From: an uncultured delta proteobacterium
Lineage (GTDB): Bacteria > Myxococcota > Myxococcia > Myxococcales > Myxococcaceae
DNA: 64,000 bases
Reading direction: 5' to 3'
Assembly (NCBI GenBank): GCA_963771175.1
Contig: CAVYSY010000027.1
Coordinates: 32,001-96,000, forward strand
In this document: piece by piece, positions 1-64,000 of the stretch
Position numbering within the stretch: position 1 is the stretch's first letter
Layout of the letters: every line of letters begins with the position of its first letter
Translations under genes and position numbers: made by a program
The notes under the pieces: model-generated
What the model was told of the DNA's origin: nothing
What the model saw: the letters and a program-made list of their open reading frames with translations, nothing else
Databases searched by the model: none

Positions 1-543
1 CGCGCGCGTCCGGAGCTGCGCTACGTGCCACGGGCGGCCGTGAAGGCGTGGACGCGGATGGTGTCGAGCGACCCGCGAATGACCGGGGTGTCGGCGGAGC
101 GCAAGCGCAAGTTCGCCGAGCTGCGGCGGCAGGTGACGCGCGAGCTGTACGCGGCGGGGGCGAAGCTGCTGGTGGGCTCGGACTCGCCGCAGCTCTTCAT
201 GGTGGCGGGCTTCGCGATGCACCGGGAGATGGAGGCGCTGGCGGCGGCGGGGGTGCCCACGTACGGGGTGCTGGAGGCGGCCACGCGCAACCCGGCGGAG
301 TACCTCGGCGAGGCGGACACCTGGGGCACGGTGGCCGAGGGCAAGCGCGCGGACCTGCTGCTGTTGGACGCCAACCCGCTGGAGGACGTGAAGCACACGC
401 GCGACCTCGCCGGGGTGATGGTGCGCGGGCACTGGCTGCCGCGGAGCGAGCTGGGCGCGCTGCTGGAGCGCACGGCCGTGGCGGCGAACGCGCCTCCCCC
501 GGTGAAGAAGCGCATGGCCACCGCCACGTCGCCGGTCCCATGA
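1..543 (+). CDS. Amidohydrolase family protein, C-terminal part (5' end outside window)
   Basis: Frame open from base 1; motifs LLVGSDSP, ATRNPAEYLG and GTVAEGKRADLLLLDANPL are typical of amidohydrolase C-termini. Confidence 0.85.
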   Translation, partial: RARPELRYVPRAAVKAWTRMVSSDPRMTGVSAERKRKFAELRRQVTRELYAAGAKLLVGSDSPQLFMVAGFAMHREMEALAAAGVPTYGVLEAATRNPAEYLGEADTWGTVAEGKRADLLLLDANPLEDVKHTRDLAGVMVRGHWLPRSELGALLERTAVAANAPPPVKKRMATATSPVP

Positions 544-564
544 TGGGGTGAACGGGAGGGACAC

Positions 565-978
565 ATGGCACGCATGGACAGCTTCGTGGAATACACCCTG
601 GAACTGCTGGAGCCCCTCGGCTCCGTGCTGGCGCGCGCCATGTTCGGCGGGTGGGGCCTGTATCAGGGCGGGAGGATGTTCGGCCTGATCATCGAGGACC
701 GGCTCTACCTGAAGACGGACGACGCCACGCGCCCCGACTTCGAGTCCGCGGGGGGCGAGCCCTTCGTCTACGACGCGGGCAAGGGTCGCAAGCCCGTCAC
801 CATGTCGTACTGGACGCCTCCGCCGGACGCGAGCGACGACGCCCACCTGCTGCTCCCATGGGCCCGCCGCGCGGTGGAGGCCTCCCTGCGCGCCGCCCAG
901 AAGAAGCCCGCCGCGAAGAAGAAGCAGGCCCCGAAGAAGAAGCCCGCCGCGAAGAAGCGCGCCCCTCGGCGCGCCTGA
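565..978 (+). CDS. TfoX/Sxy N-terminal domain protein with Lys/Ala-rich tail
   Basis: RAMFGGWGLY..MFGLI..DRLYLK and MSYW motifs; GGGAGG RBS upstream; KKPAAKKK tail. Confidence 0.85.
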   Translation: MARMDSFVEYTLELLEPLGSVLARAMFGGWGLYQGGRMFGLIIEDRLYLKTDDATRPDFESAGGEPFVYDAGKGRKPVTMSYWTPPPDASDDAHLLLPWARRAVEASLRAAQKKPAAKKKQAPKKKPAAKKRAPRRA

Positions 979-1084
979 CCGTCACCGGTCCAGTCAACCG
1001 GAGTGGAGCTGACGCGCCAGGACGAGCGGACGATGGCGACGCGTGGCAGGCTGCGGACCCTCAACCCCATACACGAGGGACTCC

Positions 1085-3272
1085 GTGCAACAGAGCCTGA
1101 AGCCGGCGATCGCCGCGCTGTCGCTGATGCTGCCCCTGACGTCACAGGCCAGTGCCAAGGGCGCCGTGCCCCCGCCGTCCGTCGCGGCGAAGAAGCCCGT
1201 GGTGGACACCTACCACGGCGTGAAGGTCGACGACCCGTACCAGTGGCTCGAGAAGAAGATCGACGACCCCGAGGTCCGCCAGTGGGTGGACGGGCAGACC
1301 GCGCACATGCGCGCGGTGCTCGACAAGCTGCCCTCGCGCGACGCCATCCGCGCGCGCCTCACCACGCTGATGACCCACAAGTCACCGGCTCACTTCGCCC
1401 TGGTGCGGAAGGGCGGCGTCTTCTTCGCGATGAAGTTCCAACCGCCCAGGCAGCAGCCCATGCTGGTGGTGCTGCCCTCGCTGGAGGACCCCTCCACGGC
1501 GCGCGTGCTGGTGGACCCGGTGGAGCTGGACCCGAGCGGAAAGACCACCATCGACTTCTTCGTCCCCTCGCCGGACGGCAAGAAGGTGGCCGTGTCGATG
1601 TCGAAGAATGGCACGGAGAGCGGTGACGTCACCGTCTACGACGTGGCCACCGGCAAGGTGCTGCCCGGCGAGGTGGTGCCCCGGGTGAACGGCGGCACCG
1701 CGGGCGGCAGCCTCACGTGGAACGGGGATGGCTCGGGCTTCTTCTACACGCGCTACCCGCGCGGCGAGGAGCGCCCGGCCGAGGACCGCGACTTCTTCCA
1801 GCAGGTGTACTTCCACAAGCTCGGCACGCCGACGGACACGGACACCTACGAGCTGGGCAAGGAGGCCCCGCGCATCGCCAACTACGAGCTCAAGACGTCC
1901 GAGGATGGCGCGTACGTGCTCGCCGTCCTGGGCAACGGCGACGGCGGCGAGTACTCGCTCCACCTGCGCGGGCCGCAGGGCACCTGGGCGCGGCTCTCGA
2001 CGTTCGAAGACAAGCTCATCGGCGCGGCCTTCGGGCAGGACGGTGCGCTCTACGCGCTCTCGCGCAAGGACGCGCCGCGCGGCAAGGTGCTGCGCATTCC
2101 GCTCGCCACGCCGTCGCTCGACAAGGCCACCGTCCTCGTCCCCGAGGGAGAGGCCTCCATCGCCGGCTTCCGCCCCACCGCCACCCGCCTCTACGTGATG
2201 GAGCAGCTCGGCGGCCCCTCGCGGATGCGCATGATGGGCCTGGACGGCAAGGACCTGGGCGTGGTGCCCACCCCGCCCGTCTCCTCCGCGGGCGGCGTGG
2301 TGCCCCTGGGCGGTGACGACGTGCTCCTGTTCAACAGCAGCTACACCGAGCCGCTCTCCGTGTACCGCTACGGCGCCAAGGACGGGAAGCTGGAGAAGAC
2401 GGCGCTGGGCCGCACCTCGCCCGTGGACACCCGCGACGTGGTGGTGGACCGCGTCATGTGCACGTCCAAGGACGGCACCCAGGTGCCGCTCAACATCCTC
2501 CACGCGCGCGGCGCGAAGCTGAACGGCAACAACCCCACGCTCCTCACCGGCTACGGCGGCTTCAACATCTCCCTCTCCCCGGGCCTCAACCCGCCTCAAC
2601 TTCGCCTTCATCGAGCAGGGCGGCGTGGTGGCCATCGCCAACCTGCGCGGCGGCGGCGAGTTCGGCGAGGAGTGGCACGCCAACGGCTCGCTGACGAAGA
2701 AGCAGAACGTCTTCGACGACTTCCACGCCTGCGCGAAGCTGCTGGTGGACAAGAAGTGGACGAAGCCCGAGCGCCTCGCCATCCAGGGCGGCAGCAACGG
2801 CGGCCTGCTCATGGGCGCGGCGCTCACCCAGCACCCGGAGCTGTACCGCACCGTGCTCGCGCACGTGGGCCTCTACGACATGCTGCGCGTGGAGCTCACG
2901 CCCAACGGCCAGTTCAACATCACCGAGTACGGGACGGTGAAGAACCCCGAGCAGTTCCAGGCCCTGTATGCCTATTCGCCCTACCACCAGGTGAAGGACG
3001 GGGTGAAGTACCCCTCGGTGCTCTTCACCTCGGGCGAGAACGACCCGCGCGTCGACCCGTTCCACTCGCGCAAGATGGTGGCCCGGCTGCAGGCGGCCAC
3101 GGGCTCCAAGCGCCCGGTGCTGCTGCGCACCAACAACATGGGCCACGGCCTGGGCACGCCGCTGGCCGAGTCCATCGAGGAGAAGGTGGACATCTACGCC
3201 TTCCTCTTCCACGAGCTGGGCATGAAGTACCGGCCGGTGGACGGCAAGGTGTCCGCCCCCGCGGCGAAGTAA
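1085..3272 (+). CDS. Secreted prolyl oligopeptidase (S9A); frameshift near 2590
   Basis: Signal peptide, DPYQWLE, YGGF, LRGGGEFG, GGSNGGLL nucleophile motif, DPRV, GHG; two ORFs joined by a 1-nt indel. Confidence 0.9.
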
Positions 3273-3282
3273 CCCCGCGGAC

Positions 3283-3316
3283 CCGCTCCCCTCTGCCCGC
3301 CGTGGGAGGGGAGCGG
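3283..3316. terminator. GC hairpin after the peptidase stop (terminator or REP-like)
   Basis: ccgctcccctc (3283-3293) pairs with gaggggagcgg (3306-3316). Confidence 0.55.
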
Positions 3317-3366
3317 AGACCGCCCCGGGCCCCTCACGCGGTCCCACGCCCGGAGGAAGTGGGCCT

Positions 3367-3391
3367 CTTCTTCTTCTGCTCGCGCAGCTCG
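3367..3391. repeat. Left copy of a 25-bp imperfect direct repeat (right copy 5208-5232)
   Basis: cttcttcttctgctcgcgcagctcg vs cttcttcttctgctcacgcaactcg, 23/25 identical; both read ELREQKKK on the minus strand. Confidence 0.8.
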
Positions 3392-3393
3392 TC

Positions 3394-4421
3394 GTGCCCC
3401 GGGTCTCCTCGGAGACAGCCGAGCCGCGAGCGCATCGGGATTTCGTTGATCTTCGTGTGACCGCCGTGGGCTTTGGCATCACCGCGGGAGGGTATCTTCT
3501 CTACTGCGAGGGGTTGCCGCTGCCCGTGCTCGTCCCCGAGTCGCATGTCGATCTCGGACTCACGAACGCAGTGCCGCTGAATGCATCCATCTACCCGGAC
3601 CGGGAGTCGGCCCTGCAGAAGTGGCGGACAATGCCCACGGGTCAAGACACGCGAGGTACGCCTATTACCGTGGAGCAGGGGGCGCGCTCATCGTGCCCAC
3701 CCTCTTCTCTCCGGCCACCACCCCCCGCATTGCCCAGACGATGCTCGAGGTGCGCAAACACCTGACAGAAACACTCCAGCGCGAGCTGAAGGTCCTCTTG
3801 TTGAGCCTGACGGGGACCAGGGTTCTGCAGGGAGTCTTCTCGAGCGTGGTGCGAGTGGGCTCGGAGCCAGCACTCCGACCGCCCGCCCAGAACAGGGGAG
3901 TCGGGGGCGAAGCTCCGGCGCCGCGACAACCGGTGACACGAGCAGCTGCACCCGATCCACAACCCGCTCCCGCTCCGGCGCCAACGGCTCCTGCTCCCGT
4001 GCCGGGCGCACCCGCGCCATCGCGGGGATTGGTCCAGGCGCTCACTGGCAACAACCCGACCGGACAGGTGGCTCCTGGTCCGCGCCTGCCGCAGGATGCC
4101 GCAGTCAGCACGAAGGTGCCCGCGGTACGTCGGTTGGACCGGCCCATCGGCTCCAGCCCGGTCCAGAATGCGCAGGTCCAGGCGGACATCGACTACCTGC
4201 AAAACCTGGGTGCCACGAACATCCGGGTGAACCAGCAGCAAGTCACAATACGCAACGGCCAGCGAGTGGGAGTCAATCGGCCGGACCTGCAGTTCGACTA
4301 TAACGGCCGCCGCTACCATGTGGAGTACGACACGCCCAGCTCGGGCCGTGGCTCTGGTCACCAGTCACGCATCACGTCCAACGACCCGAACACGGAAACC
4401 ATCCTCTTGATCGTGCCCTGA
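3394..4421 (+). pseudogene. Putative polymorphic toxin, probably N-terminally truncated, with a C-terminal restriction-endonuclease-like domain; frameshift near 3650
   Basis: ORFs 3394..3765 and 3621..4421 join into one protein; Pro/Ala linker followed by NQQQV..RVGVNRPDLQFDYNGRRYHVEYD (PD..E-like motif); followed closely by a cognate gene. Confidence 0.6.
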
Positions 4422-4437
4422 CGGGAAGGCGCAGCCG

Positions 4438-5167
4438 ATGACCGAGAACATGAAGGGACTGCTCCTTGATGACCGCTGGGCGCCCATCACTTCGGGAGAT
4501 GGGATTTCTGGAGACTGATGCGGAACATGCCGCTCGCGCCTTCGCGGCGTGGCAGGCAGGGCTGCAGGCGCCCCGTGGCATCGCCGTGGAAGTGCGCCCG
4601 GTCTCGGGCTCCCTGGAGCAGGCCCTCTCGTCCCTGCTGCCAATGACCAGTCCAGAGACACGGCGATACCTCTTCATTCCGACACGAAGCCCCTGGACGG
4701 CGTACGTCGAAAACGGGTGGGGCGGGACCGATGCCGCGAGCGCTATGTCCTACATGGCCCGGACACTTGGCTGCCGGGGCATGCGTGTGGTCGCCGTGCC
4801 CCACACCCTCCGGAAGGACAAAGGCCGCTATGGCGCCGTGATGCTTGAGGTGTACGGCCCACATCGGACAGCATGGCTCAACTACGTTCGGACCCTGGGC
4901 GCGTCCAATGACGGGGGCCGCTGGGTCTTCGACCAATCCGGCGAGCCCTTCCCCTTCGAGAAGCTGGAGCAGTACCAGGCACGCCGGGTGAGGGACCGGT
5001 TCACGTTCGACATGCTCAAGGAGTACCTGCGTCACCTGGGGCTGTCGCCCTTCGAGGAGGACTTCTACCTGCCGCAGGGCACCCCCGCCTGGCTGGTGGA
5101 GAAGACAGGGACGTTCGTCCCCGCTCAGACGGAGTACGCCCTGGCCCAGGCTCGGGAGCACTTCTGA
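4438..5167 (+). CDS. Putative immunity protein for the upstream toxin; frameshift near 4495
   Basis: Starts 16 nt after the toxin stop with a GGAAGG RBS; MTENMKGLLLDDRWAPITS joins EMGFLETD.. after removing one G; position is typical of immunity genes. Confidence 0.55.
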
Positions 5168-5195
5168 CACAGGGTCTGAAGGAACTTTCCTCGGC

Positions 5196-6724
5196 TCAGG
5201 CGCTCGGCTTCTTCTTCTGCTCACGCAACTCGCCATAGAGCGAGACGCGGCCGGCCACCGTGCCCGCAACCACGTTCTCCAGCGGGCGCAGCGCCCGAGG
5301 CAGCGGCAGCACCGCCCTCATTCGCCGCCGCACCTCGTCCTCCACCAGGCCTCGCAGCACCTCGGACTGCACCCGCCCCAGCGTGGCGGCCACCACGTAG
5401 GGCTCTGTTCCACGGGTGCCTCCTCCGGCCGCACCACCTTCATGTGGTGCACCGCCAGGTCATAGAAGCTCCGCCGCGCGCACTCGTCGTCCTCGAAGGG
5501 GAACTCCCCTCCGAGCGCCTTGCCCACGGCCAGCCCCGAGGTGAATGCCATCTCGTGCCCGGAGATGAGCCCCGTGTACTCCCCGCAAAAGTAGGTGCGC
5601 CGCTTGCCCTGGATGCGGTGCAGCTCCGACGAACGCACCGCATGCACCCCGTCGAATACCAGGTGCTGCCAGTGCTTCGTCTCCACCACCTTCGCCGGGT
5701 CGATCAGCCCCTCGGGCGGATTGCACGTGGCGAACAGGTCCTCGCCTCCCACCCAGTCCTGCAGGTCCGGCAGGTAGTAGTTGTAGTGCGCCCGCTCGAA
5801 GGGTCCCCGCGCCTCCGGCGTGACGTACGTGTACGCCGCCCACAGGCTCCGGTCCTCCGGCATTACCCGCGCATCCGTGTGCAGCACGATGGTCGCCGGC
5901 TCGTACTCCACCTCGCCGAGCAGCAGCGCCTCGTCCGAGGAGGGGTCGTCCAACAGCTTCAGCGCCGTGCCCGCCTCCGTGGCCAGGACCACCTGGTCGA
6001 ACCGGTGCACCGAGCCGTCCATGCACGTCAGCGTCACCCCGTCCCGCTCGCGGCGGATGGAGCGGACCCCACAGCCCGTGCGCACGCTCGATGCGAAGCA
6101 CGCGGACAGCCGCCGCACGTACTCGCGCGAGCCCTGCTTCACCGTGCGCCACGGCGTAGGCCCCACCAGCGAGTAGCCGCTCACCGGCCCGAAGGTGGCC
6201 GCCACCATGAACATCGACATCCGCAACAGGCCGATGCGCGTGACGAAGAGGACCGACAGCAGCGGCGCCAGCACCTTGTGCTTGAAGTCCTCCGAGTACC
6301 CCTCCTGCTCCAGGTACTGCTCCACCGTCAGGGGCATGTACTTCTTCGGGTGGGAGACGATCTCCGGCAGCGCGAGCTGGAAGCGGTCCACCTCGTGCCG
6401 AACGGACTCCCAGAACGCCGAGTCCCGCCCCGTGCGCCAGTGGCCACCCTGAAAATGGATGGACAGCTCCAGGCCCCGGCGCATCGGCTGCGTCTCCACG
6501 CCCAGCCGCCGGAAGAGCGCCGACAGGTTCGGATACACCCACTCGTGGTAGATGAGGAACCCGATGTCCACCGGCACCGTGCGGCCACCGCGCGTCACCT
6601 CCGCGGTGTGCGCATGGCCTCCCAGCACCGGCGACGCCTCGAAGAGCGTCACCTGATGCTGGCGGTTCAGGCTGTAGGCGGCGCCCATCCCCGCGATGCC
6701 GCCGCCCACGACGGCGACCTTCAC
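5196..6724 (-). CDS. FAD-dependent oxidoreductase (amine-oxidase fold, COG2907-like fatty-acyl modifying family); frameshift near 5400
   Basis: VAVVGGGIAGMGAA, FEASPVLGGHAHT, VDIGF, YPNL, QGKRRTYFCGEY; GTG start overlaps the FAAL stop. Confidence 0.8.
5208..5232. repeat. Right copy of the 25-bp imperfect direct repeat, inside the last codons of the oxidoreductase gene
   Basis: 23/25 match to 3367-3391. Confidence 0.8.
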
Positions 6725-8473
6725 GCAGCCTCCTCCATCAGCGGCTGCAGGCTGCGCTCCAGGTACGCGCGCTTCGCGGCCTGCCGTTGAATCTTGCCGC
6801 TGGACGTCTTGGGGATGCTCCCCGGCTTGAGGAACATCAGGTCGTGCAGCCGGAGCTGGTACGCGTCGTTGATGGCCTGACGCACCGTGTCCGTCGCCGC
6901 CTGGACGTCGAAGGCCGCGCCGCCCTGCTGCTGCTTCGTGTCCACCTCCGCCACCACCACCAGCCGCTCCTCGCCCTCCACCTCCACCGAGAAGGCCGCG
7001 CCACACCCCGGCCGCACCGCCGGCAGCGCCGCCTCCACCGTCCACTCGAGGTCCTGCGGGTAGTGGTTCTGCCCGCCGATGATGATGAGGTCCTTCCTGC
7101 GGCCGGTGATGTACAGCAGCCCGTCTCGCATGAAGCCCAGGTCTCCCGTGCGCAGCCACGTGCGGGAGTCATCCCCGCGGATGCGCGCGCGGAACGTCTC
7201 CTCGGACAGCTCCGGCTTCCGCCAGTAGCCCTGCGCCACGCTGGGTCCATACACCCAGATCTCCCCCACTCGCCCCTCCGGCAGGGGGTCGCGGGACTCC
7301 GGCTCCACGATGGCCAGGCCGTAGCCCTCCTGGGACTCGCCGCAGGAGACGATCTCCGCGGCGTTGGCGTCGCCCGCGGGCAGCGGCACCACCCGGTCCT
7401 CCTTGAGGGCCTCCTTGTCCACGCTCAGCGTCACCACGCCGCGCCCCTGCGCGCCCGGCGCCTTCAGCGTCGCCTCCGCGAGGCCGAACACCGGGAAGAG
7501 CGCCGCCGGGGAGAAGCCCCGGGGAGCAGAACGTCTCGATGAAGCGCCGCATGGTGCCCGCGCGCACCGGCTCGGCGCCGCAGTACGCGCTGCGCCACGA
7601 GGACAAATCCAATGCGGCCAGGGCCTCCGGCGTCGCCTTGCGCACGCACAGCTCGTAGCCGAAGTTGGGCCCTCCCGAGTGCGTCACCTTGAAGGCCGTC
7701 ACCGCCTGGAGCCAGCGCAGCGGGTGCTTGAGGAAGTCCGCCGGGGACATCAGGTACACCGGGTAGCCCGAGTAGAAGCCCTCCATCAGCCCGTCCACGA
7801 GCCCCATGTCGTGGAAGGACGGCAGCCACGTCACCGAGCACGAGTCCTCGCCCAGCTTCACGCTGCCCTGGATGTGGGCGACGTTGGCCAGCAGGTTGCC
7901 GTGGCTCACCATCACCCCCTTGGGCGACGAGGTGGAGCCCGAGGTGTACTGAAGGAAGGCGAGCTGCTCGCTCCGGACGCTGGCCGGAGACTCCAGCGCC
8001 GTCACGCCCAGGTCCTCCTGGTCGGTGGCCAGCCACTTCAGCTCCGCCAGGCCGGGCACCTGCTCGGCGAAGGCCGCCGCCATGGCGCAGATGTCGACGG
8101 TGGACAGCACCACCTTCGGGCGGCAGTCCGCGATGATGCCCAGCAGCCGGCCCAGGGTGCGCTCCAGCCGGGTGGGGTCCGGCGGGTAGGCCGGCACCGC
8201 CACCGTGCCCGCGTAGAGGCAGCCCAGGAAGGCCTCCACGTATTCCGCCCCCTGGGGGTAGAGCAGCAGCGCGCGCTCGCCCTCCACGCCGTGGGCCTTC
8301 AGCAGCGCGGCGATGGTGCGGGCCCGTTGATCCAACCCCGCGTAGGAGTGCGCCTTGCGCTCCTCGGTGCCACGCACGATGAAGGTGAGGGCCCTGCGCT
8401 CCGGATGGCGCTCGGCGCGACGATGAAGGATTTGCGCGAGCGATGTCGCGCCCGAGATGCAGTCAGAAGCCAT
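6721..8473 (-). CDS. Fatty acyl-AMP ligase (FAAL); frameshift near 7528
   Basis: AFLQYTSGSTSSPKGVMVSHGNL, WLPSFHDMGL, GGPNFGY, GAEPV, FGLAEATL, WLRTGDLGF, GRRKDLII, NHYPQDLE, IPKTSSGKIQR. Confidence 0.92.
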
Positions 8474-8506
8474 GGGGGTACTCCAATCCGAGAGGAGGGG
8501 GGTTCT

Positions 8507-9673
8507 CTACTGACGGGGAGGAAGCGGCGTGCCGTCGTTGCCATCCGAGATGCCGATGGCATTGGCGTACTCCTCATATCCGGCGGCGGGCCGCTCCGCC
8601 TTGCCGGCGGCGAGCTGCTCCCGGAAGCGCGGCACCGCGTCCACGTAGGAGCGGACCACGCCCACCGCGCGCAGCAGGCGGATGAAGAGGAAGGCCATGT
8701 CGAGCTGCGACGGCACCAGCCGCAGGTTGGCCGAGCGGGGGAACTTGTGGTGGTTGTTGTGCCACTCGGAGGCGAAGACGCCGTAGAAGACCTGGTTGAG
8801 GGCCAGCGTCCGATCGTCGAACTCCCAGCCCGGCATCTTCGCCCGCGGCCACCAGCCACCATGGCCGACGAAGTTGAAGTCGCGGATGAGGCAGGTGACG
8901 AAGCACACCGCCGCGTACCAGGCCAGCACGCACGGCACGCCGCCCACCGCATACGCCAACCCGGCCCACAGCACCTGCGCGACGAGCATGCGCACCGCGA
9001 GATGCCCGGCGTGCTCCACCGTCCCCGTGCGCCGGAACTGCTCATAGGTGCTGATGGGAAAGCCGATGTGGCTCACCGTCCTCGCCAGGTGCTCGTACTG
9101 CACCGGCGTCATGTCGGTGTTGAGCTTCGTCACCGACTCGATGGCCAGGTAGCTGGCGAGGCGTCCCAGGTGCGGGCCGTACGGGTCCCCCACCCTATCC
9201 GAGCGCTGGTGGTGCACCCGGTGGGGAATGGCGTAGGTGTCCTCGCGGACGGTCATGCCGTTGAGCCACAGGAAGACGCGCGCCAGCCAGGGGTAGCGGA
9301 ACTCGAAGGCCTTGTGCGAGCAGTAGCGGTGCAGCCACGCCGTGTGCGTCACCGTGGCCAGGAAGAAGGCGGAGACGGAGAAGTAGAGGGCGCTCTTCCA
9401 CGACAGGTGCCAGCCCACGAACGCCACCAGGCACCCCATCGTCGACAGATGGAAGAGCACGTGCAGCGCGGCCGGCAGCCGGCGGAGGTCGGCGAGGAAG
9501 TTCACCGCGCTCCACCACTCGCGCAGCGCCTCGCCCACGGTGGGCTTCTTCGGCGTGCCCTCCGGTGTGGCCCACCCGAAGACAGGCTCCTGGAGGACCC
9601 AGCCCGCCTTGTTGCCCACGGGCGAGGACGGCTCCCCCTCCTCGGAGAGCAACCGCCGGGCCGCCTCAGCCAT
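8507..9673 (-). CDS. Membrane-bound fatty acid desaturase (delta9-type His boxes)
   Basis: HRYCSH, HRVHHQRSD..GDP, WHNNHHKFP; hydrophobic helices. Confidence 0.9.
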   Translation of the reverse strand: MAEAARRLLSEEGEPSSPVGNKAGWVLQEPVFGWATPEGTPKKPTVGEALREWWSAVNFLADLRRLPAALHVLFHLSTMGCLVAFVGWHLSWKSALYFSVSAFFLATVTHTAWLHRYCSHKAFEFRYPWLARVFLWLNGMTVREDTYAIPHRVHHQRSDRVGDPYGPHLGRLASYLAIESVTKLNTDMTPVQYEHLARTVSHIGFPISTYEQFRRTGTVEHAGHLAVRMLVAQVLWAGLAYAVGGVPCVLAWYAAVCFVTCLIRDFNFVGHGGWWPRAKMPGWEFDDRTLALNQVFYGVFASEWHNNHHKFPRSANLRLVPSQLDMAFLFIRLLRAVGVVRSYVDAVPRFREQLAAGKAERPAAGYEEYANAIGISDGNDGTPLPPRQ

Positions 9674-10403
9674 TGGCCCAGCCCTCGCGCCAGCTCACGA
9701 TGCGCGCACCGCACACCTTCTCGAACTTGCGCTTCATCTGCAGCACGGTGGTGAAGTCGTTCTCCACCGCCACCGGCAGCTCGCACACGTGCCAGCCGTA
9801 GTGCTTGAAGTTGCTGGCTGCCCGCAGCACCTCGGGCTTCAGCTCCGGCTTGCGCTCCAGCAGCTTGGTGAGAATCTGGTAGCCGCCCTCCGCGTGGCGG
9901 AACTCGTCCACGGAGATGAAGTTCAGCAGCTTCGCCAGCACCTTCTCCTGGCACTGCGCCGCGAGCTGCCGGGCGAAATAGCCCGCCGCGTGCTCGGACC
10001 AGATGAAGTTCACCAGCTCCTGGACGGTGTCCTCGGGCTTGAAGTTGACGTGCTCGATGTTGCGCTTGCGGATCTCCACCAACTCCTCGTCGGTGATGCG
10101 CGGCTCGCAGCCCACGATGTCCAGGTAGCGCCGCAGGCTCCAGAAGTGCCGGAAGCCCTCGAAGCACTCCACCTGGAAGACCGAGGTGGCATCCACGTCC
10201 TCGTGGAGCAGCTTGATGAGCGAGACGGTGCCCAGCGCGTGGTAGGACTCGATGAGGGCCGTGCGCCGCACCTTGTCCAGGATGTCCGGCTGGCTCAGCG
10301 CGACCTCGCGGTCGATGTCCCCCCAGGGGATGTCCTTCTCCACGTTCCAGCGCGACTCCGACTTGGCGCCGAAGAAATCGTAATAGTAACGCTCCGTCGT
10401 CAT
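9666..10403 (-). CDS. Ferritin-like diiron protein (acyl-ACP desaturase/AurF-like fold)
   Basis: RW..DIPW..ID start, ALIES, FEGFRH, SEH, VDEFRH; ATGA overlap with the upstream gene. Confidence 0.75.
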   Translation of the reverse strand: MTTERYYYDFFGAKSESRWNVEKDIPWGDIDREVALSQPDILDKVRRTALIESYHALGTVSLIKLLHEDVDATSVFQVECFEGFRHFWSLRRYLDIVGCEPRITDEELVEIRKRNIEHVNFKPEDTVQELVNFIWSEHAAGYFARQLAAQCQEKVLAKLLNFISVDEFRHAEGGYQILTKLLERKPELKPEVLRAASNFKHYGWHVCELPVAVENDFTTVLQMKRKFEKVCGARIVSWREGWANG

Positions 10404-11377
10404 GGCATCCGCTCCGTGGAAGGAATCACTTCGCGCCACGCCGCGGGATCCGTCCCGTGGTACGCGACGAACGCCGCCACCCAGCGCTCCAGCCCGAAGG
10501 CGATACAGCCCGTGCTGGCCTGCTGCCCGTCCGGCAGGGAGAGGCCGAAGGTGCGGGAGAACGAGTCCCCGTGCAGGTTGAAGGAGGCGATCGCGAGGTC
10601 TCCTCCCTTCTGCCCGGTGACGTCCACCAACAGCTCGTACTTGAGCGACTGCGCCCGCTGCAGCAGCGTGCGCGCCCGGCCCTCCACCGCTCCGAAGAAC
10701 GGGTCCGAGGCCACGTCGATGCGCCCGGAGAGGCCGTGCGCCCTGGCGAACTCCACCACCTCCAGCAGCAGCTTCTCGCGCAGGCTGGCGATGGGCGCCT
10801 CGGGCCCCAGCAGGACGATCTCCCGCATGGTGAACTCCCACTGCCGGCGCAGCGGGGCGAACTCCCCGTGCTCGTAGCGGAAGCACCGGCCCTGGGTGGT
10901 GAGCACCATCGGCTCGCCGGTGATGGCGCGCCCCTCGAGCTCCGCGTAGCAGTGGTAGCAGACGGCGCCGGACAGCACCGCGCCCGACGAGCGCACCCGG
11001 GAGGCAGCCGTCGCCTCCACCCGCTCGCCCCCCTTCACCGCGTCCACGAACTGGCGCAGGGACGCGGTGTCCCGGTCCAGGCACATGGCGAAGGTGGCGT
11101 GGTGCGGGAAGGACTTGAAGTAGTCCGTCCGCTCCATCACCGAGATGGGCATCAGCGTGGGGTACTGGCGCTCGGAGGCGCCGTGCTTGAACGCCAGCTC
11201 GAGGAACTTGCGCTCGAAGTAGCGGAACAGCCACAGCGCGGGGCCGGACATGCCCAGCGTGCCGTTCTCGTACGAGCGCAGGTCTCCCCGCTCCAGCAAC
11301 TGGCCCACCGCCTCCGGCCGGGGCGAGCGGCCCGAGCTGAAGGCGAGGCTCTTCGGGTCCACCGTCAGGGAGCTCAC
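10400..11377 (-). CDS. Amino acid:[carrier protein] ligase (class II SerRS-like catalytic domain without tRNA-binding domain)
   Basis: YFKSFPH, AVCYHCY, CFRYE (motif 2), FTMRE, ASDPFF, KYELL, IASFNLH, TGCIAFGLER (motif 3); about 325 aa; GTGA overlap with the ACP gene. Confidence 0.85.
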   Translation of the reverse strand: MSSLTVDPKSLAFSSGRSPRPEAVGQLLERGDLRSYENGTLGMSGPALWLFRYFERKFLELAFKHGASERQYPTLMPISVMERTDYFKSFPHHATFAMCLDRDTASLRQFVDAVKGGERVEATAASRVRSSGAVLSGAVCYHCYAELEGRAITGEPMVLTTQGRCFRYEHGEFAPLRRQWEFTMREIVLLGPEAPIASLREKLLLEVVEFARAHGLSGRIDVASDPFFGAVEGRARTLLQRAQSLKYELLVDVTGQKGGDLAIASFNLHGDSFSRTFGLSLPDGQQASTGCIAFGLERWVAAFVAYHGTDPAAWREVIPSTERMP

Positions 11378-11637
11378 GCCTTCGCCTCCCCACCCGGGCA
11401 GAACGTGTCGGCGATGATCCGCGGCGTGCGGAAGTAGTTCATCGTCAGCTTGTCCTCGGGCACCTCGATGGAGAGCTCGCTCTCGATGAAGCCCATCAGG
11501 TCGATGATGCGCATCGAGTTGATGAGGCGATTCTCGAACAGCGCGGTGTCCCGGCCGATGTCCGCGGTGATGCCGTTCTCCACGCACAGCTTGCGAATGA
11601 AGGCGAGCAGCCGCTCCTCGAACTGATTCCTGTCCAT
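11374..11637 (-). CDS. Acyl/aminoacyl carrier protein
   Basis: 87 aa, acidic; LFENRLINSMRIIDLMGFIESELSI (Ppant Ser) and NYFRT. Confidence 0.85.
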   Translation of the reverse strand: MDRNQFEERLLAFIRKLCVENGITADIGRDTALFENRLINSMRIIDLMGFIESELSIEVPEDKLTMNYFRTPRIIADTFCPGGEAKA

Positions 11638-11650
11638 GGTGTGTCCCTCG

Positions 11651-12778
11651 TCAGCTCCGGTTACGTCCCCAGTCGGTGGCCACGCCGTGGCGCAGCACGT
11701 CGCGCAGCAACTGCGTCGCGGGCGGCGGCTTCACCCGCTCGCCGAGCAGCGTGTGCACGGGCCGGGCGTCGAACACCTGGGAGGCCAGCAGGTGCCCGTA
11801 CATGGTGTCCCCGAGCCGGACGACCTCGTGGGACTGCTTGTTCTGCGTCTGCAGCAGCGTGCGCCGCAGCAGCGTGTACGTGTCCTCGTCGACGATGTCC
11901 GGCGGGAGGAAGACCCCCTGGGCCCAGCGCCGCTCCGTCTCCGCGGACACCTCGGTCATGATGTCGATGAAGTCCCGCAGCCGCAGGCCCTCGTCCCCGT
12001 TGCCGATGTGGAAGGTGCGGCCCGGCTGGTAGTGCTCCAGGAAGAGCGTGAGCAGGGCGGAGGCCGCGTAGTCGTTGGACGACAGGTCCATCCGCGAGTC
12101 GTCGGTGCCCGGCAAGGCGCCCACGTGCCCCTGGTAGAAGAGCCGCATGAGCGAGTGCATGGAGTTGTACCGGGTCACCTCGCCGCTATCCCGGCCGATG
12201 AGGTAGGCCAGCCGGTACATGGCGATGGGCAGCTCCTTCATCAGCCCGCGCACGAAGTGCTCCGCCTCGTACTTGCTCTGCTCGTACGGGTTGACGAAGC
12301 CCGCCTCGTGCACCTCGTCCGTCTCCAGGAAGCGGCCCTTGCGGTGGCCCGCCACGAAGAGGGTGCTCACGTAGCCGACGCGCTCCAGCCGGCGGAAGGT
12401 GCGCACCACCTCGAAGACATGGCGCGTGCCGTCCACGTTGGCCAGCCGCGCCTCCGGCAGCGGAGCGTCCAGCTCCACGTTGGCCGCCGAGTGGATGACG
12501 TGCGTCACCTCGTCCGCCAGCCGCGCCGCGTCCTCCGGCGACAGCCCCAGCCCGGGCCGGGTGATGTCGCCCAGCACGGGCACGAACTGGCCCTCGGGCG
12601 GGCGCGTCGAGGCATCCGGCCACAGCTTCGCCGCCAGCTTCGACCAGCGGGCCTTGAGCACCACGGGCGAGGGGGCCCGGATGAGCGCGTACACCCGCGC
12701 CTTCGGCGTGTTGCGGGCGATCCAGCGCGCCATCTCCATACCGACGGCGCCGGTGATTCCAGTCAGGAACAGGTTCAT
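11651..12778 (-). CDS. Stand-alone thioester reductase / fatty acyl reductase-like extended SDR
   Basis: FLTGITGAVG, GDITRPGLGL, IHSAANV, NVDGT, YVSTLFVAG, YEQSK. Confidence 0.85.
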   Translation of the reverse strand: MNLFLTGITGAVGMEMARWIARNTPKARVYALIRAPSPVVLKARWSKLAAKLWPDASTRPPEGQFVPVLGDITRPGLGLSPEDAARLADEVTHVIHSAANVELDAPLPEARLANVDGTRHVFEVVRTFRRLERVGYVSTLFVAGHRKGRFLETDEVHEAGFVNPYEQSKYEAEHFVRGLMKELPIAMYRLAYLIGRDSGEVTRYNSMHSLMRLFYQGHVGALPGTDDSRMDLSSNDYAASALLTLFLEHYQPGRTFHIGNGDEGLRLRDFIDIMTEVSAETERRWAQGVFLPPDIVDEDTYTLLRRTLLQTQNKQSHEVVRLGDTMYGHLLASQVFDARPVHTLLGERVKPPPATQLLRDVLRHGVATDWGRNRS

Positions 12779-12811
12779 GGTGTGGGAGGTTCCGTGGGGG
12801 GGGCGCGTGCG

Positions 12812-13790
12812 TCAGATCCGCACGATGCTGCAGCCCCAGTGCGCGCCGAGCCCGAAGGAGAACATCATCACGTGGTCGCCCTTCTTCACCAGGCCCTGGT
12901 CGATGACGTCCTTGAGGTTGATCCAATTGTCCGCCGCCACCGAGTGGCCCTTGGGACGGATGTTCTCCGTGTAGATCTTCTCCAGGGGGATGCCGGTGAA
13001 CTTGCTGAGGATCTCCCAGCTCCGCAGGCTGACGTTGTGGGGGATGAGGAGCTTGATGTCCTCGCGAGCCAGCCCGCTGGCCTTGAAGGTCTTCTCCAGC
13101 ACGCGCTTGCCGGTGGGGAAGTAGGCGGCGAGCAGCTCGTTCTGGTGGCCGTCCGGGTCCCAGTAATAGCCGCGGGTGAGCGTGTGGTACGTCTTGAGCT
13201 GGAGGCCCTCGGGATCGCGCGACAGCAGCACCGCGCACGCCGAGTCGCTGCAGACGTTGTAGACGACCTCGCGCTTGATGCCGTCGGGGAAGACGTCCGC
13301 GTTGACGCAGAGGGCGTACTTCAGGTCCTCCATCTCCATGACGGCGTGGGCCAGCCACACCGCGTGGGACAGGGAGACGCAGCCCAGCTCGCTCAGGCCC
13401 ACCGTGCGCGCGTTGGACAGGCCCAGCTCGTCCTGGAGGCGCGTGCTGGAGAAGCGGAACAGCCCCAGGTGCGCGTTGTCCCCCGAGGGGTACTCGGCGA
13501 GCGAGTCGCCACGCGGCACCAGCGAGCTGGTGGGCAGCACGCTCGCGTTGATGAGCAGCCCCACCTCCAGCGGATCCACCCCGTGACGCTCCAGCAGCGC
13601 CTTGAGGGTCGTCGAAGCGAGCTGCGTGGCCGGCACATTCGACACCCGGCAGTCGCCGAAGCCGAAGTCCGCGCATCGTCTCGGGCGTGCTGACGAGGCG
13701 CCCCTCTTCCGCGAGTTGCTCGAGGCCGACCTGCCGCTCGGGCAGCGTGTAGTGGATACCGTGGATGCGAATGGTCGAGGACGGATTCAT
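12812..13790 (-). CDS. 3-oxoacyl-ACP synthase III-like condensing enzyme; frameshift near 13670
   Basis: ELGCVS (Cys), SDSACAVLL, IPHNV, GHSVAAD, FGLGAHWG; ATGA overlap with the PPTase gene. Confidence 0.85.
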
Positions 13791-14434
13791 GAGCGCACGA
13801 TGGCCAGCAGGTGGTGGTGCAGGGCCAGGAAGGTGAAGGCGAACTCGCGGGAAACGGGCTGACGCAGTCGGAGCACGCCCTCGCCGAGCTCGGGCTCCAG
13901 GGCGCGCAACGGAAGGGGCTCCGGCGGGCGGAGGGCCTTGTAGAGCGCCTCCTTCAGCAGCCACAGCCGCGGGGCCAGCTCCGGCTCCCGCTCGCAGCGG
14001 GCCCGCTCGGCGGGAGTAAGGAAGAAGTGCCACAGCCGCTCGGGGATGGGGGCCACCGGCTCCACGTCCACGCCCACCTGGCCGCGCGAGGTGACGGCCG
14101 CCACCGACAGGCCGCGCCCGTGGCTGAGCGACACCTCCAGGCGCCGCGAGCCCTCCGGCACGTGCAGCCGGGGCTCTCCCTGGGGGCCCGGCAGCACCTC
14201 CACGTGGCTCGGCGGACACTCCGGGCCGAGCAGCTCCCGAGCCACCTGCTTGCACACCCGGCGCCCGCGGAGCCACTCGTGCTGGCGAGGGCCGGGCAAC
14301 GCGGAGAGGACGTCCCGCTCGCGCTCGGACAGGAGCTCCCACCCGAGCGGCGAGGCCGGAGCCGGCGCCAGGACGCCGACGCCCACCTCATCCCAGCAGA
14401 GGAAGGAACCCCCCTCCGGAGCAGAGAGCGTCAT
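13787..14434 (-). CDS. 4'-phosphopantetheinyl transferase (Sfp-like)
   Basis: GEPRL, VSLSHG, VGVDVE, WLLKEALYKA; start approximate. Confidence 0.85.
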   Translation of the reverse strand: MTLSAPEGGSFLCWDEVGVGVLAPAPASPLGWELLSERERDVLSALPGPRQHEWLRGRRVCKQVARELLGPECPPSHVEVLPGPQGEPRLHVPEGSRRLEVSLSHGRGLSVAAVTSRGQVGVDVEPVAPIPERLWHFFLTPAERARCEREPELAPRLWLLKEALYKALRPPEPLPLRALEPELGEGVLRLRQPVSREFAFTFLALHHHLLAIVRS

Positions 14435-14532
14435 GCCTTGCATTACTCCGGGTTGCATAATTGGTGTGTAGAGTACACTTCGCCGACAAGCAAGGCCCCC
14501 CTGATTTTTCAGTCAAACCGGAGAGATTGACA
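14435..14532. promoter_or_regulatory. AT-enriched divergent promoter region of the lipid cluster
   Basis: Between divergent starts; small inverted repeat gtgta-gag-tacac (14466-14478). Confidence 0.4.
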
Positions 14533-14931
14533 TTGCCTGAAAACAACATCTTCGCGCGCATCGTTCGAGGAGAGATTCCCTGTCACAAGGTGTGGGAGGA
14601 CGAGCGGCACCTGGCCTTCCTGGACATCCGGCCGGTGCAGCCCGGACACACGCTGGTGATTCCGAAGGCGGACGGGGACTACCTGTTCGACCTGGAGCCC
14701 CAGCGGTACGGGGAGCTGATGCAGGCGGTGCGCACGGTGGCGCGGCTGCTCAAGGAGCGCACCGGGTGCCAGCGCGTGGTGGAGGTGGTGCTGGGCTACG
14801 AGGTGCCTCACGCCCACGTGCACCTGATTCCCACCGACTCCATGGCGGACCTGCCGCCCATCCTCGGCACTCCGGCGGAGCAGGCGGACCTGGCGGCCAT
14901 GGCGGCGCGCCTGCGAGGCCCGGGCAAATGA
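14533..14931 (+). CDS. HIT family hydrolase
   Basis: IFARIVRGEIP, AFLDIRP..PGHTLVIPK, HAHVHLIP histidine triad; TTG start after GGAGAG. Confidence 0.92.
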   Translation: MPENNIFARIVRGEIPCHKVWEDERHLAFLDIRPVQPGHTLVIPKADGDYLFDLEPQRYGELMQAVRTVARLLKERTGCQRVVEVVLGYEVPHAHVHLIPTDSMADLPPILGTPAEQADLAAMAARLRGPGK

Positions 14932-15179
14932 CGCCCTCCACGAAGACGGCGGAGGACATCCAGCGCTGGCTGGTGGAGCGCGTGGCGGGCTTCCTGGAGC
15001 TGACGCCCGCGGACATCGACGTGCGGGCGCCCTTCCAGCACTACGGGTTGGACTCGATGGAGCAGCTGCGCATCATCGGCGAGCTGGAGACGTGGCTGCA
15101 GCGGGAGTTCGAGGAGACGCTGCTGCGCCAGTACCCCACCATCGAGTCGGTGGCGGCCTTCCTGGCGAAGGCCGCCTGA
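14928..15179 (+). CDS. Stand-alone acyl carrier protein (FAAL/PKS type)
   Basis: IQRWLVERVA..YGLDSM..LETWL..YPTIESVAAFLA; ATGA overlap with HIT. Confidence 0.88.
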   Translation: MTPSTKTAEDIQRWLVERVAGFLELTPADIDVRAPFQHYGLDSMEQLRIIGELETWLQREFEETLLRQYPTIESVAAFLAKAA

Positions 15180-15239
15180 GGCCCGAGCGCCGCGCGGGGG
15201 CTTCGGCACGAGGAAGTGCCGGAGCCCACCGGGCGAGAC

Positions 15240-17077
15240 TCATGCCGCGCGCGTGTCGCCACTCTTCTCGGCGTCGCGGTACAGCTCCTCCAGCGCCTCG
15301 CCGAACTTCTTGAGCACGTTGCGGCGCTTGAGCTTGAGCGACGGCGTCAGCATGTCGTTGGCGGTGGTGAAGTCCTCGCTGATGAGCAGGAAGCGCTGCG
15401 GCTTCTCGTAGCCCTTGAGCCCGCGTGGACAGCTCGTTGATCTGCTCGCGGTAGAGCTGCTGCACCTCGGGCCGCTTGAGCAGCTCGGGGATGGAGGTGG
15501 TGTCGAGGCCCTTCTCGCTGGCCCACTTCTTCAGCGCCTCCATGTCCGGGACGATGATCGCCACGTTGAAGGGCTTGTTCTGCGCCGTGCATCATCACGT
15601 TGGCGATGACGGGCGAGAGCTTGCAGCGCCTGCTCGATGGGCACCGGCACCACGTACTTGCCGTTCTCCAGCTTGTACTGCTCCTTGATGCGGCCGGTGA
15701 TGTAGAGGAAGCCGTCGTCGTCGAGGTAGCCCATGTCGCCGGTGCGGAAGCCGCCGTCGCCGGTGAAGACCTTCGCGTTCTCCTCGGGCAGGTTGTAGTA
15801 GCCCATCATCACGTTGTGGCCGTAGACGACGATCTCGCCCTGCTCGGCGTCGCCGGTCGCGGCGCGTGTCGATCTCGACGCGCACGCCGGGGATGGCCTT
15901 GCCGACCGAGCCGATCTTGCCGGTGGCCCGGGTAGTTCGCGGTGGCGATGGGGCGACGTCTCGGTGAGGCCGTAGCCCTCGTAGACGGTGATGCCGAGGT
16001 TGTCGATGAACTCGGCGACCTCGCGCGAGATCGCCGCGCCGCCGCAGAAGGCGTACTTCAGCCGGCCGCCGAAGCGCTCGCGCACCTTGGAGAAGACGAC
16101 CTTGTCGAAGACGGCGTGCTGCAGGTCCAGCAGCACGCTGCTCTGCTGCCCTGCGCCGCGAGCTGCCTTGCGCTGCTTGGCCGCCATCCGAGGCCGCGCG
16201 TGAAGAGCATGCGCTTGATGGCCGACTCGGCGGCCATGCGCTTCTGCAGCCCGTCGTAGATGCGGTTGAAGATGCGCGGCACCGAGAAGAGCAGCGTGGG
16301 CTTCACCTCGGCGAGGTTGTCGATGATCTTCTCGACGCTCTCGGCGATGCCCATCGAGGCGCCCATGGAGAACAGGCCGTGGAGCTCGACGACCTGCCCG
16401 AAGGAGTGCGCCCACGGGAGGAAGGACGAGCGAGCGATCCTCCAGGTCATGCGGGAAGATCTCGTGCATGGCGCGTCACGTTGCGCGCGAGGTTCGCGTG
16501 GCTGAGCATCACGCCCTTGGGGTTGCCGGTGGTGCCCGAGGTGTAGATGAGGCCGGCCAGGTCCGCGGGCTTGGGCTGGGTGAGCACGGGGCTGGGCGTC
16601 TCCGCGCCGCGGCGCAGCAGGCACGCGATAGGAGTCCGTCTCGGTCTCGGTGCCGGAGAAGCGGATGATGTGCTCGAGCTTGGGCAGCGGCCGGCTTGAG
16701 CGCCTCGAGCTTGGCGGCGATGGCGTCGGTGGCGGCGAACACCACCTTGGCGCCGCAGTCATTGAGGATGTACTGCCACTCCTTGTCGAGCTGCTGCTCG
16801 TACATGGGCACGTAGGCGGCCCCCAGCGTGTACGACGGCATAGGCGCCCACCGCCCACTCGTGCCGGTTGTTGGAGATGACCGCCACCCGATCACCCGTG
16901 CGTCACGCCGAGCTGGGACAGACCTCCGCGCAGGTCGTCCACGAGCTGGCCGAACCGCGCATAGGACATCCACGTCCACTGCCCGTTCTTCTTCTCCCCG
17001 AAGAGCGGCCGCGGGCCGAAGGAAGCGGTGCTCTGCAGGAAGATCTCGACCAACGTGTCGAACTTGGGGCTCGCCAT
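15240..17077 (-). CDS. Long-chain fatty acid-CoA ligase (AMP-binding); several frameshifts
   Basis: Fragments [70 protein letters not shown] in alternating frames. Confidence 0.85.
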
Positions 17078-17258
17078 GTGTACCTGGGCTCCTTGGGTTC
17101 AGCGATGTGGGCGGTGTCGAAGGACCCCCCCCGATGCCTGGGAATGCCGGGAAGCTATCGCAACTCGAGTCCTACTGGATGGGTCTCCAAGCACTTTGGA
17201 CCGCACTCGAAGTGGAAAGTGGACATGACGCATGGAGTCATGGCGCGCGGCACGAGCC

Positions 17259-18911
17259 TCAGAACGGCGCGGGGCACTCGAGCTCGAGGCGCTCGCCGGT
17301 GTGGGGATGGAGGAACCTCAGGGCCTCGACATGCAGCAGCAGGCGCGTGTCGTCACGGCCGTACAGCCGATCTCCGACGATGGGGACGCCCAGGCCCAGG
17401 GGGTGCGCGGCGTGGACGCGAGGCTGGTGGGTGCGATCCGTGCGGAGGAAGAGCGACACCCGCGTCCGGGCGAGGGTCCGCTGGGTGACGCGCCACTCGG
17501 TGATGGCGCGCTTGCCGTGCTTCGGGTCGACGCACTGGCGGGGACGGTCCTCGGGATCGCCGCGCAGCGGCAGCTCGATGACACCGTGGTCACCGGCGAC
17601 GTGGCCGTCGAGCCAGGCGACATAGCGCTCGTCGGCCTCGCGCCGCGCGAACTGCCGCTGGAGCGCCGCGTAGGTCTCTGGAGTCCTGGCGATGAGCAGA
17701 AGCCCGGAGGCCTCGAGCTCCAGGCGGTGCACGACCAGAAGCCCCGCCGCGTCCGCGTATCGTCGCTGGAGGCGGACGAGCACGGAGTCGCGCAGCAGGG
17801 CGTGGCGGCCGGGAACCGACAGCAGGCCCCGAGGCTTGTCCACGACGAGCAGCCACGGGTCTTCGTACACGAGCCGGGGCTCCTCCACCGGGAGCGGCTC
17901 CGAGCCGGCGAGCGGCGGTTCGACGGGCAGCCCCTCGAGCATGTACGGAAGGACCTGGCCGCACTTGTGATGACATGCGGGGTAGTACACGCCCGCCTCC
18001 CGCCCCCCCGAGAGAGGAGGCGCGCCCCACCAGAACTCGGCGAGCGCCAGCGGCTTCAGGTGGTGGCGGTAGGCATGGCCGAGGAGCTTCGGAGCGGCGC
18101 AGTCCCCCGCTCCGCCGGGCGGCGCCTCATTCGCGAACAGCGCTCCCAGGGTCCGCTGTTCACCGCGCGCATTCAGCAGCACGTAGCTGTCGGCCATCCG
18201 CTGCCAGAGCTGCCTCGAACGCTCGGCACGCTGGTGCTCGAGCTCCGCGCGACGCGCGTCGAGCGCTCGTAAGGCCGAGGCCAGGGCCTCACGCTCCTGG
18301 TGGTGCGCCTCATCCAACCGCCGGCGCTCGGCGGCATCAGCACGGCTCTCCTGCGCGAGCGCCGCACGTCGCTCGTCAGCTCCCGCGGCCCCGTCGGCCA
18401 GATGCCGGCGCGCGTCGTGCCGGAGGCGGCGGTTCGCGTCGTGGCGTGCACGCATCCCGGCGGTGGCGACGTCGTGCCGCGCGGTCAGCTCGGCGAGGCG
18501 CGCGCGCAGCGCCACGGGCTCGGCACCGTCGACCAGCTCGGCATGGCGGTCGGCGAGCGCGCGCAGCTCGGCCTCGCCGGCGGGCCAGAACGCATCGCGC
18601 GCGACCGGGTCGAAGAGTGGCGGCGCGAACCCGTCGATCTCCCAGCGGTCGTCGAGCATGCCCGAGAACCCGCACAGGTAGCCCACCCGACCATCCGGGG
18701 CCGCGACGACCAGCACACCGAACATCTTGCCGCCGCCAGGCTCATCGAGGGCGCTGAGGTCGATCCCACCGGAGAAGTCGCCACGGCGCAGACGCAGCTG
18801 CAACGCCTCCGCGGCCCGGCGCGCCAGGGCCTGCGGCGCGCCCTGGATGAACGGGCTCGCCAGCCGCACCGGCACCTCGTCTGGGGCCGGCTGCGGCTCG
18901 AAGTACGTCAC
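17259..18911 (-). CDS. Long-form RluA-family pseudouridine synthase homologue with altered catalytic motif
   Basis: GGKMFGVL, GAGDCAAPKLL, AEFWWG, VVDKPRGLLSVPG, HRLE (normally HRLD), RTHQPRVH, PIVGDRLYG; start approximate. Confidence 0.8.
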   Translation of the reverse strand: MTYFEPQPAPDEVPVRLASPFIQGAPQALARRAAEALQLRLRRGDFSGGIDLSALDEPGGGKMFGVLVVAAPDGRVGYLCGFSGMLDDRWEIDGFAPPLFDPVARDAFWPAGEAELRALADRHAELVDGAEPVALRARLAELTARHDVATAGMRARHDANRRLRHDARRHLADGAAGADERRAALAQESRADAAERRRLDEAHHQEREALASALRALDARRAELEHQRAERSRQLWQRMADSYVLLNARGEQRTLGALFANEAPPGGAGDCAAPKLLGHAYRHHLKPLALAEFWWGAPPLSGGREAGVYYPACHHKCGQVLPYMLEGLPVEPPLAGSEPLPVEEPRLVYEDPWLLVVDKPRGLLSVPGRHALLRDSVLVRLQRRYADAAGLLVVHRLELEASGLLLIARTPETYAALQRQFARREADERYVAWLDGHVAGDHGVIELPLRGDPEDRPRQCVDPKHGKRAITEWRVTQRTLARTRVSLFLRTDRTHQPRVHAAHPLGLGVPIVGDRLYGRDDTRLLLHVEALRFLHPHTGERLELECPAPF

Positions 18912-18967
18912 GACCGCCTGCGAAGGTGCCTCTCTCACGATGACCTGGGTGCCATGATACGCCCAGC

Positions 18968-20324
18968 CTATGGCTCGACCAGGTTGAAGCGTCGCCACGC
19001 GCCGCCCCGGAAGCGCAGGTACAGGGCCAGGGCGAGCGCGCCAATCCACGCCACCAGCCAGAGCATGGCCACCTGCGCGCCGGCCCCGAAGTGGCGGACG
19101 CTGAGCCAGGTGCCGGGCACGAAGAAGAACCAGGCCAGCGCCATCCGCACCCAGAGGGTGAAGGCGGTGTCCCCCGCGGCGCGCAGGGCCTCGGTCAGGG
19201 TGGTGGCCGCGGCATCGAAGAGCTGCCACGCCACGGAGATGCGCAACAGCCGCGCCCCGGTGGCGAGCAACGCGCCGCTCGCCGCCCCTCCCGCGAAGGG
19301 AGCGAAGGTCCACTCCGGCAGCAGCAGGAAGAGGACGCCCACCACCGCCTGCCAGCCCGCAGTGAGGAGGAAGGTGAGCCGCACCGCGCGCGGTACGTCG
19401 TCCCTCGCGCCCGCGCCAATGGCCTGACCCACCACGATGGCCCCCGCGCTCGCCACGGCGAACGCCGGCATGAAGGCCCCCGAGTTGAGCTGCATGACGG
19501 CCATCAGCGCCGCCAATGAGGTGGTGCCCAGCCCCGCCACCACCACGTTGACGAAGAAGTTGTAGGCCAGGAACTCGAAGAACCAGTTGAGGCCCGAGGG
19601 CAGGCCGAAACGCAGCGTGCGCAGGAACTCGCGCCCGTGCAGGCGGGGGAGTACCGGGCCGCGGCCCTCGAAGAGGAAGACGCCGAGCAGTCCGAGGAAG
19701 CCAAGTGCCGAGGAGGCGACCGTCGCCCACGCCGCGCCCGCGATGCCGAGCGCGGGAAACCCGAGGTGGCCGTCGATGAGCAGCCAGTTGCCCAGGACGT
19801 TGAGCACCATGGCGACGAGGCTGGCCACCATGGGCAGCCGGGTGTTGCCGAGGCCCGCGTAGTAGTTGGCGAGCGCCTCGAGGCCCACGGCGACCACCCC
19901 CGACAGCAGGCGTATCTGGAGGTACTGCCGCACGCCCTCGCGCACCTCGGGGGCGTACTCGAACAGGGCGAGTCCCGCGGGCAGCAGGGGCACGAGGAGC
20001 AGACAGAGCACCTGGGCGAGGCCCGCGATGGCGAGGCCATACCAGGCGTAGCGCCGGGCACCGGCGACGTCGCCGCTCCCGAAGTACTGGGAGGCGAAGC
20101 TGGAGACGATGAACACCGTGCCCATGGGCAGGATGAACACCAGTTGGGCGTTCATCGCGCCCGTGGTGACGGCGGCCAGGGAGACCTCGCCGAGATGGGC
20201 CACCATGAGCGCGTCCGCGAGCCCCACCACCACCTGCGTGGAGCGCGGAGATGATGATGGGCCACGCCAGCCGCAGCAGCGCGGGAATCGACACGGCGAC
20301 ACGTTGGCCAGGAGCGCTGGTCAT
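18968..20324 (-). CDS. MATE family efflux transporter; frameshift near 20255
   Basis: LLRLAWP, D..MVAHLG, GNTRLPM, LGIAGAAWAT, LRAAGDT; many TM segments. Confidence 0.9.
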
Positions 20325-20368
20325 CCCGCGACTCCTAGCACGGCCGCCCTACTCCAACGTCGCTCGCT

Positions 20369-21388
20369 TCACTTCACTCCCGAGGACTCCCGCGCCGGAG
20401 GCGACTGGAACACCCGCAGCAGGAACAGCAGCGAGGGGAGGATGAGGGCCCCGCCCACCGCGAGCGCCATCAGCAGGGCCCGCTGGGTGGCCGCGGACGC
20501 CGCCGCGCCCTGGAGGGTGAGGTCCGGCACCACCAGGAACGGGTACTGCGAGGCGGCCCACCCGGCCACGATGAGCCCCACCTGTGCCGCCGCCGCCACG
20601 CGCGCCAGCCCGAAGCGCCGGGCGAGCAGCAGCCCGAAGGCCAGCACCGCCGCCACCGCCGTCGCCGCGTGCAGCACCAGCGCGAAGGGCGAGCCCGTCA
20701 GCCCCGCCCACACCCGAGGCGCCCCCTCGCGCGCCAGCACCAGCACGCCGAAGGCCGCCAGGAACACCGCCACGCCCGCCCCCAGGGCCCGCCTCCGGAA
20801 GTCCTCTCGCAGCGCGTGCTCCTGTGTCTCCGCGGTGAGGTACACCGCCGCCAGGAAGGCGAAGAGGCACAGGGCCAGCGCGCCCACCGCCAGCGCGAAG
20901 GGCGACAGCCACGGGGAGAAGAAGCCGCTCACCACCACCTTGTCCCGCACCTGGATGTCACCGCTCACCACCGCGCCCACGCACATGCCCAGCAGCGCCG
21001 GCGACAGGACGCTCGCCACGCTGAAGACGAGCCCCCAGCGCCGCTGCACCAGGTCACCCCGCATGTCATAGGTGCGGAAGGTGAAGGCCGTGCCCCGGAA
21101 GACGATGCCCAGCAGCAGCAGCGTCAGCGGCACGTGCAGCGCCACCGACAGCACCGCGAAAGCCGGTGGGAAGGCCGAGAAGAGGATGACGATGCCGATG
21201 ATGAGCCAGACATGGTTCACCTCCCACACCGGCCCGAGTGCCTTCGCGATGAGCGCCCGCTGCTCCGCCTTGCGCGGCCCCGAGGCCAGCAGGTCCCACA
21301 CGCCGCCGCCGAAGTCCGCGCCCCCGAAGAGCGCGTAGAGGACGAAGGCGGCCACCAGCGCGCCGCCCAGCCACAGCTCAGTGCCCAT
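20369..21388 (-). CDS. cydB: Cytochrome bd ubiquinol oxidase subunit II
   Basis: GADFGGG, GPVWEVNHVWL, FRG..F.FR. Confidence 0.92.
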   Translation of the reverse strand: MGTELWLGGALVAAFVLYALFGGADFGGGVWDLLASGPRKAEQRALIAKALGPVWEVNHVWLIIGIVILFSAFPPAFAVLSVALHVPLTLLLLGIVFRGTAFTFRTYDMRGDLVQRRWGLVFSVASVLSPALLGMCVGAVVSGDIQVRDKVVVSGFFSPWLSPFALAVGALALCLFAFLAAVYLTAETQEHALREDFRRRALGAGVAVFLAAFGVLVLAREGAPRVWAGLTGSPFALVLHAATAVAAVLAFGLLLARRFGLARVAAAAQVGLIVAGWAASQYPFLVVPDLTLQGAAASAATQRALLMALAVGGALILPSLLFLLRVFQSPPARESSGVK

Positions 21389-22712
21389 GGGCCACCTCCT
21401 CCGACTCGCGGCCCGGCAGCGTTCCCGCCACCTGCCGCACCAGGAGGAACGTCACCATCGTGCCCAGGAAGAGGTACACGAGCGAGAACGTCCAGAAGGG
21501 CACCACCAGGTTCGGCACCGGTGTCGCCGCGTTCGCCGTGCGCATCAGCCCGCGGACAATCCACGGCTGGCGCCCCCACTCGGTGACGAGCCACCCGGCC
21601 TCCATCGCCACCACCCCGAGCGGCCCGCACAGCAGCCAGCCCCACAGCACCCGCCGGCCCTCGGGCCACGCCTTGTGCCGCCAGCGCAGGAAGAGCGTCA
21701 CCACCGCCAGCAGCGCCATCGCGCTCCCCGTGCCCACCATGACCTGGAAGGCCACGTGCACCTTGGCCACCGGCGGCCACTCGTCACGCGGGAAGTCCTT
21801 CAGCCCCTTCACCTCCGCGTTCGGGTCCGCGAACGCCAGGATGGACAGCCCCTTCGGTATCTCGAGCGCGTATGGCGTGGTGCCCGTCTCCGCGTCCGGC
21901 AGCCCGCCCAGGCTCAGGGGTGCGCCCCGCTGCGTCTCGAACAGGCCCTCCGCCGCCGCCAGCTTCACCGGCTGCGTCCGCGCCACCTCCTTCGCGGACA
22001 GGTCGCCCGCCAGCGGCTGCAGCAGCGCGGTGACACACGCCAGCGGCAGCGCGATGGAGAGTGCCTTGCGGTGGAAGGCCGCCCCCGGGTGTCGCAGCAG
22101 GACGAAGGCGTGGATGCCCGCCATGGCGAAGGCGCTCGCCTGGTAGCACGCGAGCAGCGTGTGCGCCGTCTGGTGCATCCAGCCCGGGCTGAACATCGCC
22201 GCCACCGGGTCCACGTCCACCGGCCCGCCCGGCGTGGGCGTGAAGCCCGAGGGCTGGTTCATGAAGGTGTTCACCAGCGTGACGAAGAAGGCGCTCGCCG
22301 CGCCACTCAGCGCCACCATCACCCCCGAGAAGAGGTGCAGCCCCGCGGATATCCGCTCCCGCCCATACAGGTAGATGCCGAGGAACACCGCCTCGGTGAA
22401 GAAGGCCGCGCCCTCCAGCGCGAAGGGCAGCCCGATGACTTCACCGTATGTCCCCATGAAGTGGGGCCACAGCAGCCCCAATTCGAAGGACAGCGCCGTG
22501 CCGCTCACCGCGCCCACCGCGAAGAGGATGGCCGTCCCCTTCGCCAGCTTGCGGCTGAGCACCGCGTAGTCCGCGTCTCCCGTCCTCCGGGCCTTCAGGT
22601 CGCTGAGCACCATCAACAGCGGGAGCGCAATCCCCGCGGCCGCGAAGATGATGTGGAAGGCGAGGGACATCCCCATCTGGGCACGCGCGTAGAGCAGATC
22701 CATGGCGAGCAT
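21378..22712 (-). CDS. cydA: Cytochrome bd ubiquinol oxidase subunit I
   Basis: ARAQ..FHIIF, GAVSGT, QPVKLAAAEG, GWLVTEWGRQPW. Confidence 0.95.
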   Translation of the reverse strand: MLAMDLLYARAQMGMSLAFHIIFAAAGIALPLLMVLSDLKARRTGDADYAVLSRKLAKGTAILFAVGAVSGTALSFELGLLWPHFMGTYGEVIGLPFALEGAAFFTEAVFLGIYLYGRERISAGLHLFSGVMVALSGAASAFFVTLVNTFMNQPSGFTPTPGGPVDVDPVAAMFSPGWMHQTAHTLLACYQASAFAMAGIHAFVLLRHPGAAFHRKALSIALPLACVTALLQPLAGDLSAKEVARTQPVKLAAAEGLFETQRGAPLSLGGLPDAETGTTPYALEIPKGLSILAFADPNAEVKGLKDFPRDEWPPVAKVHVAFQVMVGTGSAMALLAVVTLFLRWRHKAWPEGRRVLWGWLLCGPLGVVAMEAGWLVTEWGRQPWIVRGLMRTANAATPVPNLVVPFWTFSLVYLFLGTMVTFLLVRQVAGTLPGRESEEVAHGH

Positions 22713-22761
22713 GAATCTGCTTCATACGCTGCCCTCTCGCCATCAATTAATCTTATCAACC

Positions 22762-23292
22762 CTAGGCCTGGGCCGGGGTCTGGGTGATGCGCAACCCCAG
22801 GCGCTTCTTGCCCTCGTGGGCCTGACCGGTCTCGGAAGGGGGCACCAGCGACTTCACGGCGCTCTTCGCCATGGCCGAGGCCAGCGTGGTGGCGAAGATG
22901 AGGACGAGCTTCCGGCCGAGCTCGAAGCCGATGGGGCGCTCCTCGGCGCGGGAGGCCAACCGGTCCGGGTGCTCCCAGGCGCGCCGCAGGGCCTTCCGGC
23001 GATGCTTCCACATCAGCTCGTCGCGGTGACGCCGCCGCCACCAGGAGTAGCCCATGCCCACGACGAGCAGCCCCAGCGCGACGCCGCCCGCCTTCACCAA
23101 CAGGTCACGGTTCTGTTCGACGGCATGGCGGAACTGGTAGCGCACGTCGAACGCGCGCTCGCGGCGCCGGTCCAGCTCCTCGAGGGTGAGGAGCAGCTCG
23201 TCCCGCAGACGGTCCGCCGTCTTCTCCACCTTCTCACGGTCGCTCATGCTGGCGGTGATGGGCCCGCCACCCTTGTATTCCTGCTCGCTCAT
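22762..23292 (-). CDS. Hypothetical membrane-anchored protein
   Basis: MSEQEYKGGG start overlaps the upstream stop; one hydrophobic segment. Confidence 0.65.
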   Translation of the reverse strand: MSEQEYKGGGPITASMSDREKVEKTADRLRDELLLTLEELDRRRERAFDVRYQFRHAVEQNRDLLVKAGGVALGLLVVGMGYSWWRRRHRDELMWKHRRKALRRAWEHPDRLASRAEERPIGFELGRKLVLIFATTLASAMAKSAVKSLVPPSETGQAHEGKKRLGLRITQTPAQA

Positions 23293-23693
23293 TGCAGCGT
23301 CTCCCGGGTGCGGGTGATGTCCGTCTTCAACCGATCCTGGGTATGGGGCAGGGGCTTCTTCGGCAGCCGCTTGTAGCCCGCGAACGCCAGGCCGCCCGCC
23401 AGCAGCAGCAGGAACGCCCCCACCAGCAGCACCCCGAGCCACTCGCTCAGCGGCAGCGCCAGCCCCACCGTCACGAGGAGCGCGGCCAGGGCCATCAGCC
23501 CCAGCACGGCGCCCGCCCCCAGGAGGATGCCCGAGGTGCGCGCCACCTTCAGCTCCTCCTGTATCTCCTTCTTCGCATGGAGCACCTCGGCACGGGCCAG
23601 CAACCGCGCCTCCTCGATGGCGTGACGGATGAGCTCCGCCGTGGACAGCGACTCCAGTTGCCTGCGCTCCAGACGTTCCGATTCGTGTTCCAC
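23289..23693 (-). CDS. Phage-holin-like (YhjD/Holin-X type) membrane protein
   Basis: ELIRHAIEEARLLARAEV..AKKE followed by two TM helices and a PHT..RLK.D tail; GGAGG RBS. Confidence 0.7.
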   Translation of the reverse strand: MEHESERLERRQLESLSTAELIRHAIEEARLLARAEVLHAKKEIQEELKVARTSGILLGAGAVLGLMALAALLVTVGLALPLSEWLGVLLVGAFLLLLAGGLAFAGYKRLPKKPLPHTQDRLKTDITRTRETLQ

Positions 23694-23997
23694 GTCCCCG
23701 CCTCCGGCGCATCCGGCGGGCCCGCCCGGGCAGCGCCCTGGCATGTCCCGCTCTCCTCGCGGAAGGTGGGAGCGGAACGATTCCGGGGGAAGTCTGGCCG
23801 CCAGAACACAGTGATGCCCGCCCGCCCGCCCTGATTGCCCACGGAGAGCCACTCGCCCGCCCTGGAGGAGCAGACGAGCAGCCCCAGGAGCAGGGCTGCC
23901 TCCGCCCAGCTCCAACCCGTCCGAGGGAACCGCATGGGCGATCCGAGGAACTTCCCAGGGACACGAGGAGAAGACAGGAGTCCTCCCGGGCGCATGC

Positions 23998-24034
23998 TGG
24001 AAAAACCTGTCCGACAGTCGGACAGGTTTTTCCA
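23998..24034. repeat. Perfect 18-1-18 palindrome (REP-like); 29-bp core repeated at 41407-41435
   Basis: tggaaaaacctgtccgac-a-gtcggacaggtttttcca. Confidence 0.9.
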
Positions 24035-24089
24035 CCGCGCACCCGGAGGGGGGGTCCACCCCACGCGGAAGGACACCCTTCTCGCCGGT

Positions 24090-25124
24090 TCAGCGGCGAC
24101 GGCGCTGTTGGGCGAGCGCGGTGGCGAGCGTCTCGCGCACCTGCCGTGCCTGGAAGAGGCGGTCCGCCGCGTCCCGCAGGGTGTCCGCGTACAGCACGTT
24201 CTTGCGCAACCGCGCCGGAATGGCGGCCGTCCCCAGGTGCGCCCCCAGCAGGGCCCCCGTGCACGCCGCCGCCACGTCGGCCTCGCCCCCGCAGCGCAGC
24301 GTCATCTCCACCGCCTGCCGGAAGTCGTGCGGCACCTTCAGCGTCGCGTACAGCGCCGTGAGCAGCACCGGCACCACATGCGGAGGCAGGCCGTCCACGC
24401 CCCGGAGCTGGCTGGGCGGCACGCTCACCTTGCGCAACTGGGTCAGCGCGCGCGCCGTGTCCCACGTCAGCAGCCGGGGCAGGTGCCGCAGCTCCTCGGC
24501 CAGCTCCTTGTCATGGGCCGCGGCCGCCAGCGCCAGCTCCTCGCAGAACCCCGCCGGCGTCAGCGGCTCGTGCGTCGTCAGCCCCAGCGCCACCGCCTGG
24601 GCGAAGGCCGCCGCCGCCGCCGCGCACGTGGGATCCTTGTGCGTCAGCACCGTCAGCACGCCCGCGTCGTGGCGGATGCGCACCCGGCTCTTGCTCTCGA
24701 AGAGCCCCACCACCACCGCTCGGCTCAGCACCGAGGGACACTTCACCCCCAGCGGCGCGCCCGCGCTCATCCACGGCGTGCCCTGGGCCAGCTTCTGCAG
24801 CGCCTCGGAGAGCTGCTTGGGCGGCTGGAGGATGATGCCCTCCTGCCACAGCCACGCCAGGTGCGCCGCCGCGCTGCGCCCGTCCACCTTGTTCTCGCGG
24901 ATGACGCTCTCGGCCGCCGCCAGCATCAGCTGCGTGTCGTCCGAGAACTGGCCCTTGGCGAACTTCCCCCGAGGCCGAGGCGCGAAGTCCTCCGCCAGTC
25001 CAGGCAGGCGCGCCAGGCTCGCCGGCGGAACGCCCCGCAGCGGAAATCCGAGGGCATCCCCGATGGCGAGACCCAGGAACGCCGCATGAAACCTGTCCTG
25101 GCGTTCGGCGGGTGTCAGCGGCAT
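24090..25124 (-). CDS. ADP-ribosylglycohydrolase family protein
   Basis: GLAIGDALG, GQFSDDTQ, LTHKDP, GGEADV..TGALLGA. Confidence 0.88.
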   Translation of the reverse strand: MPLTPAERQDRFHAAFLGLAIGDALGFPLRGVPPASLARLPGLAEDFAPRPRGKFAKGQFSDDTQLMLAAAESVIRENKVDGRSAAAHLAWLWQEGIILQPPKQLSEALQKLAQGTPWMSAGAPLGVKCPSVLSRAVVVGLFESKSRVRIRHDAGVLTVLTHKDPTCAAAAAAFAQAVALGLTTHEPLTPAGFCEELALAAAAHDKELAEELRHLPRLLTWDTARALTQLRKVSVPPSQLRGVDGLPPHVVPVLLTALYATLKVPHDFRQAVEMTLRCGGEADVAAACTGALLGAHLGTAAIPARLRKNVLYADTLRDAADRLFQARQVRETLATALAQQRRRR

Positions 25125-25251
25125 GGGGAGCGGCAAGATAACCGAGCCGCGTTCCATGGCTAGCCCCGTCTTGCATCCATGCGCACGGATCAGGCGCGCT
25201 CACGCACATGTTGGGTGAAGGGCGCTCTCCCACCACAAGGAGGGACGCGCG

Positions 25252-25509
25252 CTAGCCGTCGCGACCGAGGTTGACAACCGCCTGCAGCCTCGCCACGACC
25301 GCCTCGGCGCCCTGGTGCAGGTGCTCGCCGTCCCACAGCGAGGGCGTGGTGTGTCCACCCAATTCACGCCAGGCCGACTCCTCCTCCGGGAAGGCGACGT
25401 TGCGGAAGCGCACCCGGTCCTCCAACGCGTAGTCGACGATGTAGCGGCGCGCCACCGCCGAGGGGGGATCCGCGATGCGGTGGAAGAACTCCAGCACGGG
25501 GGAACTCAC
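25252..25509 (-). CDS. Small glutaredoxin/thioredoxin-fold-like hypothetical protein
   Basis: LGGHTTPSLWDG resembles the cis-Pro region of the fold; no CxxC; operon position. Confidence 0.5.
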   Translation of the reverse strand: MSSPVLEFFHRIADPPSAVARRYIVDYALEDRVRFRNVAFPEEESAWRELGGHTTPSLWDGEHLHQGAEAVVARLQAVVNLGRDG

Positions 25510-25519
25510 CGGCGCCCCC

Positions 25520-25978
25520 TCACCCCGCCTCGACGTCCGGCACGGGCTTGAGGAAGTAGCTGGACAGATTGCGCGGGCTGCGGCGCAGGAGGTCCTCCAG
25601 CGTGTACTTGTCCAGCGTGGCCAGGAAGGCCCGCATCGCCTCGTTGAGCACGCCGATCAGCCCGCAGGCCGGGGCGATGGGGCAGGTGTTCGTCTTCGGA
25701 TCGAAGCACTCCACCACGTTGAAGTCCGGCTCCATGTGGCGCACCACCTGCCCCACGGAGATTTCGGACGGCGAGCGCGCCAGCACGACGCCCCCGGACC
25801 GCCCCGGCCGCACCTCCACGAAGCCGTGGCGTCCCAGTCCCTGCACCACCCGGACGAGGTGGTGCTTGGAGATGCCGTAGGCCTCGCTCACCTCGGCGGT
25901 GGAGATGACTCGATCCGGGTGGGCCGCCAGGTACAGCAGCACGCGCAGCGAGTAGTCAGCGTGAAGAGTCAGATGCAC
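25520..25978 (-). CDS. nsrR: Rrf2 family NO-sensing repressor
   Basis: DYSLRVLLYLA, ISKHHLVRVV, RGRSGG-like wing, three Cys (ECF..NTC..AC); matching boxes upstream of the operon. Confidence 0.8.
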   Translation of the reverse strand: MHLTLHADYSLRVLLYLAAHPDRVISTAEVSEAYGISKHHLVRVVQGLGRHGFVEVRPGRSGGVVLARSPSEISVGQVVRHMEPDFNVVECFDPKTNTCPIAPACGLIGVLNEAMRAFLATLDKYTLEDLLRRSPRNLSSYFLKPVPDVEAG

Positions 25979-26972
25979 GAACCGTCACTCCCGCTCCTGC
26001 CTGCGGCGGAGGAGTGCTCGGGAGGAAGGCATCCGCATGGATTTCCTTGAGCGACAGTCCGGCGAGGAAGAGCTTCTTCCTCAGGGATAGCACCAGGTCG
26101 GGGTTGCCGCACAGGAATGCCCTCCAGCCCGCCGGCCGAGGGCATTCCTCCTTGATGATGGCGTCCAGGGCCCCCACCGACACCCCCACCCGTTCCGGTC
26201 CCCGCAGGATACTCGGGCGGTACTGGAAGCAACTGTACCGGGATTGCAGCTCGCGCAGCTCCTCGACGAGGTACAGCCCGGAGGCCTCGACCGCACCGTG
26301 GAAGAGCCAGATGGGCCCGGTGTGTCCCTGGGCCAGTGCGTCCCGGACGATGCCGTACAGGGGCGCCAGACCCGTGCCCGTGCCCGCCAGCAGCAGCGGC
26401 TGCTCCGGCCGCCCCGGCACGTAGAAACACTCTCCCGCCGGTCCTTGGAGGTCCAACACGTCCCCCGGCTGGGCCTCGTCGAAGAGCCACCCGCTCATGC
26501 GGCCCCCGGGGATGCGGCGCACGTGCAGCTCCACCGTGTCCTCCCGGGACTGGCTCGCGAGCGAGTAACTCCGGGCCAGTCCGTCCGCCCGCAGCAGCGA
26601 CACGTACTGGCCGGGCCGGTACTCGAAGTGCCCATCGGGGCGCAGCCGCACGCACAGCACGCTGTCGCTCAGCGGCTCCAGCGCGGTGATGTGCGCGGGC
26701 ACCCGCAGGTCCGCTCCCGCGCTGGCCACCTCGAGCTCGTTCTCCGGACGGCACGCGCACGCGAGGAAGTACCCCTGGGCCTTGAGCGTCTCCTTCAGTC
26801 CCACCTGAGCCTTGGCCGGCACCTCGCCGCGCTCGGCGCGCATCAGACAGGACTGGCACGCCCCCGCCCGACACGAGTGCGGCACCTCCACCCCTTGCCG
26901 CAGCAGTCCGTCGAGCACCGACTCATCTTCGTCCAGCCCGTACCACTGCCCCTCGTGCTTGACCTTCGTCAT
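25956..26972 (-). CDS. 2Fe-2S / FAD / NAD(P)H oxidoreductase
   Basis: CRAGACQSC..LAC, YRPGQY, RSYSLAS, GTGTGLAP, FLCGNP. Confidence 0.9.
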   Translation of the reverse strand: MTKVKHEGQWYGLDEDESVLDGLLRQGVEVPHSCRAGACQSCLMRAERGEVPAKAQVGLKETLKAQGYFLACACRPENELEVASAGADLRVPAHITALEPLSDSVLCVRLRPDGHFEYRPGQYVSLLRADGLARSYSLASQSREDTVELHVRRIPGGRMSGWLFDEAQPGDVLDLQGPAGECFYVPGRPEQPLLLAGTGTGLAPLYGIVRDALAQGHTGPIWLFHGAVEASGLYLVEELRELQSRYSCFQYRPSILRGPERVGVSVGALDAIIKEECPRPAGWRAFLCGNPDLVLSLRKKLFLAGLSLKEIHADAFLPSTPPPQAGAGVTVRASDSSR

Positions 26973-26991
26973 GCGCGCGCCCTCCCGCTCC

Positions 26992-27381
26992 TCAGCGGTT
27001 CAGTACGTCCGCCCGCGCGCTCTCGGCGATCGCCAGCACCTGCTCCACCAGCGGCTTCGCCACGCCCAGCTCCGTCAGCGTCGCGGCCAGGTTCTCCGCC
27101 ACCGCGTTGAAGTGCGTGTCGTTCAGCCCCTGCTTCACCAGGTGCGCGTGCCCCTTGCGCATGTCCTTGCCCGAGTAGGCGCTCGGGCCCCCACACACCA
27201 TCGTCAGGAACGCCTTCTGCTTCGCCGACTGGCGCTCCATGTCCACGTCCTCGAAGAAGTGGCTGATGCGGTCGTCCGACAGCACCTTCCGATAGAAGAG
27301 CTCCACTGCCGCCGCCATCGCCGGCTCCCCACCAATCTGCTCGTACAGGCTGTTCTTCTTCTCCACGACGTTGGCGCTCAT
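26992..27381 (-). CDS. Group I truncated hemoglobin (trHbN/GlbN)
   Basis: SLYEQIGG, FYRKVL.DDRI..FF, QKAFL..GGP..Y.GKDM..HAHL, HFNAV. Confidence 0.93.
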   Translation of the reverse strand: MSANVVEKKNSLYEQIGGEPAMAAAVELFYRKVLSDDRISHFFEDVDMERQSAKQKAFLTMVCGGPSAYSGKDMRKGHAHLVKQGLNDTHFNAVAENLAATLTELGVAKPLVEQVLAIAESARADVLNR

Positions 27382-27402
27382 CTCGTTCCACTCCCCGGTT
27401 TG

Positions 27403-27446
27403 GATGCATGCAGCATGCATCTTTAAAGATGCATCCTCAATGCTCC
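27403..27446. promoter_or_regulatory. Tandem NsrR-type operators
   Basis: GATGCAT-gcagc-ATGCATC (27403-27421) and GATGCAT-cctca-ATGCTCC (27428-27446), just upstream of the globin start. Confidence 0.8.
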
Positions 27447-27754
27447 TTTCTGGGCGTGACGTCAAGTACACCCCGGGTTCCAGGCCGAGTGGCGAGGGAC
27501 AGGGAGCGCGAGGAGGTGCTCGCCTGGCCCGGTGCTACGGGCTCGAGAGAGCCGGAGTCGACGGAGCGGCGGGGCCGACGGCACGCCAGTTGGCGCGGCG
27601 CGTCACCTCGCGGGCATGGTGGAGCTCAGGAGCGAAGGAACGTGGGGAATCGGCCAGGGGGGCTCACGCGGGGGAGCCACTCGCGCTGGCGACAACGGGC
27701 CCGGGGACTCCGCCGTGGGGGGCGTCCACCGGGTTGAAGCGGGGGTGGGGCGAA

Positions 27755-27790
27755 CCTCTCACCCCGTCCCTCTCCCGAGCGGAAGAGGGG
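27755..27790. repeat. REP-like element downstream of atpC
   Basis: cctctcaccccgtccctctcccgagcggaagagggg resembles the CCCTCTCCC..GAGGG intergenic hairpin class. Confidence 0.45.
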
Positions 27791-27811
27791 TGTTTCCTCG
27801 GGGGCGGGGCT

Positions 27812-28216
27812 TCAGCGCAGACCGGCGGCGCCCATGCGCGCCGTCTCGCGGCGCACCGTCGCCTGCTCGATGTCGAAGCGCACGTCGTCCGCGGACATGC
27901 CACGCAGGCGCTCCACCGCCTCCTGCATCCGCCGACGCGCGGCCTCCACGTCGATACCCGTGACCGCCTCGGCCACGTCCGCGAGCACCAGCACCTTGTC
28001 GTTGCTCACCTCGACGAAGCCGCCGGCCACGAAGTAGTTCTCGCGCCGCCCGCCCTCGATGATGGTCATCGGCCCCGGCTCCATCAGCGACAGGAACGGG
28101 GTGTGGCCCGGCCGCACGCCGAACAGACCCTTGCCACCGGGGACGATCGCCTCGTCCGCCTGCACCGACAGGATGCGCTTCTCGGGGGTCACAATCTCGA
28201 CCGTCAGCTTGGCCAT
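27812..28216 (-). CDS. atpC: ATP synthase F1 epsilon subunit
   Basis: LTVEIVTPEK, GVRPGHTP, GGFVEV. Confidence 0.96.
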   Translation of the reverse strand: MAKLTVEIVTPEKRILSVQADEAIVPGGKGLFGVRPGHTPFLSLMEPGPMTIIEGGRRENYFVAGGFVEVSNDKVLVLADVAEAVTGIDVEAARRRMQEAVERLRGMSADDVRFDIEQATVRRETARMGAAGLR

Positions 28217-28243
28217 GGGGTTCCGTGCTCCCTGCGTACCGCT

Positions 28244-28783
28244 TCAGAAAACAAGCTGGTGGGACTTGCCGCCCACCGTCTCGAACTCGATGCGCCCGGC
28301 GTCCGTCAGGCGCGGGCCCTTGCCCGGAACCCCGAGCACGCCCTCCAACCACTTGAGGTGCTTCTCCATCTGCCGCACCTCCGACAACTCCCGCACGCCC
28401 ACGAAGTCCAGCAGGCGCTTCTCCTGCTCGTGCTCGCCCCGGCGGTCATACTCCACCGCCACCACCGTGTTGGCCCAGGCGGGCACCTTCCTGAACTGCT
28501 TGCCGGCCAGCTTCTTCGTCCCCTTCGGGGCCAGCGGGTACAGCACCCACACCCGCTGTCCGTCGTTGGAGACGAAGTAGAGGTCGTCCACCCCGCCCAC
28601 GCACTGGCTCAGCGTCCAGACCGGGCCGCTCTCCTTCGATACCTCCAGGGTGCACTTGTCCGGCGCGGTCTCCACCAGACGCACACTGAAGGTGCCGTTG
28701 ACGCTCACGCGCGTACGGCTGGAGCGCTCCGCGGAAGCCGGGAGCGCCAGCAACAGCACCAGGATGACGACGGAGCGAAGCAC
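28244..28783 (-). CDS. Hypothetical secreted protein between atpD and atpC
   Basis: Signal peptide (..LLALPASA); GGAGG RBS; same strand with short spacing. Confidence 0.75.
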   Translation of the reverse strand: MLRSVVILVLLLALPASAERSSRTRVSVNGTFSVRLVETAPDKCTLEVSKESGPVWTLSQCVGGVDDLYFVSNDGQRVWVLYPLAPKGTKKLAGKQFRKVPAWANTVVAVEYDRRGEHEQEKRLLDFVGVRELSEVRQMEKHLKWLEGVLGVPGKGPRLTDAGRIEFETVGGKSHQLVF

Positions 28784-28811
28784 GTGAAGCGACCTCCTGG
28801 CGCGGTGGCGA

Positions 28812-30314
<1,503 letters not shown>

Positions 30315-30374
30315 CTACAGGTGGGCTCCCCCCGGGGTCAAGCCTCAGGGCCTGTCGGCCAGAAGCGGAACTTC

Positions 30375-31286
30375 TTACTTCAGCGCCTCGGCGCCGGACA
30401 CGATCTCCATCAGCTCGTTCGTGATGACGGCCTGGCGCGTGCGGTTGTAGGTCAGCGACAGGCTGGCGATCATGTCCGTGGCGTTGCTGGTGGCGTTATC
30501 CATGGCGCTCATGCGCGCGCCGTGCTCGCTGGCGACGCTCTCCAGCAGGGAGCGGTACAGCTTGATGGACACCGCCTGGGGCACCAGGCGATCGAGCACG
30601 TCCTGGCGGCCCGGCTCGTACTTGAAGTCCACCAGCGACGGGGTGGGCGCCACGTCCGGAGGCGGCACCTGGCCGGCCTGGGCGGCCGTCTCGGTGCCCA
30701 CCGACAGCGTCTGCAGCGGCAGGAGCTGGGCCAGGGTCACCTTCTGGTTAATGGCGGAGAGGAACTCGTTGTAGATGACGTAGACGGCATCCACCTCGCC
30801 CTTGAGGAAACGGGCGCTCAGCTCCTCGGCCACCTGCGAGGCGTGGGGGTAGTCCAGCCGCTGGTAGAGCTGGCCGAAGTCCTTGCGCATCTTCTGGCCG
30901 CGCTGGCGGAAGAAGTCGTTGCCCTTGCGACCCACGGTGGAGATCTCCACCTCCAGGCCGCTGTTCTCATAGAGGAAGCGGCTGGCGCGCCGGATGACGT
31001 TGGAGTTGAAGCCACCGGCCAGACCGCGGTCCGACGTGAGCACCACCAGCTCCACCTTGCGCACCGGGCGGGAGGTCAGCAGCGGGTGGGCCACCTCCTC
31101 GCCGCCCGAGCGGGTCACCAGGTCGGAGATGATCTGATCCAGCATCGTCGCGTAGGGGCGAGCGGCGATGATGGCGTCCTGCGCTTTGCGGAGCTTGGCG
31201 GCGGCCACCATCTTCATCGCCTTGGTGATCTGCCGCGTGTTCTTCACCGAGCGGATGCGCTTGCGAATATCGCGAAGGGACGCCAT
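30375..31286 (-). CDS. atpG: ATP synthase F1 gamma subunit
   Basis: [47 protein letters not shown]. Confidence 0.98.
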
Positions 31287-31533
31287 GGGGCCACCAACTC
31301 CTCTGGAAACGCGGGCTCGAGCACCCCTCCGGAAAAGGGGGACAGCCTGGACGCGGCCCCCTATATAGGCGGTATGGCGGCCGGTCAACCGTGGCCTTCC
31401 AACAAGTGGGGGGGCCCCACGATCGGGGCCCGGCATCCAGGCGGACACACTCCCCCCTCCCCCAGGATGCGGACCAGGACCCCGGGTCATAGCCTTCCAG
31501 GGCAGGTCCCACCTCAGGTTGGAGGTCCTGACC

Positions 31534-31956
31534 ATGGCCACCTTGCGCGGCCCGGTCCTCATCGTGGAAGACGACCCGGATATCCGCGAGTCGCTCCAGC
31601 AGCTCCTGGAGCTCCACGGACATCTGGTGCGGGTGGCGAGCCAGGGCAAGGAGGCCCTGGTGATGATGGGGCGCTCGCCCCGGCCGGCGGTGGTGGTCCT
31701 GGACATGACCCTGCCGGTGATGGACGGCCACAGGCTGCTCACCACCCGGAAGGCGGACGAGGCCCTGCGCGCCATCCCCGTCATCATCCTCTCGGCGGGC
31801 ATGGCGGGGATGAGCGCGAGGGATCGGGCCCTGTACGCGTCCAACTATGGGGTGGCCGCCTTCCTGAGCAAGCCGGCGGAGCCGCGGCAGCTCCTGGAGA
31901 TGGTGGAACGGCACGGAATCAGGGCCGAGGATCCCACCGCTGGTGTCCCTGTGTGA
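31534..31956 (+). CDS. Single-domain response regulator
   Basis: [22 protein letters not shown]. Confidence 0.92.
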
Positions 31957-32002
31957 GCACCAGACGAGGGAGCACTTCCCCCCGGGCGCCCAGGGAAGGA
32001 GA

Positions 32003-32692
32003 ATGAACCTCCCGGTGGTTGGGCCGGGGACCATGGGGAGAGGCGGCAAGAAGGCACGCCAGGTGCGCAGGTGGGTACTGGCGCTGCTGGCCACGGGGCT
32101 GGCGGCGGTCCTGGGCGTATGGGCTGTCTCCCTCTATGTGGAGAAGCGCTACGAGCACCGGATCATCCCGCGCACCCAGGTGCCCCGGAAGCCGGTGGCG
32201 CTGGTGTACGGAGCGGGACTGGCGCCCGGAGGGGTGCCCTCGCCAGTGCTGGCCCAGCGGCTGGACGCCGCCATCGCCCTCTACCGGGAGGGACAGGTGG
32301 ACGTACTGCTGCTCAGCGGAGACAACTCGGACCGTTTCCACGACGAGACGCGCGCCATGGCGCGGTACGTGCTGGACCGGGGCGTGCCCGAGTCCGACGT
32401 GCAGGAGGACGACGCGGGCCTGTCCACCTACGACAGCTCCGTGCGGGCGCACACCGTCTTCGGGGTGAGCGAGGCGGTGCTCGTCACCCAGCGCTTCCAC
32501 CTGACGCGGGCCCTCTACATCGCCAACTCGGTGGGCATCGACGCCTGGGGGGTGGCCGCGGACGAGGGACGCCCCCGCACCCGCCGCTACGCCCTGCGCG
32601 AGACGCTCTCCCGGGTGCTCGCCCTGGGCATGGTGATGGCGGAGGCCCAGCCACGCTACCCCTCGGGCCGCACGCTCGCCCCGCCGCGCTGA
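32003..32692 (+). CDS. SanA/YdcF/ElyC (DUF218) family protein
   Basis: N-terminal TM, LVYGAG, RLDAA..LY, LLSGDN, AGLSTYDS, VTQRFHL.RA, RE. Confidence 0.88.
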   Translation: MNLPVVGPGTMGRGGKKARQVRRWVLALLATGLAAVLGVWAVSLYVEKRYEHRIIPRTQVPRKPVALVYGAGLAPGGVPSPVLAQRLDAAIALYREGQVDVLLLSGDNSDRFHDETRAMARYVLDRGVPESDVQEDDAGLSTYDSSVRAHTVFGVSEAVLVTQRFHLTRALYIANSVGIDAWGVAADEGRPRTRRYALRETLSRVLALGMVMAEAQPRYPSGRTLAPPR

Positions 32693-32797
32693 GCCGAGCC
32701 ACAGGGCGGGCGGGCAACCGGGGTTCGTTGCGTGGAATCCAATGGGTTCGCACCGTTGGCTCGGAGCAGCCCACCCGGCGTGCCCGGAGGAGACACC

Positions 32798-33077
32798 ATG
32801 CGATTCAAGGACCTCGGCAGCGAGGACGTGGGTGAATCGGAATCCCTGCGGAACCGGGACCCCGTCACCGGCCAGGAGCACATCAACTTCACCGACCAGG
32901 AGCTGTCCGCGACGCCTCCGCTGGAGGACTCACCGGACTTCCGGGACATCCTCCCGGACCAGATTCATGAGTTCCGGCGGGGCGAGGAGGAAGAGGAAGG
33001 CGAGGAGAAGGAGCTCACCGCCCGGCCCAACGAGCCGCTCCGCCCCATGCCGCCGAACGAGCATGCCCGAACGGTAG
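32798..33077 (+). CDS. Small acidic hypothetical protein (end uncertain; stop probably lost through an indel)
   Basis: GGAGGAG RBS + ATG and coding-like codon bias; nearest TAG (33075-33077) is out of frame. Confidence 0.55.
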
Positions 33078-33092
33078 GCGAGGCCTGGCCCC

Positions 33093-34229
33093 TTGGCGCT
33101 CCCCACGCGACCGCACTCCCAGGTGACGCCCCGCACGGTGTGGACGGTGGCGGTGAACGTGCTGGCGTTGGTGGCCGTGCTGTGGCTGGTGGCCACGGCG
33201 TGGACGGTCATCTCCTGGATGATGGTGTCCCTCTTCCTGTCGCTGGCGGCCTGGCCGATGGTGCGCTGGTTGGAGCGGAGGGGACTCCGGCGCGGCGTGG
33301 CGGTGCTGGGGGTGTTCCTGCTGGGGCTCGGCCTGCTGACGGCGCTGGTCATGACGCTGGTGCCCATGTTCATCGAGCAGGGTCGGGCCCTGGTGCGGGC
33401 GGCGCCGGACTACATCGAGGAGCTGCGGCACCGGGCGTGGGTGGAGAGGCTGGACGAGCGCTACGACATCATCGAACGGGTGTCGGCGGATCTTCGCCGC
33501 CGCATCCCCATGACACCCGGGCCCGTGCTCGGGGTGGTGTCGGACATCCTGCGCAACCTGGCCGCCGCCATCACCATCGCCGCGCTGACGGTCTTCATCC
33601 TGCTGTTCGGCGGGAACCTGTTCGACAAGTCCCTGCTGTGGGTGGAGCCCTCGCGCCGCGAGCACTGGCGGAGGCTGGGGCACGAGATGCTCCGCACGGT
33701 GGGCGGCTACGTGGCCGGGGCGTTCCTCATCTCGTTCATCGGCGGGATGGTGACGGCGATATCCACGATGCTGCTGGGAGTGCCCTACTTCCTCGCCCTC
33801 GGACTGGCCATGGCCGTGCTGGGGCTCGTCCCCTATGTGGGCTCGTTCCTGGGCGCCATCCTGGTGGCGGGGACGACGTTCGCCTCGGTGGGAACGAAGG
33901 CGGGTCTCATCGCGCTGGGGATATTCCTCGTCTACCAGCAGCTCGAGGGCAACCTGCTGCAACCGCTCATCCAGCGCCGGACGCTGAACATGAACCCGCT
34001 GCTCATCGCCCTGGTGATGTTGTTGGGCACGGCCCTGGCGGGACTCATCGGCGCGCTGCTGGCGCTCCCGATCGCCGGGGCGGTGCAGGTACTGGTGCAG
34101 GAGCGGCTGTCGCAACTGCACGCGCGGTGGCGCATGGACCAGGGCGGGGCGACGCGCGTCATCCTGGCCCCCGAGGACGCGGCGCCTCGGCAGAAGCCCC
34201 CCGCCGAGCCCCCGGTCCTGCAACACTGA
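33093..34229 (+). CDS. AI-2E family transporter
   Basis: Multi-TM; VPYVGS, YQQLEGNLLQP, GALLALP. Confidence 0.9.
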   Translation: MALPTRPHSQVTPRTVWTVAVNVLALVAVLWLVATAWTVISWMMVSLFLSLAAWPMVRWLERRGLRRGVAVLGVFLLGLGLLTALVMTLVPMFIEQGRALVRAAPDYIEELRHRAWVERLDERYDIIERVSADLRRRIPMTPGPVLGVVSDILRNLAAAITIAALTVFILLFGGNLFDKSLLWVEPSRREHWRRLGHEMLRTVGGYVAGAFLISFIGGMVTAISTMLLGVPYFLALGLAMAVLGLVPYVGSFLGAILVAGTTFASVGTKAGLIALGIFLVYQQLEGNLLQPLIQRRTLNMNPLLIALVMLLGTALAGLIGALLALPIAGAVQVLVQERLSQLHARWRMDQGGATRVILAPEDAAPRQKPPAEPPVLQH

Positions 34230-34317
34230 GCCTCCGCCCCCTGGAGGCCATGGGGGCGGGTGCCACGAGGACTCGGGCCCGACCCCCTCCCGGAGAAGAG
34301 GGCCGGAGCGACACGGC

Positions 34318-35522
34318 TCAGCGACGGCCGCGAGCGGCTCCCCGCTTGCCGGCGGTCCGGGTACTCGCGGCCTTGCGCGCGGGAGCCCGCTTGGCGCCAG
34401 TGGCCTTCCGGGCCGGAGCCTTCTTCACGGCGCGACCTTCTTCGCCGGGGCCTTCTTCGCGACCGCCTTCTTCGCCGGGGCCTTCTTCGCGGCCGCCTTC
34501 TTCGCGGGGGCCTTCTTCGCCGGGGCCTTCTTCGCGACCGCCTTCTTCGCCGGGGCCTTCTTCGCGGCCGCCTTCTTCGCGGCGGCCTTCTTCGCGGCCG
34601 CCTTCTTCGCGGCCGCCTTCTTCGCGGCCGCCTTCTTCGCCGGGGCCTTCTTCGCGGCCGCCTTCTTCGCGGCGGCCGCGCCACCCCGGGCCGGAGTGCC
34701 CGCGACGGACCTCGCCACGGCGGCGGCGGTACTCGCCACGGAAGCAGCCGTCTTCGCAGCACCCTCCACCACGGAAGCGGCCCTCTTCACCGCGCGCCGG
34801 GCCCCGGCAGCGGCCTTCTTCGCCACCCCCTGGGGACGGGCCACGGGCTCGGCCTGCTCCTGGGCGGCCGACTGCCGGAGCTGCTCCACACGGCGCTCGG
34901 CGGCGGCGACCACCATCTGCCGCAGCTCTTCCTCGCCCTCCTCCTGGGCCGCCGCCCTCGGGGCCTCGCCCTCCTCGTATTCCACCGAGAGGTCGCTCAG
35001 CGCCCCCTGCACCGCGGAGAGGGCCCGGGCGTACGTCCTGTCACCAAACTCCTCCACCTCGGCGGGGGGCACGAGCACCTCGAGCATTTCCCTCAGCGAG
35101 CGGTACAGCCGCAGCTCGCGCGCCTCCGTCTCCCAGGTGCCGAAGATCGAATCATCGCCCGACAGCGACTCCGCCCAGTCCGGCAGGGGGCTATCGGACT
35201 GCTCCACCATCGCGGACTTGCGCGCGACGAAGAGCTGACGGTGCGGGCCCTTCACCCCGATGCGCCAGAGGCCAGCGGCCGGAAGGCTCTCCAGCTTCAG
35301 CCGCGTCTTCTCCAGCACGCTGGGCGCGCCCTCGGGGCCATGCAGCGGGAAGAGGACCACCTCTCCCAGGAACTCACCGCCGTTGGACATCCGATATAGC
35401 GCGCCGAGCTCCTCGGGGAAGGGCACCCCACACTCGGTCTCCGCACGCCGGATATCCTCGGCCTCCACTCCGGCCACCATCCTCTTCGCCGACTTCTGAA
35501 GTCCCTCCAACCACTCGTGCAT
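34318..35522 (-). CDS. SMI1/KNR4-domain protein with histone H1-like Lys/Ala/Pro tail; probable frameshift near 34430
   Basis: [31 protein letters not shown]; KKAxA repeats; shifted frame continues KKAPARK..RGRR* to 34318. Confidence 0.8.
34420..34676. repeat. 15-bp coding tandem repeat (KKAxA pentapeptide)
   Basis: More than a dozen ccttcttcgc-containing units. Confidence 0.9.
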
Positions 35523-35701
35523 GTCCCCTCCCCTCGAAGGGCCCCAACTTACGGCGCCTGGGGCCTGCTGCGCAGCAGTGCGCCTCGTGGGATATTGTGC
35601 ACGGCACCGGCTCCCGAGGGCAGTCTTTCGCACCCGGAAGCCTCTGGTCCCGTGTTCTGTCAACCACGGGCCTACCCCGCCACATCCCATTGGAGCCCCC
35701 C

Positions 35702-36235
35702 ATGCGACGCCTTCACCTCCTGCTTCCCCTCGCCGCCCTGATCCTGACCGCCTGCGGTCCCAGCCACGAAGGCACCGTCACCTACCAGGTGCACTTCAAG
35801 CCCGGCGACGTGACGGGCAGCACCATCGCCGATGACGAGGACGTGAACCCCGACAACACCCAGTGGAAGACCTTCCTGGCCCAGGCCCAGACGACCCTGG
35901 AGCAGGCCCCCACCGAGTTCGAGGTGACGGGCGTGCGCATCCAGCTCGACCCCACGAAGTCGAAGAACGTGGGCATGCTGCAGGACGTGCTCACCGGCGA
36001 GGTGACGGCCTACCTGCGTGCCTCGAACGGCGCCCAGGTGGACATCGCCGCGGTCGAGGACCCCACGGGCAGCGCCCAGTTGGACATGGACACGCTCGGT
36101 AACGACCTGGAGTCGCTGAACGCGAGCCTGGCCCAGAGCGACTTCCGCCTCGGGATGCGCGGCACCACCCCCAAGGCGCCTGGCAGCGACTTCGAGGCCA
36201 CCGTCACCATCACCCTGGACGTCACCGCCCGCTAG
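35702..36235 (+). CDS. Hypothetical lipoprotein
   Basis: [18 protein letters not shown] lipobox; RBS. Confidence 0.8.
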
Positions 36236-36367
36236 CGCCAGTCGCCTCCGTCCCCGGGGCTCCCCTGTCCGTCCAGGGGGGCCTCGCCCGGTGGCCTCCC
36301 CTCCCCTGTCCTCCCGCCCCTCTCCGGGCCAGCTTCTCCCGGAAAAGGCCTGCAAGGAGTGGAGCAC

Positions 36368-37078
36368 ATGAATCGCTGGTGGGGACGGTGTGTGCTGCTC
36401 GGAGCGATGGTGGTGGCGGGTGGCTCGGCGCTGGCGCAGGGGGGGCCCAGCTCGCCCAAGGAGCCCCTGCCCAAGCATGAGGGGAAGCAAAGCCCTCAGC
36501 AGCTCCAGGCCGTGGAACTCAGCCGGCAGATGCTCGCCAATGGCGAGCAGGGCTTCCTCGCACAGCTCCATGACCTCCACCAGACGGAGATAGCCGTCGG
36601 GAAGCTCACCGAGCAGAAGGCCTTCACGCCGGCCGTGCGGCAGTACGGCGAGGAGATGGTGCGAGACCACCAGAAGGCCGACCAGCAGCTCCTGGACTAC
36701 GCGAAGCAGCGCGGCTTCCAGCTCGGCAGGATGGAGCCCACCAACGACGTGCAGCGCCGGCTCCAGAGCGCCACCGAGGCCACCAAGGCGACACTGCCGA
36801 TGCTGCAGGGCACCCTGTACGACCAGCAGTACCTCGCCTCCCAGGTGGCTTCCCATGACCAGGCCATCCAACTGGTGATGCTCGGCCGGCAGCAGTACCC
36901 CCAGCTCGCGTCGATGCTGGACGGTCTGCTGCCCACCCTCCGCGAGCACCGGGACCGGGCGTACCAGCTCCTCGGGCAGACCCAACCCCAGGCCCAGGCG
37001 GGCCAGCAGCCAGCCCAGCCCCAGCAGCCAGCCCAGCAGCAGCGGCAGGCACGCCCGCCGCCCGGCGAGCGGCGCTGA
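36368..37078 (+). CDS. DUF4142 domain secreted protein
   Basis: Signal peptide; EI..GKL..K..VRQYG..MVRDH, YDQQYL..QV..H, LPTLREH. Confidence 0.85.
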   Translation: MNRWWGRCVLLGAMVVAGGSALAQGGPSSPKEPLPKHEGKQSPQQLQAVELSRQMLANGEQGFLAQLHDLHQTEIAVGKLTEQKAFTPAVRQYGEEMVRDHQKADQQLLDYAKQRGFQLGRMEPTNDVQRRLQSATEATKATLPMLQGTLYDQQYLASQVASHDQAIQLVMLGRQQYPQLASMLDGLLPTLREHRDRAYQLLGQTQPQAQAGQQPAQPQQPAQQQRQARPPPGERR

Positions 37079-37285
37079 GCCGGGCCTCGCCCTCCGGGGC
37101 CTGACGCCGAATCCTCCGAGCTGCCCACGGTGTGGCCGTGGGTGCCCGGAGTGGGAACGCGCCTTCTCACAGTGTGGCCCCGCGGTCCGTCGAGTCCGAG
37201 AACCGTGGAGCGTGTGGGGCCTCCGCCAGATGACTCCGCCCGGGCACGCCCGCTGCACACGAGCCCAGCCACCGACGGAGGTGGC

Positions 37286-39067
37286 ATGGGGCGATGGGCC
37301 TGGGTCATGGCGGTGGGACTGGCGGGAGTGCTGGCCTGCGGGGGCGAAGCGGACACCCGGGCCGCCCCTCCCGAGTCACCCGTCCAGCAACAACCGTTCC
37401 CCACGGAGACCAGCACCACCACCACCCAAGATGGAGGGACGCCCGGGCCAAGGACTCCCGATGCGGGAGCGCCGCCCCTGGACGCGGGGATGCCACCGGA
37501 CGCGGGGATGCCACCGGACGCGGGGGGCTTCCCCCCGGTCCAGACGCGGGTCCCCACCTTCACCCTGCACGTGGCCCCGGAGGCCCTGGCGAAGCTGGAG
37601 GCGAATCCGGAATCGGATGAGCAGGTGCCCGTGGTGGTGGAGCTGGACGGGGTGCGGGCCCCGGGGCGCATGCGCTACCGCGGCGCGAGCACCCGCACGC
37701 TGGTGCAGAAGAGCTTCAAGCTCGAGCTCGACCCCGGCTACGAACTGGAGGACCGCGACCACTTCGAGCTGCTCGCCTGCTGGTTCGACGGCGGCAAGCT
37801 GACGGAGAAGTTCGCGATGGACCTGTACGCGGCGCTGGGGCTGCCCGCCCCGAAGGCCCGCTACGCGCGAGTGAGCCTCAACGGCAAGCCCAACGGGCTC
37901 TACCTGGACGTCGAGCACGTGGGGAAGGACTTCCTCAAGCACCACGGAATGGAGCGCGGGGCGTCCATCTACCGGTGCGGCGGTCGCAACTGCGAGCTGA
38001 CGCTCCAGCCCGGCCCCTACCAGGACGACTTCGCGAAGAAGACGAACGAGGACACCGGCTGGGAGGACCTGGAGGCGCTCCTCGCCGTGGTGAACCGGAG
38101 CGACGACTCGGAGCTGGAGGCGTGGCTGGCCGCGCACGTGAACCTGGAGGCCTACCTGGGCAACCTCGCGGCCGACGCGCTCATCTCCAACAACATCGTC
38201 GAGGACTCCCGCAGCTTCTGGCTCCACGAGCACCAGCGGGACGTGTGGACCTACATCCCCTGGGACCTGAACAACGCGCGGATGCTGTACTGGCGCACGT
38301 GGGAGGCGGACCTGCCGCCCTACACGAAACGCGAACCGCGGCTCTTCTCCCTCTATGACCCGACGGTGCAGAGCATGTGGGAGAAGCGGTTGGTGGAGGA
38401 CTCGAGCCAGCGGCCCACGTGGAGCGTGCTCAATACGCGCATCTGGGACCGACCGGCGCTGCGAGAGCGGCTGCTCGCGAAGCTGGAGGCGGCGATGGAG
38501 GGGCCCTTCACCGAGGAGAAGGCCGGAGCACACATCGACGCGCTGTGGCGGGTGGTGGGGCCGGAGCTGGACAAGGACCCCTACGTCTCGAGGGAGCACG
38601 CCGCTCGGGCGAGGGGCTTCCTGAAGGACTACGTCCGGGGACGGCGGACGTACCTGCGGAAGATGCTGGCCACGCTGCGGGCACACGGCTCGGGTGCGCT
38701 GGTCATCCGCGAGGTGTCGGCGGGAAGCCGTGGGTACATCGAGGTCCTCAACCGCGGCACCGAGCCGCTCAACCTCCAGGGCTACGCCGTGACGAACGAC
38801 CTGCGCGAGCCGTCGAAGTACCGGCTGCCGGCGCTCCCGCTCAATCCCGGCCAGGCGCTGCGGCTGGTGGCGGACGGCTTCACGGAGGCCGGGCCCACGC
38901 ACCTGCCCTTCACGCTGTCCCGCTCGGGGGGCGAGGTGGGGCTCTTCGACGGCACGCACGTGTACGGCCCCGAGGACGCCCTCTACTACGGGCCCCTGCC
39001 CTCGGGGACGGTGTACTCCCGGAAGGACCCCTGGAGCGACGACTTCGAGCGCCGGCTCGTCCCATGA
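37286..39067 (+). CDS. CotH kinase family lipoprotein with C-terminal lamin-tail-like domain
   Basis: VLAC lipobox, PPDAG repeats, RYRGAST, KSFKL, GLYLDVE, IPWDLN; IREV..YIEVLN..FTLSRSGGEV. Confidence 0.82.
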   Translation: MGRWAWVMAVGLAGVLACGGEADTRAAPPESPVQQQPFPTETSTTTTQDGGTPGPRTPDAGAPPLDAGMPPDAGMPPDAGGFPPVQTRVPTFTLHVAPEALAKLEANPESDEQVPVVVELDGVRAPGRMRYRGASTRTLVQKSFKLELDPGYELEDRDHFELLACWFDGGKLTEKFAMDLYAALGLPAPKARYARVSLNGKPNGLYLDVEHVGKDFLKHHGMERGASIYRCGGRNCELTLQPGPYQDDFAKKTNEDTGWEDLEALLAVVNRSDDSELEAWLAAHVNLEAYLGNLAADALISNNIVEDSRSFWLHEHQRDVWTYIPWDLNNARMLYWRTWEADLPPYTKREPRLFSLYDPTVQSMWEKRLVEDSSQRPTWSVLNTRIWDRPALRERLLAKLEAAMEGPFTEEKAGAHIDALWRVVGPELDKDPYVSREHAARARGFLKDYVRGRRTYLRKMLATLRAHGSGALVIREVSAGSRGYIEVLNRGTEPLNLQGYAVTNDLREPSKYRLPALPLNPGQALRLVADGFTEAGPTHLPFTLSRSGGEVGLFDGTHVYGPEDALYYGPLPSGTVYSRKDPWSDDFERRLVP

Positions 39068-39105
39068 GTTGAAGCGGGGACGGCGCCCCGTTACAGGGAG
39101 GCGCC

Positions 39106-39450
39106 ATGGCACATCCCGTGAGCTACGACGCGACGCCGGAGAACTTCGACGCCCTGGTGCTGGAGCCCCGGGGCGAGCTGGTGGTGGTGGACTTCTGGGG
39201 CCCCGGCTGCCCCAACTGCGACATCTACGCGGCGGCGGAGCCCTCGCTGCTCTCCGAGCTGGACGGAGCGCGGATGCGCGTGGTGAAGGTGAACGCGTAC
39301 GAGCACGAGGAGCTGGCGCGGCGCTTCGGCCTGTACGGCATCCCCACCTTCCTGCTGTTCCGCGATGGCCAGCGGCTCGGGAAGATGAGCCAGTACTACG
39401 GGCGCGAGTACTGGCTCGGCGTCGTCCGTGAGCACCTGCCCACGGCCTGA
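39106..39450 (+). CDS. Thioredoxin family protein
   Basis: VDFWGPGCPNC, GIPTFLLF. Confidence 0.9.
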   Translation: MAHPVSYDATPENFDALVLEPRGELVVVDFWGPGCPNCDIYAAAEPSLLSELDGARMRVVKVNAYEHEELARRFGLYGIPTFLLFRDGQRLGKMSQYYGREYWLGVVREHLPTA

Positions 39451-39474
39451 GGACGAACGGGCAGCGGCCCCCGG

Positions 39475-40533
39475 CTACGGGCGGCGCAGCTCGGGGAACG
39501 GAGAGGTCGGCGAGCAGTAGCGCCCGGTCACCAGGGACCAGCACACGTTGCCCCGCATCCACGCCTTCATCCCGTCCACGTAGAAGGCCACCCGCGCATC
39601 GTCGAGCAGCCCCGACTGGAGCAGCCGCTCCTCGCACGCCTGGAAGCACTCCACGTCCGCGTTCACCACCTGGATGGCCTCGGCCACCGACTCCTCCAGG
39701 CCGAGCGCGTGGTGCACCTGCAGCACGTGGACGAGGTTGTTCGGGTTGCGGCTCCAGAGCACCTCCTTCTCATAGGAGAAGAGGTCGTTGCTCAGCGCCA
39801 CCACCCGGGTGCACAGCTCCCGCATCCGCCGCAGCTCGGGAGTCGCGAGCACGTGGCCGGGCAGCTCGCGCCCCTCCTGGGCGAACTCCACGAGGTCCAC
39901 GCACGTATACATGCCCGAGTCCTCGGCGCGCTGGGTGAGGTAGGCGTCGAAGTCGGGGACGGTGCCGGCCGTCCAGTGCCGCGAGGCCTGCAGCGTGCCC
40001 TGGAAGAGGTAGCTCTCCACGTCATCGGCGAAGCGCGACAGCCAGGACTCGCTGGCCAGGCGCTCCATGCGCCGACGGATGTCGTAGGTGAATCGCTCGA
40101 GCGGCCGGGCCCGGGTGCGCAGGGCCCCGCCACGCAGCACCTCCAGGCACGCCTCCATGTACTCCTGGAGGTACGCCGGCCGCTGGCCCACGTCGGCGCA
40201 CTCGTCGGCCTCGTCGTCGAAGAGGAACAGCCACACGTGCCAGTCGTTGCACAGCTCCAGCCGCTCCCGCGTCGCCTCCGGGTAGGCGTAGGCCGCGAGC
40301 AGGCCGAACTGGCTCGCATCGAAGCGCCGCAGCACCGACGGCACCCTCGGCAGCAGCTTCACCCCCAGCACCCGCGCCCGAGTGGCCTGCTCGATGTACC
40401 GGGCGTGCGGGCTCGGCTCCGAGGGCCAGGTGGAGGGAATCCGCAGCAGCGACAGGCTGGGACCCTGGAGAACGGGAACCTCTCTCGACGAGAAGGACTC
40501 ACCAGCGGGGACCAACTTCGCGGCGGGGAGCAT
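39475..40533 (-). CDS. Class I terpene cyclase
   Basis: LFDDEADE, SNDLFSYEKE (NSE triad), WSLVTGRY; AGGGAGG RBS. Confidence 0.92.
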   Translation of the reverse strand: MLPAAKLVPAGESFSSREVPVLQGPSLSLLRIPSTWPSEPSPHARYIEQATRARVLGVKLLPRVPSVLRRFDASQFGLLAAYAYPEATRERLELCNDWHVWLFLFDDEADECADVGQRPAYLQEYMEACLEVLRGGALRTRARPLERFTYDIRRRMERLASESWLSRFADDVESYLFQGTLQASRHWTAGTVPDFDAYLTQRAEDSGMYTCVDLVEFAQEGRELPGHVLATPELRRMRELCTRVVALSNDLFSYEKEVLWSRNPNNLVHVLQVHHALGLEESVAEAIQVVNADVECFQACEERLLQSGLLDDARVAFYVDGMKAWMRGNVCWSLVTGRYCSPTSPFPELRRP

Positions 40534-40866
40534 CGGAACCTCCCTGTGCGAGGTGCCCCTCCAGGCAGCACACCCGCTCATGAATAACTTTGACCTTCAC
40601 TATAATACTGAATTCAGGCTGTAAGAAACATCTTAATTTCTCAGTAGGGGAGAGCCCCCACATTGGGTGCTGATGTAGCCGGAGTGCCCCCAAGAACCGA
40701 GAGCGCAAGACTACTGGAGTTGGAGGTGAGCCACGACAACGTGACGAGCCAGGAGAGCCTCCGAGGTGTTGAGCACCGGATGGACCCGCATCCCAACATC
40801 GCCATCCGAAACAAATCCCCTCAGAGGCGAGGGCGGAGCACAAAAGTGCAGTGGCGGTGCTGCTTC

Positions 40867-40984
40867 GGAGCGTTTCACTTGTCACCGGTGACAAGCGGAA
40901 TGGGGCCGGAGCGTTTCACTCGTCACCGGTGACGAGCGGAATGGGGCCCCGGAGGGTTTCACTCGTCACCGGTGACGAGCGGAA
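40867..40984. repeat. Three tandem ~41-43 bp units, each with an 18-bp perfect palindrome
   Basis: cttgtcaccggtgacaag (40878-40895); ctcgtcaccggtgacgag (40919-40936 and 40962-40979). Confidence 0.92.
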
Positions 40985-40989
40985 CCACA

Positions 40990-41292
40990 ACCCGTTCCTC
41001 CTCGCGCCGGGGTCTCTCCCGCGGAGGACGCGTTGCCGTCCCCGGAGCCCCGCAGCGTGCGCCAAGCCATGGCCAGCAGGACGATGGTGCCGCCCACCAG
41101 CGCCCAGGGGCTGGGACGCTCCCCGGCGAAAAGGAAGGTCCACACGCGGTTGAGCACCGGCTTCGAGCAGGATGAGCAGCGAGGCCTCCACTGCGGGCGT
41201 CTCGCGCAGATCGCGCAGCAAGTCCCGTCAGAAGCGACGAACAGCGCCAGGGAGCCCACACCGCCCGAGCCAGCCACGAATCCCGAGTCCAC
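40990..41292 (-). pseudogene. Remnant of an EamA/DMT family transporter (C-terminal part)
   Basis: AVEASLLILLE / PVLNRVWTFLFAGERPSPWALVGGTIVL split across frames; N-terminal half missing. Confidence 0.65.
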
Positions 41293-41406
41293 CCCTCCCG
41301 GCCGCGCTCTTCACCAACTTGTACACCAGGTGGACAAGTTGCTGACGAACGCGCCCGGCAGCCCCCTTGTCTCGCGAGACCCACCGACCTCCCGGCCGCG
41401 CTTTTC

Positions 41407-41435
41407 AAAAACCTGTCCGACAGTCGGACAGGTTT
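41407..41435. repeat. Second copy of the REP-like palindrome
   Basis: aaaaacctgtccgacagtcggacaggttt, identical to 24001-24029. Confidence 0.9.
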
Positions 41436-41498
41436 CTCGAAACCGCGCCCGGCGGGTGCCCTGTCTGCGAGCTGTGTGGACCCCCACCCGGCTCGTCT

Positions 41499-42464
41499 TC
41501 AGAGAAACTGCCGCGACAACTCGTCGATGCGGCCCAGCTCGTCTTGCGAGAGGGTGAATCCCATCGAACCGACGTTCTCCTCGGCGTGGCGCCGCTTCGT
41601 CGCGCCCGGGATGACGACCACCGTGTCCCCGTGAAAGTGGGCCAACCAGTTGAGCGCGACCTGCGAGGCGGTGACGCCGTGGGCGGTGGCGATCTTCCGG
41701 AGCTCGTCGACGAGCGGGCGACTGCGCTCGAGCCCCTTGGCGCGGAAGGCCGGCAGGAACTTGCGTGGACCCGCGCGGCCGCGGATGAGCGACGGGTCAT
41801 CGTGGAACTTCCCCGAGAGCAGGCCCTGGGCCAGCGGGGAGTACGCGATGATCGTGATGCCGAGTTCCTTGGCGGCGGCCATGACCCCGCTCGACTCGAT
41901 GCGACGGTCGAGGAGGCTGTAGGGCATCTGATTGGAGACGAGCGGGATGCCCCGACGCGCGAGCGCGGCGTGGGCCGCGCGCATCCGCTTCGCGGAGAAG
42001 TTGCTGACTCCCACCGTCCGGATCTTCCCCGCCTGGACCAGGTCCGCCATCGCATTGGCCTGGGCCTCGACCGTGGCGAGCGCGAAGGGCTGGTGGATTT
42101 GATGCAGGTCGATGCCGAAGGGACTCAAGCACGCGAGCCGCTCGTCGATCGTCTTGCCGATGTTGGAAGCACCGCGTGGGAAAGGCCACCACTTCGTCGC
42201 GACGACGACGTCACCGGGCTTCTTCCCCAGACGCGTGAGGGCGGCGGCGAGCGCCCGCTCCGAGCGGCCCTTCCCGTAGGCCTCGGCGGTGTCGAACCAG
42301 TTGATGCCACCGAGCAACGACGCCTCGACGATCTCCTGGACCGTCTGGGCGGGCAGCGCCTCCCAGAAGCCTCCCGCGAGGCCGAAGCCCTCGGAGAACT
42401 GCCAGCACCCCAGTCCAACGGCGGAAATCTCTATCTCCGAGCGCCCCAGTCTTCGCAGTTTCAC
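41499..42464 (-). CDS. Aldo/keto reductase
   Basis: GLGCWQF, FDTAEAYG, ATK, IDLHQIH, VGVSNF, AYSPLAQGLL, IPGA. Confidence 0.93.
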   Translation of the reverse strand: MKLRRLGRSEIEISAVGLGCWQFSEGFGLAGGFWEALPAQTVQEIVEASLLGGINWFDTAEAYGKGRSERALAAALTRLGKKPGDVVVATKWWPFPRGASNIGKTIDERLACLSPFGIDLHQIHQPFALATVEAQANAMADLVQAGKIRTVGVSNFSAKRMRAAHAALARRGIPLVSNQMPYSLLDRRIESSGVMAAAKELGITIIAYSPLAQGLLSGKFHDDPSLIRGRAGPRKFLPAFRAKGLERSRPLVDELRKIATAHGVTASQVALNWLAHFHGDTVVVIPGATKRRHAEENVGSMGFTLSQDELGRIDELSRQFL

Positions 42465-42604
42465 CGACGCATCCCTCCTGGTGCGGGGACTCTCCCGTGC
42501 CCTTCTTCGGAGGGCAACCTTCGCGCCCCGGACCTGTACGCGCCCCCGCCCCACATGCCAGACTCGCCATGCCTGGGGGCCGGCAGGTTTTCGAGACACA
42601 CGAC

Positions 42605-43594
42605 ATGACCACGACCCGCCGGAAGCTCCGCCGTACCCTCGCCCGACTGCTGCTCCTCGCTCCCGCCCTGCCGCTGGCCGGCTGCGGCCCGGTGTCCTCC
42701 TGCGACCCCGCGGGTGGCGGCTCCGGCGGTCAGACCGACCAGCGAGCCTCGGTCCCCGAGCGCTTCCAGTTCCCCGATGGCCGCACCGTTACCGCGGACA
42801 CCACCTGCGAGCAGCTGTGCAACGCGCTCACCTCCCACTCCCCGGGCGAGCCGTGCAGCGTCTCGGCGAGGGACTCCGCCAACGTTCCCACCGAGGTGAC
42901 GTGCCGCGTGCTGTTCCTCTGCGAGGGCCGCCGCCCCGAGGGACTGCTGAGTGACGGCACCGTGGAGGGCCGCCTGTCCACGCTCGGCGCCTTCTTCGCC
43001 CGCGTGTTCCACCTGGAGGCCGCCTCCGTCCCCGCCTTCGAGCGGCTCGCCGAGGAACTGGAGGCACATGGGGCTCCCGAGCGGCTGGTGCGCGCCGCCC
43101 GGATCGCGGCCGAGGACGAGGTACGGCATGCACGGGCCATGGAGCTGCTGGCCCGGCGCCACGGAGCGCCCCTCCCGGAGGTGCGGGTGGAGCCCTTCCG
43201 CCCGCGCTCGCTGGAGGCGCTCGCGCTGGAGAACGCCATCGAGGGGTGTGTCCGCGAGACCTACGGCGCCATGCTGTCCGGGTGGCAGGCCCGCACCGCC
43301 GGGGACGCCGAGGTCCGCCACGTCATGGGCCCCATCGCCGAGGAGGAGCTGCGGCATGCCGAGCTGTCCTGGGCGCTCGATGCCTGGGCCGCGCGTCGGC
43401 TGGACGCGGAGGCTCGGGCCCGGATTCGGGAGGCCCGGCGCGAGGCCCTGCGCACCCTGGAGCGCGAGGTGGAGGAGCAGGTGACACCGGAGGAGCTCAT
43501 CCAGGTGGCGGGACTGCCCTCTCGCGAAGCCGCGCGCCAGCTCCTGCGCGGGCTGGCGGAGCTGGTGCTCGACGCCGAGCCCGCCCAGGCCTGA
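42605..43594 (+). CDS. Lipoprotein with Cys-rich N-terminus and ferritin-like domain
   Basis: PLAGC lipobox; GRRPEGL, LEAASVPAF, DEVRHA, EGCVRET, EELRHA. Confidence 0.8.
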   Translation: MTTTRRKLRRTLARLLLLAPALPLAGCGPVSSCDPAGGGSGGQTDQRASVPERFQFPDGRTVTADTTCEQLCNALTSHSPGEPCSVSARDSANVPTEVTCRVLFLCEGRRPEGLLSDGTVEGRLSTLGAFFARVFHLEAASVPAFERLAEELEAHGAPERLVRAARIAAEDEVRHARAMELLARRHGAPLPEVRVEPFRPRSLEALALENAIEGCVRETYGAMLSGWQARTAGDAEVRHVMGPIAEEELRHAELSWALDAWAARRLDAEARARIREARREALRTLEREVEEQVTPEELIQVAGLPSREAARQLLRGLAELVLDAEPAQA

Positions 43595-43669
43595 GCAGCG
43601 GGAATTACACGGGCCTCGGAGCGCACGGGGCGCGGGGCTCGCACCCCGCCGCTTCGAGGCCTCCCGCGC

Positions 43670-45217
43670 CTACGGCACGGTGAAGGCGTAGAGCTTGTTG
43701 TTCGGGGTGCCCACGCCGAAGTTGGAGTAACCCGAGCCCCAGTACACCGTCCCGTTCGCCACGGCCGCGCCCGCGTTGCACGAGCCGCCGCTGACGAAGG
43801 TCCACAGGACGGCGCCGGTCCGAGCGTCGAGCGCGTACATGTGGCCCAGGGGGTCGATGGAGCAGCCGAACACGACGCCATTGGCCGTCGACACCGGGGC
43901 GAAGTCGTGCGAGCCCACCGGGTCCGGCGTCTGCCAGAGCTTCTGTCCGGTCGCGGCGTCCAGGGCCGCGAAGCTGCCCCAGGAGCTCGTCCCACCACCG
44001 GGGAGCGGATAGGGGATGCGGTCCAGGTTGGTGGTGGCCGTGTAGATGCGCCCGTCCGCCATGGCCGAGCCCCACATCATGCCGCCGCCCACCGAGCCGG
44101 GCGCCACCTGGGTGCTCCACACGGTGGCCCCGGTGTCCGGGTCGAGCGCCCAGTAGATGCCACTCTTCTGACCCGCGCCCACCAGCTCGCGCTGGTGGCC
44201 ATCCGGGCCTCGCGTGCGGAAGAGGATGGGGCCCTGGCCGATGTCATAATCCGGGCCGCCGGGAGGGGGGCATTCCGCGGGGTTGATGAGGCAGGTCACG
44301 ACGAAGACGTCATACGTATGGAGCTGGCGGCCCCACTTGATGGCCCCCGTCCGAAGGTCGAGCGCGAGCACGGAATCGAAGTAGTTGTCCGGCGCGAGGC
44401 ACGCCGCCGCGGAGGCTCCATCCGGGGCGTTCACCAGGCACGCGCGCACGTCGTCGGGCACGTCGTAGTTGTTGCCGGTGGGCACGTAGAGGGACTGGCG
44501 CTTCATGTCGAGCACGAGCGTGCTGCCCCAGACCGCCCCGCCGGCGTACCCCTCCGGCACCGAGTAGGTCTTCCACACCACCGCGCCAGTGCCCTTGTCC
44601 ATCGCGACCACGCTCCCGCGGAACGTGCAGCAGGGATAGGAGGGGTCCGTGACGACGTTCGACTCGTACGAGGAGATGCCCACGTAGACCCGGTCGCCGT
44701 GGACGATGGGCGATTGGGTGATGACGGCCAGCGGGTGCGACTCGGGATGGGTCTTCCAGAGCAGGTCACCGTTGCGCGCGTCCACGGCCAGGAAGTCACC
44801 GTTCAGCGTGCCCAGGAAGAGCGAGTTGCCGTGAATGGCCGGGGTGTTGCGCGAGCGGCTGCCGGGCACGCCCGTGTACTCGGCAATCTGTCGGGACCAG
44901 ATGCGGGCACCCGTGGCGGCATCCACCTTGTGCAGCCAGCCGGCCCAATCGGGGAAGTACACCGCGCGCTCATCCACCGCCGGGGTGGCGGAGACGTCTC
45001 CCTGGGCCGTGAAGACCCATTTCACATACAGGTGGGGAGCGGTCTCGGGGCTGATGCGCCGCTCGTGCTCGGCGCTGCGCGTGTTGTGCAGATTGGCGCC
45101 GGCATACGGCCAGCGCCCCGGGCCTCCCGCCTGCGCGAGCGCGAGGACGGGCACGAGCGTCACGGCCAGGACCGCGATACCGAGGGCGGTTCGTTCGTCG
45201 GGTTTCGTGGGGAACAT
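43670..45217 (-). CDS. PQQ-binding beta-propeller protein (polyvinyl alcohol dehydrogenase-like)
   Basis: Signal peptide; repeated A.D..TG...W motifs; CCTFRGS; GQKSG. Confidence 0.85.
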   Translation of the reverse strand: MFPTKPDERTALGIAVLAVTLVPVLALAQAGGPGRWPYAGANLHNTRSAEHERRISPETAPHLYVKWVFTAQGDVSATPAVDERAVYFPDWAGWLHKVDAATGARIWSRQIAEYTGVPGSRSRNTPAIHGNSLFLGTLNGDFLAVDARNGDLLWKTHPESHPLAVITQSPIVHGDRVYVGISSYESNVVTDPSYPCCTFRGSVVAMDKGTGAVVWKTYSVPEGYAGGAVWGSTLVLDMKRQSLYVPTGNNYDVPDDVRACLVNAPDGASAAACLAPDNYFDSVLALDLRTGAIKWGRQLHTYDVFVVTCLINPAECPPPGGPDYDIGQGPILFRTRGPDGHQRELVGAGQKSGIYWALDPDTGATVWSTQVAPGSVGGGMMWGSAMADGRIYTATTNLDRIPYPLPGGGTSSWGSFAALDAATGQKLWQTPDPVGSHDFAPVSTANGVVFGCSIDPLGHMYALDARTGAVLWTFVSGGSCNAGAAVANGTVYWGSGYSNFGVGTPNNKLYAFTVP

Positions 45218-45421
45218 GTCTTGTCCTTCGAGGAGGGGCCAGCCGAGCCCTTTCTACCCCGGCTGCTCACCCCTCCGCTCCTCCACCCCCTCCCCTCGGG
45301 GGGCGCACCTCGTGCGCGAGCCCCCGCGCACAGCGCGTCACAGTCGCATCACTCCGCGGACGAATCCGGGGAAGACCCGCGTTAGAGTCCGCCGCTCCGT
45401 ACACCCGCAGAAGGAGTCGTC

Positions 45422-47468
45422 TTGAGAAACGCCGCGCTCTCGCTCGCTGCCGCGCTCACCATGGCCGGCTGCTCCCACTCCACCATGCCGAAAACCGAGC
45501 CCTCCTCCGTCCAGGCCGAAGCCCGCAAGTCCCTGCCTCCTCCCGAGGGCTCCAAGGCCCTCTCCGGCTCGCTCGAGGCCTTCAACGCCGCCTGCACCGC
45601 CGACCTGGAGCGGGCCCGCGCCCAGGTGGCCGCCCTCAAGTCCATGAAGCCCGCCGCCGACGGCCGGGCCGTCCTCGAGGCCTATGACGAGGCCACGGCC
45701 GCCCTCGGCGCCTCCTTCAGCCGCTCCAGCCTCGCCCGCGAGGTCCACCCCGATGCCGCCTTCCGCGACGCCGCCCGCGCGTGCGAGCAGAAGGCCGACG
45801 CCCTCAACGTCGACATCTCCCAGGACCGCGGCGTCTATGACGCCCTCTCCGCCGTGGACCTCTCCCAGTCCGACGCCGCCACGCGCTACTGGATGGAGCG
45901 CACCCTGCTCAACTTCCGCCGCGCCGGCGTGGACCGCGACGACACCACGCGCGCGAAGGTGAAGTCCCTCAACGAGGAGCTCCTCAAGCTCGGCCAGAGC
46001 TTCAACCAGAACATCGCCGAGGACGTGCGCAAGGTGGAGCTGGACCCGAAGGAGCTCGCCGGCCTGCCCGAGGACTTCATCAAGGCCCACGCGCCGGGCG
46101 CCAACGGGAAGGTGGTCCTCACCTCCAACTACCCCGACTACTTCCCCTTCATGACGTACGCGCGCGACGGCAAGGCGCGCGAGAAGGTGTGGCGCGCCTA
46201 CCGCCAGCGGGCGTACCCGAAGAACGTGGAGGTGCTCAATCAGCTCATCGCGAAGCGCCACGAGCTGGCCACGCTGCTGGGCTACCCCACCTGGGCCGCG
46301 TACGTCACCGAGACGAAGATGACGCGCACCCAGCAGACGGCCTCCGACTTCATCGACAAGGTGGCCGCCACCGCCGAGAAGCGCGCGAAGCAGGAGTACG
46401 CGGAGCTGCTCGCCCGCAAGCAGAAGGACGAGCCCAAGGCCACCGTGCTGGAGCCGTGGGACCAGGACTACTACGCGGACCGCGTCCAGGCCGAGCAGCT
46501 CGGCTTCGACTCGCAGGCCCTGCGCCCCTACTTCGAGTACGGGCGCGTGAAGAAGGGCGTGATGGACATCACCTCGCGCATGTGGGGCATCACCTTCGTG
46601 CCGGTGAAGGACGCCTCGGTGTGGCACTCGGACGTGGAGACCTACGACATCACCGAGAACGGCACGCCGCTGGGCCGCATCTACCTGGACATGCACCCGC
46701 GTGAGGACAAGTACAAGCACGCGGCCCAGTTCGACGTCGTGGCGGGCCAGGCCGGCAAGCGCTACCCGGAGGGCGCGCTGGTGTGCAACTTCCCGCGCCC
46801 CGGCGAGCTGATGACGCAGGACGAGGTGGAGACCTTCTTCCACGAGTTCGGCCACCTGCTGCACCACGTCTTCGCGGGCCGCCAGCAGTGGACGGGCATC
46901 ACCGGCATCTCCACCGAGTGGGACTTCGTGGAGACGCCCTCGATGCTGCTGCAGCAGTGGGCCTCCAACCCCACCGTCCTCCAGGAGTTCGCCCGCCACC
47001 ACCAGACGGGCGAGACGATTCCCACCGCGACTGGTGGAGAAGCTCCGGGCCTCGAAGGAGTTCGGCAAGGGCCTGTGGACGCGCCGGCAGATGTTCCTGG
47101 CCGCCGTGTCGCTGGACTACTACTCGCGCGCGCCGGGCTTCGACACCACCGACGCGATGAAGAAGCAGCAGGAGAAGTACAGCCCGTTCCGCCACGAGTA
47201 CCGGGACGGCACGCACTTCCAGCTCGCCTTCGGGCACCTGGAGGGGTACTCGGCCGCCTACTACACGTACGTGTGGTCGCTCGTCATCGCCAAGGACCTG
47301 GAGACCGAGTTCCAGAAGCACGGCTACCTGGACCCGGCCACCACCATGAAGTACCGCAAGAGGGTGCTCGAGCCCGGTGGCTCCAAGCCCGCCGCCGAGC
47401 TGGTGAAGGACTTCCTCGGCCGGCCCTATGGCTTCGAGGCCTACCGCGAGTACCTCGACGCGAAGTAG
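45422..47468 (+). CDS. M3 family (thimet oligopeptidase-like) metallopeptidase lipoprotein; frameshift near 47030
   Basis: MAGC lipobox, YLDMHPR.DKY.HAA, FHEFGHLLH, DFVETPS, FGHL.GYSAAYYTY.WS. Confidence 0.92.
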
Positions 47469-47553
47469 GCCTCCGGACGGGCAGCCATCCTGACGCGCCC
47501 CTGGGAACGAGGGGGTGCGTCAGGACGGGCCTTCCAGTATGAAGCGGCCCGCA

Positions 47554-48141
47554 ATGGAAACCGCTGAGACGTTGCAGCTCCGCATCCGAGCAGCCACCGA
47601 CAAGGACATGCTGCTCGGCATCTTCTTCGATGCCTCGATGAGCACCCTCGAACGGCTGCTGGGCGCACCGGAAGTCGAGTCCGTGCGCGCGGAGGTGTTC
47701 GGCAAGCGCCGCCTGGTGAGCTTCTTCCGCTACCCGGTGGCCGACATCCTCCAGCTCGTCGAGCAGGGCGTGAAGCGGAGCAAGCCGGGCTCACGGAGCT
47801 ACCACCAAGTCGCCATGGAGCTCGGCCGCTCGGCGGCGGGGACCTTCGTCGACTCGCAATCCGGCAAGATGATGTCCTTCCTCGCGGGCGACAACCCCCA
47901 CCGACTCCTGGCGAGCGCGCCCGCGGCCTACAAGGCCGTGACCACCTTTGGAGAGCGCTCCTACGAGCGGGTGGGCGAGAAGGCCGCCCGGATGCACTTC
48001 CGAGCGGACCTGCTGGGCCCGAGCTGGCAGCAGGGCGTGGTGGAGCAGGCCCTCGGCTCCATGTCCCAGATGAAGCCCCGCGTGCGAGTGGAAATGAAGA
48101 ACGCCTCCGGTACAGACTTCACCGCCCACGTGGAGTGGTGA
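47554..48141 (+). CDS. DUF2378 (Myxococcales-type) family protein
   Basis: GIFF, FFRYPVAD, F..S..GK, P.RLL..P.AY..FGERS, terminal W. Confidence 0.75.
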   Translation: METAETLQLRIRAATDKDMLLGIFFDASMSTLERLLGAPEVESVRAEVFGKRRLVSFFRYPVADILQLVEQGVKRSKPGSRSYHQVAMELGRSAAGTFVDSQSGKMMSFLAGDNPHRLLASAPAAYKAVTTFGERSYERVGEKAARMHFRADLLGPSWQQGVVEQALGSMSQMKPRVRVEMKNASGTDFTAHVEW

Positions 48142-48165
48142 GGGCGGTCTCAACGGAGAGTCCTC

Positions 48166-48822
48166 TTGGAAGCAGTCAGCACCCCGCGCATCAAGATTTG
48201 CTGCATCGCCAGTGTCGAGGAGGCCCGGGCCGCCATCCGCGCCGGAGCCTCGGCGCTGGGACTCGTCTCCTCGATGCCCAGTGGGCCCGGTGTCATTCCG
48301 GAGTCGCTCATCGCGGAGATCGCCGCCGCCGTGCCGCCGCCCATCGCCACCTTCCTGCTCACGAGCAGCCAGGACGCCGGAGCCATCATCGCGCAGCAGC
48401 GGCGCTGCCGGACCAACACGGTGCAGCTCTGCGACCGGCTCACCTCGGGAAACTACGCGGACCTGCGCGGGGCCATGCCGGGCGTGTCGCTCGTGCAGGT
48501 CATCCACGTCACCGGCGAGGAGTCCCTGCAGGAGGCGCTCTCCGTGGCGCCGCACGTGGATGCCCTGCTGCTCGACTCGGGCAACCAGTCCCTGATGGTG
48601 AAGGAACTGGGTGGCACCGGACGCGTCCACGACTGGAGCGTCAGCCGGCGCATCCGCGAGCAGGTGCGCATCCCCATCTTCCTCGCCGGAGGACTGCGCC
48701 CGGAGAACGTGCGCGAGGCCATCCAGCAGGTGGGGCCTTTCGGGCTCGACCTGTGCAGCGGCGTGCGGACGGCGGGCAGGCTGGACGAGGAGAAGCTCGG
48801 GCGGTTCTTCGCGCGAATCTGA
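48166..48822 (+). CDS. trpF: Phosphoribosylanthranilate isomerase
   Basis: RIKICCI, VQL, LLLDSG, LGGTGRVHDW, LAGGLRPENV, LDLCSGV. Confidence 0.88.
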   Translation: MEAVSTPRIKICCIASVEEARAAIRAGASALGLVSSMPSGPGVIPESLIAEIAAAVPPPIATFLLTSSQDAGAIIAQQRRCRTNTVQLCDRLTSGNYADLRGAMPGVSLVQVIHVTGEESLQEALSVAPHVDALLLDSGNQSLMVKELGGTGRVHDWSVSRRIREQVRIPIFLAGGLRPENVREAIQQVGPFGLDLCSGVRTAGRLDEEKLGRFFARI

Positions 48823-48841
48823 GCCCCCGGCTCCACGGGTC

Positions 48842-51265
48842 TCACCCGGTCTCGTCCCGAGCGGGCTCACTCAGCGGATCCGACAGGACGGTGAGGATCG
48901 GCCGTGCCTCATCCAGCAACGGAGCGAAGAGGGTGAGCTGTTCGGGAGCCGCGAACACCGCGGCGAAATCCTCGGGAGTCAGCGCGCGCACCAGCCGGGC
49001 CGCGAACGTCTCGCGCAGCAGTCGGACATAGAACTCGACGTCGTAGTCCTCGCGCGAAACGCTCGGGGCGCCGCCCGTGTCGTCGGCATCCGGGTCGGCC
49101 AGCAGTCCCGCTCGCCCTCCCACCGCTCGGTAGACCCGGACGTGCTCGCCCGGAGTCCAGTGGGTCCGCCCACTCGCCAGCACGGCCTCGTAGGACAGCT
49201 CGCGCCGGCTCTCGCGCGTGGCGAGGTACTCCCGCGGGCTCTTCGTCAGCCGGACACGTGCCGCCACCTCGATGGCCGGGACAGCCCGCCGCCGCAGCGC
49301 GGTCACCGTCTCCACATAGACATTCCGCACGCCCGGAAGGTCACCCGCGAGCAGACAGCTCAGCGCCCGACGCAGGAAGTTCTCGCCGAAGGGCTCCGCC
49401 CGACTGGACCGGAACGCCACACCGCGCAGCACGAGGGGACCCTCGTAGGGCTGCAGCGCATAGTTCTTCGGCTCGTGCGAGAGCATCGCGGCGTAGCGTC
49501 CGTCGAACTCGAGCCGGACACGGGGTGGCAGCAGGGCCGCGACCTCGGAGACCACCCGGCGCTCGTCGGCCTCGCGCCAGTCGTCCGGCACGGCGAAGTA
49601 CACGCCATCCGTGTCGGCCTCCAGCAACGTGACGCCCCGTCGTGCCAGCTCGCGGCAGAGCAGCCCCAGCACCTCGCGCCCGCGCCGCGTCACCTCGTTG
49701 GCGGCGTGCACATCCGAGAAGCGCGTGAGCCCGACCGCGCCGAGGTAGCCGTAGGCCGAGTTGACGACGATCTTCATCGCCGCCGAGAGCGCCTCGTCCG
49801 TGTGACGCTCCGGTGAGCCGGGCGCCGCGGCACGCGCCCGCGCCTTGGCCGCCAGCCGCTGCTCCACGAGCCGGTCGACCAGGGCGAGCAGCACGCCGAG
49901 CCGATCCCTCCGCGGTCCGATCCGATACTCGCGCATCAGCGACGGGTACAGGCTGGCGACGTCGGCCTTCACGATGTTCCGTGCCACGCCCGTGGCGAAC
50001 AGGTGGAGCGCCGCACCACTGTGGGGCGTGCCATCCCCTGCTTCGTGTGAGGGCAGCGCGGCTCCCTCGCGGAGGTAGGCGCGCACGAGGAGCGGGTCGA
50101 GCACTCCGGTGGCGGGCCCCGCGTCCGCGAGGCGCTCGTAGCGACGCGGAGCCATGCGGGCGAGCGCGAAGGCCGCCCCGCCGAGCAGGCGCGCGAGACC
50201 GGCGGCCTCCGTCACGTCGTCGCGGGCGTAGCGCCGCACGCGCTCGGGGTCGTGGCGGAAGACCTCGTGCACCCGGGCTCCCGGAATGTGCTCCCGCGCC
50301 GGCCCCGCGAGGCCGAGGTGCCGCGCGACGGCCTTGAGCCCGTGGCCCGGCAGGTCTCGGGCCGCGAAGTCGTGCCGCATCACGGCGTCCAGCGTGTCGA
50401 TCAACTCGCGGCCGGGCAGCGTGTACCGCGAGCGGCGCATCGGGTCGGCGGCGCGGTCTGTCGAGCCACGTCCCAATGCGGACCCCCGGGCGGCGGGGCG
50501 CAGTCGCAGGCCCGGATTGCCAGCACGTCCCAGCGCGAGCGGTACGCCGAGCAACCGCGCGCGGCGGGCGAGGAACGGCAGGTCGAAGCCGTGCAGGTTG
50601 TGGTTCTCGATGACGTCGGGGTCCAAGGCGCGGACGCGCGCGACCAACCGGTGGAGAAGCTCGGCCTCGGCGGCGGCGTCGTCGCCGGAGACCTCGAGGA
50701 CCTCGGTCCCGCCATCGGGAGCGCGCAGTGCCACGAGGAAGATCCGATCCCGATCGGGCTCCAGCCCGGTGGTCTCGAGATCGAACTGCATGCGGTGCAG
50801 GTCGTCGAAACCAAGCCCGCGAAAATACGTGCGCCCCGATGCGATGAGGTACTGCTCCTCTGGTGGCAGCGCGAGCACGGTGTCAGCCCCCAGCTCACGC
50901 AGATTCCTGAACGAGCGACCCAGGCGCCGCGCGGCACCCTGGAGCACGGCCGCGGCCAGCGCGCGCCCATCGTCCGCACGGACCACGTAACGAAGCGCGC
51001 CGGGCCCCTGCAGTTCCTCGTAGCTCACCCGGTTCGGCGCGGACCCCTCACGCTCGGGACGAAGCCTCGCGCCGAGGTGCGCCAGGTCATCCAGTGAAGC
51101 GAGGAGCAGCCATGGGCGGAAGCGCACGTCTTCCCGCACGAGAGCGCCAGTCCCTGGGAGCCGCCGCCAGACGAAGGCACGGCCATCGGGCTCCGCCCAC
51201 ACCGAGACAATGCCCGGCGTGGGATCCCAGCCCCAGAGCCACTCGTCCTCCCTCGTGTCGGCCAT
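48842..51265 (-). CDS. Family B DNA polymerase with 3'-5' exonuclease domain
   Basis: FDLETTG, HNLHGFDLPFL, YARDD, DVASLYPS, KIVVNSAYGYLG, EADTDG, KNYA. Confidence 0.92.
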   Translation of the reverse strand: MADTREDEWLWGWDPTPGIVSVWAEPDGRAFVWRRLPGTGALVREDVRFRPWLLLASLDDLAHLGARLRPEREGSAPNRVSYEELQGPGALRYVVRADDGRALAAAVLQGAARRLGRSFRNLRELGADTVLALPPEEQYLIASGRTYFRGLGFDDLHRMQFDLETTGLEPDRDRIFLVALRAPDGGTEVLEVSGDDAAAEAELLHRLVARVRALDPDVIENHNLHGFDLPFLARRARLLGVPLALGRAGNPGLRLRPAARGSALGRGSTDRAADPMRRSRYTLPGRELIDTLDAVMRHDFAARDLPGHGLKAVARHLGLAGPAREHIPGARVHEVFRHDPERVRRYARDDVTEAAGLARLLGGAAFALARMAPRRYERLADAGPATGVLDPLLVRAYLREGAALPSHEAGDGTPHSGAALHLFATGVARNIVKADVASLYPSLMREYRIGPRRDRLGVLLALVDRLVEQRLAAKARARAAAPGSPERHTDEALSAAMKIVVNSAYGYLGAVGLTRFSDVHAANEVTRRGREVLGLLCRELARRGVTLLEADTDGVYFAVPDDWREADERRVVSEVAALLPPRVRLEFDGRYAAMLSHEPKNYALQPYEGPLVLRGVAFRSSRAEPFGENFLRRALSCLLAGDLPGVRNVYVETVTALRRRAVPAIEVAARVRLTKSPREYLATRESRRELSYEAVLASGRTHWTPGEHVRVYRAVGGRAGLLADPDADDTGGAPSVSREDYDVEFYVRLLRETFAARLVRALTPEDFAAVFAAPEQLTLFAPLLDEARPILTVLSDPLSEPARDETG

Positions 51266-51331
51266 CGCGTTTCCGTGGCACTCGAATACCACGGCCCCGC
51301 GCGGCGATGGGTCGGACCGGAGCCCGAGGCT

Positions 51332-51916
51332 TCACGCCGCGCCGCGACCGGAGGGCGTGGGGATGTTGGGACCACGAGGCCGAGGGGCTCCGGGACGCGA
51401 CCTCGCCCGCCACACCGCCGCCGAGTAGTCCACCACCGACGCGAGCGCCGTGAGCCCCACGGCGATGACCAACGGGCGCACCAGCCCCGGCGCCAACAGC
51501 ACCGCCAGCAGCGCCGCGAGTTGCAGCGTCGTCACCACCTTGCCCAGCATCCGCGCCTTGAACATCACCAGGCGGAACCGCGGCAGGAGGCGCGACACCA
51601 CGAAGCCCAGCCCCGTTGCCACGTCCCGCACCACCAGGACGCCGAACTCCAGGGGCGTCAGCCTCCCCTCCAGCACGAAGGAGAACAGCGCCACCATCAC
51701 GAAGCCCCGGTCCGCGATCGGGTCGATGAGCGCCCCCCAATACGTCTCCAGGTGCTTGTGACGCGCGATGTACCCGTCCAGGAAGTCCGTCAACCCCGCG
51801 GCCACCACCAGGCCCACCCGGACCCAGGGGTCCTCCAGCACGACGAAGAGGGCCGCGAGCGGCAGGCGGGACAGCGACAACGCATTGAGGAGCGTGAGGC
51901 TCGTGCGGCGGCGCAT
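51332..51916 (-). CDS. CDP-alcohol phosphatidyltransferase
   Basis: NALSLSR, TDFLDGYIAR..WGALIDPIADR. Confidence 0.9.
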   Translation of the reverse strand: MRRRTSLTLLNALSLSRLPLAALFVVLEDPWVRVGLVVAAGLTDFLDGYIARHKHLETYWGALIDPIADRGFVMVALFSFVLEGRLTPLEFGVLVVRDVATGLGFVVSRLLPRFRLVMFKARMLGKVVTTLQLAALLAVLLAPGLVRPLVIAVGLTALASVVDYSAAVWRARSRPGAPRPRGPNIPTPSGRGAA

Positions 51917-52056
51917 ACCGCCCTAACCTAGGGATGCCTCCCGCCTGTGACCTGTGAAGAGGCGAGGGCCTGCCTGCCCCTCCGCCGTGGAACCTGCCGC
52001 ACGCGCCGTTGTCCAAGGGCTCCGAGAAACGAATCCACCCATTCTGGAGGCAGTCC

Positions 52057-53919
52057 ATGAGGCGGAGTCCCCTCGCCGTCACGGGAGTCGTGTGCGCGCT
52101 GGCCGTTGGGAGCTGGACACTCGGCGGCTGCAGGCGCTCCGAGGACGCACCGGCGAAGCCGACCCAGGCCCAGGCGGAGTCGCCACGGGCGGAGCTCCAG
52201 GCCGGCAAGAAGGACGCGGCACCCGAGGCCAAGATGAAGGTGGCCGAAGCGCCGCGCCCGGTCGCCCCGGGCACCCCGTCGAGCGCGCCTGGCGGGGAGC
52301 CGCCCCAGGCCATGGCGAAGCTCTTCGGCGGGAGCAGTGGAGGAACCGCCCAGGGACTCGGAGGACTCGGCCTGAAGGGGGCGGGCTCCGGCGGGGGTGG
52401 CATGGGCGTGGTGGGCATCGGGGGCATCGGCACCAAGGGCCGGGGGGGAGGCAGTGCCTCCTACGGTTACGGCTCGGGACTCCAGAGCCTGAGCGGCAAG
52501 GCCGGCATGCGAATCCCCACCGCCCACCTTCCCGCCGAGCCGCTCGCCGGCAACACCGAGGAGTACCGCGACCACGGGGTGAATCCCTTCGTCACCACCG
52601 CCGAGGACCGGCTCTCCACCTTCGCCATCGACGTGGACACCGCCTCCTACACCCTCGCGCGGCGCAAGATTCTCGAGGGCACGCCGCCCCCGCGCGAGGC
52701 CGTGCGCGTGGAGGAGTTCCTCAACTACTTCCGCTACTCCTACCCCGAGCCCGAGGGCTCCCCGCTCGCGGTGCACCTGGACGCCGCGCCCTCGCCCTTC
52801 ACCCCCGGCCGGCACCTGCTGCGCGTGGGCGTGCAGGGCAAGCGCCTCAGCATCTCCGAGCGCAAGGCCGCGCACCTCACCTTCCTGGTGGACGTCTCCG
52901 GCTCGATGCAGTCCCCCGACAAGCTGCCGCTCGCGAAGCGCTCGCTGCGCATGCTCGTCGACAACCTGCGCGACGGTGACACCGTGGCGCTCGTCACCTA
53001 CGCGGGCGGCGTGAAGCTCGCGCTGCCTCCCACCGGCCTGGAGCACAAGGCCCGCATCCACGCCGCCATCGAGGACCTCACCGCGGGAGGCTCCACCGCC
53101 ATGGCCTCGGGCATCCAGCTCGCCTACCAGCAGGCGATGAAGACGCTCGATGGGGGCTCCATCTCGCGCGTCATCATCCTCTCCGACGGCGACGCCAACG
53201 TGGGCCCCACCTCCCACGAGGACATCCTCCAGCTCATCCGCGGCCACGTGAAGGAGGGCATCACCGTCACCACCGTGGGCTTCGGCATGGGCAACTACAA
53301 GGACACGGTGATGGAGCAGTTCGCCGACCAGGGCAATGGCAACCACTACTACGTGGACTCGCTCCTGGCCGCGCGCCGCATCTTCCAGGAGCAGCTCGGC
53401 GGCACCCTGGAGGTCATCGCCCAGGACGTGAAGCTCCAGGTGGAGTTCGATCCCGCCCAGGTGGCCCGCTACCGGCTCGTCGGCTACGAGAACCGGGACA
53501 TCGCCGACCGCGACTTCCGCAACGACAAGGTGGACGCGGGCGAGATTGGCTCGGGCCACACCGTCACCGCGCTCTACGAGCTGGAGTTGAAGCCCGGCGC
53601 CGGAGCGGGACTGGCCACCGTGCGCCTCCGCGCCAAGCAGCCCCGGGGCGAGTCGGCCTCGGAGCGCGTGTTCCACTTCCCCGCCGGAGCGCTCGCGGCC
53701 TCCTTCGCCGAGGCCCCCATGGACCTGCGCTTCGCCACCGCCGTCATGGGCGCCGCCGAAATCCTCCGCCGCAGCCCGCACGCCGAGCGCTGGAGCCTCG
53801 ACCAGGCGCTCACGATTGCCCGCGGCGCCACGCCCCAGGGCAACGCCGAGCGCGAGGAGTTCCTCTCAATCCTGAAGCGCGCCCGCTCACTCGTGGGCCG
53901 CGTGGCGCGGGGCCGCTGA
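52057..53919 (+). CDS. YfbK-like vWA domain lipoprotein
   Basis: STFAIDVDTASY, VEEFLNYF, DVSGSM, SDGDANVG, YRLVGYENR, DKVDAGEIG. Confidence 0.92.
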   Translation: MRRSPLAVTGVVCALAVGSWTLGGCRRSEDAPAKPTQAQAESPRAELQAGKKDAAPEAKMKVAEAPRPVAPGTPSSAPGGEPPQAMAKLFGGSSGGTAQGLGGLGLKGAGSGGGGMGVVGIGGIGTKGRGGGSASYGYGSGLQSLSGKAGMRIPTAHLPAEPLAGNTEEYRDHGVNPFVTTAEDRLSTFAIDVDTASYTLARRKILEGTPPPREAVRVEEFLNYFRYSYPEPEGSPLAVHLDAAPSPFTPGRHLLRVGVQGKRLSISERKAAHLTFLVDVSGSMQSPDKLPLAKRSLRMLVDNLRDGDTVALVTYAGGVKLALPPTGLEHKARIHAAIEDLTAGGSTAMASGIQLAYQQAMKTLDGGSISRVIILSDGDANVGPTSHEDILQLIRGHVKEGITVTTVGFGMGNYKDTVMEQFADQGNGNHYYVDSLLAARRIFQEQLGGTLEVIAQDVKLQVEFDPAQVARYRLVGYENRDIADRDFRNDKVDAGEIGSGHTVTALYELELKPGAGAGLATVRLRAKQPRGESASERVFHFPAGALAASFAEAPMDLRFATAVMGAAEILRRSPHAERWSLDQALTIARGATPQGNAEREEFLSILKRARSLVGRVARGR

Positions 53920-53955
53920 GCCCGTCGGGTGATGCGCACCCAACCTTCGAGCGAG

Positions 53956-54792
53956 CTATGGGGAGAAAGTAGCACCCACTCCCAGAGCCGGTGGCTGCGC
54001 AGGAGCAGGGGCCAGCAACGCATCAACGAACGCGCGGAACATCTTCACACGTGGGAGGTCGAGGGCCTCTTCGTCGATCCACCGGTTGTCCTGGAGCGAC
54101 ATCTGGATGGCTTTTCCGGGCCGAAGAACGGAGCCAATGGCTCCGACGATTGCCTTCCGCCGACCCGCTGGCTTCAGGAAGTCCACGAGGTCTTCCTTGG
54201 CGTACGGTGGGGTCTCGGCCTTCACGGAGTCGACATGGGTGCGCGCGGAAGCGAGGAGCTGGGGGTATTGCTTCTCCGCGCATTCGATGAGCAGGTCTTC
54301 GAGCGTACCAGCGCTCACATTGTCCGGAAGGACGAAGATTCCAATTCGAGGCGGGCCTTCGACCACCCGACCCGGGTCTACAGCCAGGGGGAGTTTCGCG
54401 TCGGCGAGTCCCTTCGAGATGGTGGCGAAGCGCTCGCTTGCCGACTTCTTCTGGTCGGAGTCGAGCACGATGCCGATGGCATGGAGCTCATCGGCCCCGG
54501 GCTGATCGACTGTGTTCCTGACGCGGATGGCACTGGTGAGCAGTTGACTGTCACCGGTCACCGCGTCGATGGCTACCGACACAGTGTCGTTCTGGAAGAA
54601 CGCCGGGACCTGCACGCGCTTCAGCAGGTCGGTTGACCCGAGCGGAGAGGGCCAACTGGTCGGCAGCAGCGGAACCCAGAACGGGGCGAGCTGGGGCTTG
54701 TGCTGGATCCGCTTTAGCCCCTGGAGCTTGAGGAACCGCGCCACGAACTCGACATCATGCGGACCCTCGACAGCGAAATAGACGTATCGCAT
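53956..54792 (-). CDS. TOPRIM-like protein (DUF3226/DUF4435-like)
   Basis: FAVEGPHD, IVLDSD, FVLPDN..GTLEDLL. Confidence 0.7.
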   Translation of the reverse strand: MRYVYFAVEGPHDVEFVARFLKLQGLKRIQHKPQLAPFWVPLLPTSWPSPLGSTDLLKRVQVPAFFQNDTVSVAIDAVTGDSQLLTSAIRVRNTVDQPGADELHAIGIVLDSDQKKSASERFATISKGLADAKLPLAVDPGRVVEGPPRIGIFVLPDNVSAGTLEDLLIECAEKQYPQLLASARTHVDSVKAETPPYAKEDLVDFLKPAGRRKAIVGAIGSVLRPGKAIQMSLQDNRWIDEEALDLPRVKMFRAFVDALLAPAPAQPPALGVGATFSP

Positions 54793-54795
54793 GGG

Positions 54796-55878
54796 CTATC
54801 GCACTTCGAGGCCGCGCTCGAACCGCATCCACTTGAGCTGCTCCTCACCGTAGCGCTTGACGACGCTCTGTCCCTCATGTCGGCCGAGCTTGAACGCGAC
54901 GACGTCCTCCTCGGGAGTCGTATCCGCGGCGAGCAGCGCGTCGATGGCTTCGAGGCTGTGCGTCGTCACGAAGAGCTGGACATCGAGCTCGCGACAGACG
55001 CGGACGAGCCAGGAATACACGCCACCCAGCGCGCTCACGTGGATGCCGGTCTCTATCTCGTCGATGAGCAGGAGGCCCCCCTTCGCTTTCACGACGGACT
55101 CAGCGAGGAGCAACGTGCGACGGATGCCGTCGCCATAGACGCTCAGTGGCACGGGCCCATACGTCGCATGTGTCACGTAGAGTACCGGCTCATCCTCGGG
55201 TTGCAGAATCTCGAGCCCCCGGATCTCCGGATCGAGGAGGGAGAGCAAGGTGGTCAGGTCCTGACTGGTGCCCTCCAGTCGAGCCTGGGAGTAGCCACGA
55301 ATGGGAACCGTTGGCATCCAGTGATGGTAGGCAAGTACCATCTCGCAGTGCGGCCCCCCGCTCTTCCGGCCAACTGAACCGATGTGCTCGCCCTGCCACA
55401 ACGTAAAGGTGTGCATCCTCTCATGGTCTGCCGTGCGAGATTCGATCTGAAGCTCGGCACCGGGAGTCTCGCGCTCCGGAGCACTGACCCTTCCTCGATA
55501 AACCGGGGGTTGCCGCATGGCAACCACTCGCTTGAACCTCGCCTTTATCGCCGTGATGGGAATCCGCCCTTCGGCGTTGATGACCACTTCCGCGCGATCA
55601 AGCTCAGGCAGCTCGCTCGGCGGGAAGAGCCACCTGAGCCGGTCGGTACGCGAAAGACGACGCAAGGGTATCTGCTGCGAGGGTTCCCGCTGTTGCGCAA
55701 GGCGGAGCCACCATGTCGGGTCGAGAGGTCGCGACATCAATGCGATGGCCTCGAGCACGCTCGTCTTCCCACTATCGTTCAGTCCGACAAGCAGGTTGAC
55801 GCGCCCCAGCTTCTCCAACTTCAGGTGGCGAAGGCCACGAAACGCCGTGATGTCGAGGTGCTCGATGGGAAGGGGCAT
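54796..55878 (-). CDS. AAA15/AAA21 ABC-like ATPase
   Basis: FRGL, GLNDSGKT (Walker A), YGDGIRR, LLIDEIETGIH (Walker B), TTHS. Confidence 0.88.
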   Translation of the reverse strand: MPLPIEHLDITAFRGLRHLKLEKLGRVNLLVGLNDSGKTSVLEAIALMSRPLDPTWWLRLAQQREPSQQIPLRRLSRTDRLRWLFPPSELPELDRAEVVINAEGRIPITAIKARFKRVVAMRQPPVYRGRVSAPERETPGAELQIESRTADHERMHTFTLWQGEHIGSVGRKSGGPHCEMVLAYHHWMPTVPIRGYSQARLEGTSQDLTTLLSLLDPEIRGLEILQPEDEPVLYVTHATYGPVPLSVYGDGIRRTLLLAESVVKAKGGLLLIDEIETGIHVSALGGVYSWLVRVCRELDVQLFVTTHSLEAIDALLAADTTPEEDVVAFKLGRHEGQSVVKRYGEEQLKWMRFERGLEVR

Positions 55879-56030
55879 GACGTCCTCGCCGGCCAGGAGC
55901 GTAGCGAAGGACCGACCCCGAACCGACCGGGATGGATCTTCGGTGGTTTGACGTGCGAGCGCCACATTTGCGTGTAGGCGAGCCGGGTCCTTGTTGACGT
56001 CTGGGGGGTTGACCGTGCGGAAGTGAGCCC

Positions 56031-56799
56031 ATGACCTCCCCCCACCTCCCGAAGCTCGTCCTGTGCGAGCTCGGGGAAACCACCGTCCCCGGCCTGGAGA
56101 GCTATTCGCCGTTCTGCCTCAAGGTGCACCGGGGCCTGAAGTACCTGGGCCTCCCCTACGAGCGCCGCCACGGCATGCCCAACAGCTTCAAGAAGTACCA
56201 CCCCACCGGCCAGGTGCCCGTCCTGCTCATCGGCGACACCGAGGCCGTGGGCGACTCCACCGACATCCTCAAGCGAATCCAGACGCTCGCGGGCCGCACC
56301 TTCCACGGCACGAACGACCCGAAGCTCGCCGCCGAGGCCGTCCTCTGGGAGGAACTCGCGGACAACGCGCTCGCCGGCTTCGTCATGGCCTCCCGCTGGG
56401 CCGATGACCGCAACTGGCCCAGGTTCCGCGACGCCGCCTTCGCCGGCATGCCCGGGTTGCTGCGGAGTGTCATCGGCGGTCAGGTGCGCAAGCGCATCGT
56501 CAAGGGTCTGGTGGCGCGCGACATCTGGCGCGCGGGCCCAGAGGTCTGCTGGCGCCGCTTCCAGGAGACCGCTCGACGCGCTGGAGGCCCGCGCTCCCGA
56601 GGAGGGCTTCTGGCTGAGCGCCTTCTCCACCGCGGACATCGCCCTGTTCGGCCTGCTCCACAGCCTGCGCAATGAGCTCACCGCGTGGCAGCGCGATCAG
56701 CTCGCCGCCCGCCCGCGGCTGACGCGCTACCTGGATCGGGTGGACGCGGCCACGAAGGGCTCGGATTCGGCCGGCGGGTCGCGCGCGTCCGCGGCGTAG
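56031..56799 (+). CDS. Glutathione S-transferase family protein; frameshift near 56570
   Basis: SPFCLKV, GQVPVL, DSTDI, STADIALFG. Confidence 0.85.
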
Positions 56800-56875
56800 C
56801 GGGGACGCTTCCCGGGCCGGGGCCCCTTCGTCCCGGTTTACAGCCCCGCCCGGGTTGAAGTAGGGCCAAGGACCT

Positions 56876-57484
56876 ATGCCCATCCTCGCTCTCGTCCGAC
56901 ACGGACAGTCCCTGTGGAACCATGAGAACCGCTTCACCGGCTTCGTGGACGTGCCCCTGACCGAGAAGGGCCGCGCCGAGGCCCGGCAGGCGGCCAGGAC
57001 CCTCGAGGGCCTCACGTTCGACGTGGCCTACACCTCGGCCCTCACCCGCGCCCAGGAGACGCTGGCCATCATCCTCGAGTCGCTCGGCCAGCGCATCCCC
57101 GTCATCCGCGACGCCGCCCTCAACGAGCGCCACTACGGCGACCTCCAGGGTCTCAACAAGGAAGACGCCGCCAAGCGCTGGGGCGATGACCAGGTGAAGA
57201 AGTGGCGCCGCTCCTATGACGTGCCGCCCCCCAATGGCGAGTCCCTGGAGATGACCGCCAAGCGCGTGCTGCCCTTCTACGACCGCGCCATCAGCGGCGA
57301 CCTGCGCCTGGGCAAGAACGTGCTCGTGGTGGCCCACGGCAACTCCAACCGCTCCCTGGTGATGAAGCTCGACAAGCTCACCGGTGAGCAGGTGGTGGGC
57401 CTGGAGCTCGCCACTGGCGTGCCGCTCGTCTACGAGCTGTCCACCGAGTGCGAAGTCCTCCTGAAGCGCTCCCATACGCCGTGA
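56876..57484 (+). CDS. gpmA: 2,3-bisphosphoglycerate-dependent phosphoglycerate mutase
   Basis: RHGQS.WN.ENRFTG, LNERHYG.LQG, WRRSYD, AHGNS. Confidence 0.93.
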   Translation: MPILALVRHGQSLWNHENRFTGFVDVPLTEKGRAEARQAARTLEGLTFDVAYTSALTRAQETLAIILESLGQRIPVIRDAALNERHYGDLQGLNKEDAAKRWGDDQVKKWRRSYDVPPPNGESLEMTAKRVLPFYDRAISGDLRLGKNVLVVAHGNSNRSLVMKLDKLTGEQVVGLELATGVPLVYELSTECEVLLKRSHTP

Positions 57485-57490
57485 GCAAGG

Positions 57491-57523
57491 CGGCGGGCGG
57501 CACTTCGCCCGCCGTTGAAAAAA
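57491..57523. terminator. Hairpin after gpmA
   Basis: cggcgggcg / cgcccgccg 9-bp stem followed by ttgaaaaaa. Confidence 0.55.
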
Positions 57524-57812
57524 GCCATTGCAAATCCGGGGACGCGGCGTACCTTGCTCTCGACGCGTCCTCCGCGTCTCTCATGATCTCCTCTCGCTGA
57601 CCACCACTCCGCCCCGCGGCCCTTCGAGGTGAATCGCCTATCGCTTCCGGTAGGCCGGTCGCCCGTGCGTCGCGTCTGAGCCGGTGAAGGCGGAGTGGGG
57701 TACCCGACAAGCGAACGCTCCGAGGCCATGTCACTGACCGACAGTCGTGACCTCGTGCTCGCGTGTCGGCTCGTCCGCGACCCCAACCCGCAGTGCTGAA
57801 TTGGAGAGCTGT

Positions 57813-58307
57813 ATGAGAGCCGAAACCGTTTTCAATATCTTCAGCTATGGCGTGTTTCCCGCGTGGGCGCTGCTGATGTTCGCACCGCGCTGGAAGTGGA
57901 CACTGCGACTGATCCACTCCGTCCTGATACCGGTGATGCTGGGCCTGGCGCATCTCGGCCTGATGGTGGGCCTGACCCTGGGTGCCGCCATCCCCGAGGG
58001 AGCCAACGCGGCGACCCTCCAGGGCGCTATGTTGCTCTTCAGCGACCCCTGGGTGGCGGTGCTCTGTTGGATCCACTACCTGGCGTTCGACGTGTTCCTC
58101 GGCGCGTGGATCGTCCGGGATGCGGGGCGTCACAAGCTCCCCCACCTGGCGGTGGCCCCCTGCGTCCTGTTGACGATGTTCTATGGCCCGACAGGGCTCC
58201 TCGTGTACCTCACCCTCCGGTTCTTCATGCGCAGGACGGTCACCCTCAACGAGGAACCCGAGACCGCGAAGGTCGACGCTCCCCAGGAACAACTGGCGAG
58301 CGTCTGA
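57813..58307 (+). CDS. ABA4-like (DUF4281) membrane protein
   Basis: W.LLMFAPRWKWT, TL.G...LF, WIHYLAFDVF.G.WI.RDA, GPTGLL.Y. Confidence 0.85.
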   Translation: MRAETVFNIFSYGVFPAWALLMFAPRWKWTLRLIHSVLIPVMLGLAHLGLMVGLTLGAAIPEGANAATLQGAMLLFSDPWVAVLCWIHYLAFDVFLGAWIVRDAGRHKLPHLAVAPCVLLTMFYGPTGLLVYLTLRFFMRRTVTLNEEPETAKVDAPQEQLASV

Positions 58308-58329
58308 CGGCCAGGGGCGGCGGGAAGGC

Positions 58330-60154
58330 TCACCCCAGCAGCGCGAGCAGCCCGGCGAGTCCCACGAAGAGGAAGTAGAGCGACTCGCCGGCGATGAGTC
58401 CGCCGCCCACCAGCGAGGTGGTGCTCATGTCCTCGGGCAGCGCCTCGCCGTCGCCGGGCGAGCCCGCCGGGTGCGGCGCCGGCCTGTGCATCAGCGTGTT
58501 CCACACCGAGGAGAGGATGCCGCCCACGCCGAACCACAGCGCCGCCGGCAGCTCACGAAGCCGCCGAAGGACGAGGCGTAGGGGCTGGGCAGCAGCACCG
58601 AGTCCATCGTCCACCCCACCGCGAAGCCCGCGCGCGAGCCCTTCACGAAGCCCTGGTAGCGCTCGCTGCGCTTGAGCAGCTTGCGCACCACCTCGATGGT
58701 GAAGCCCAGCGCGAGGCCGAGCAGCAGCGCCTTCACCGTGTAGTCCGACAGGGAGCCCAGGCTCCGGATGGCGCCGACGAACTTGTACGTCATCGCCGAC
58801 TGCCACTGGCCCACCTCCGCCTCCGGGTTGTCGAGCTGGTTGATGGCCAGCACCGGGTAGGCGCTCATGAAGACGCGCGCCAGCACCACGCACAGCACCG
58901 CGCCCATGACGATGCCGATGACCTGGTAGCGGAACTGGATGACGCGGTCGGTGCCCAGGCGCCAGCCCGTCGAGCGGTCCTGCTGCATGTCGCTGCCGAC
59001 CGAGGTGCAGATGAGCAGGATGCTCGCGGCCATCAGCCCCACCAGCGGGTTCTTGCAGCCCCAGCGGCGACATCAGCAGCACCGAGATGACGAAGGCGCT
59101 CGAGATGGGGTTCTGGTCGGTGATGCCGTAGGAGATGCCGTTGATGAGCACGAAGAGCAGCGACAGCCCGAGGCCGAAGACGATGAAGCCCAGCGGGCTG
59201 CTGCAGCAGCTGCGTGGCCACCACGACCACCGCCACGCCCCAGAAGACCACCCACGCGCAGCAGCTTCGGCAGGTTCACCTGCTTCCACGCGGGCACCTC
59301 GTCGGCCGGCGCCTTGGCCGCGGTTGCGCACCCGCTCCACCGCCTGCACCGCCAGCAGCGACAGGTCGACGATCGCCGCGCCGCAGATCATCGCCAGCCC
59401 GATGAGGAAGCCGATCTTGCGGAACGGCTCGTCCGGCTCCAGCCAGCCGATGCTCCGCAGGTAGGGCGTGAGCGCAGGCCGACGAGCGCCGCCGATGACG
59501 GCCGGCACGGCGATGCGGCGCCCACGATCATGCCCGCGCCGATGGTGGAGGCGCTCAGGCCGATGGCGCCCAGGGCGGCCACGCGCTCGGTGAGCCCACG
59601 CCACCGACCGCGCCCACGCCGCGTGCCGCCGCCGAGCTTGGCGATCGAGCGCCTTCAGCAGGCGCTTGTCGGTGAGCGCGCGCAGGATGTTGGCGACCGC
59701 GTAGCCCGAGGGGTAGTCGAGCTGCATCCGGTCCACGAGCAGCGGCGTGTAGAGCATGCCCACGCCCGACGCCGAACATGCCGATGCAGCTCACGAAGAG
59801 CATCAGCTGCCAGGCGGGCGGCTGCGGCATGCCCAGCCACACCATGGCCTGGATGAGCACGCGCCATGCGCGCACATCGAGGCCACCGAGGCGGCCATCG
59901 TCTGCATGTAGTTGGCGCCGTGCTTGCCCTCGGGCGCCGTAGCCGTAGGTGACGACGCTGCCGAGGATGCCGGCCAGCACCTGCCCGCCGACGAAGAAGC
60001 CGAGGCTGAAGTTCATGTACGCGGCGGCGATGCCCCCGAGCGGCCCGAGGATGAAGATGGCCACCGCGCTCAGCAGCAGGTGGAACTTCCACGAGCCCTG
60101 CTCGGGCAGCCAGCCGAAGCGCGGGGCCGGAAGGGGTGAGGCGGGCGTGTCCAT
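58330..60154 (-). CDS. OPT/YSL family oligopeptide transporter; many frameshifts
   Basis: YMNFSLG, LDYPSG.AVA, GITDQNPIS, DMQQDRSTG, GGGLIAGES. Confidence 0.8.
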
Positions 60155-60194
60155 GGGAGCCGGAGGCTACCCGTTCCCGAGGCTGCCCGCCTCT

Positions 60195-61484
60195 TCACTC
60201 CAGACGGTGGTTCCTGGCGTAATCGGCCAGGAGCTTCCTCACCCTGGGGGCCCGCGCATCGCTCGGTGCGAGGAGCAGGAACGTCCGATAGTACATCGCG
60301 CCCTGCTCGGGCTGGCCGATACGGGCCTTGAGGGCTCCCAGCGCCAGGTAGCACGGGGCATAGGCCGGCTCGACCTTGAGGCACTCCAACAGGCGCAGCT
60401 GCGCCTCGGGGAGCATGGGCGTGTTGCGCGAGAGCGCCACTCCCTCTTCGTAGAGGCGCTTCGCCGTGCCCGCGCCACTCTCCCGGAGCTCGGTGGATGC
60501 CGGCGCCATCCCCGGCGTGCGCCCCTTCGAGGAGATGCGCAGCTCCACCTCCCCCTGGTTGTCCTCCGGGTCATCGTCGATGAAACCGCACCACACCGCG
60601 CTCGCGCCCCGCACGTCCACGGGCCTCCCCTCGATGAGGAGGAACTGCTGCTCGCGGAGGAGCTCGTTCAGGTCGCCTCCCAGGTATAGGACCTCCTCGG
60701 AGGACCGCCGCGCGCAGGCCACCTTCCGGCTCACGCCCCCGTTCGGCCCCCGGGTGCGTGCCCCCTCCCCCACCGGGGCCAGGGTGAGCTGGTACGTGAG
60801 CATCGCATTCAGGCCCTTCAGCTCGAAGGCCCTGCTCAGCGAGGCGCTGGCCTGGCTCGTGTGGATGGTGACGGTGGCGCCCTCGTGTGTCCTCACATTC
60901 TCCACCCGCACCATGCGCCGGGACTGCTCGCCCTCCACCCCGGGGCCCACGGAGAAGAACATCGCGGCGCGCGCTCCCGTCACCCGTACTTCCGAAGCAC
61001 CCGAGACCATTCCCACCGCCTCGTCCGCCGACAGCCCCTCGCCCGCGAGCAGGAAGAACAACGGCGGACGCTGCTGGGACATGACGAGCTCGGTGATGAC
61101 GTAGGTCTCCTCGGGTTCCAGCCGGGTGAGCGCCGCGAACGCCGTGGACACCCGAAAGAGGTCCCTGCGCGCATCCAGCCGGAGAGAGCCGACCGGGAAC
61201 GTGGCCGAGCCCCGAGCCTCCTCCGCGGGCGGCGCCGCCACGGTGGGAGGGGGCGGCTCCACCACGGGCGAGGGCGCCGGAGCGGGTGGAGGTGGCTCGG
61301 CGGGAAGCGGCCGAGCCTGCTCCGAAGCGGCCTCGGCGGCCTTCGTCTCCACGGCGGCGCGCAGCGTCCCCGGCGGCCGGTTCGCGACCACCACCGCGGC
61401 CACCAGCCCGCTCAGCATCACCCCGCCCACGGCCACGGCCATGAGCTCGTTCCGACCGAATCGTCTTCTGGAGGGGGGCGCCAT
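60195..61484 (-). CDS. Membrane-anchored Pro-rich protein with C-terminal TPR
   Basis: TM helix, PPPPAPAP linker, GFIDDDPEDNQG, TPR-like CLKVEP..CYLALG..YRTFL.LAP; start uncertain. Confidence 0.65.
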   Translation of the reverse strand: MAPPSRRRFGRNELMAVAVGGVMLSGLVAAVVVANRPPGTLRAAVETKAAEAASEQARPLPAEPPPPAPAPSPVVEPPPPTVAAPPAEEARGSATFPVGSLRLDARRDLFRVSTAFAALTRLEPEETYVITELVMSQQRPPLFFLLAGEGLSADEAVGMVSGASEVRVTGARAAMFFSVGPGVEGEQSRRMVRVENVRTHEGATVTIHTSQASASLSRAFELKGLNAMLTYQLTLAPVGEGARTRGPNGGVSRKVACARRSSEEVLYLGGDLNELLREQQFLLIEGRPVDVRGASAVWCGFIDDDPEDNQGEVELRISSKGRTPGMAPASTELRESGAGTAKRLYEEGVALSRNTPMLPEAQLRLLECLKVEPAYAPCYLALGALKARIGQPEQGAMYYRTFLLLAPSDARAPRVRKLLADYARNHRLE

Positions 61485-61550
61485 CCCGGGAATGCTACCC
61501 CAGGTCGAGACTCCCGCTCGGGGCTCCACCTGGAGGAGGACGCCGCGCGA

Positions 61551-61889
61551 CTACGGCTGGCAGACTCCCGGGCAGTCCGCCGCGCGCTGTGGATCGCACG
61601 TGTCCGTGGGGTCATCCACGCACGTCTGGTTCAGCCCCAGGCACGCCCCATAGGCGAGGCCGCCACAACACACGACGTAGCCCTGCGGCACGTCACAGGG
61701 CGTGGCGAAGCGCACGCAGTCACCGCCCGCGGCCGGTCGCGCGTACCGGACCACCTGGACACAGGCTCCGGCATCGGAACCGGGGGCGCCCGCGTCGGGC
61801 GACTCGGAGTCCACGGGTGGGGCGCCGGAGTCACACGCGAGCAGGCCGCACGCCGAGGACAGCAGGAACAGACGCAGGAGGGAGTTCAT
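61551..61889 (-). CDS. Small Cys-rich lipoprotein
   Basis: GLLAC lipobox, DAG repeats, about 10 Cys incl. CVDDPTDTCDP..ADCPGVC. Confidence 0.75.
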   Translation of the reverse strand: MNSLLRLFLLSSACGLLACDSGAPPVDSESPDAGAPGSDAGACVQVVRYARPAAGGDCVRFATPCDVPQGYVVCCGGLAYGACLGLNQTCVDDPTDTCDPQRAADCPGVCQP

Positions 61890-61898
61890 GGCTCACGC

Positions 61899-62387
61899 TC
61901 AGATACGGGAAAAGGACCAGCTCACCGCGTGACCATTGGCATAGGGCATGACGCCGTGGAAGGCCCGGGGGTCCGCATCGAACACCAGCGGAAGGAAGTG
62001 CCGGTCTCCATCCCACAGCGGCAGGCTCATGATGTCCTTCACCGGAACCCAGGAGAGGGTGCCCTCCACATTGCGCTCATGGGGCGTGCCCTCGAAGCGG
62101 TCGATGCGGAAGATGAAGCCGAGCCAGTCCTCGCCCTTGGGCCCGAAGCCGGGCCAGTTGATGGTGCCGCGCAGCGTCAGGTCCGTGCACTCGATGCCGG
62201 CCTCCTCGCGAATCTCGCGGCGCATGCAGGAGACCACGTCCTCGCCCGGGTCCATCTTCCCGCCGAGGCCGTTGTACTTGCCGAGGTGCGCATCGTTGGG
62301 ACGCGCGTTGCGGTGGATGAGGAGCACCTTCGTCCCGTCCGGGGACATGATGTAACCAAGGGTGCCGATGATGGGCGTGTAGGGCAT
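61899..62387 (-). CDS. NUDIX hydrolase (8-oxo-dGTPase-like)
   Basis: GKYNGLGGKMDPGE..CMRREIREEAG, EGTL.W, LWDGD. Confidence 0.9.
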   Translation of the reverse strand: MPYTPIIGTLGYIMSPDGTKVLLIHRNARPNDAHLGKYNGLGGKMDPGEDVVSCMRREIREEAGIECTDLTLRGTINWPGFGPKGEDWLGFIFRIDRFEGTPHERNVEGTLSWVPVKDIMSLPLWDGDRHFLPLVFDADPRAFHGVMPYANGHAVSWSFSRI

Positions 62388-62481
62388 GGGCAGGGCTCTT
62401 ATCGCTCGGGACCCACCTCGCAAGAAGTCAGGAGGTAGGCGCCCGGTATCCTACTCCTGGCGCCCATGGCATCCCGAGAAC

Positions 62482-64000
62482 TCAGTCCCGGTAGCCGCGG
62501 GCCTGGAGGTTGAACAGGTGCGCGTAGCGCCCGTTGCGCGCCATCAACTCCGCGTGGCTGCCCAGCTCCTCCACCTCGCCGTTGTGCAGCACGGCGATCC
62601 GGTCCGCCATCCGCACCGTCGAGAACCGGTGCGAAATGACCAGGGCGATCCGGTCCGCCGCCAGCTCCTGGAAGCGCTCGAACAGCGCGTGCTCCGACTC
62701 CGCGTCGATGCTCGCCGTCGGCTCGTCGAGGATGAGCACCTCCGCGTCCTCCCGCATGAAGGCCCGCGCCACCCCCAGCTTCTGCCACTGCCCTCCGCTC
62801 AGCTCGTGCCCCTTCTCGAACCAGCCGCCCAGCATCGTGTCGTACTGGTTCGGCAGCGTGTCGATCACCGCGCTCGCCCCACCCTGCTCCGCCGCCCGGA
62901 CGATGCGGTTGCCGGTCCTCCAGCGCCGACACGTGCCCCAGCCCGATGTTCTCCGCCACGCTGAACTGGTAGCGCACGAAGTCCTGGAACACCGCCCCGA
63001 ACCGCGAGCGCAGGTCCTCCGGGTCCATGTCCTTCAGGTTCACGCCCCCGTAGAGAATCTCCCCCTCCGTCGGCTCGTACAGGCGCAGCAGCAGCTTCAC
63101 CAGCGTGCTCTTCCCCGCCCCGTTCTCCCCCACCAGCGCCAGCTTCTCCCCCGGCTCCAGCCGCAGTGACAGGTCGCGCAGCGCCCACGCCTCCTTCCCC
63201 GGATAGCGGAACGACACGTTGCGCAGCTCGATGGCGTTGCCACTCCCCCTCGACGCCGTCTTCGCCGGCAGCACCCGTGGCGCCTCCTGCCCCGTGGGTA
63301 TCTCCAGGTACGCGAAGAGGTTGCTCATGAAGAGCGCCCTCTCGTACATGCTGCCCAGGCTCGACAGGATTCCCTGGAACGCCGCCTGCCCCTGCCGGAA
63401 CACCGCCAGGTACAGCACCAGGTCGCCCACGGTGATGGCCCCCGCGCCGCCCGGCCCACCACGAACGCGTAGCACCCGTAGAACGCCCCCAGCGACACCA
63501 GCCCCAGCACCAGGCCCCACCCCATCCGCTTCAGCGCGAGCGCCCGGTCCTCCTGCGAAGAACTTCTCGAAGAGCGTCCGGTAGCGCCCCAGGATGAGCG
63601 GGCCCAGCCCGAACAGCTTCACCTCCTTCACGTGGTTGTCGCGCGTGAGGATCCACTCCAGGTAGTTGAGCTTCCGCCCCTCGGGCGCACGCCACGAGTA
63701 CAGCCGGAAGCCCTCCGCCGGCCAGCCGCGCCTCCGCGATGAACGCCGGGATGCTCGCCGCCACCAGCACCACCACGCTCCACGGCGACAGCGTCACCAG
63801 CAGCACCGCGTAGGTGGACAGCGTCACAGGTTGCGCACGATGGAGAACGCGTCCATCACCAGCGCCAGCGGCCGGCTGTTCGCCTCGCGCCGCGCGTTCT
63901 GCATCTTGTCGTAGGTGTCCGAGTCCTCGAAGTGCCGCAGCTCCAGCGTCAGCGCCTTCTCGAGGATGCGCTCGTTGAGCAGGTTGCCCAGGCTCGCCCG
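62482..64000 (-). CDS. ABC transporter ATP-binding/permease, 3' part; frameshifted
   Basis: GENGAGKST, LSGGQWQ, ILDEPT, ISHRFST; TM region runs off the window. Confidence 0.88.

Follow-up and report, generated by a model that had tools for sequence, protein, structure and literature searches.

How might an amino acid and a fatty acid be brought together on free-standing carrier proteins, in an operon that holds neither NRPS nor PKS modules? The question is raised by nine genes in a window of 64,000 nucleotides (the whole stretch of DNA analysed) from an Archangium-like myxobacterium. The operon is a genuine, conserved biosynthetic unit with two free-standing carriers, and its product would most likely be an N-acyl amino aldehyde or alcohol lipid.

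Gene content and junctions

All nine genes listed by the initial annotation are present, in the order that it gave and on the minus strand, reading from 14458 down to 5196 (open reading frames, GC content by codon position, Pfam and NCBIfam), and Pfam, NCBIfam and later comparisons agree with each of its assignments. These genes, together with a divergent pair and an upstream ligase gene, are as follows:

13787..14458, minus strand: Sfp-type 4'-phosphopantetheinyl transferase (PPTase); Pfam ACPS, E 8.9e-13, and 4PPT_N
12812..13790, minus strand: KAS III-like (thiolase-fold) enzyme, KAS3; Pfam ACP_syn_III_C, E 4e-18; its ATG overlaps the PPTase stop
11651..12778, minus strand: stand-alone thioester reductase (TR); Pfam NAD_binding_4, E 5.5e-43; motifs GITGAVG and YEQSK
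11374..11637, minus strand: ACP1, DltC-like carrier of the ligase, serine motif NSM; NCBIfam DltC, E 1.6e-6, below cut-off
10400..11377, minus strand: predicted amino acid:[carrier-protein] ligase, 325 aa; NF005479, E 1.8e-49 (168 bits, cut-off 357)
9666..10403, minus strand: soluble ferritin-like diiron protein, 245 aa, DesA2 / acyl-ACP-desaturase-like by family profile
8507..9673, minus strand: membrane acyl-CoA (SCD)-type desaturase-like protein; His boxes HRYCSH, HRVHH and HNNHH
6721..8473, minus strand: fatty acyl-AMP ligase (FAAL); AMP-binding and DIP2-like C-terminal domains
5196..6724, minus strand: LkcE-like MAO-family flavoprotein, about 507 aa if intact; Pfam Amino_oxidase, E 8e-25
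14527..14931, plus strand: HIT-family hydrolase, divergent, start estimated; Pfam HIT, E 5e-20; motif HAHVH
14928..15179, plus strand: ACP2, PKS-type carrier, motif GLDSM, ATGA overlap with the HIT stop; Pfam PP-binding, E 2.5e-12
about 15240-17230 (approximate), minus strand: FadD11-like long-chain acyl-CoA/ACP ligase, upstream and co-oriented; AMP-binding fragments in several frames

At E <= 0.01, Pfam matched 10 of the 13 submitted ORF pieces; the exceptions were ACP1 and the desaturase, both identified by NCBIfam and later comparisons, and the flavoprotein's 66-aa tail. All NCBIfam matches in the cluster lie under the curated cut-offs, including that of TR to TIGR01746 (E 2.8e-36, 125 bits, cut-off 213).

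Read directly from the sequence, five junctions overlap, namely PPTase/KAS3 (ATGA), ACP1/ligase (GTGA), ligase/diiron protein (ATGA), diiron protein/desaturase (8 nt) and FAAL/flavoprotein (GTGA), and three are gaps, of 33 nt (KAS3/TR), 13 nt (TR/ACP1) and 33 nt (desaturase/FAAL), just as had been claimed (five overlaps, gaps of 13-33 nt). The divergent pair of HIT and a second ACP is likewise where it was described, and proves to be translationally coupled, by an ATGA overlap at 14928-14931. A HIT start at 14461 is disfavoured because non-triplet indels occur between species upstream of 14527. The PPTase may have an alternative start, the ATG at 14433. A scan of the 13 cluster pieces and 24 flanking ORFs detected neither Condensation nor NRPS adenylation modules, nor PKS KS/AT, which agrees with the absence of NRPS and PKS parts asserted earlier; the same scan found no PLP enzyme and no homologue of HamA, HamB or an aminotransferase in the operon.

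Conservation and spread

Conserved synteny in other genomes, whose absence the initial annotation had regarded as telling against its proposal, was found among Archangium genomes: the operon is syntenic in four of them, and a fifth, A. gephyra (L005), is without the desaturase and the flavoprotein. Substitutions concentrate at third codon positions in all cluster genes (for KAS3, 0.028, 0.018 and 0.163), the least conserved gene being the PPTase, with 65-69% amino acid identity to its Archangium orthologues. As far as sequence comparison tells, the Archangium operon is under purifying selection and its arrangement goes beyond chance.

Part of the operon recurs elsewhere. Of 80 related ligase loci, 25 have both KAS3 and TR next to the ligase, and core loci occur in Gemmatimonadota, Acidobacteriota, Actinomycetota and Melainabacteria, among others. 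Accompanying the core there are a diiron enzyme, either DesA2-like or AurF-like, a small COQ7-like ferritin and ACP2. In 10 of the 28 core-type loci this diiron enzyme belongs to the AurF family of N-oxygenases (PF11583, E 1e-33 to 1e-40), and its gene sits between KAS3 and ACP1-ligase-TR. The COQ7-like ferritin, found in 22 of the 28, is absent from Archangium, and the Archangium pathway may therefore differ from the rest. Core-type loci in other phyla also have as neighbours an MMPL lipid exporter (9/28), a BtaA-like DUF3419 protein (11/28) and a GNAT protein (12/28), which point to a lipid product.

Desaturase and flavoprotein, by contrast with this core, are present in only 4 of the 80 loci, and no FAAL was found within the flank of any of the 15 non-Archangium DesA2-type loci, some of them on short contigs; these loci have ACP2 and are without an acyl-activating enzyme. 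FAAL, membrane desaturase and flavoprotein thus appear, from the distribution of homologues, to be Archangium-specific additions outside the conserved core. Here the earlier interpretation has to be amended: its gene identities, the lack of NRPS and PKS and the amino acid:carrier-protein ligase stand, but these three genes are not part of a conserved core.

The ligases of loci with KAS3 and TR cluster together, making up 31 of the 35 rows to one side of a midpoint root whose split is weakly supported (SH-aLRT 19), and the Archangium ligases are sister to those of AurF-type loci (SH-aLRT 95). In L043, a DesA2-type locus, a polyketide-cyclase-like gene adjoins the PPTase. Text searches of the literature for this combination of genes turned up no similar characterised cluster, as had been claimed; the gene set, whose core is shared by several soil phyla, is without a known product.

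Proposed pathway and alternative products

The pathway that we tentatively propose, with a probability of about 40% as a whole, would join two carrier-bound substrates into an N-acyl amino aldehyde or alcohol lipid. By homology, the PPTase would prime the carriers, and a zinc-type ligase derived from an aminoacyl-tRNA synthetase (aaRS) would load a small amino acid on ACP1, with Gly, Ala and Ser as the candidates. The initial annotation had read the aaRS homologue as an amino acid:carrier-protein ligase, and sequence comparison identifies it as such, a truncated homologue of methanogen-type SerRS. Its best solved relative is Bll0957 (PDB 3mey, E 2.2e-33, as against 2.6e-20 for SerRS), a distant match of 119 bits across residues 65-316, and C140, E169 and C291, invariant in 18 sequences, fall in columns that align with the zinc-site motifs of Bll0957. 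Bll0957-type ligases of Bradyrhizobium and Agrobacterium (PDB 3mey, 4h2s) share the truncated core, the conserved Cys/Glu/Cys columns and an adjoining gene for a dedicated small carrier, but the operon's ligase is embedded among KAS III, reductase and diiron genes. In four relatives (P0009, P0011, P0013, L043) ligase and ACP1 are fused. The amino acid:carrier-protein ligases characterised so far prefer Gly or Ala. Their 'biological role ... remains unknown', in the words of a 2022 review (PMC9437257).

On the fatty-acid side, FAAL, perhaps with the upstream FadD11-like ligase, would activate a long-chain fatty acid, and ACP2 would receive it. FAAL best matches the FAAL models PRK05850 and FadD32 (intact L003 orthologue, E 2.9e-133, below cut-off), and ACP2 is similar to the ACP region at the N-terminus of Pks13 (E 7e-7, far under the NCBIfam cut-off). 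FadD32/Pks13 modules and, presumably, those of JamABC type combine a FAAL or acyl-ACP synthetase with a carrier and a condensing enzyme or membrane desaturase. Our operon likewise unites FAAL, a carrier of PKS type and a membrane desaturase, but it is without a PKS, and the triad of its KAS III-like condensing enzyme is altered. The soluble diiron enzyme may desaturate or oxygenate the carrier-bound acyl chain, and the membrane desaturase may likewise modify it. The family profile of the former matches M. tuberculosis DesA2 (1za0, E 1.4e-10), its model (pLDDT 81) has R2lox and stearoyl-ACP desaturases as fold neighbours (E about 1e-3), and E52, E82, H86, E137, E167 and H170 are invariant. An AurF-like identity was also considered for this protein and rejected, with a probability of 0.8% in a profile comparison with AurF-type partners. 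The membrane protein matches the NCBIfam DesA family (E 4e-15, below cut-off) and SCD1 (PDB 4zyo, E 5.5e-4), and its nearest Atlas clusters carry PF00487 (score 0.97).

KAS3, using Cys, His and His-x4-Asp, would take the acyl chain on its cysteine and pass it to the amino group of aminoacyl-ACP1. Its orthologues are intact (325 aa). The FabH Cys-His-Asn triad was not found in alignment with FabH enzymes: the active-site Cys is kept, and in the family alignment FabH Asn274, replaced in 15 of 15 aligned members, is an invariant His with an Asp five residues further on. DesA2-type KAS3 proteins carry a Cys-His-His set, whereas the first His is Gln in every AurF-type one. Solved relatives include the KAS III-like acyltransferases CerJ, DpsC and ChlB3 (E 1e-12 to 8.5e-19, the latter for ChlB3), which share the thiolase fold and His-x4-Asp at the FabH Asn position, but true FabH enzymes, which give the best matches among solved structures (E 9e-31), are at least as close; equivalence to the CerJ and DpsC residues is by alignment offsets to residue numbers that we take to be theirs. 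Acyl transfer is proposed because of these aligned residues and the presence of ChlB3 among the relatives.

TR would then free N-acyl-aminoacyl-ACP1 as an aldehyde or alcohol, and the flavoprotein may oxidise the resulting amide or amine to an imine or enamide. An intact flavoprotein orthologue matches LkcE, the lankacidin amide oxidase and Mannich cyclase, over about 420 residues (PDB 6f7v, E 2.6e-49, residues 2-419), but extends about 85 aa further at the C-terminus. Of LkcE residues E64, Y182 and R326 only the last is kept; the first two are Leu and Met, and the cyclase machinery is therefore absent. LkcE oxidises an amide, according to one report (PMC6162330), so that the clear relationship supports an amide-containing intermediate. 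A UfaD-like role as a fatty-acyl desaturase (PMC7380195) may also be considered for the flavoprotein. Hydrolysis of stray adenylates, aminoacyl or acyl, is a possible task of the HIT protein, and the product is expected to be membrane-active.

We propose this pathway because the nine genes are tightly coupled, because relatives fuse ACP1 to a ligase that is nearer Bll0957 than SerRS, because ACP2 resembles the FAAL-loaded Pks13 carrier and FAAL resembles FadD32 (both weakly), and because KAS3 and TR co-occur beside ligases that group together. The relationship to an amide oxidase, the third-position bias of substitutions and the lipid-related neighbours in other phyla also speak for it. Against it count FabH enzymes as the best sequence matches of KAS3, the position of FAAL, membrane desaturase and flavoprotein outside the conserved core, the COQ7-like ferritin that Archangium does not have, NCBIfam matches that all stay under the cut-offs, the absence of two LkcE residues and three frameshifted genes.

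The AurF-family partner of many core-type loci raises another scenario, an NRPS-free counterpart of the pvf, ham and mgo clusters. The diiron enzyme would oxidise the carrier-bound amino acid at N or carbon, TR would release an amino aldehyde, and KAS3 with FAAL and ACP2 would add an acyl chain, like the condensation protein HamF for fragin, to give an oxygenated, possibly signalling, lipoamine. Those clusters, with an A-T-R NRPS and an AurF-like N-oxygenase, make pyrazine N-oxides, valdiazen and fragin; ligase, ACP1 and TR mirror the logic of the A-T-R protein HamD/PvfC, the AurF-type loci, sister by their ligases to Archangium, copy it closely, and the cyclase-like gene of L043 recalls hamE. 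According to one paper (PMC11659414), valine tethered to HamD/PvfC is oxidised by AurF-like HamC/PvfB; carrier-held amino acid, diiron oxidase and reductive release are shared with our operon, as is, for fragin, later N-acylation. However, our operon has an aaRS-derived ligase for the A domain, a KAS III-like enzyme for the C domain, no HamA, HamB or aminotransferase homologue, and a DesA2-like diiron protein that the profiles separate from AurF and whose solved relatives act on or bind fatty acyl chains. We hold this scenario to be unlikely.

Two further scenarios have KAS3 form a C-C bond. In one, seryl-ACP1 would become aminomalonyl-ACP1, KAS3 would condense it decarboxylatively with the FAAL-loaded acyl chain, as in FadD32/Pks13 logic, and TR would yield a 2-amino-3-oxo-alkanol resembling 3-ketosphinganine, a sphingoid-like base made without PLP. 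The pairing of FAAL with a Pks13-like carrier fits, as do the absence of a PLP enzyme and the GNAT, DUF3419 and MMPL neighbours in other phyla, suited to ceramide-like tailoring; KS I/II condensing enzymes have a Cys-His-His triad, which the DesA2-type KAS3 recalls. But use of serine is assumed, for ligases of a kind with a preference for Gly or Ala, all AurF-type KAS3 proteins have Gln in place of the first His, and no operon enzyme is known to form aminomalonyl-ACP, which the zwittermicin route makes with acyl-CoA-dehydrogenase-like enzymes, absent here. This route seems improbable. In the other, which is very improbable, KAS3 would be a priming ketosynthase that joins an aminoacyl starter from ACP1 to malonyl-ACP2, the gamma-amino-beta-ketoacyl thioester being reduced or cyclised to a tetramate or pyrrole-type small molecule, with the fatty-acid genes as unrelated tailoring genes or neighbours. 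The FabH matches, and the non-Archangium loci with ACP2 and no acyl-activating enzyme, would suit it; replacement of the FabH Asn throughout the family, the lipid-related genes (FAAL, desaturases, MMPL, BtaA-like) and the translational coupling of FAAL and flavoprotein to the operon speak against it.

Frameshifts in the copy studied

Single-base indels interrupt KAS3 (+1 at ~13669), FAAL (+1 at ~7527) and the flavoprotein (-1 at ~5384, so that the last 66 aa fall in another frame), and are absent from every orthologue covering each site. The FadD11-like gene, intact in an orthologue (L003:4143-6113, 656 aa), has 13 non-triplet indels common to at least three orthologues, and 15 non-triplet insertion events against L003 alone. 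The three operon frameshifts may be sequencing errors or recent inactivation. It is somewhat unlikely that they and the shattered upstream gene are real mutations, in a non-functional operon decaying in this strain. Such decay would fit the intactness of all four genes in the orthologues covering them, the many insertions and flatter codon-position pattern (0.09, 0.069, 0.156) of the FadD11-like gene, and the earlier loss of two genes by A. gephyra. However, substitutions in the three broken operon genes are still strongly biased towards third positions, their proteins are 87-97% identical to those of orthologues, and 17 of the 20 non-triplet indels common to at least three orthologues are insertions in the window, 15 of these single-base; one of the 20, at 2594, lies inside an unrelated prolyl oligopeptidase. 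Consensus errors in an assembly that has not been polished show this pattern.

Gene content and state of this copy

Third-position G+C and the frame plot trace a single unbroken coding run on the minus strand, from about 14458 down to 5196, in a window whose G+C content of about 69% crowds the raw ORF lists. Ten of the 13 submitted ORF pieces had a Pfam match at E<=0.01. The same 13 pieces were run against NCBIfam, where all scores of operon genes were below the curated cut-offs, and therefore no operon gene is a named equivalog. The run holds nine genes; a tenth co-oriented gene lies upstream, a FadD11-like ligase that the initial annotation had overlooked.

13787-14458, minus strand: Sfp-type PPTase, first in transcription order
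12812-13790, minus strand: KAS III-like enzyme (KAS3), second
11651-12778, minus strand: stand-alone thioester reductase (TR), third
11374-11637, minus strand: ACP1, a small DltC-like carrier, fourth
10400-11377, minus strand: amino acid:[carrier-protein] ligase (aa:CP ligase), fifth
9666-10403, minus strand: ferritin-like diiron protein, sixth
8507-9673, minus strand: membrane desaturase-like protein with three His boxes, seventh
6721-8473, minus strand: fatty acyl-AMP ligase (FAAL), eighth
5196-6724, minus strand: amine-oxidase-family flavoprotein, ninth and last
~14527-14931, plus strand: HIT hydrolase, facing the operon
14928-15179, plus strand: ACP2, a PKS-type carrier, facing the operon, with an ATGA overlap with HIT
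~15240-17230, minus strand: FadD11-like acyl-CoA/ACP ligase, upstream and co-oriented, in fragments in several frames

The gene junctions of the initial annotation were exact when read against the sequence, with overlaps of ATGA, GTGA, ATGA, 8 nt and GTGA and gaps of 33, 13 and 33 nt. Its claim that Condensation, PKS and NRPS-type modules are missing also holds: Pfam found none among the 13 cluster pieces and 24 flanking ORFs, and neither an aminotransferase nor any PLP family in the same set. A promoter and terminator scan of 4900-17400 returned no promoter-like site and one terminator-like site, which is intragenic; these counts are lower than in shuffled sequences and uninformative in a myxobacterium of 69% GC. 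The region ~3289-5193, which lies between the operon and the peptidase gene, lacks a counterpart at the equivalent position in four Archangium loci (L001-L004). Its ORFs (3581-4303 or 3642-4364, plus 4454-5167) are without a Pfam match, and window positions 4008-5159 find their match at a different place in L005, the A. gephyra locus.

Indels were called by alignment with five orthologous Archangium loci (L001-L005). Three operon genes carry window-specific single-base changes, namely insertions near 13669 in KAS3 and near 7527 in the FAAL, and a deletion near 5384 in the flavoprotein, which accounts for the separate 66-aa ORF at 5196-5396. Nowhere else in the aligned portion of the window are frameshifts nearly as dense as in the upstream FadD11-like ligase, which has 13 non-triplet indels between 15584 and 16894 common to at least three orthologues, and 15 non-triplet insertion events against L003 (A. 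violaceum Cb vi76) alone, where the 656-aa orthologue is intact. The orthologues of the frameshifted genes are single intact ORFs. Insertions in the window account for 17 of the 20 non-triplet indels that at least three orthologues share, and one of the 20 falls in a housekeeping-type gene. The frameshifts look like assembly error. That they record a real, recent inactivation of this copy is rather unlikely. Third codon positions carry most of the differences from L003 in every operon gene (rates for the three positions of 0.028, 0.018 and 0.163 in KAS3, and 0.067, 0.033 and 0.159 in the FAAL), and the upstream ligase is flatter in this respect (0.09, 0.069 and 0.156). The prolyl oligopeptidase gene at 1013-3460 (plus strand), in which Pfam finds the N-terminal propeller domain only, has a single-base insertion at 2594 that is window-specific against four orthologous loci, which suggests that the frameshifts extend beyond the operon.

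Candidate enzymes for loading, joining, release and oxidation

The ligase (325 aa) shares 93-94% identity with Archangium violaceum and Archangium sp. proteins; among solved structures, the aa:CP ligase Bll0957 comes closest to it (E 2.2e-33). Type-2 (methanogen-type) SerRS matches it at E 2.6e-20, over SerRS C-terminal core residues 218-505 only, and NF005479 at E 1.8e-49, with 168 bits against a curated cut-off of 357; the protein fits the catalytic core of a class II methanogen-type SerRS without the N-terminal tRNA-binding domain. Residues C140, E169 and C291, invariant in 18 aligned ligase sequences, fall in columns that align with the Bll0957 motifs aCY, CFRrE and GCvAFG, whose Cys, Glu and Cys we take to be zinc ligands. 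A GTGA overlap joins ACP1 to the start of the ligase, and relatives at 48-50% identity have an N-terminal carrier domain fused to the ligase, which ties ACP1 to this enzyme. The sequence evidence supports a role for the aaRS-derived ligase in charging ACP1 with an amino acid.

The intact FAAL orthologue matches PRK05850 (E 2.9e-133) and FadD32 (E 2e-118) above the CoA-ligase models, all of them below curated cut-offs, which supports the predicted adenylation of a fatty acid by this enzyme. ACP2 bears a weak resemblance to the N-terminal ACP of Pks13, which is loaded by a FAAL. The membrane protein is a divergent SCD-type desaturase. The flavoprotein is clearly related to the amide oxidase/Mannich cyclase of lankacidin biosynthesis, LkcE (E 2.6e-49, about 420 residues aligned). 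In LkcE-type cyclases E64, Y182 and R326 are described as strictly conserved (PMC6162330). The flavoprotein keeps one of these three residues, R326, with Leu in place of E64 and Met in place of Y182, and thus falls outside the LkcE-type cyclases.

The active-site Cys of KAS3 is invariant in a 15-member alignment. At the position of the FabH His, a His is found in loci whose diiron partner is of the window's kind (DesA2-type) and a Gln in those with an AurF-like partner (AurF-type). FabH Asn274 is replaced by His in all 15 members, followed five residues on by an invariant Asp. By alignment offsets alone, these residues (H282 and D287) fall at about 295/300 of CerJ and 297/302 of DpsC, two acyl-transferring KAS III homologues, positions that presumably hold the His and Asp of their Cys/Ser-His-Asp triads (His-x4-Asp). 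NCBIfam FabH models give KAS3 52-63 bits against cut-offs of 249-292. The TR contains both GITGAVG, a Rossmann GxxGxxG motif, and YEQSK, the catalytic YxxxK of an SDR-type R domain; it matches NAD_binding_4 at E 5.5e-43 and TIGR01746 with 125 bits, below the cut-off of 213.

E52, E82, H86, E137, E167 and H170 are invariant in the family of the diiron protein. Soluble acyl-ACP desaturases of the DesA2 family have a four-helix-bundle diiron site with two Glu and two E-x-x-H-type motifs; in the present family the first motif is E-x3-H. A 15-sequence profile of this family matches M. tuberculosis DesA2 across 117 of its 245 positions (E 1.4e-10), and the AlphaFold model (pLDDT 81) has R2lox and stearoyl-ACP desaturases as neighbours, at E values of only about 1e-3 and TM scores of 0.5-0.7. 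Scoring of 8000 candidates gave at least 667 relatives (90%-identity clusters, E<=0.001), with listed names no more specific than 'hypothetical', 'acyl-ACP desaturase' or 'rubrerythrin'. Several of those listed with a named source come from Gemmatimonadaceae or soil metagenomes, and the product may therefore be a common, unseen lipid or signal of soil bacteria. Two candidate relationships were rejected: hhalign gave a probability of 0.8% with the AurF-like partner of sister loci and of 37.6% with their COQ7-like partner, a further small ferritin, so that neither relation is demonstrable beyond the ferritin fold.

Conservation of the core across genomes

With one genome taken per species, 596 of 600 matched stretches were confirmed as relatives, and the best 80 loci were searched with the 13 window protein pieces by tblastn. 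The five Archangium loci are 88-91% identical to the window at the DNA level over the main aligned blocks, with the same gene order. L001-L004 carry every operon gene that their contigs cover, and the complete genome of A. gephyra SDU49 (L005, ~11750-13600) keeps the operon without the membrane desaturase and the LkcE-like flavoprotein; from this absence the two look like an optional pair. Within the best 80 loci, desaturase and flavoprotein occur in only 4, HIT and ACP2 also in 4, and the diiron protein in 19, while KAS3 and TR both adjoin the ligase in 25.

ORF clustering and Pfam scans over 28 core-type loci separate two versions of the core. The order KAS3-TR-ACP1-ligase-diiron, with a diiron protein homologous to that of the window, is found in 17 of the 28 (Archangium, Gemmatimonadota, the acidobacterial Candidatus Angelobacter and one Myxococcaceae MAG). 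In 10 of the 28 an AurF-family N-oxygenase (PF11583) stands between KAS3 and ACP1-ligase-TR, often together with an AMP-binding ligase; these are from Micromonosporaceae, Streptomyces bohaiensis, an Acidimicrobiia MAG, an Obscuribacterales MAG and Myxococcales/Kofleriaceae MAGs. The core is present in the soil phyla Gemmatimonadota, Acidobacteriota, Actinomycetota, Myxococcota and Melainabacteria. A quick ligase tree was built from 79 rows (L059 was dropped, its tblastn match being too short). The midpoint root sets apart 35 rows, of which 31 belong to core-type loci, a weakly supported split (SH-aLRT 19); AurF-type ligases form one clade (SH-aLRT 100), and the Archangium ligases are sister to that clade (SH-aLRT 95).

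A small COQ7/rubrerythrin-like ferritin comes next in 22 of the 28 core-type loci, none of them Archangium, followed, where scanned, by a second carrier. The Gemmatimonadaceae MAG locus L043 has fusions of this ferritin with a carrier and of a carrier with the ligase (12487-13353 and 9623-10876), which indicate which enzyme serves which carrier in the wider family. Frequent neighbours are a BtaA-like DUF3419 protein (11/28), a GNAT protein of about 400 aa (12/28) and an MMPL exporter (9/28), for example downstream of the core in L078 (12113-16901), L038 and L056. AurF-type loci also hold ICMT-like methyltransferases. None of these neighbours has a curated NCBIfam name; NCBIfam returned nothing for 9 of the 17 accessory proteins scanned, including all DUF3419, GNAT and COQ7-like proteins.

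Other aa:CP ligase neighbourhoods (Sorangium, Bryobacterales, Paenibacillus, Streptomyces cellostaticus) were rejected as a guide, their contents being unrelated. The Sorangium ligase (L016) lies beside an MprF-like membrane domain and a hexapeptide acyltransferase, and that of S. cellostaticus (L010) beside an ACP, an acyl-CoA dehydrogenase, a PCP-thioesterase, a P450 and an NRPS module. Several unrelated pathways seem to draw on this ligase family.

A possible N-acylation route and its alternatives

How might these enzymes work together? In the scheme that we prefer, at a probability of about 40%, a fatty acid would be loaded on ACP2 and its chain modified by the DesA2-like enzyme and the membrane desaturase. 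The KAS3 Cys would hold the chain and pass it to the amino group on ACP1 as an amide, TR would free an N-acyl amino aldehyde or alcohol, and the LkcE-like enzyme might then oxidise the amide or amine, while HIT would clear stray adenylates. This simple picture is weakened because the FAAL, desaturase and flavoprotein are Archangium additions rather than core, because a FAAL is found in the flank of none of the 15 non-Archangium DesA2-type loci, and because Archangium is without the COQ7-like partner that is near-universal in other loci.

The NRPS-like A-T-R systems (pvf/ham) share this logic, in which an amino acid is bound to a carrier, acylated and released by reduction. The AurF-type sister loci and the ham literature (PMC11659414) prompt a reading in which the amino acid itself would be the oxidised substrate. 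It is unlikely for the window: pvf/ham combines an A-T-R NRPS with an AurF N-oxygenase, the window operon has neither an NRPS domain nor PF11583, and AurF-like partners are found in sister loci only. Unlike pvf/ham, the operon has a loader of aaRS origin and a KAS III-like joiner whose triad is unusual; its carriers and reductase are free-standing, and its oxidases are of the ferritin type. A decarboxylative C-C route to a sphingoid-like base is less probable again, and an aminoacyl-primed ketosynthase route is the least probable of all; the best matches of KAS3 remain true FabH enzymes, and its family lacks the Cys-His-Asn catalytic triad of FabH. The Spt-type sphingolipid pathway differs in using a PLP-dependent serine palmitoyltransferase, absent from the operon and the 24 flanking ORFs. 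An azoxy cluster of the azodyrecin/valanimycin type was rejected, since the tRNA-dependent VlmA, the flavin N-hydroxylase and the VlmO/VlmB pair, as the source sets them out (PMC9379638), are all absent here. The azodyrecin cluster also has a ferritin-like protein and a desaturase, but its chemistry, in the same account, differs.

Each enzyme family of the operon is already known, and the difference from the NRPS-like systems lies in the hardware. Full-text literature searches directed at the gene set brought up no described cluster that resembles it. The broader proposal, that the KAS III/reductase/ACP/aa:CP-ligase/diiron core is an unrecognised NRPS- and PLP-independent route to nitrogen-containing lipids, widespread in soil bacteria, is tentative and, in our judgement, somewhat doubtful; it could extend to sphingoid-like bases, in which case a thiolase-fold enzyme would replace serine palmitoyltransferase. 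The aa:CP ligases were reportedly first described in 2010. A passage of a 2022 review gives their biological role as unknown (PMC9437257). The proposed route, if true, would give aaRS-derived carrier-protein ligases their first physiological role. Through the operon family, one clade of these ligases is assigned to a defined, testable pathway of only about nine genes, and the operon would give thiotemplate biosynthesis two swappable parts, an aaRS-derived loader for the A domain and a KAS III-like joiner for the C domain. The real interest of the finding comes from a core that is both widespread and experimentally tractable, experiments being feasible because intact orthologues exist in cultured Archangium strains. 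The putative nature of the product and the frameshifts of this copy temper that interest.

Elsewhere in the window, an Rrf2-family regulator lies beside a ferredoxin-reductase-like protein (Fer2 + FAD + NAD) and a bacterial globin (25520-27534, minus strand). This group resembles a small unit for nitrosative or oxidative stress, and has cytochrome bd oxidase (20369-22721) and ATP synthase (27812-31844) genes in its vicinity.

Follow-up and report, generated by a model that had tools for sequence, protein, structure and literature searches.

The window analysed here, a stretch of 64,000 nucleotides from an uncultured delta proteobacterium, encodes at 10400..11377 (-) a protein of 325 aa with a GTG start, which we consider, with a probability of about 0.9, to be a putative zinc-dependent, tRNA-independent amino acid:[carrier protein] ligase (an aa:CP ligase). 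Judging from its sequence, it would activate a small amino acid with ATP and load it onto Ser41 of ACP1, a type II carrier protein encoded immediately upstream. The aa:CP ligase family is already known, and it is the gene context that is new to the literature searched, in which no paper describing this combination of genes was found; many subscription papers lay outside the search. Here one well-separated subfamily of the ligases is linked to fixed partners, namely its own carrier, a diiron oxidase, a KAS III-like thiolase and a thioester reductase, and this suggests for these enzymes a cellular function that can be tested.

The ligase and its carrier protein

The assignment of the ligase is based on family, fold-level and motif matches that agree with each other. 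In the profile search it matched the NCBIfam family NF005479 with 169.3 bits (E 9.4e-50), and its closest solved relative is Bll0957 from Bradyrhizobium (PDB 3mey, E 2.2e-33), with an alignment that covers residues 65-316 only. The comparison of HMMs and structures with aa:CP ligases, which the initial annotation had put forward as a check, thus bears out its reading of the protein as a tRNA-independent aa:CP ligase homologue. All elements of the class II core of about 325 aa described there are present: motif 2 (CFRYE) occupies residues 165-169, motif 3 (GLER) residues 295-298, and the Cys/Glu/Cys set is formed by C140 (in AVC), E186 (in MRE) and C291 (in TGC). C140, R167, E169, E186, C291 and R298 are invariant in an alignment of 23 ligase sequences, and the same six residues line up with their counterparts in Bll0957 (3mey), where the Cys/Glu/Cys set aligns residue for residue, and in the type-2 seryl-tRNA synthetase (SerRS) 3w3s. 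Mocibob and co-workers are said to have found in 2010 that zinc is bound by Cys/Glu/Cys in the active site, as in the methanogen-type SerRS. According to a 2022 review, the aa:CP ligase family is dependent on zinc, and the biological role of carrier loading by these enzymes is still unknown (PMC9437257).

Like Bll0957, the window ligase is a shortened methanogen-type SerRS core that has motifs 2 and 3 but not the N-terminal tRNA-binding domain. Residues 47-318 match only positions 223-501 of the 518 positions in the methanogen-type SerRS profile NF002120, the matched portion of 3w3s comprises residues 218-505, and the DNA upstream encodes the carrier in another frame. The missing tRNA-binding domain, noticed on first reading of the sequence, is therefore confirmed, since only the C-terminal catalytic part of the SerRS profile and of 3w3s is matched. 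The curated cut-off of NF005479, a Bll0957-type equivalog, is 357 bits and the window ligase falls below it with its 169.3 bits, so that substrate and partners are not transferable from Bll0957. By this sequence measure the window ligase belongs to a divergent subfamily and is no orthologue of the Gly:CP ligases that have been characterised; the kinship with the Bradyrhizobium enzymes proposed earlier holds as homology and does not extend to orthology. The gene is present as a single copy in the genome. When 151 genomes of the order were searched, the relatives outside the window's own genome were only 33-36% identical, and the search contributed no orthologue beyond those of the five Archangium loci. 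As a hint to the substrate, the residue two positions after the second zinc cysteine reportedly tunes the pocket size and is Ala in Bll0957 and Gly in SerRS; given this rule, Ala293 of the window ligase (in TGCIAFG) would point to glycine or alanine. At the equivalent position some of the carrier-fused relatives have Gly.

ACP1 (11374..11637 (-)) consists of 87 aa with a predicted phosphopantetheine site at Ser41 in LINSM. The motif reads LINSMRI and Ser41 is invariant among 11 aligned carriers. The initial annotation had drawn attention to INSM in place of the DS motif; the motif is indeed present, but it is no anomaly, as PltL reads LNSM at the same position and the carriers of the subfamily mostly have NS or TS. 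Among ten operon-type carriers, a count that leaves out the second carrier ACP2, the residue before the serine is N in six (the window and L004, L006, L028, L048 and L078), T in two, and R and S in one each. The best solved relatives of ACP1 are PltL (E 1.3e-5) and CcbZ, and it is thus closer to these than to the partner carrier of Bll0957 (4h2s_C, E 0.0067).

The two genes share four bases, as the sequence GTGA at 11377..11374 contains both the GTG start of the ligase and the TGA stop of ACP1. This overlap, already recognised on first reading, is kept in all five Archangium loci, as ATGA in four and GTGA in one, which supports GTG as the true ligase start. In addition, among the 22 homologues in the alignment with the window ligase, six are fusions of a carrier and a ligase (P0011, P0012, P0013, P0015, P0021 and P0022), four with 47-48% and two with 39-41% identity, and their carrier part aligns with ACP1. 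Since these fusions are the nearest relatives of the ligase outside Archangium, ACP1 can be regarded as the partner of the ligase, and the earlier view that the overlapped ACP is the ligase's own carrier finds support in both the conserved overlap and the fusions.

The operon and its occurrence in related loci

The ligase and ACP1 lie within a tightly packed operon of nine genes, in the order phosphopantetheinyl transferase, KAS III-like enzyme, thioester reductase, ACP1, ligase, diiron protein, membrane desaturase, fatty acyl-AMP ligase (FAAL) and amine oxidase; four of the junctions between them are overlaps and the other four are short (13-33 nt). Scanning 4800..15400 for promoters and terminators gave nothing above shuffles. 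The first gene encodes an Sfp-type 4'-phosphopantetheinyl transferase (13787..14458 (-); Pfam ACPS 48.7 bits and 4PPT_N), whose stop overlaps the start of the KAS III-like gene as ATGA at 13790..13787 and whose homologues adjoin the cassette in several Gemmatimonadota loci. The stand-alone thioester reductase-type SDR (11651..12778 (-), 375 aa) matches Pfam NAD_binding_4 (PF07993) with 147.4 bits and the NCBIfam thioester reductase domain TIGR01746 with 125.5 bits, below the cut-off of 213; its translation contains TGITGAVG (TGxTGxxG) and YEQSK (YxxxK).

The KAS III-like (FabH-fold) thiolase (12812..13790 (-)) is recognised by Pfam ACP_syn_III_C with 66.3 bits, and stays far below the FabH profile cut-offs (64 vs 249 bits). 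An AlphaFold model of the orthologue from A. violaceum (pLDDT 87.6) is grouped by Foldseek with FabH, OleA and the acyltransferase ChlB3 at TM-scores of about 0.8, and these similar scores do not separate condensing enzymes from acyltransferases. Cys137, Asn252 and His282 are invariant in 26 sequences; in this unusual active-site set the position of FabH Asn274 is taken by an invariant His, and that of FabH His244 by His in the window type or Gln in the AurF type, with an invariant Asn after it.

The ferritin-like diiron carboxylate protein (9666..10403 (-), 245 aa) follows the ligase, whose stop overlaps the ATG of the diiron gene as ATGA at 10403..10400, an arrangement kept in four of the five Archangium loci. 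Its nearest relatives are the soluble acyl-ACP desaturases, which work on ACP-bound substrates, and its profile matches DesA2 in the PDB (1za0, E 9.3e-10). With these desaturases, M. tuberculosis DesA2 and the R2-like ligand-binding oxidases it has the di-metal site of a four-helix bundle in common, but it differs from them in size, as they comprise about 330-360 aa. Across 20 diiron sequences E52, H86, E137, E167 and H170 do not vary, and E79 and E82 hardly do. For the model (pLDDT 82.6), Foldseek gave TM-scores of only 0.5-0.56, with stearoyl-ACP desaturases at the top, R2lox at rank 9 and the azoxy synthase VlmB at rank 27. The Pfam search returned only a sub-threshold match to FA_desaturase_2 and none to PF11583 (AurF), and a protein-atlas search listed mixed ferritin-like families (AurF, acyl-ACP desaturase and others) at 0.92-0.94, which serves as a lead only. 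Membership of the AurF family was considered and dropped, with an hhalign probability of 0.67% against an AurF-type neighbour. The window protein and the AurF-type neighbour occupy the same place in the cassette. As the window protein lies outside the AurF family, its chemistry may differ from N-oxygenation.

The remaining genes of the operon encode a membrane fatty-acid-desaturase-like protein (8507..9673 (-)), FAAL (6721..8473 (-)) and a flavin amine-oxidase-like oxidoreductase (5318..6724 (-); Pfam Amino_oxidase 79.4 bits). The membrane desaturase, whose ATG at 9673 overlaps the end of the diiron gene, scores 55.8 bits against the NCBIfam DesA family (cut-off 400) and has histidine boxes readable in its translation. 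FAAL matches NCBIfam PRK05850 with 231 bits in its N-terminal and 197 bits in its C-terminal part, and its stop is overlapped by the GTG of the amine oxidase at 6724. Both the membrane desaturase and the amine oxidase are Archangium accessory genes, and neither has a match in A. gephyra (L006). Divergent from the operon, a HIT-family hydrolase (14461..14931 (+); Pfam HIT 72.3 bits) is 86-95% identical in four Archangium loci (L003-L006), while L002 ends before this gene. Its stop is overlapped by the ATG of the second carrier ACP2 (14928..15179 (+); Pfam PP-binding 47.7 bits), which has the canonical DSM motif. Beyond it lies a long-chain acyl-CoA synthetase-like gene (15240..17077 (-)), which is spread over several frames and whose lower boundary is approximate; an intact orthologue of 656 aa is found at L004:4143-6113 (AMP-binding 291 bits).

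In the compared loci, where genes were called by a codon-usage score, the KAS III-like and reductase genes lie at most 6 kb from the ligase in 28 of 80 related loci. The core of KAS III-like enzyme, reductase, carrier, ligase and diiron protein recurs in these 28, mainly in Gemmatimonadota, Myxococcota and Actinomycetota. The diiron protein is desaturase-like in 19 of them and is replaced by an AurF-type N-oxygenase (PF11583) in ten of the 80 loci, nine of which are among the 28. The window lacks a small COQ7-like ferritin that 24 loci, from both types, have in common. ACP2 and FAAL are outside the core, except in Archangium and in the AurF-type loci. When 79 ligases are placed on a tree, one branch (SH-aLRT support 98%) separates 35 ligases with cassette context, together with four others, from 40 ligases that are all without it. 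Of the non-cassette loci, the eight that were annotated have different neighbours, among them an NRPS in a Streptomyces. The initial annotation had offered the window as a complete downstream context for the ligase family, which holds for the 28 loci, all on one side of the well-supported branch, but is too wide for the rest.

Proposed pathway and competing explanations

To account for these partners, we propose a thiotemplated pathway in which the ligase takes the place of an NRPS adenylation domain and the ligase-carrier pair forms the loading module, a reading that we consider somewhat more probable than its negation. The Sfp-type transferase of the operon would convert ACP1 into its holo form, and the ligase would activate a small amino acid with ATP and thioesterify it to the phosphopantetheine arm on Ser41. 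For the steps that follow (oxidation, joining, reductive release and tailoring), the overall logic is put forward at somewhat less than even odds. The diiron enzyme may oxidise the carrier-bound amino acid by N-oxygenation, hydroxylation or desaturation; oxidation of the tethered amino acid is indicated by the AurF-type N-oxygenase, which replaces the diiron partner in the sister loci. The KAS III-like thiolase would then join the amino acid to an acyl chain, either by Claisen-type C-C condensation or by acyl transfer, the chain being probably supplied by FAAL via the second carrier, or else by malonyl-ACP. Finally, the stand-alone thioester reductase would free the product as an aldehyde or alcohol, which in most Archangium species the membrane desaturase and the flavin amine oxidase may tailor further as a lipid-like product. 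FAAL, the second carrier and the membrane desaturase point to such a lipid-like product.

If the pathway operates as proposed, a descendant of the tRNA synthetases could do the work of an NRPS adenylation domain in the making of natural products or lipids. A speculative extension, to which we assign a low likelihood, sees in the cassette, as it occurs in Gemmatimonadota, Myxococcota and Actinomycetota, a widespread biosynthesis, so far undescribed, of amino lipids of a new class; this would also be the first physiological role for an aa:CP ligase. In one version of it, the amino acid would be oxidised on the carrier and condensed with a fatty acyl chain by the thiolase, and reduction of the thioester would leave an amino alcohol or aldehyde with a long chain. 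Such a lipid, sphingoid-base-like or N-oxygenated, would need neither a PLP-dependent condensing enzyme nor an NRPS.

The fate of the loaded amino acid could also be a transfer of the kind known from the D-alanyl carrier system DltA/DltC. The KAS III-like protein would then be an acyltransferase by which the amino acid, in oxidised or unoxidised form, passes from ACP1 to a hydroxyl or amine of a lipid or another metabolite, and the reductase would act on a separate fatty acyl-ACP2. We rate this as unlikely, at roughly one chance in five, although several observations are in its favour: the best NCBIfam match of ACP1 is DltC (28 bits, below cut-off), acyltransferases with the FabH fold such as ChlB3 are among the structural matches, the active-site set of the KAS III-like enzyme differs from that of condensing FabH, and the ligase relatives of Sorangium lie beside an LPG-synthase-like transmembrane protein, a hexapeptide acyltransferase and a GNAT. 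On the other hand, the reductase is tied to ACP1 and the ligase in the 28 of 80 loci, most of which have no FAAL or ACP2 homologue, and the catalytic Cys and the His/Asn pair are retained, which is also compatible with condensation.

Against the pathway with the ligase and ACP1 as loading module, several genes in the window are interrupted in this assembly. The KAS III-like gene carries a one-base insertion at about 13669-13671 that is absent from four Archangium loci and from the contigs of four runs; in FAAL a one-base insertion at 7527, absent from four Archangium loci and missing in the contigs of three of the four runs, breaks the gene into two frames; and the acyl-CoA synthetase-like gene contains about 17 window-specific single-base insertions (15418..16894) that the contigs of four runs do not have. 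If real, these frameshifts, which are specific to the window and absent from the four Archangium genomes, would mean that the operon is decaying in this strain and that the ligase-carrier pair is a remnant. We regard this as improbable; in the KAS III-like gene and in FAAL the frameshifts are most likely assembly errors. The contigs from four public runs, about 99% identical to the window though not assuredly of the same strain and hence no proof, are without the insertions; nearly all differences are insertions in the window, the pattern expected of systematic assembly error; the genome is a draft of 58 contigs with 81.7% completeness in which further window genes look broken; and the ligase and ACP1 show in-frame differences only.

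With the pair taken as functional, it has to be asked which carrier is loaded. ACP2 has the canonical DS motif and belongs to the same block conserved in Archangium, at a distance of 3.3 kb, and the initial annotation had raised the question; that the ligase charges ACP2, or both carriers, instead of ACP1 alone is nevertheless very improbable. It is ACP1 and not ACP2 that is the fusion partner in the relatives and that overlaps the ligase gene in 5/5 loci. ACP2 shares 26% identity with ACP1, lacks a homologue next to the ligase in loci outside Archangium (none at E 1e-5 in the 80 loci), and resembles polyketide-synthase carriers (NCBIfam); it more likely serves FAAL as acceptor. Finally, a working or antibiotic-resistant SerRS paralogue that charges tRNA can be practically dismissed: Pfam does give only the class II core (28.4 bits) and several public sources label relatives 'seryl-tRNA synthetase', but the N-terminal tRNA-binding domain is missing, the carrier-protein ligase family outscores SerRS with 169 vs 114 bits, and relatives are fused to a carrier protein.

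Relation to known systems

The aa:CP ligases Bll0957 and Bll6282 of Bradyrhizobium and Atu2573 of Agrobacterium are those reportedly described by Mocibob et al. in 2010 and 2013 (PDB 3mey, 4h2s), the earlier work being said to show loading of carrier proteins in vitro; a solved complex of Bll0957 with its carrier exists. The window ligase is set apart from this type by its close relatives that are fused to a carrier and by its neighbours, the KAS III-like enzyme, the thioester reductase and the diiron protein.

A second point of reference are the type II pyrrole carriers (PltF/PltL/PltE, and PigI/PigG/PigA with the ketosynthase PigJ), with which ACP1 shares the stand-alone form and the NSM motif. 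In prodigiosin-type systems, oxidation of the substrate takes place on the carrier before a ketosynthase receives it. In contrast to the window, the pyrrole systems load with an adenylation enzyme and oxidise with a flavoprotein, and nothing in the window points to proline as substrate.

The ham/pvf signalling systems (HamC/PvfB with the A-T-R NRPS HamD/PvfC), whose products are fragin, valdiazen and pyrazine N-oxides, are comparable in their logic. Valine tethered to the NRPS is the substrate of the AurF homologue HamC/PvfB, which oxidises it, and the reductase domain releases the product (PMC11659414, PMC10194917); a preprint on chalkophomycin reports on-carrier N-oxygenation of prolyl-ACP. 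By analogy, the window operon may combine a carrier-tethered amino acid, a ferritin-like diiron enzyme encoded alongside and release by a thioester reductase, which would be a likeness in possible mode of action and not membership. The window loader is a class II synthetase homologue and not an adenylation domain; the carrier and the reductase are each a protein of their own, separate from the loader; there is a KAS III-like thiolase in addition; and the diiron protein is desaturase-like, not AurF-like. The sister cassettes, ten loci, have a true AurF-family gene beside the ligase, and one Gemmatimonadaceae locus also contains an SRPBCC cyclase-type gene, in line with the description of hamE.

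Identity of the ligase and its carrier

The source genome, an Archangium draft of 9.8 Mb in 58 contigs with a completeness of 81.7%, contains a single copy of this type of ligase, the 325-residue protein P0001, encoded with a GTG start at 10400..11377 on the minus strand. P0001 matched the NCBIfam model NF005479, “amino acid--[acyl-carrier-protein] ligase”, with an E-value of 9.4e-50 and 169 bits, as opposed to 114 bits for the methanogen-type SerRS model. The best solved structure was the Bradyrhizobium aa:CP (amino acid:[carrier protein]) ligase Bll0957 (3mey, E 2.2e-33), followed by the type-2 SerRS 3w3s (E 2.6e-20, chain residues 218-505). Since only positions 223-501 of the 518 in the SerRS profile are covered and 3w3s is likewise matched in its C-terminal part, the N-terminal tRNA-binding domain is absent from P0001. 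In an alignment of 23 homologues, C140, E186 and C291, together with R167 and E169 of motif 2 and R298 of motif 3, are all invariant, and they align with the equivalent residues of Bll0957 and SerRS. The Cys/Glu/Cys set is said to have been described as zinc ligands by Mocibob in 2010. The initial annotation had read a class II core with motifs 2 and 3, this Cys/Glu/Cys set and no tRNA-binding domain from the sequence, and had proposed an HMM and structure comparison with aa:CP ligases; the profile, the structure matches and the alignment agree with it.

A 2022 review (PMC9437257) describes the family as zinc-dependent and dimeric, without tRNA charging, and gives its biological role as unknown. 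P0001 reaches less than half of the curated NF005479 cut-off of 357 bits and, judged by its sequence, belongs to a divergent subfamily; it does not count as an equivalog of the Gly or Ala enzymes that have been characterised. Matches to it at E 1e-30 or better were found for 388 of 1.84 billion cluster representatives.

Directly upstream of the ligase lies the carrier ACP1 (P0002, 87 aa, 11374..11637, minus strand), whose TGA has the bases GTGA in common with the ligase GTG. An overlap of carrier stop and ligase start occurs at the equivalent place in all five Archangium loci, as ATGA in four and GTGA in one, and the ATGA shared by the ligase TGA and the ATG of the next gene (10403..10400) is kept in four of the five. 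The strongest sequence evidence for ACP1 as the putative partner of the ligase comes from carrier-ligase fusions, found in 6 of the 22 homologues aligned with P0001, with an N-terminal domain that aligns with P0002 over its whole length (47-48% identity for P0011, P0012, P0013 and P0015; 39-41% for P0021 and P0022). The boundary between the Archangium genes corresponds to the linker of the fused proteins, so that a one-base change could interconvert the split and fused forms. In Archangium the two proteins have separate, overlapping genes; several of the nearest non-Archangium relatives encode them in one fused ORF. The overlaps and fusions bear out the earlier proposal that the ligase is coupled to its own ACP.

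P0002 had no match in Pfam at E 0.01; the solved type II carriers matching it were PltL (E 1.3e-5), CcbZ and, at E 0.0067, the Bll0957 carrier 4h2s_C. The phosphopantetheine Ser is invariant across 11 aligned carriers, and of the 10 operon-type carriers, ACP2 (the second carrier of the window) being left out, six have N ahead of it and two have T, with R and S once each. The INSM motif of P0002, previously noted as standing in place of DS, corresponds to LNSM in PltL and is, given this variety, ordinary for the group.

The operon and its conservation among related loci

The operon consists of nine minus-strand genes linked by overlaps or short gaps. The first encodes a PPTase (13787..14458) and overlaps by ATGA the KAS III-like gene (12812..13790), which is followed after 33 nt by the thioester reductase gene (11651..12778) and, 13 nt further, by ACP1 and the ligase. 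A ferritin-like diiron protein (9666..10403) comes next, with an 8-nt overlap to the gene of a membrane desaturase (8507..9673); after 33 nt the fatty acyl-AMP ligase (FAAL, 6721..8473) follows, which shares GTGA with the last gene, a flavin amine oxidase (5318..6724). In Archangium gephyra the cassette and FAAL are present and the genes for the membrane desaturase and the amine oxidase, found within 5318..9673 of the window, are missing, which makes these two accessory genes and means that the operon has long and short forms within the genus.

A pattern scan with one genome per species gave at least 596 related stretches among the 600 pattern matches listed, and the best 80 loci were kept; all counts of context refer to these and were obtained by tblastn with the window proteins, up to 6 kb from the ligase. 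Both the KAS III-like and the reductase gene were present in 28 of the 80 loci, 19 of which also encode the desaturase-like diiron protein. In the other nine, as well as in L063, an AurF-family gene (PF11583) adjoins the ligase in place of that diiron protein. Part of the set only was found in seven loci, several of them cut by contig ends, and none of it in 45. Most hosts belong to the Gemmatimonadota; the others are some Myxococcota and Actinomycetota, one Acidobacteriota and one Melainabacteria genome. A small COQ7/rubrerythrin-like ferritin, not found in the window, is common to 24 of these loci and to both cassette types; in a Gemmatimonadaceae cassette (L045:12487-13353, plus strand) it carries a C-terminal carrier domain (PP-binding, E 3.3e-15), which points to a carrier-bound substrate for this second di-metal protein as well.

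In a quick maximum likelihood tree of 79 ligases, from which L072 (stop codon) and L080 (too short) were left out, a branch with an SH-aLRT support of 98% separates the 35 cassette-context ligases and four others from the remaining 40, whose contexts are different; the AurF-type ligases are monophyletic, with a support of 100%. The context label changes three times on the tree, compared with a mean of 26 after shuffling; as relatives share labels by descent, this indicates coherence and not independent co-evolution. Eight of the loci that lack the KAS III-like and reductase genes were annotated and have differing neighbours, for example an LPG-synthase-like membrane protein, a hexapeptide acyltransferase, carrier, ligase and GNAT in Sorangium, and a carrier-thioesterase, P450 and NRPS in Streptomyces cellostaticus. 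The window locus therefore supplies the context of one subfamily, and the earlier view of a complete downstream context goes too far for the family as a whole.

In L039, L044, L046, L061, L071 and other loci from Gemmatimonadota and Myxococcaceae, a radical SAM/SPASM gene, a GNAT-like gene and an MMPL transporter lie beside the core. These neighbours hint at export of a lipid-like product.

Partner enzymes, proposed pathway and alternatives

With a five-sequence profile, the diiron protein matched DesA2 of M. tuberculosis at E 9.3e-10. Among 20 homologues E52, H86, E137, E167 and H170 are kept, and E79 and E82 are nearly invariant. Its AlphaFold model (pLDDT 82.6) resembles first stearoyl-ACP desaturases (TM 0.5-0.56), with R2-like oxidases, class I RNR beta subunits and the azoxy synthase VlmB (rank 27) among the lower matches. 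Membership of the AurF family was not detectable by Pfam or profile comparison. The thioester reductase has the NAD_binding_4 fold with the TGxTGxxG and YxxxK motifs. The KAS III-like protein, modelled from its intact A. violaceum counterpart with 26 sequences (pLDDT 87.6), has the FabH fold (TM ~0.8) and retains the catalytic Cys; the position of FabH Asn274 is an invariant His, and that of His244 is taken by His in the window type or by Gln in AurF-type proteins, with an invariant Asn after it.

As the sequences show, one operon, conserved together, combines an aa:CP ligase-type loader and its own carrier with a PPTase, a thiolase, a thioester reductase and a di-metal oxidase of the kind that acts on ACP-bound substrates. 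The ligase would put a small amino acid on ACP1, the diiron enzyme would oxidise it on the carrier, and the thiolase would couple it with an acyl unit, either malonyl-ACP or a fatty acyl activated by FAAL and carried on ACP2. The reductase would then free an aldehyde or alcohol, which in most Archangium species may be tailored by the membrane desaturase and amine oxidase. N-oxygenation is considered mainly because cassettes that are otherwise equivalent have exchanged a desaturase-like for an AurF-type diiron gene or the reverse. In the ham/pvf systems the AurF homologue HamC/PvfB oxidises valine that is bound to an A-T-R NRPS, and the aldehyde is formed by a reductase domain (PMC11659414, PMC10194917); N-oxygenation of prolyl-ACP by a separate enzyme is documented in the chalkophomycin preprint. 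The logic is similar, however without membership: the window has neither the NRPS nor the AurF-family enzyme that defines these systems.

Both the enzyme family and the pairing of ligase with carrier were known before, and the ligase itself is unsurprising; it is the conserved cassette that makes the role of the family directly testable. In a literature search that mostly left subscription papers outside, we found no description of the ligase together with a KAS III-like enzyme, a stand-alone thioester reductase and a diiron oxidase, nor of the AurF-type sister cassette.

The main rival to this pathway, a system of the Dlt kind for aminoacyl transfer in which the thiolase would serve as an acyltransferase, appears improbable. 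Still less likely is that the ligase loads ACP2 (14928..15179, plus strand): although this carrier lies close to the operon and has D before the Ser, it is 26% identical to ACP1, resembles polyketide-synthase carriers and has no counterpart beside the ligase outside Archangium in the best 80 of at least 596 loci. The gene of a HIT-family hydrolase and ACP2 (14461..15179, plus strand) are divergent from the operon and overlap each other by ATGA, and the pair is kept in four Archangium loci (L003-L006) beside two adenylate-forming ligases. HIT enzymes hydrolyse acyl- and aminoacyl-adenylates. An acyl-CoA synthetase gene (15240..17077, minus strand) converges on the pair.

Real decay of the operon in the window strain also ranks behind the Dlt-kind system. 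Against four Archangium loci, one base too many is found at 13669 of the window, in the KAS III-like gene, and one at 7527, in that of FAAL; about 17 more single-base insertions lie in the acyl-CoA synthetase gene (15418..16894), while the ligase and ACP1 show in-frame changes only. Four public runs gave contigs, possibly of other strains, that match the window at ~99% identity and are without these extra bases: the insertion at 7527 is missing in three of the four runs, that at 13669-13671 in four of four, and three or four runs are without most of the insertions listed from 15418 to 16186. The frameshifts in the three genes are likely assembly errors, a grade short of proof since the run contigs need not be from the same strain. 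Charging of tRNA by the ligase, despite its likeness to SerRS, is again less likely than the Dlt-kind system.

The window assembly appears prone to single-base insertions, and a prolyl oligopeptidase, an OPT transporter and an ABC ATPase are present only as pieces (2625..3272, 58491..59042 and 62482..62868). A family 2 terpene synthase gene (39475..40581, minus strand, E 8.2e-39) has no relation to the ligase cassette. The only low-GC stretch of the window (0.63; 53956..55965, minus strand) encodes an AAA_21/AAA_15 ATPase and a DUF3226 protein, a pair that matches the PADLOC candidate defence pair PDC-M38A (219.6 bits) and PDC-M38B (42.9 bits).
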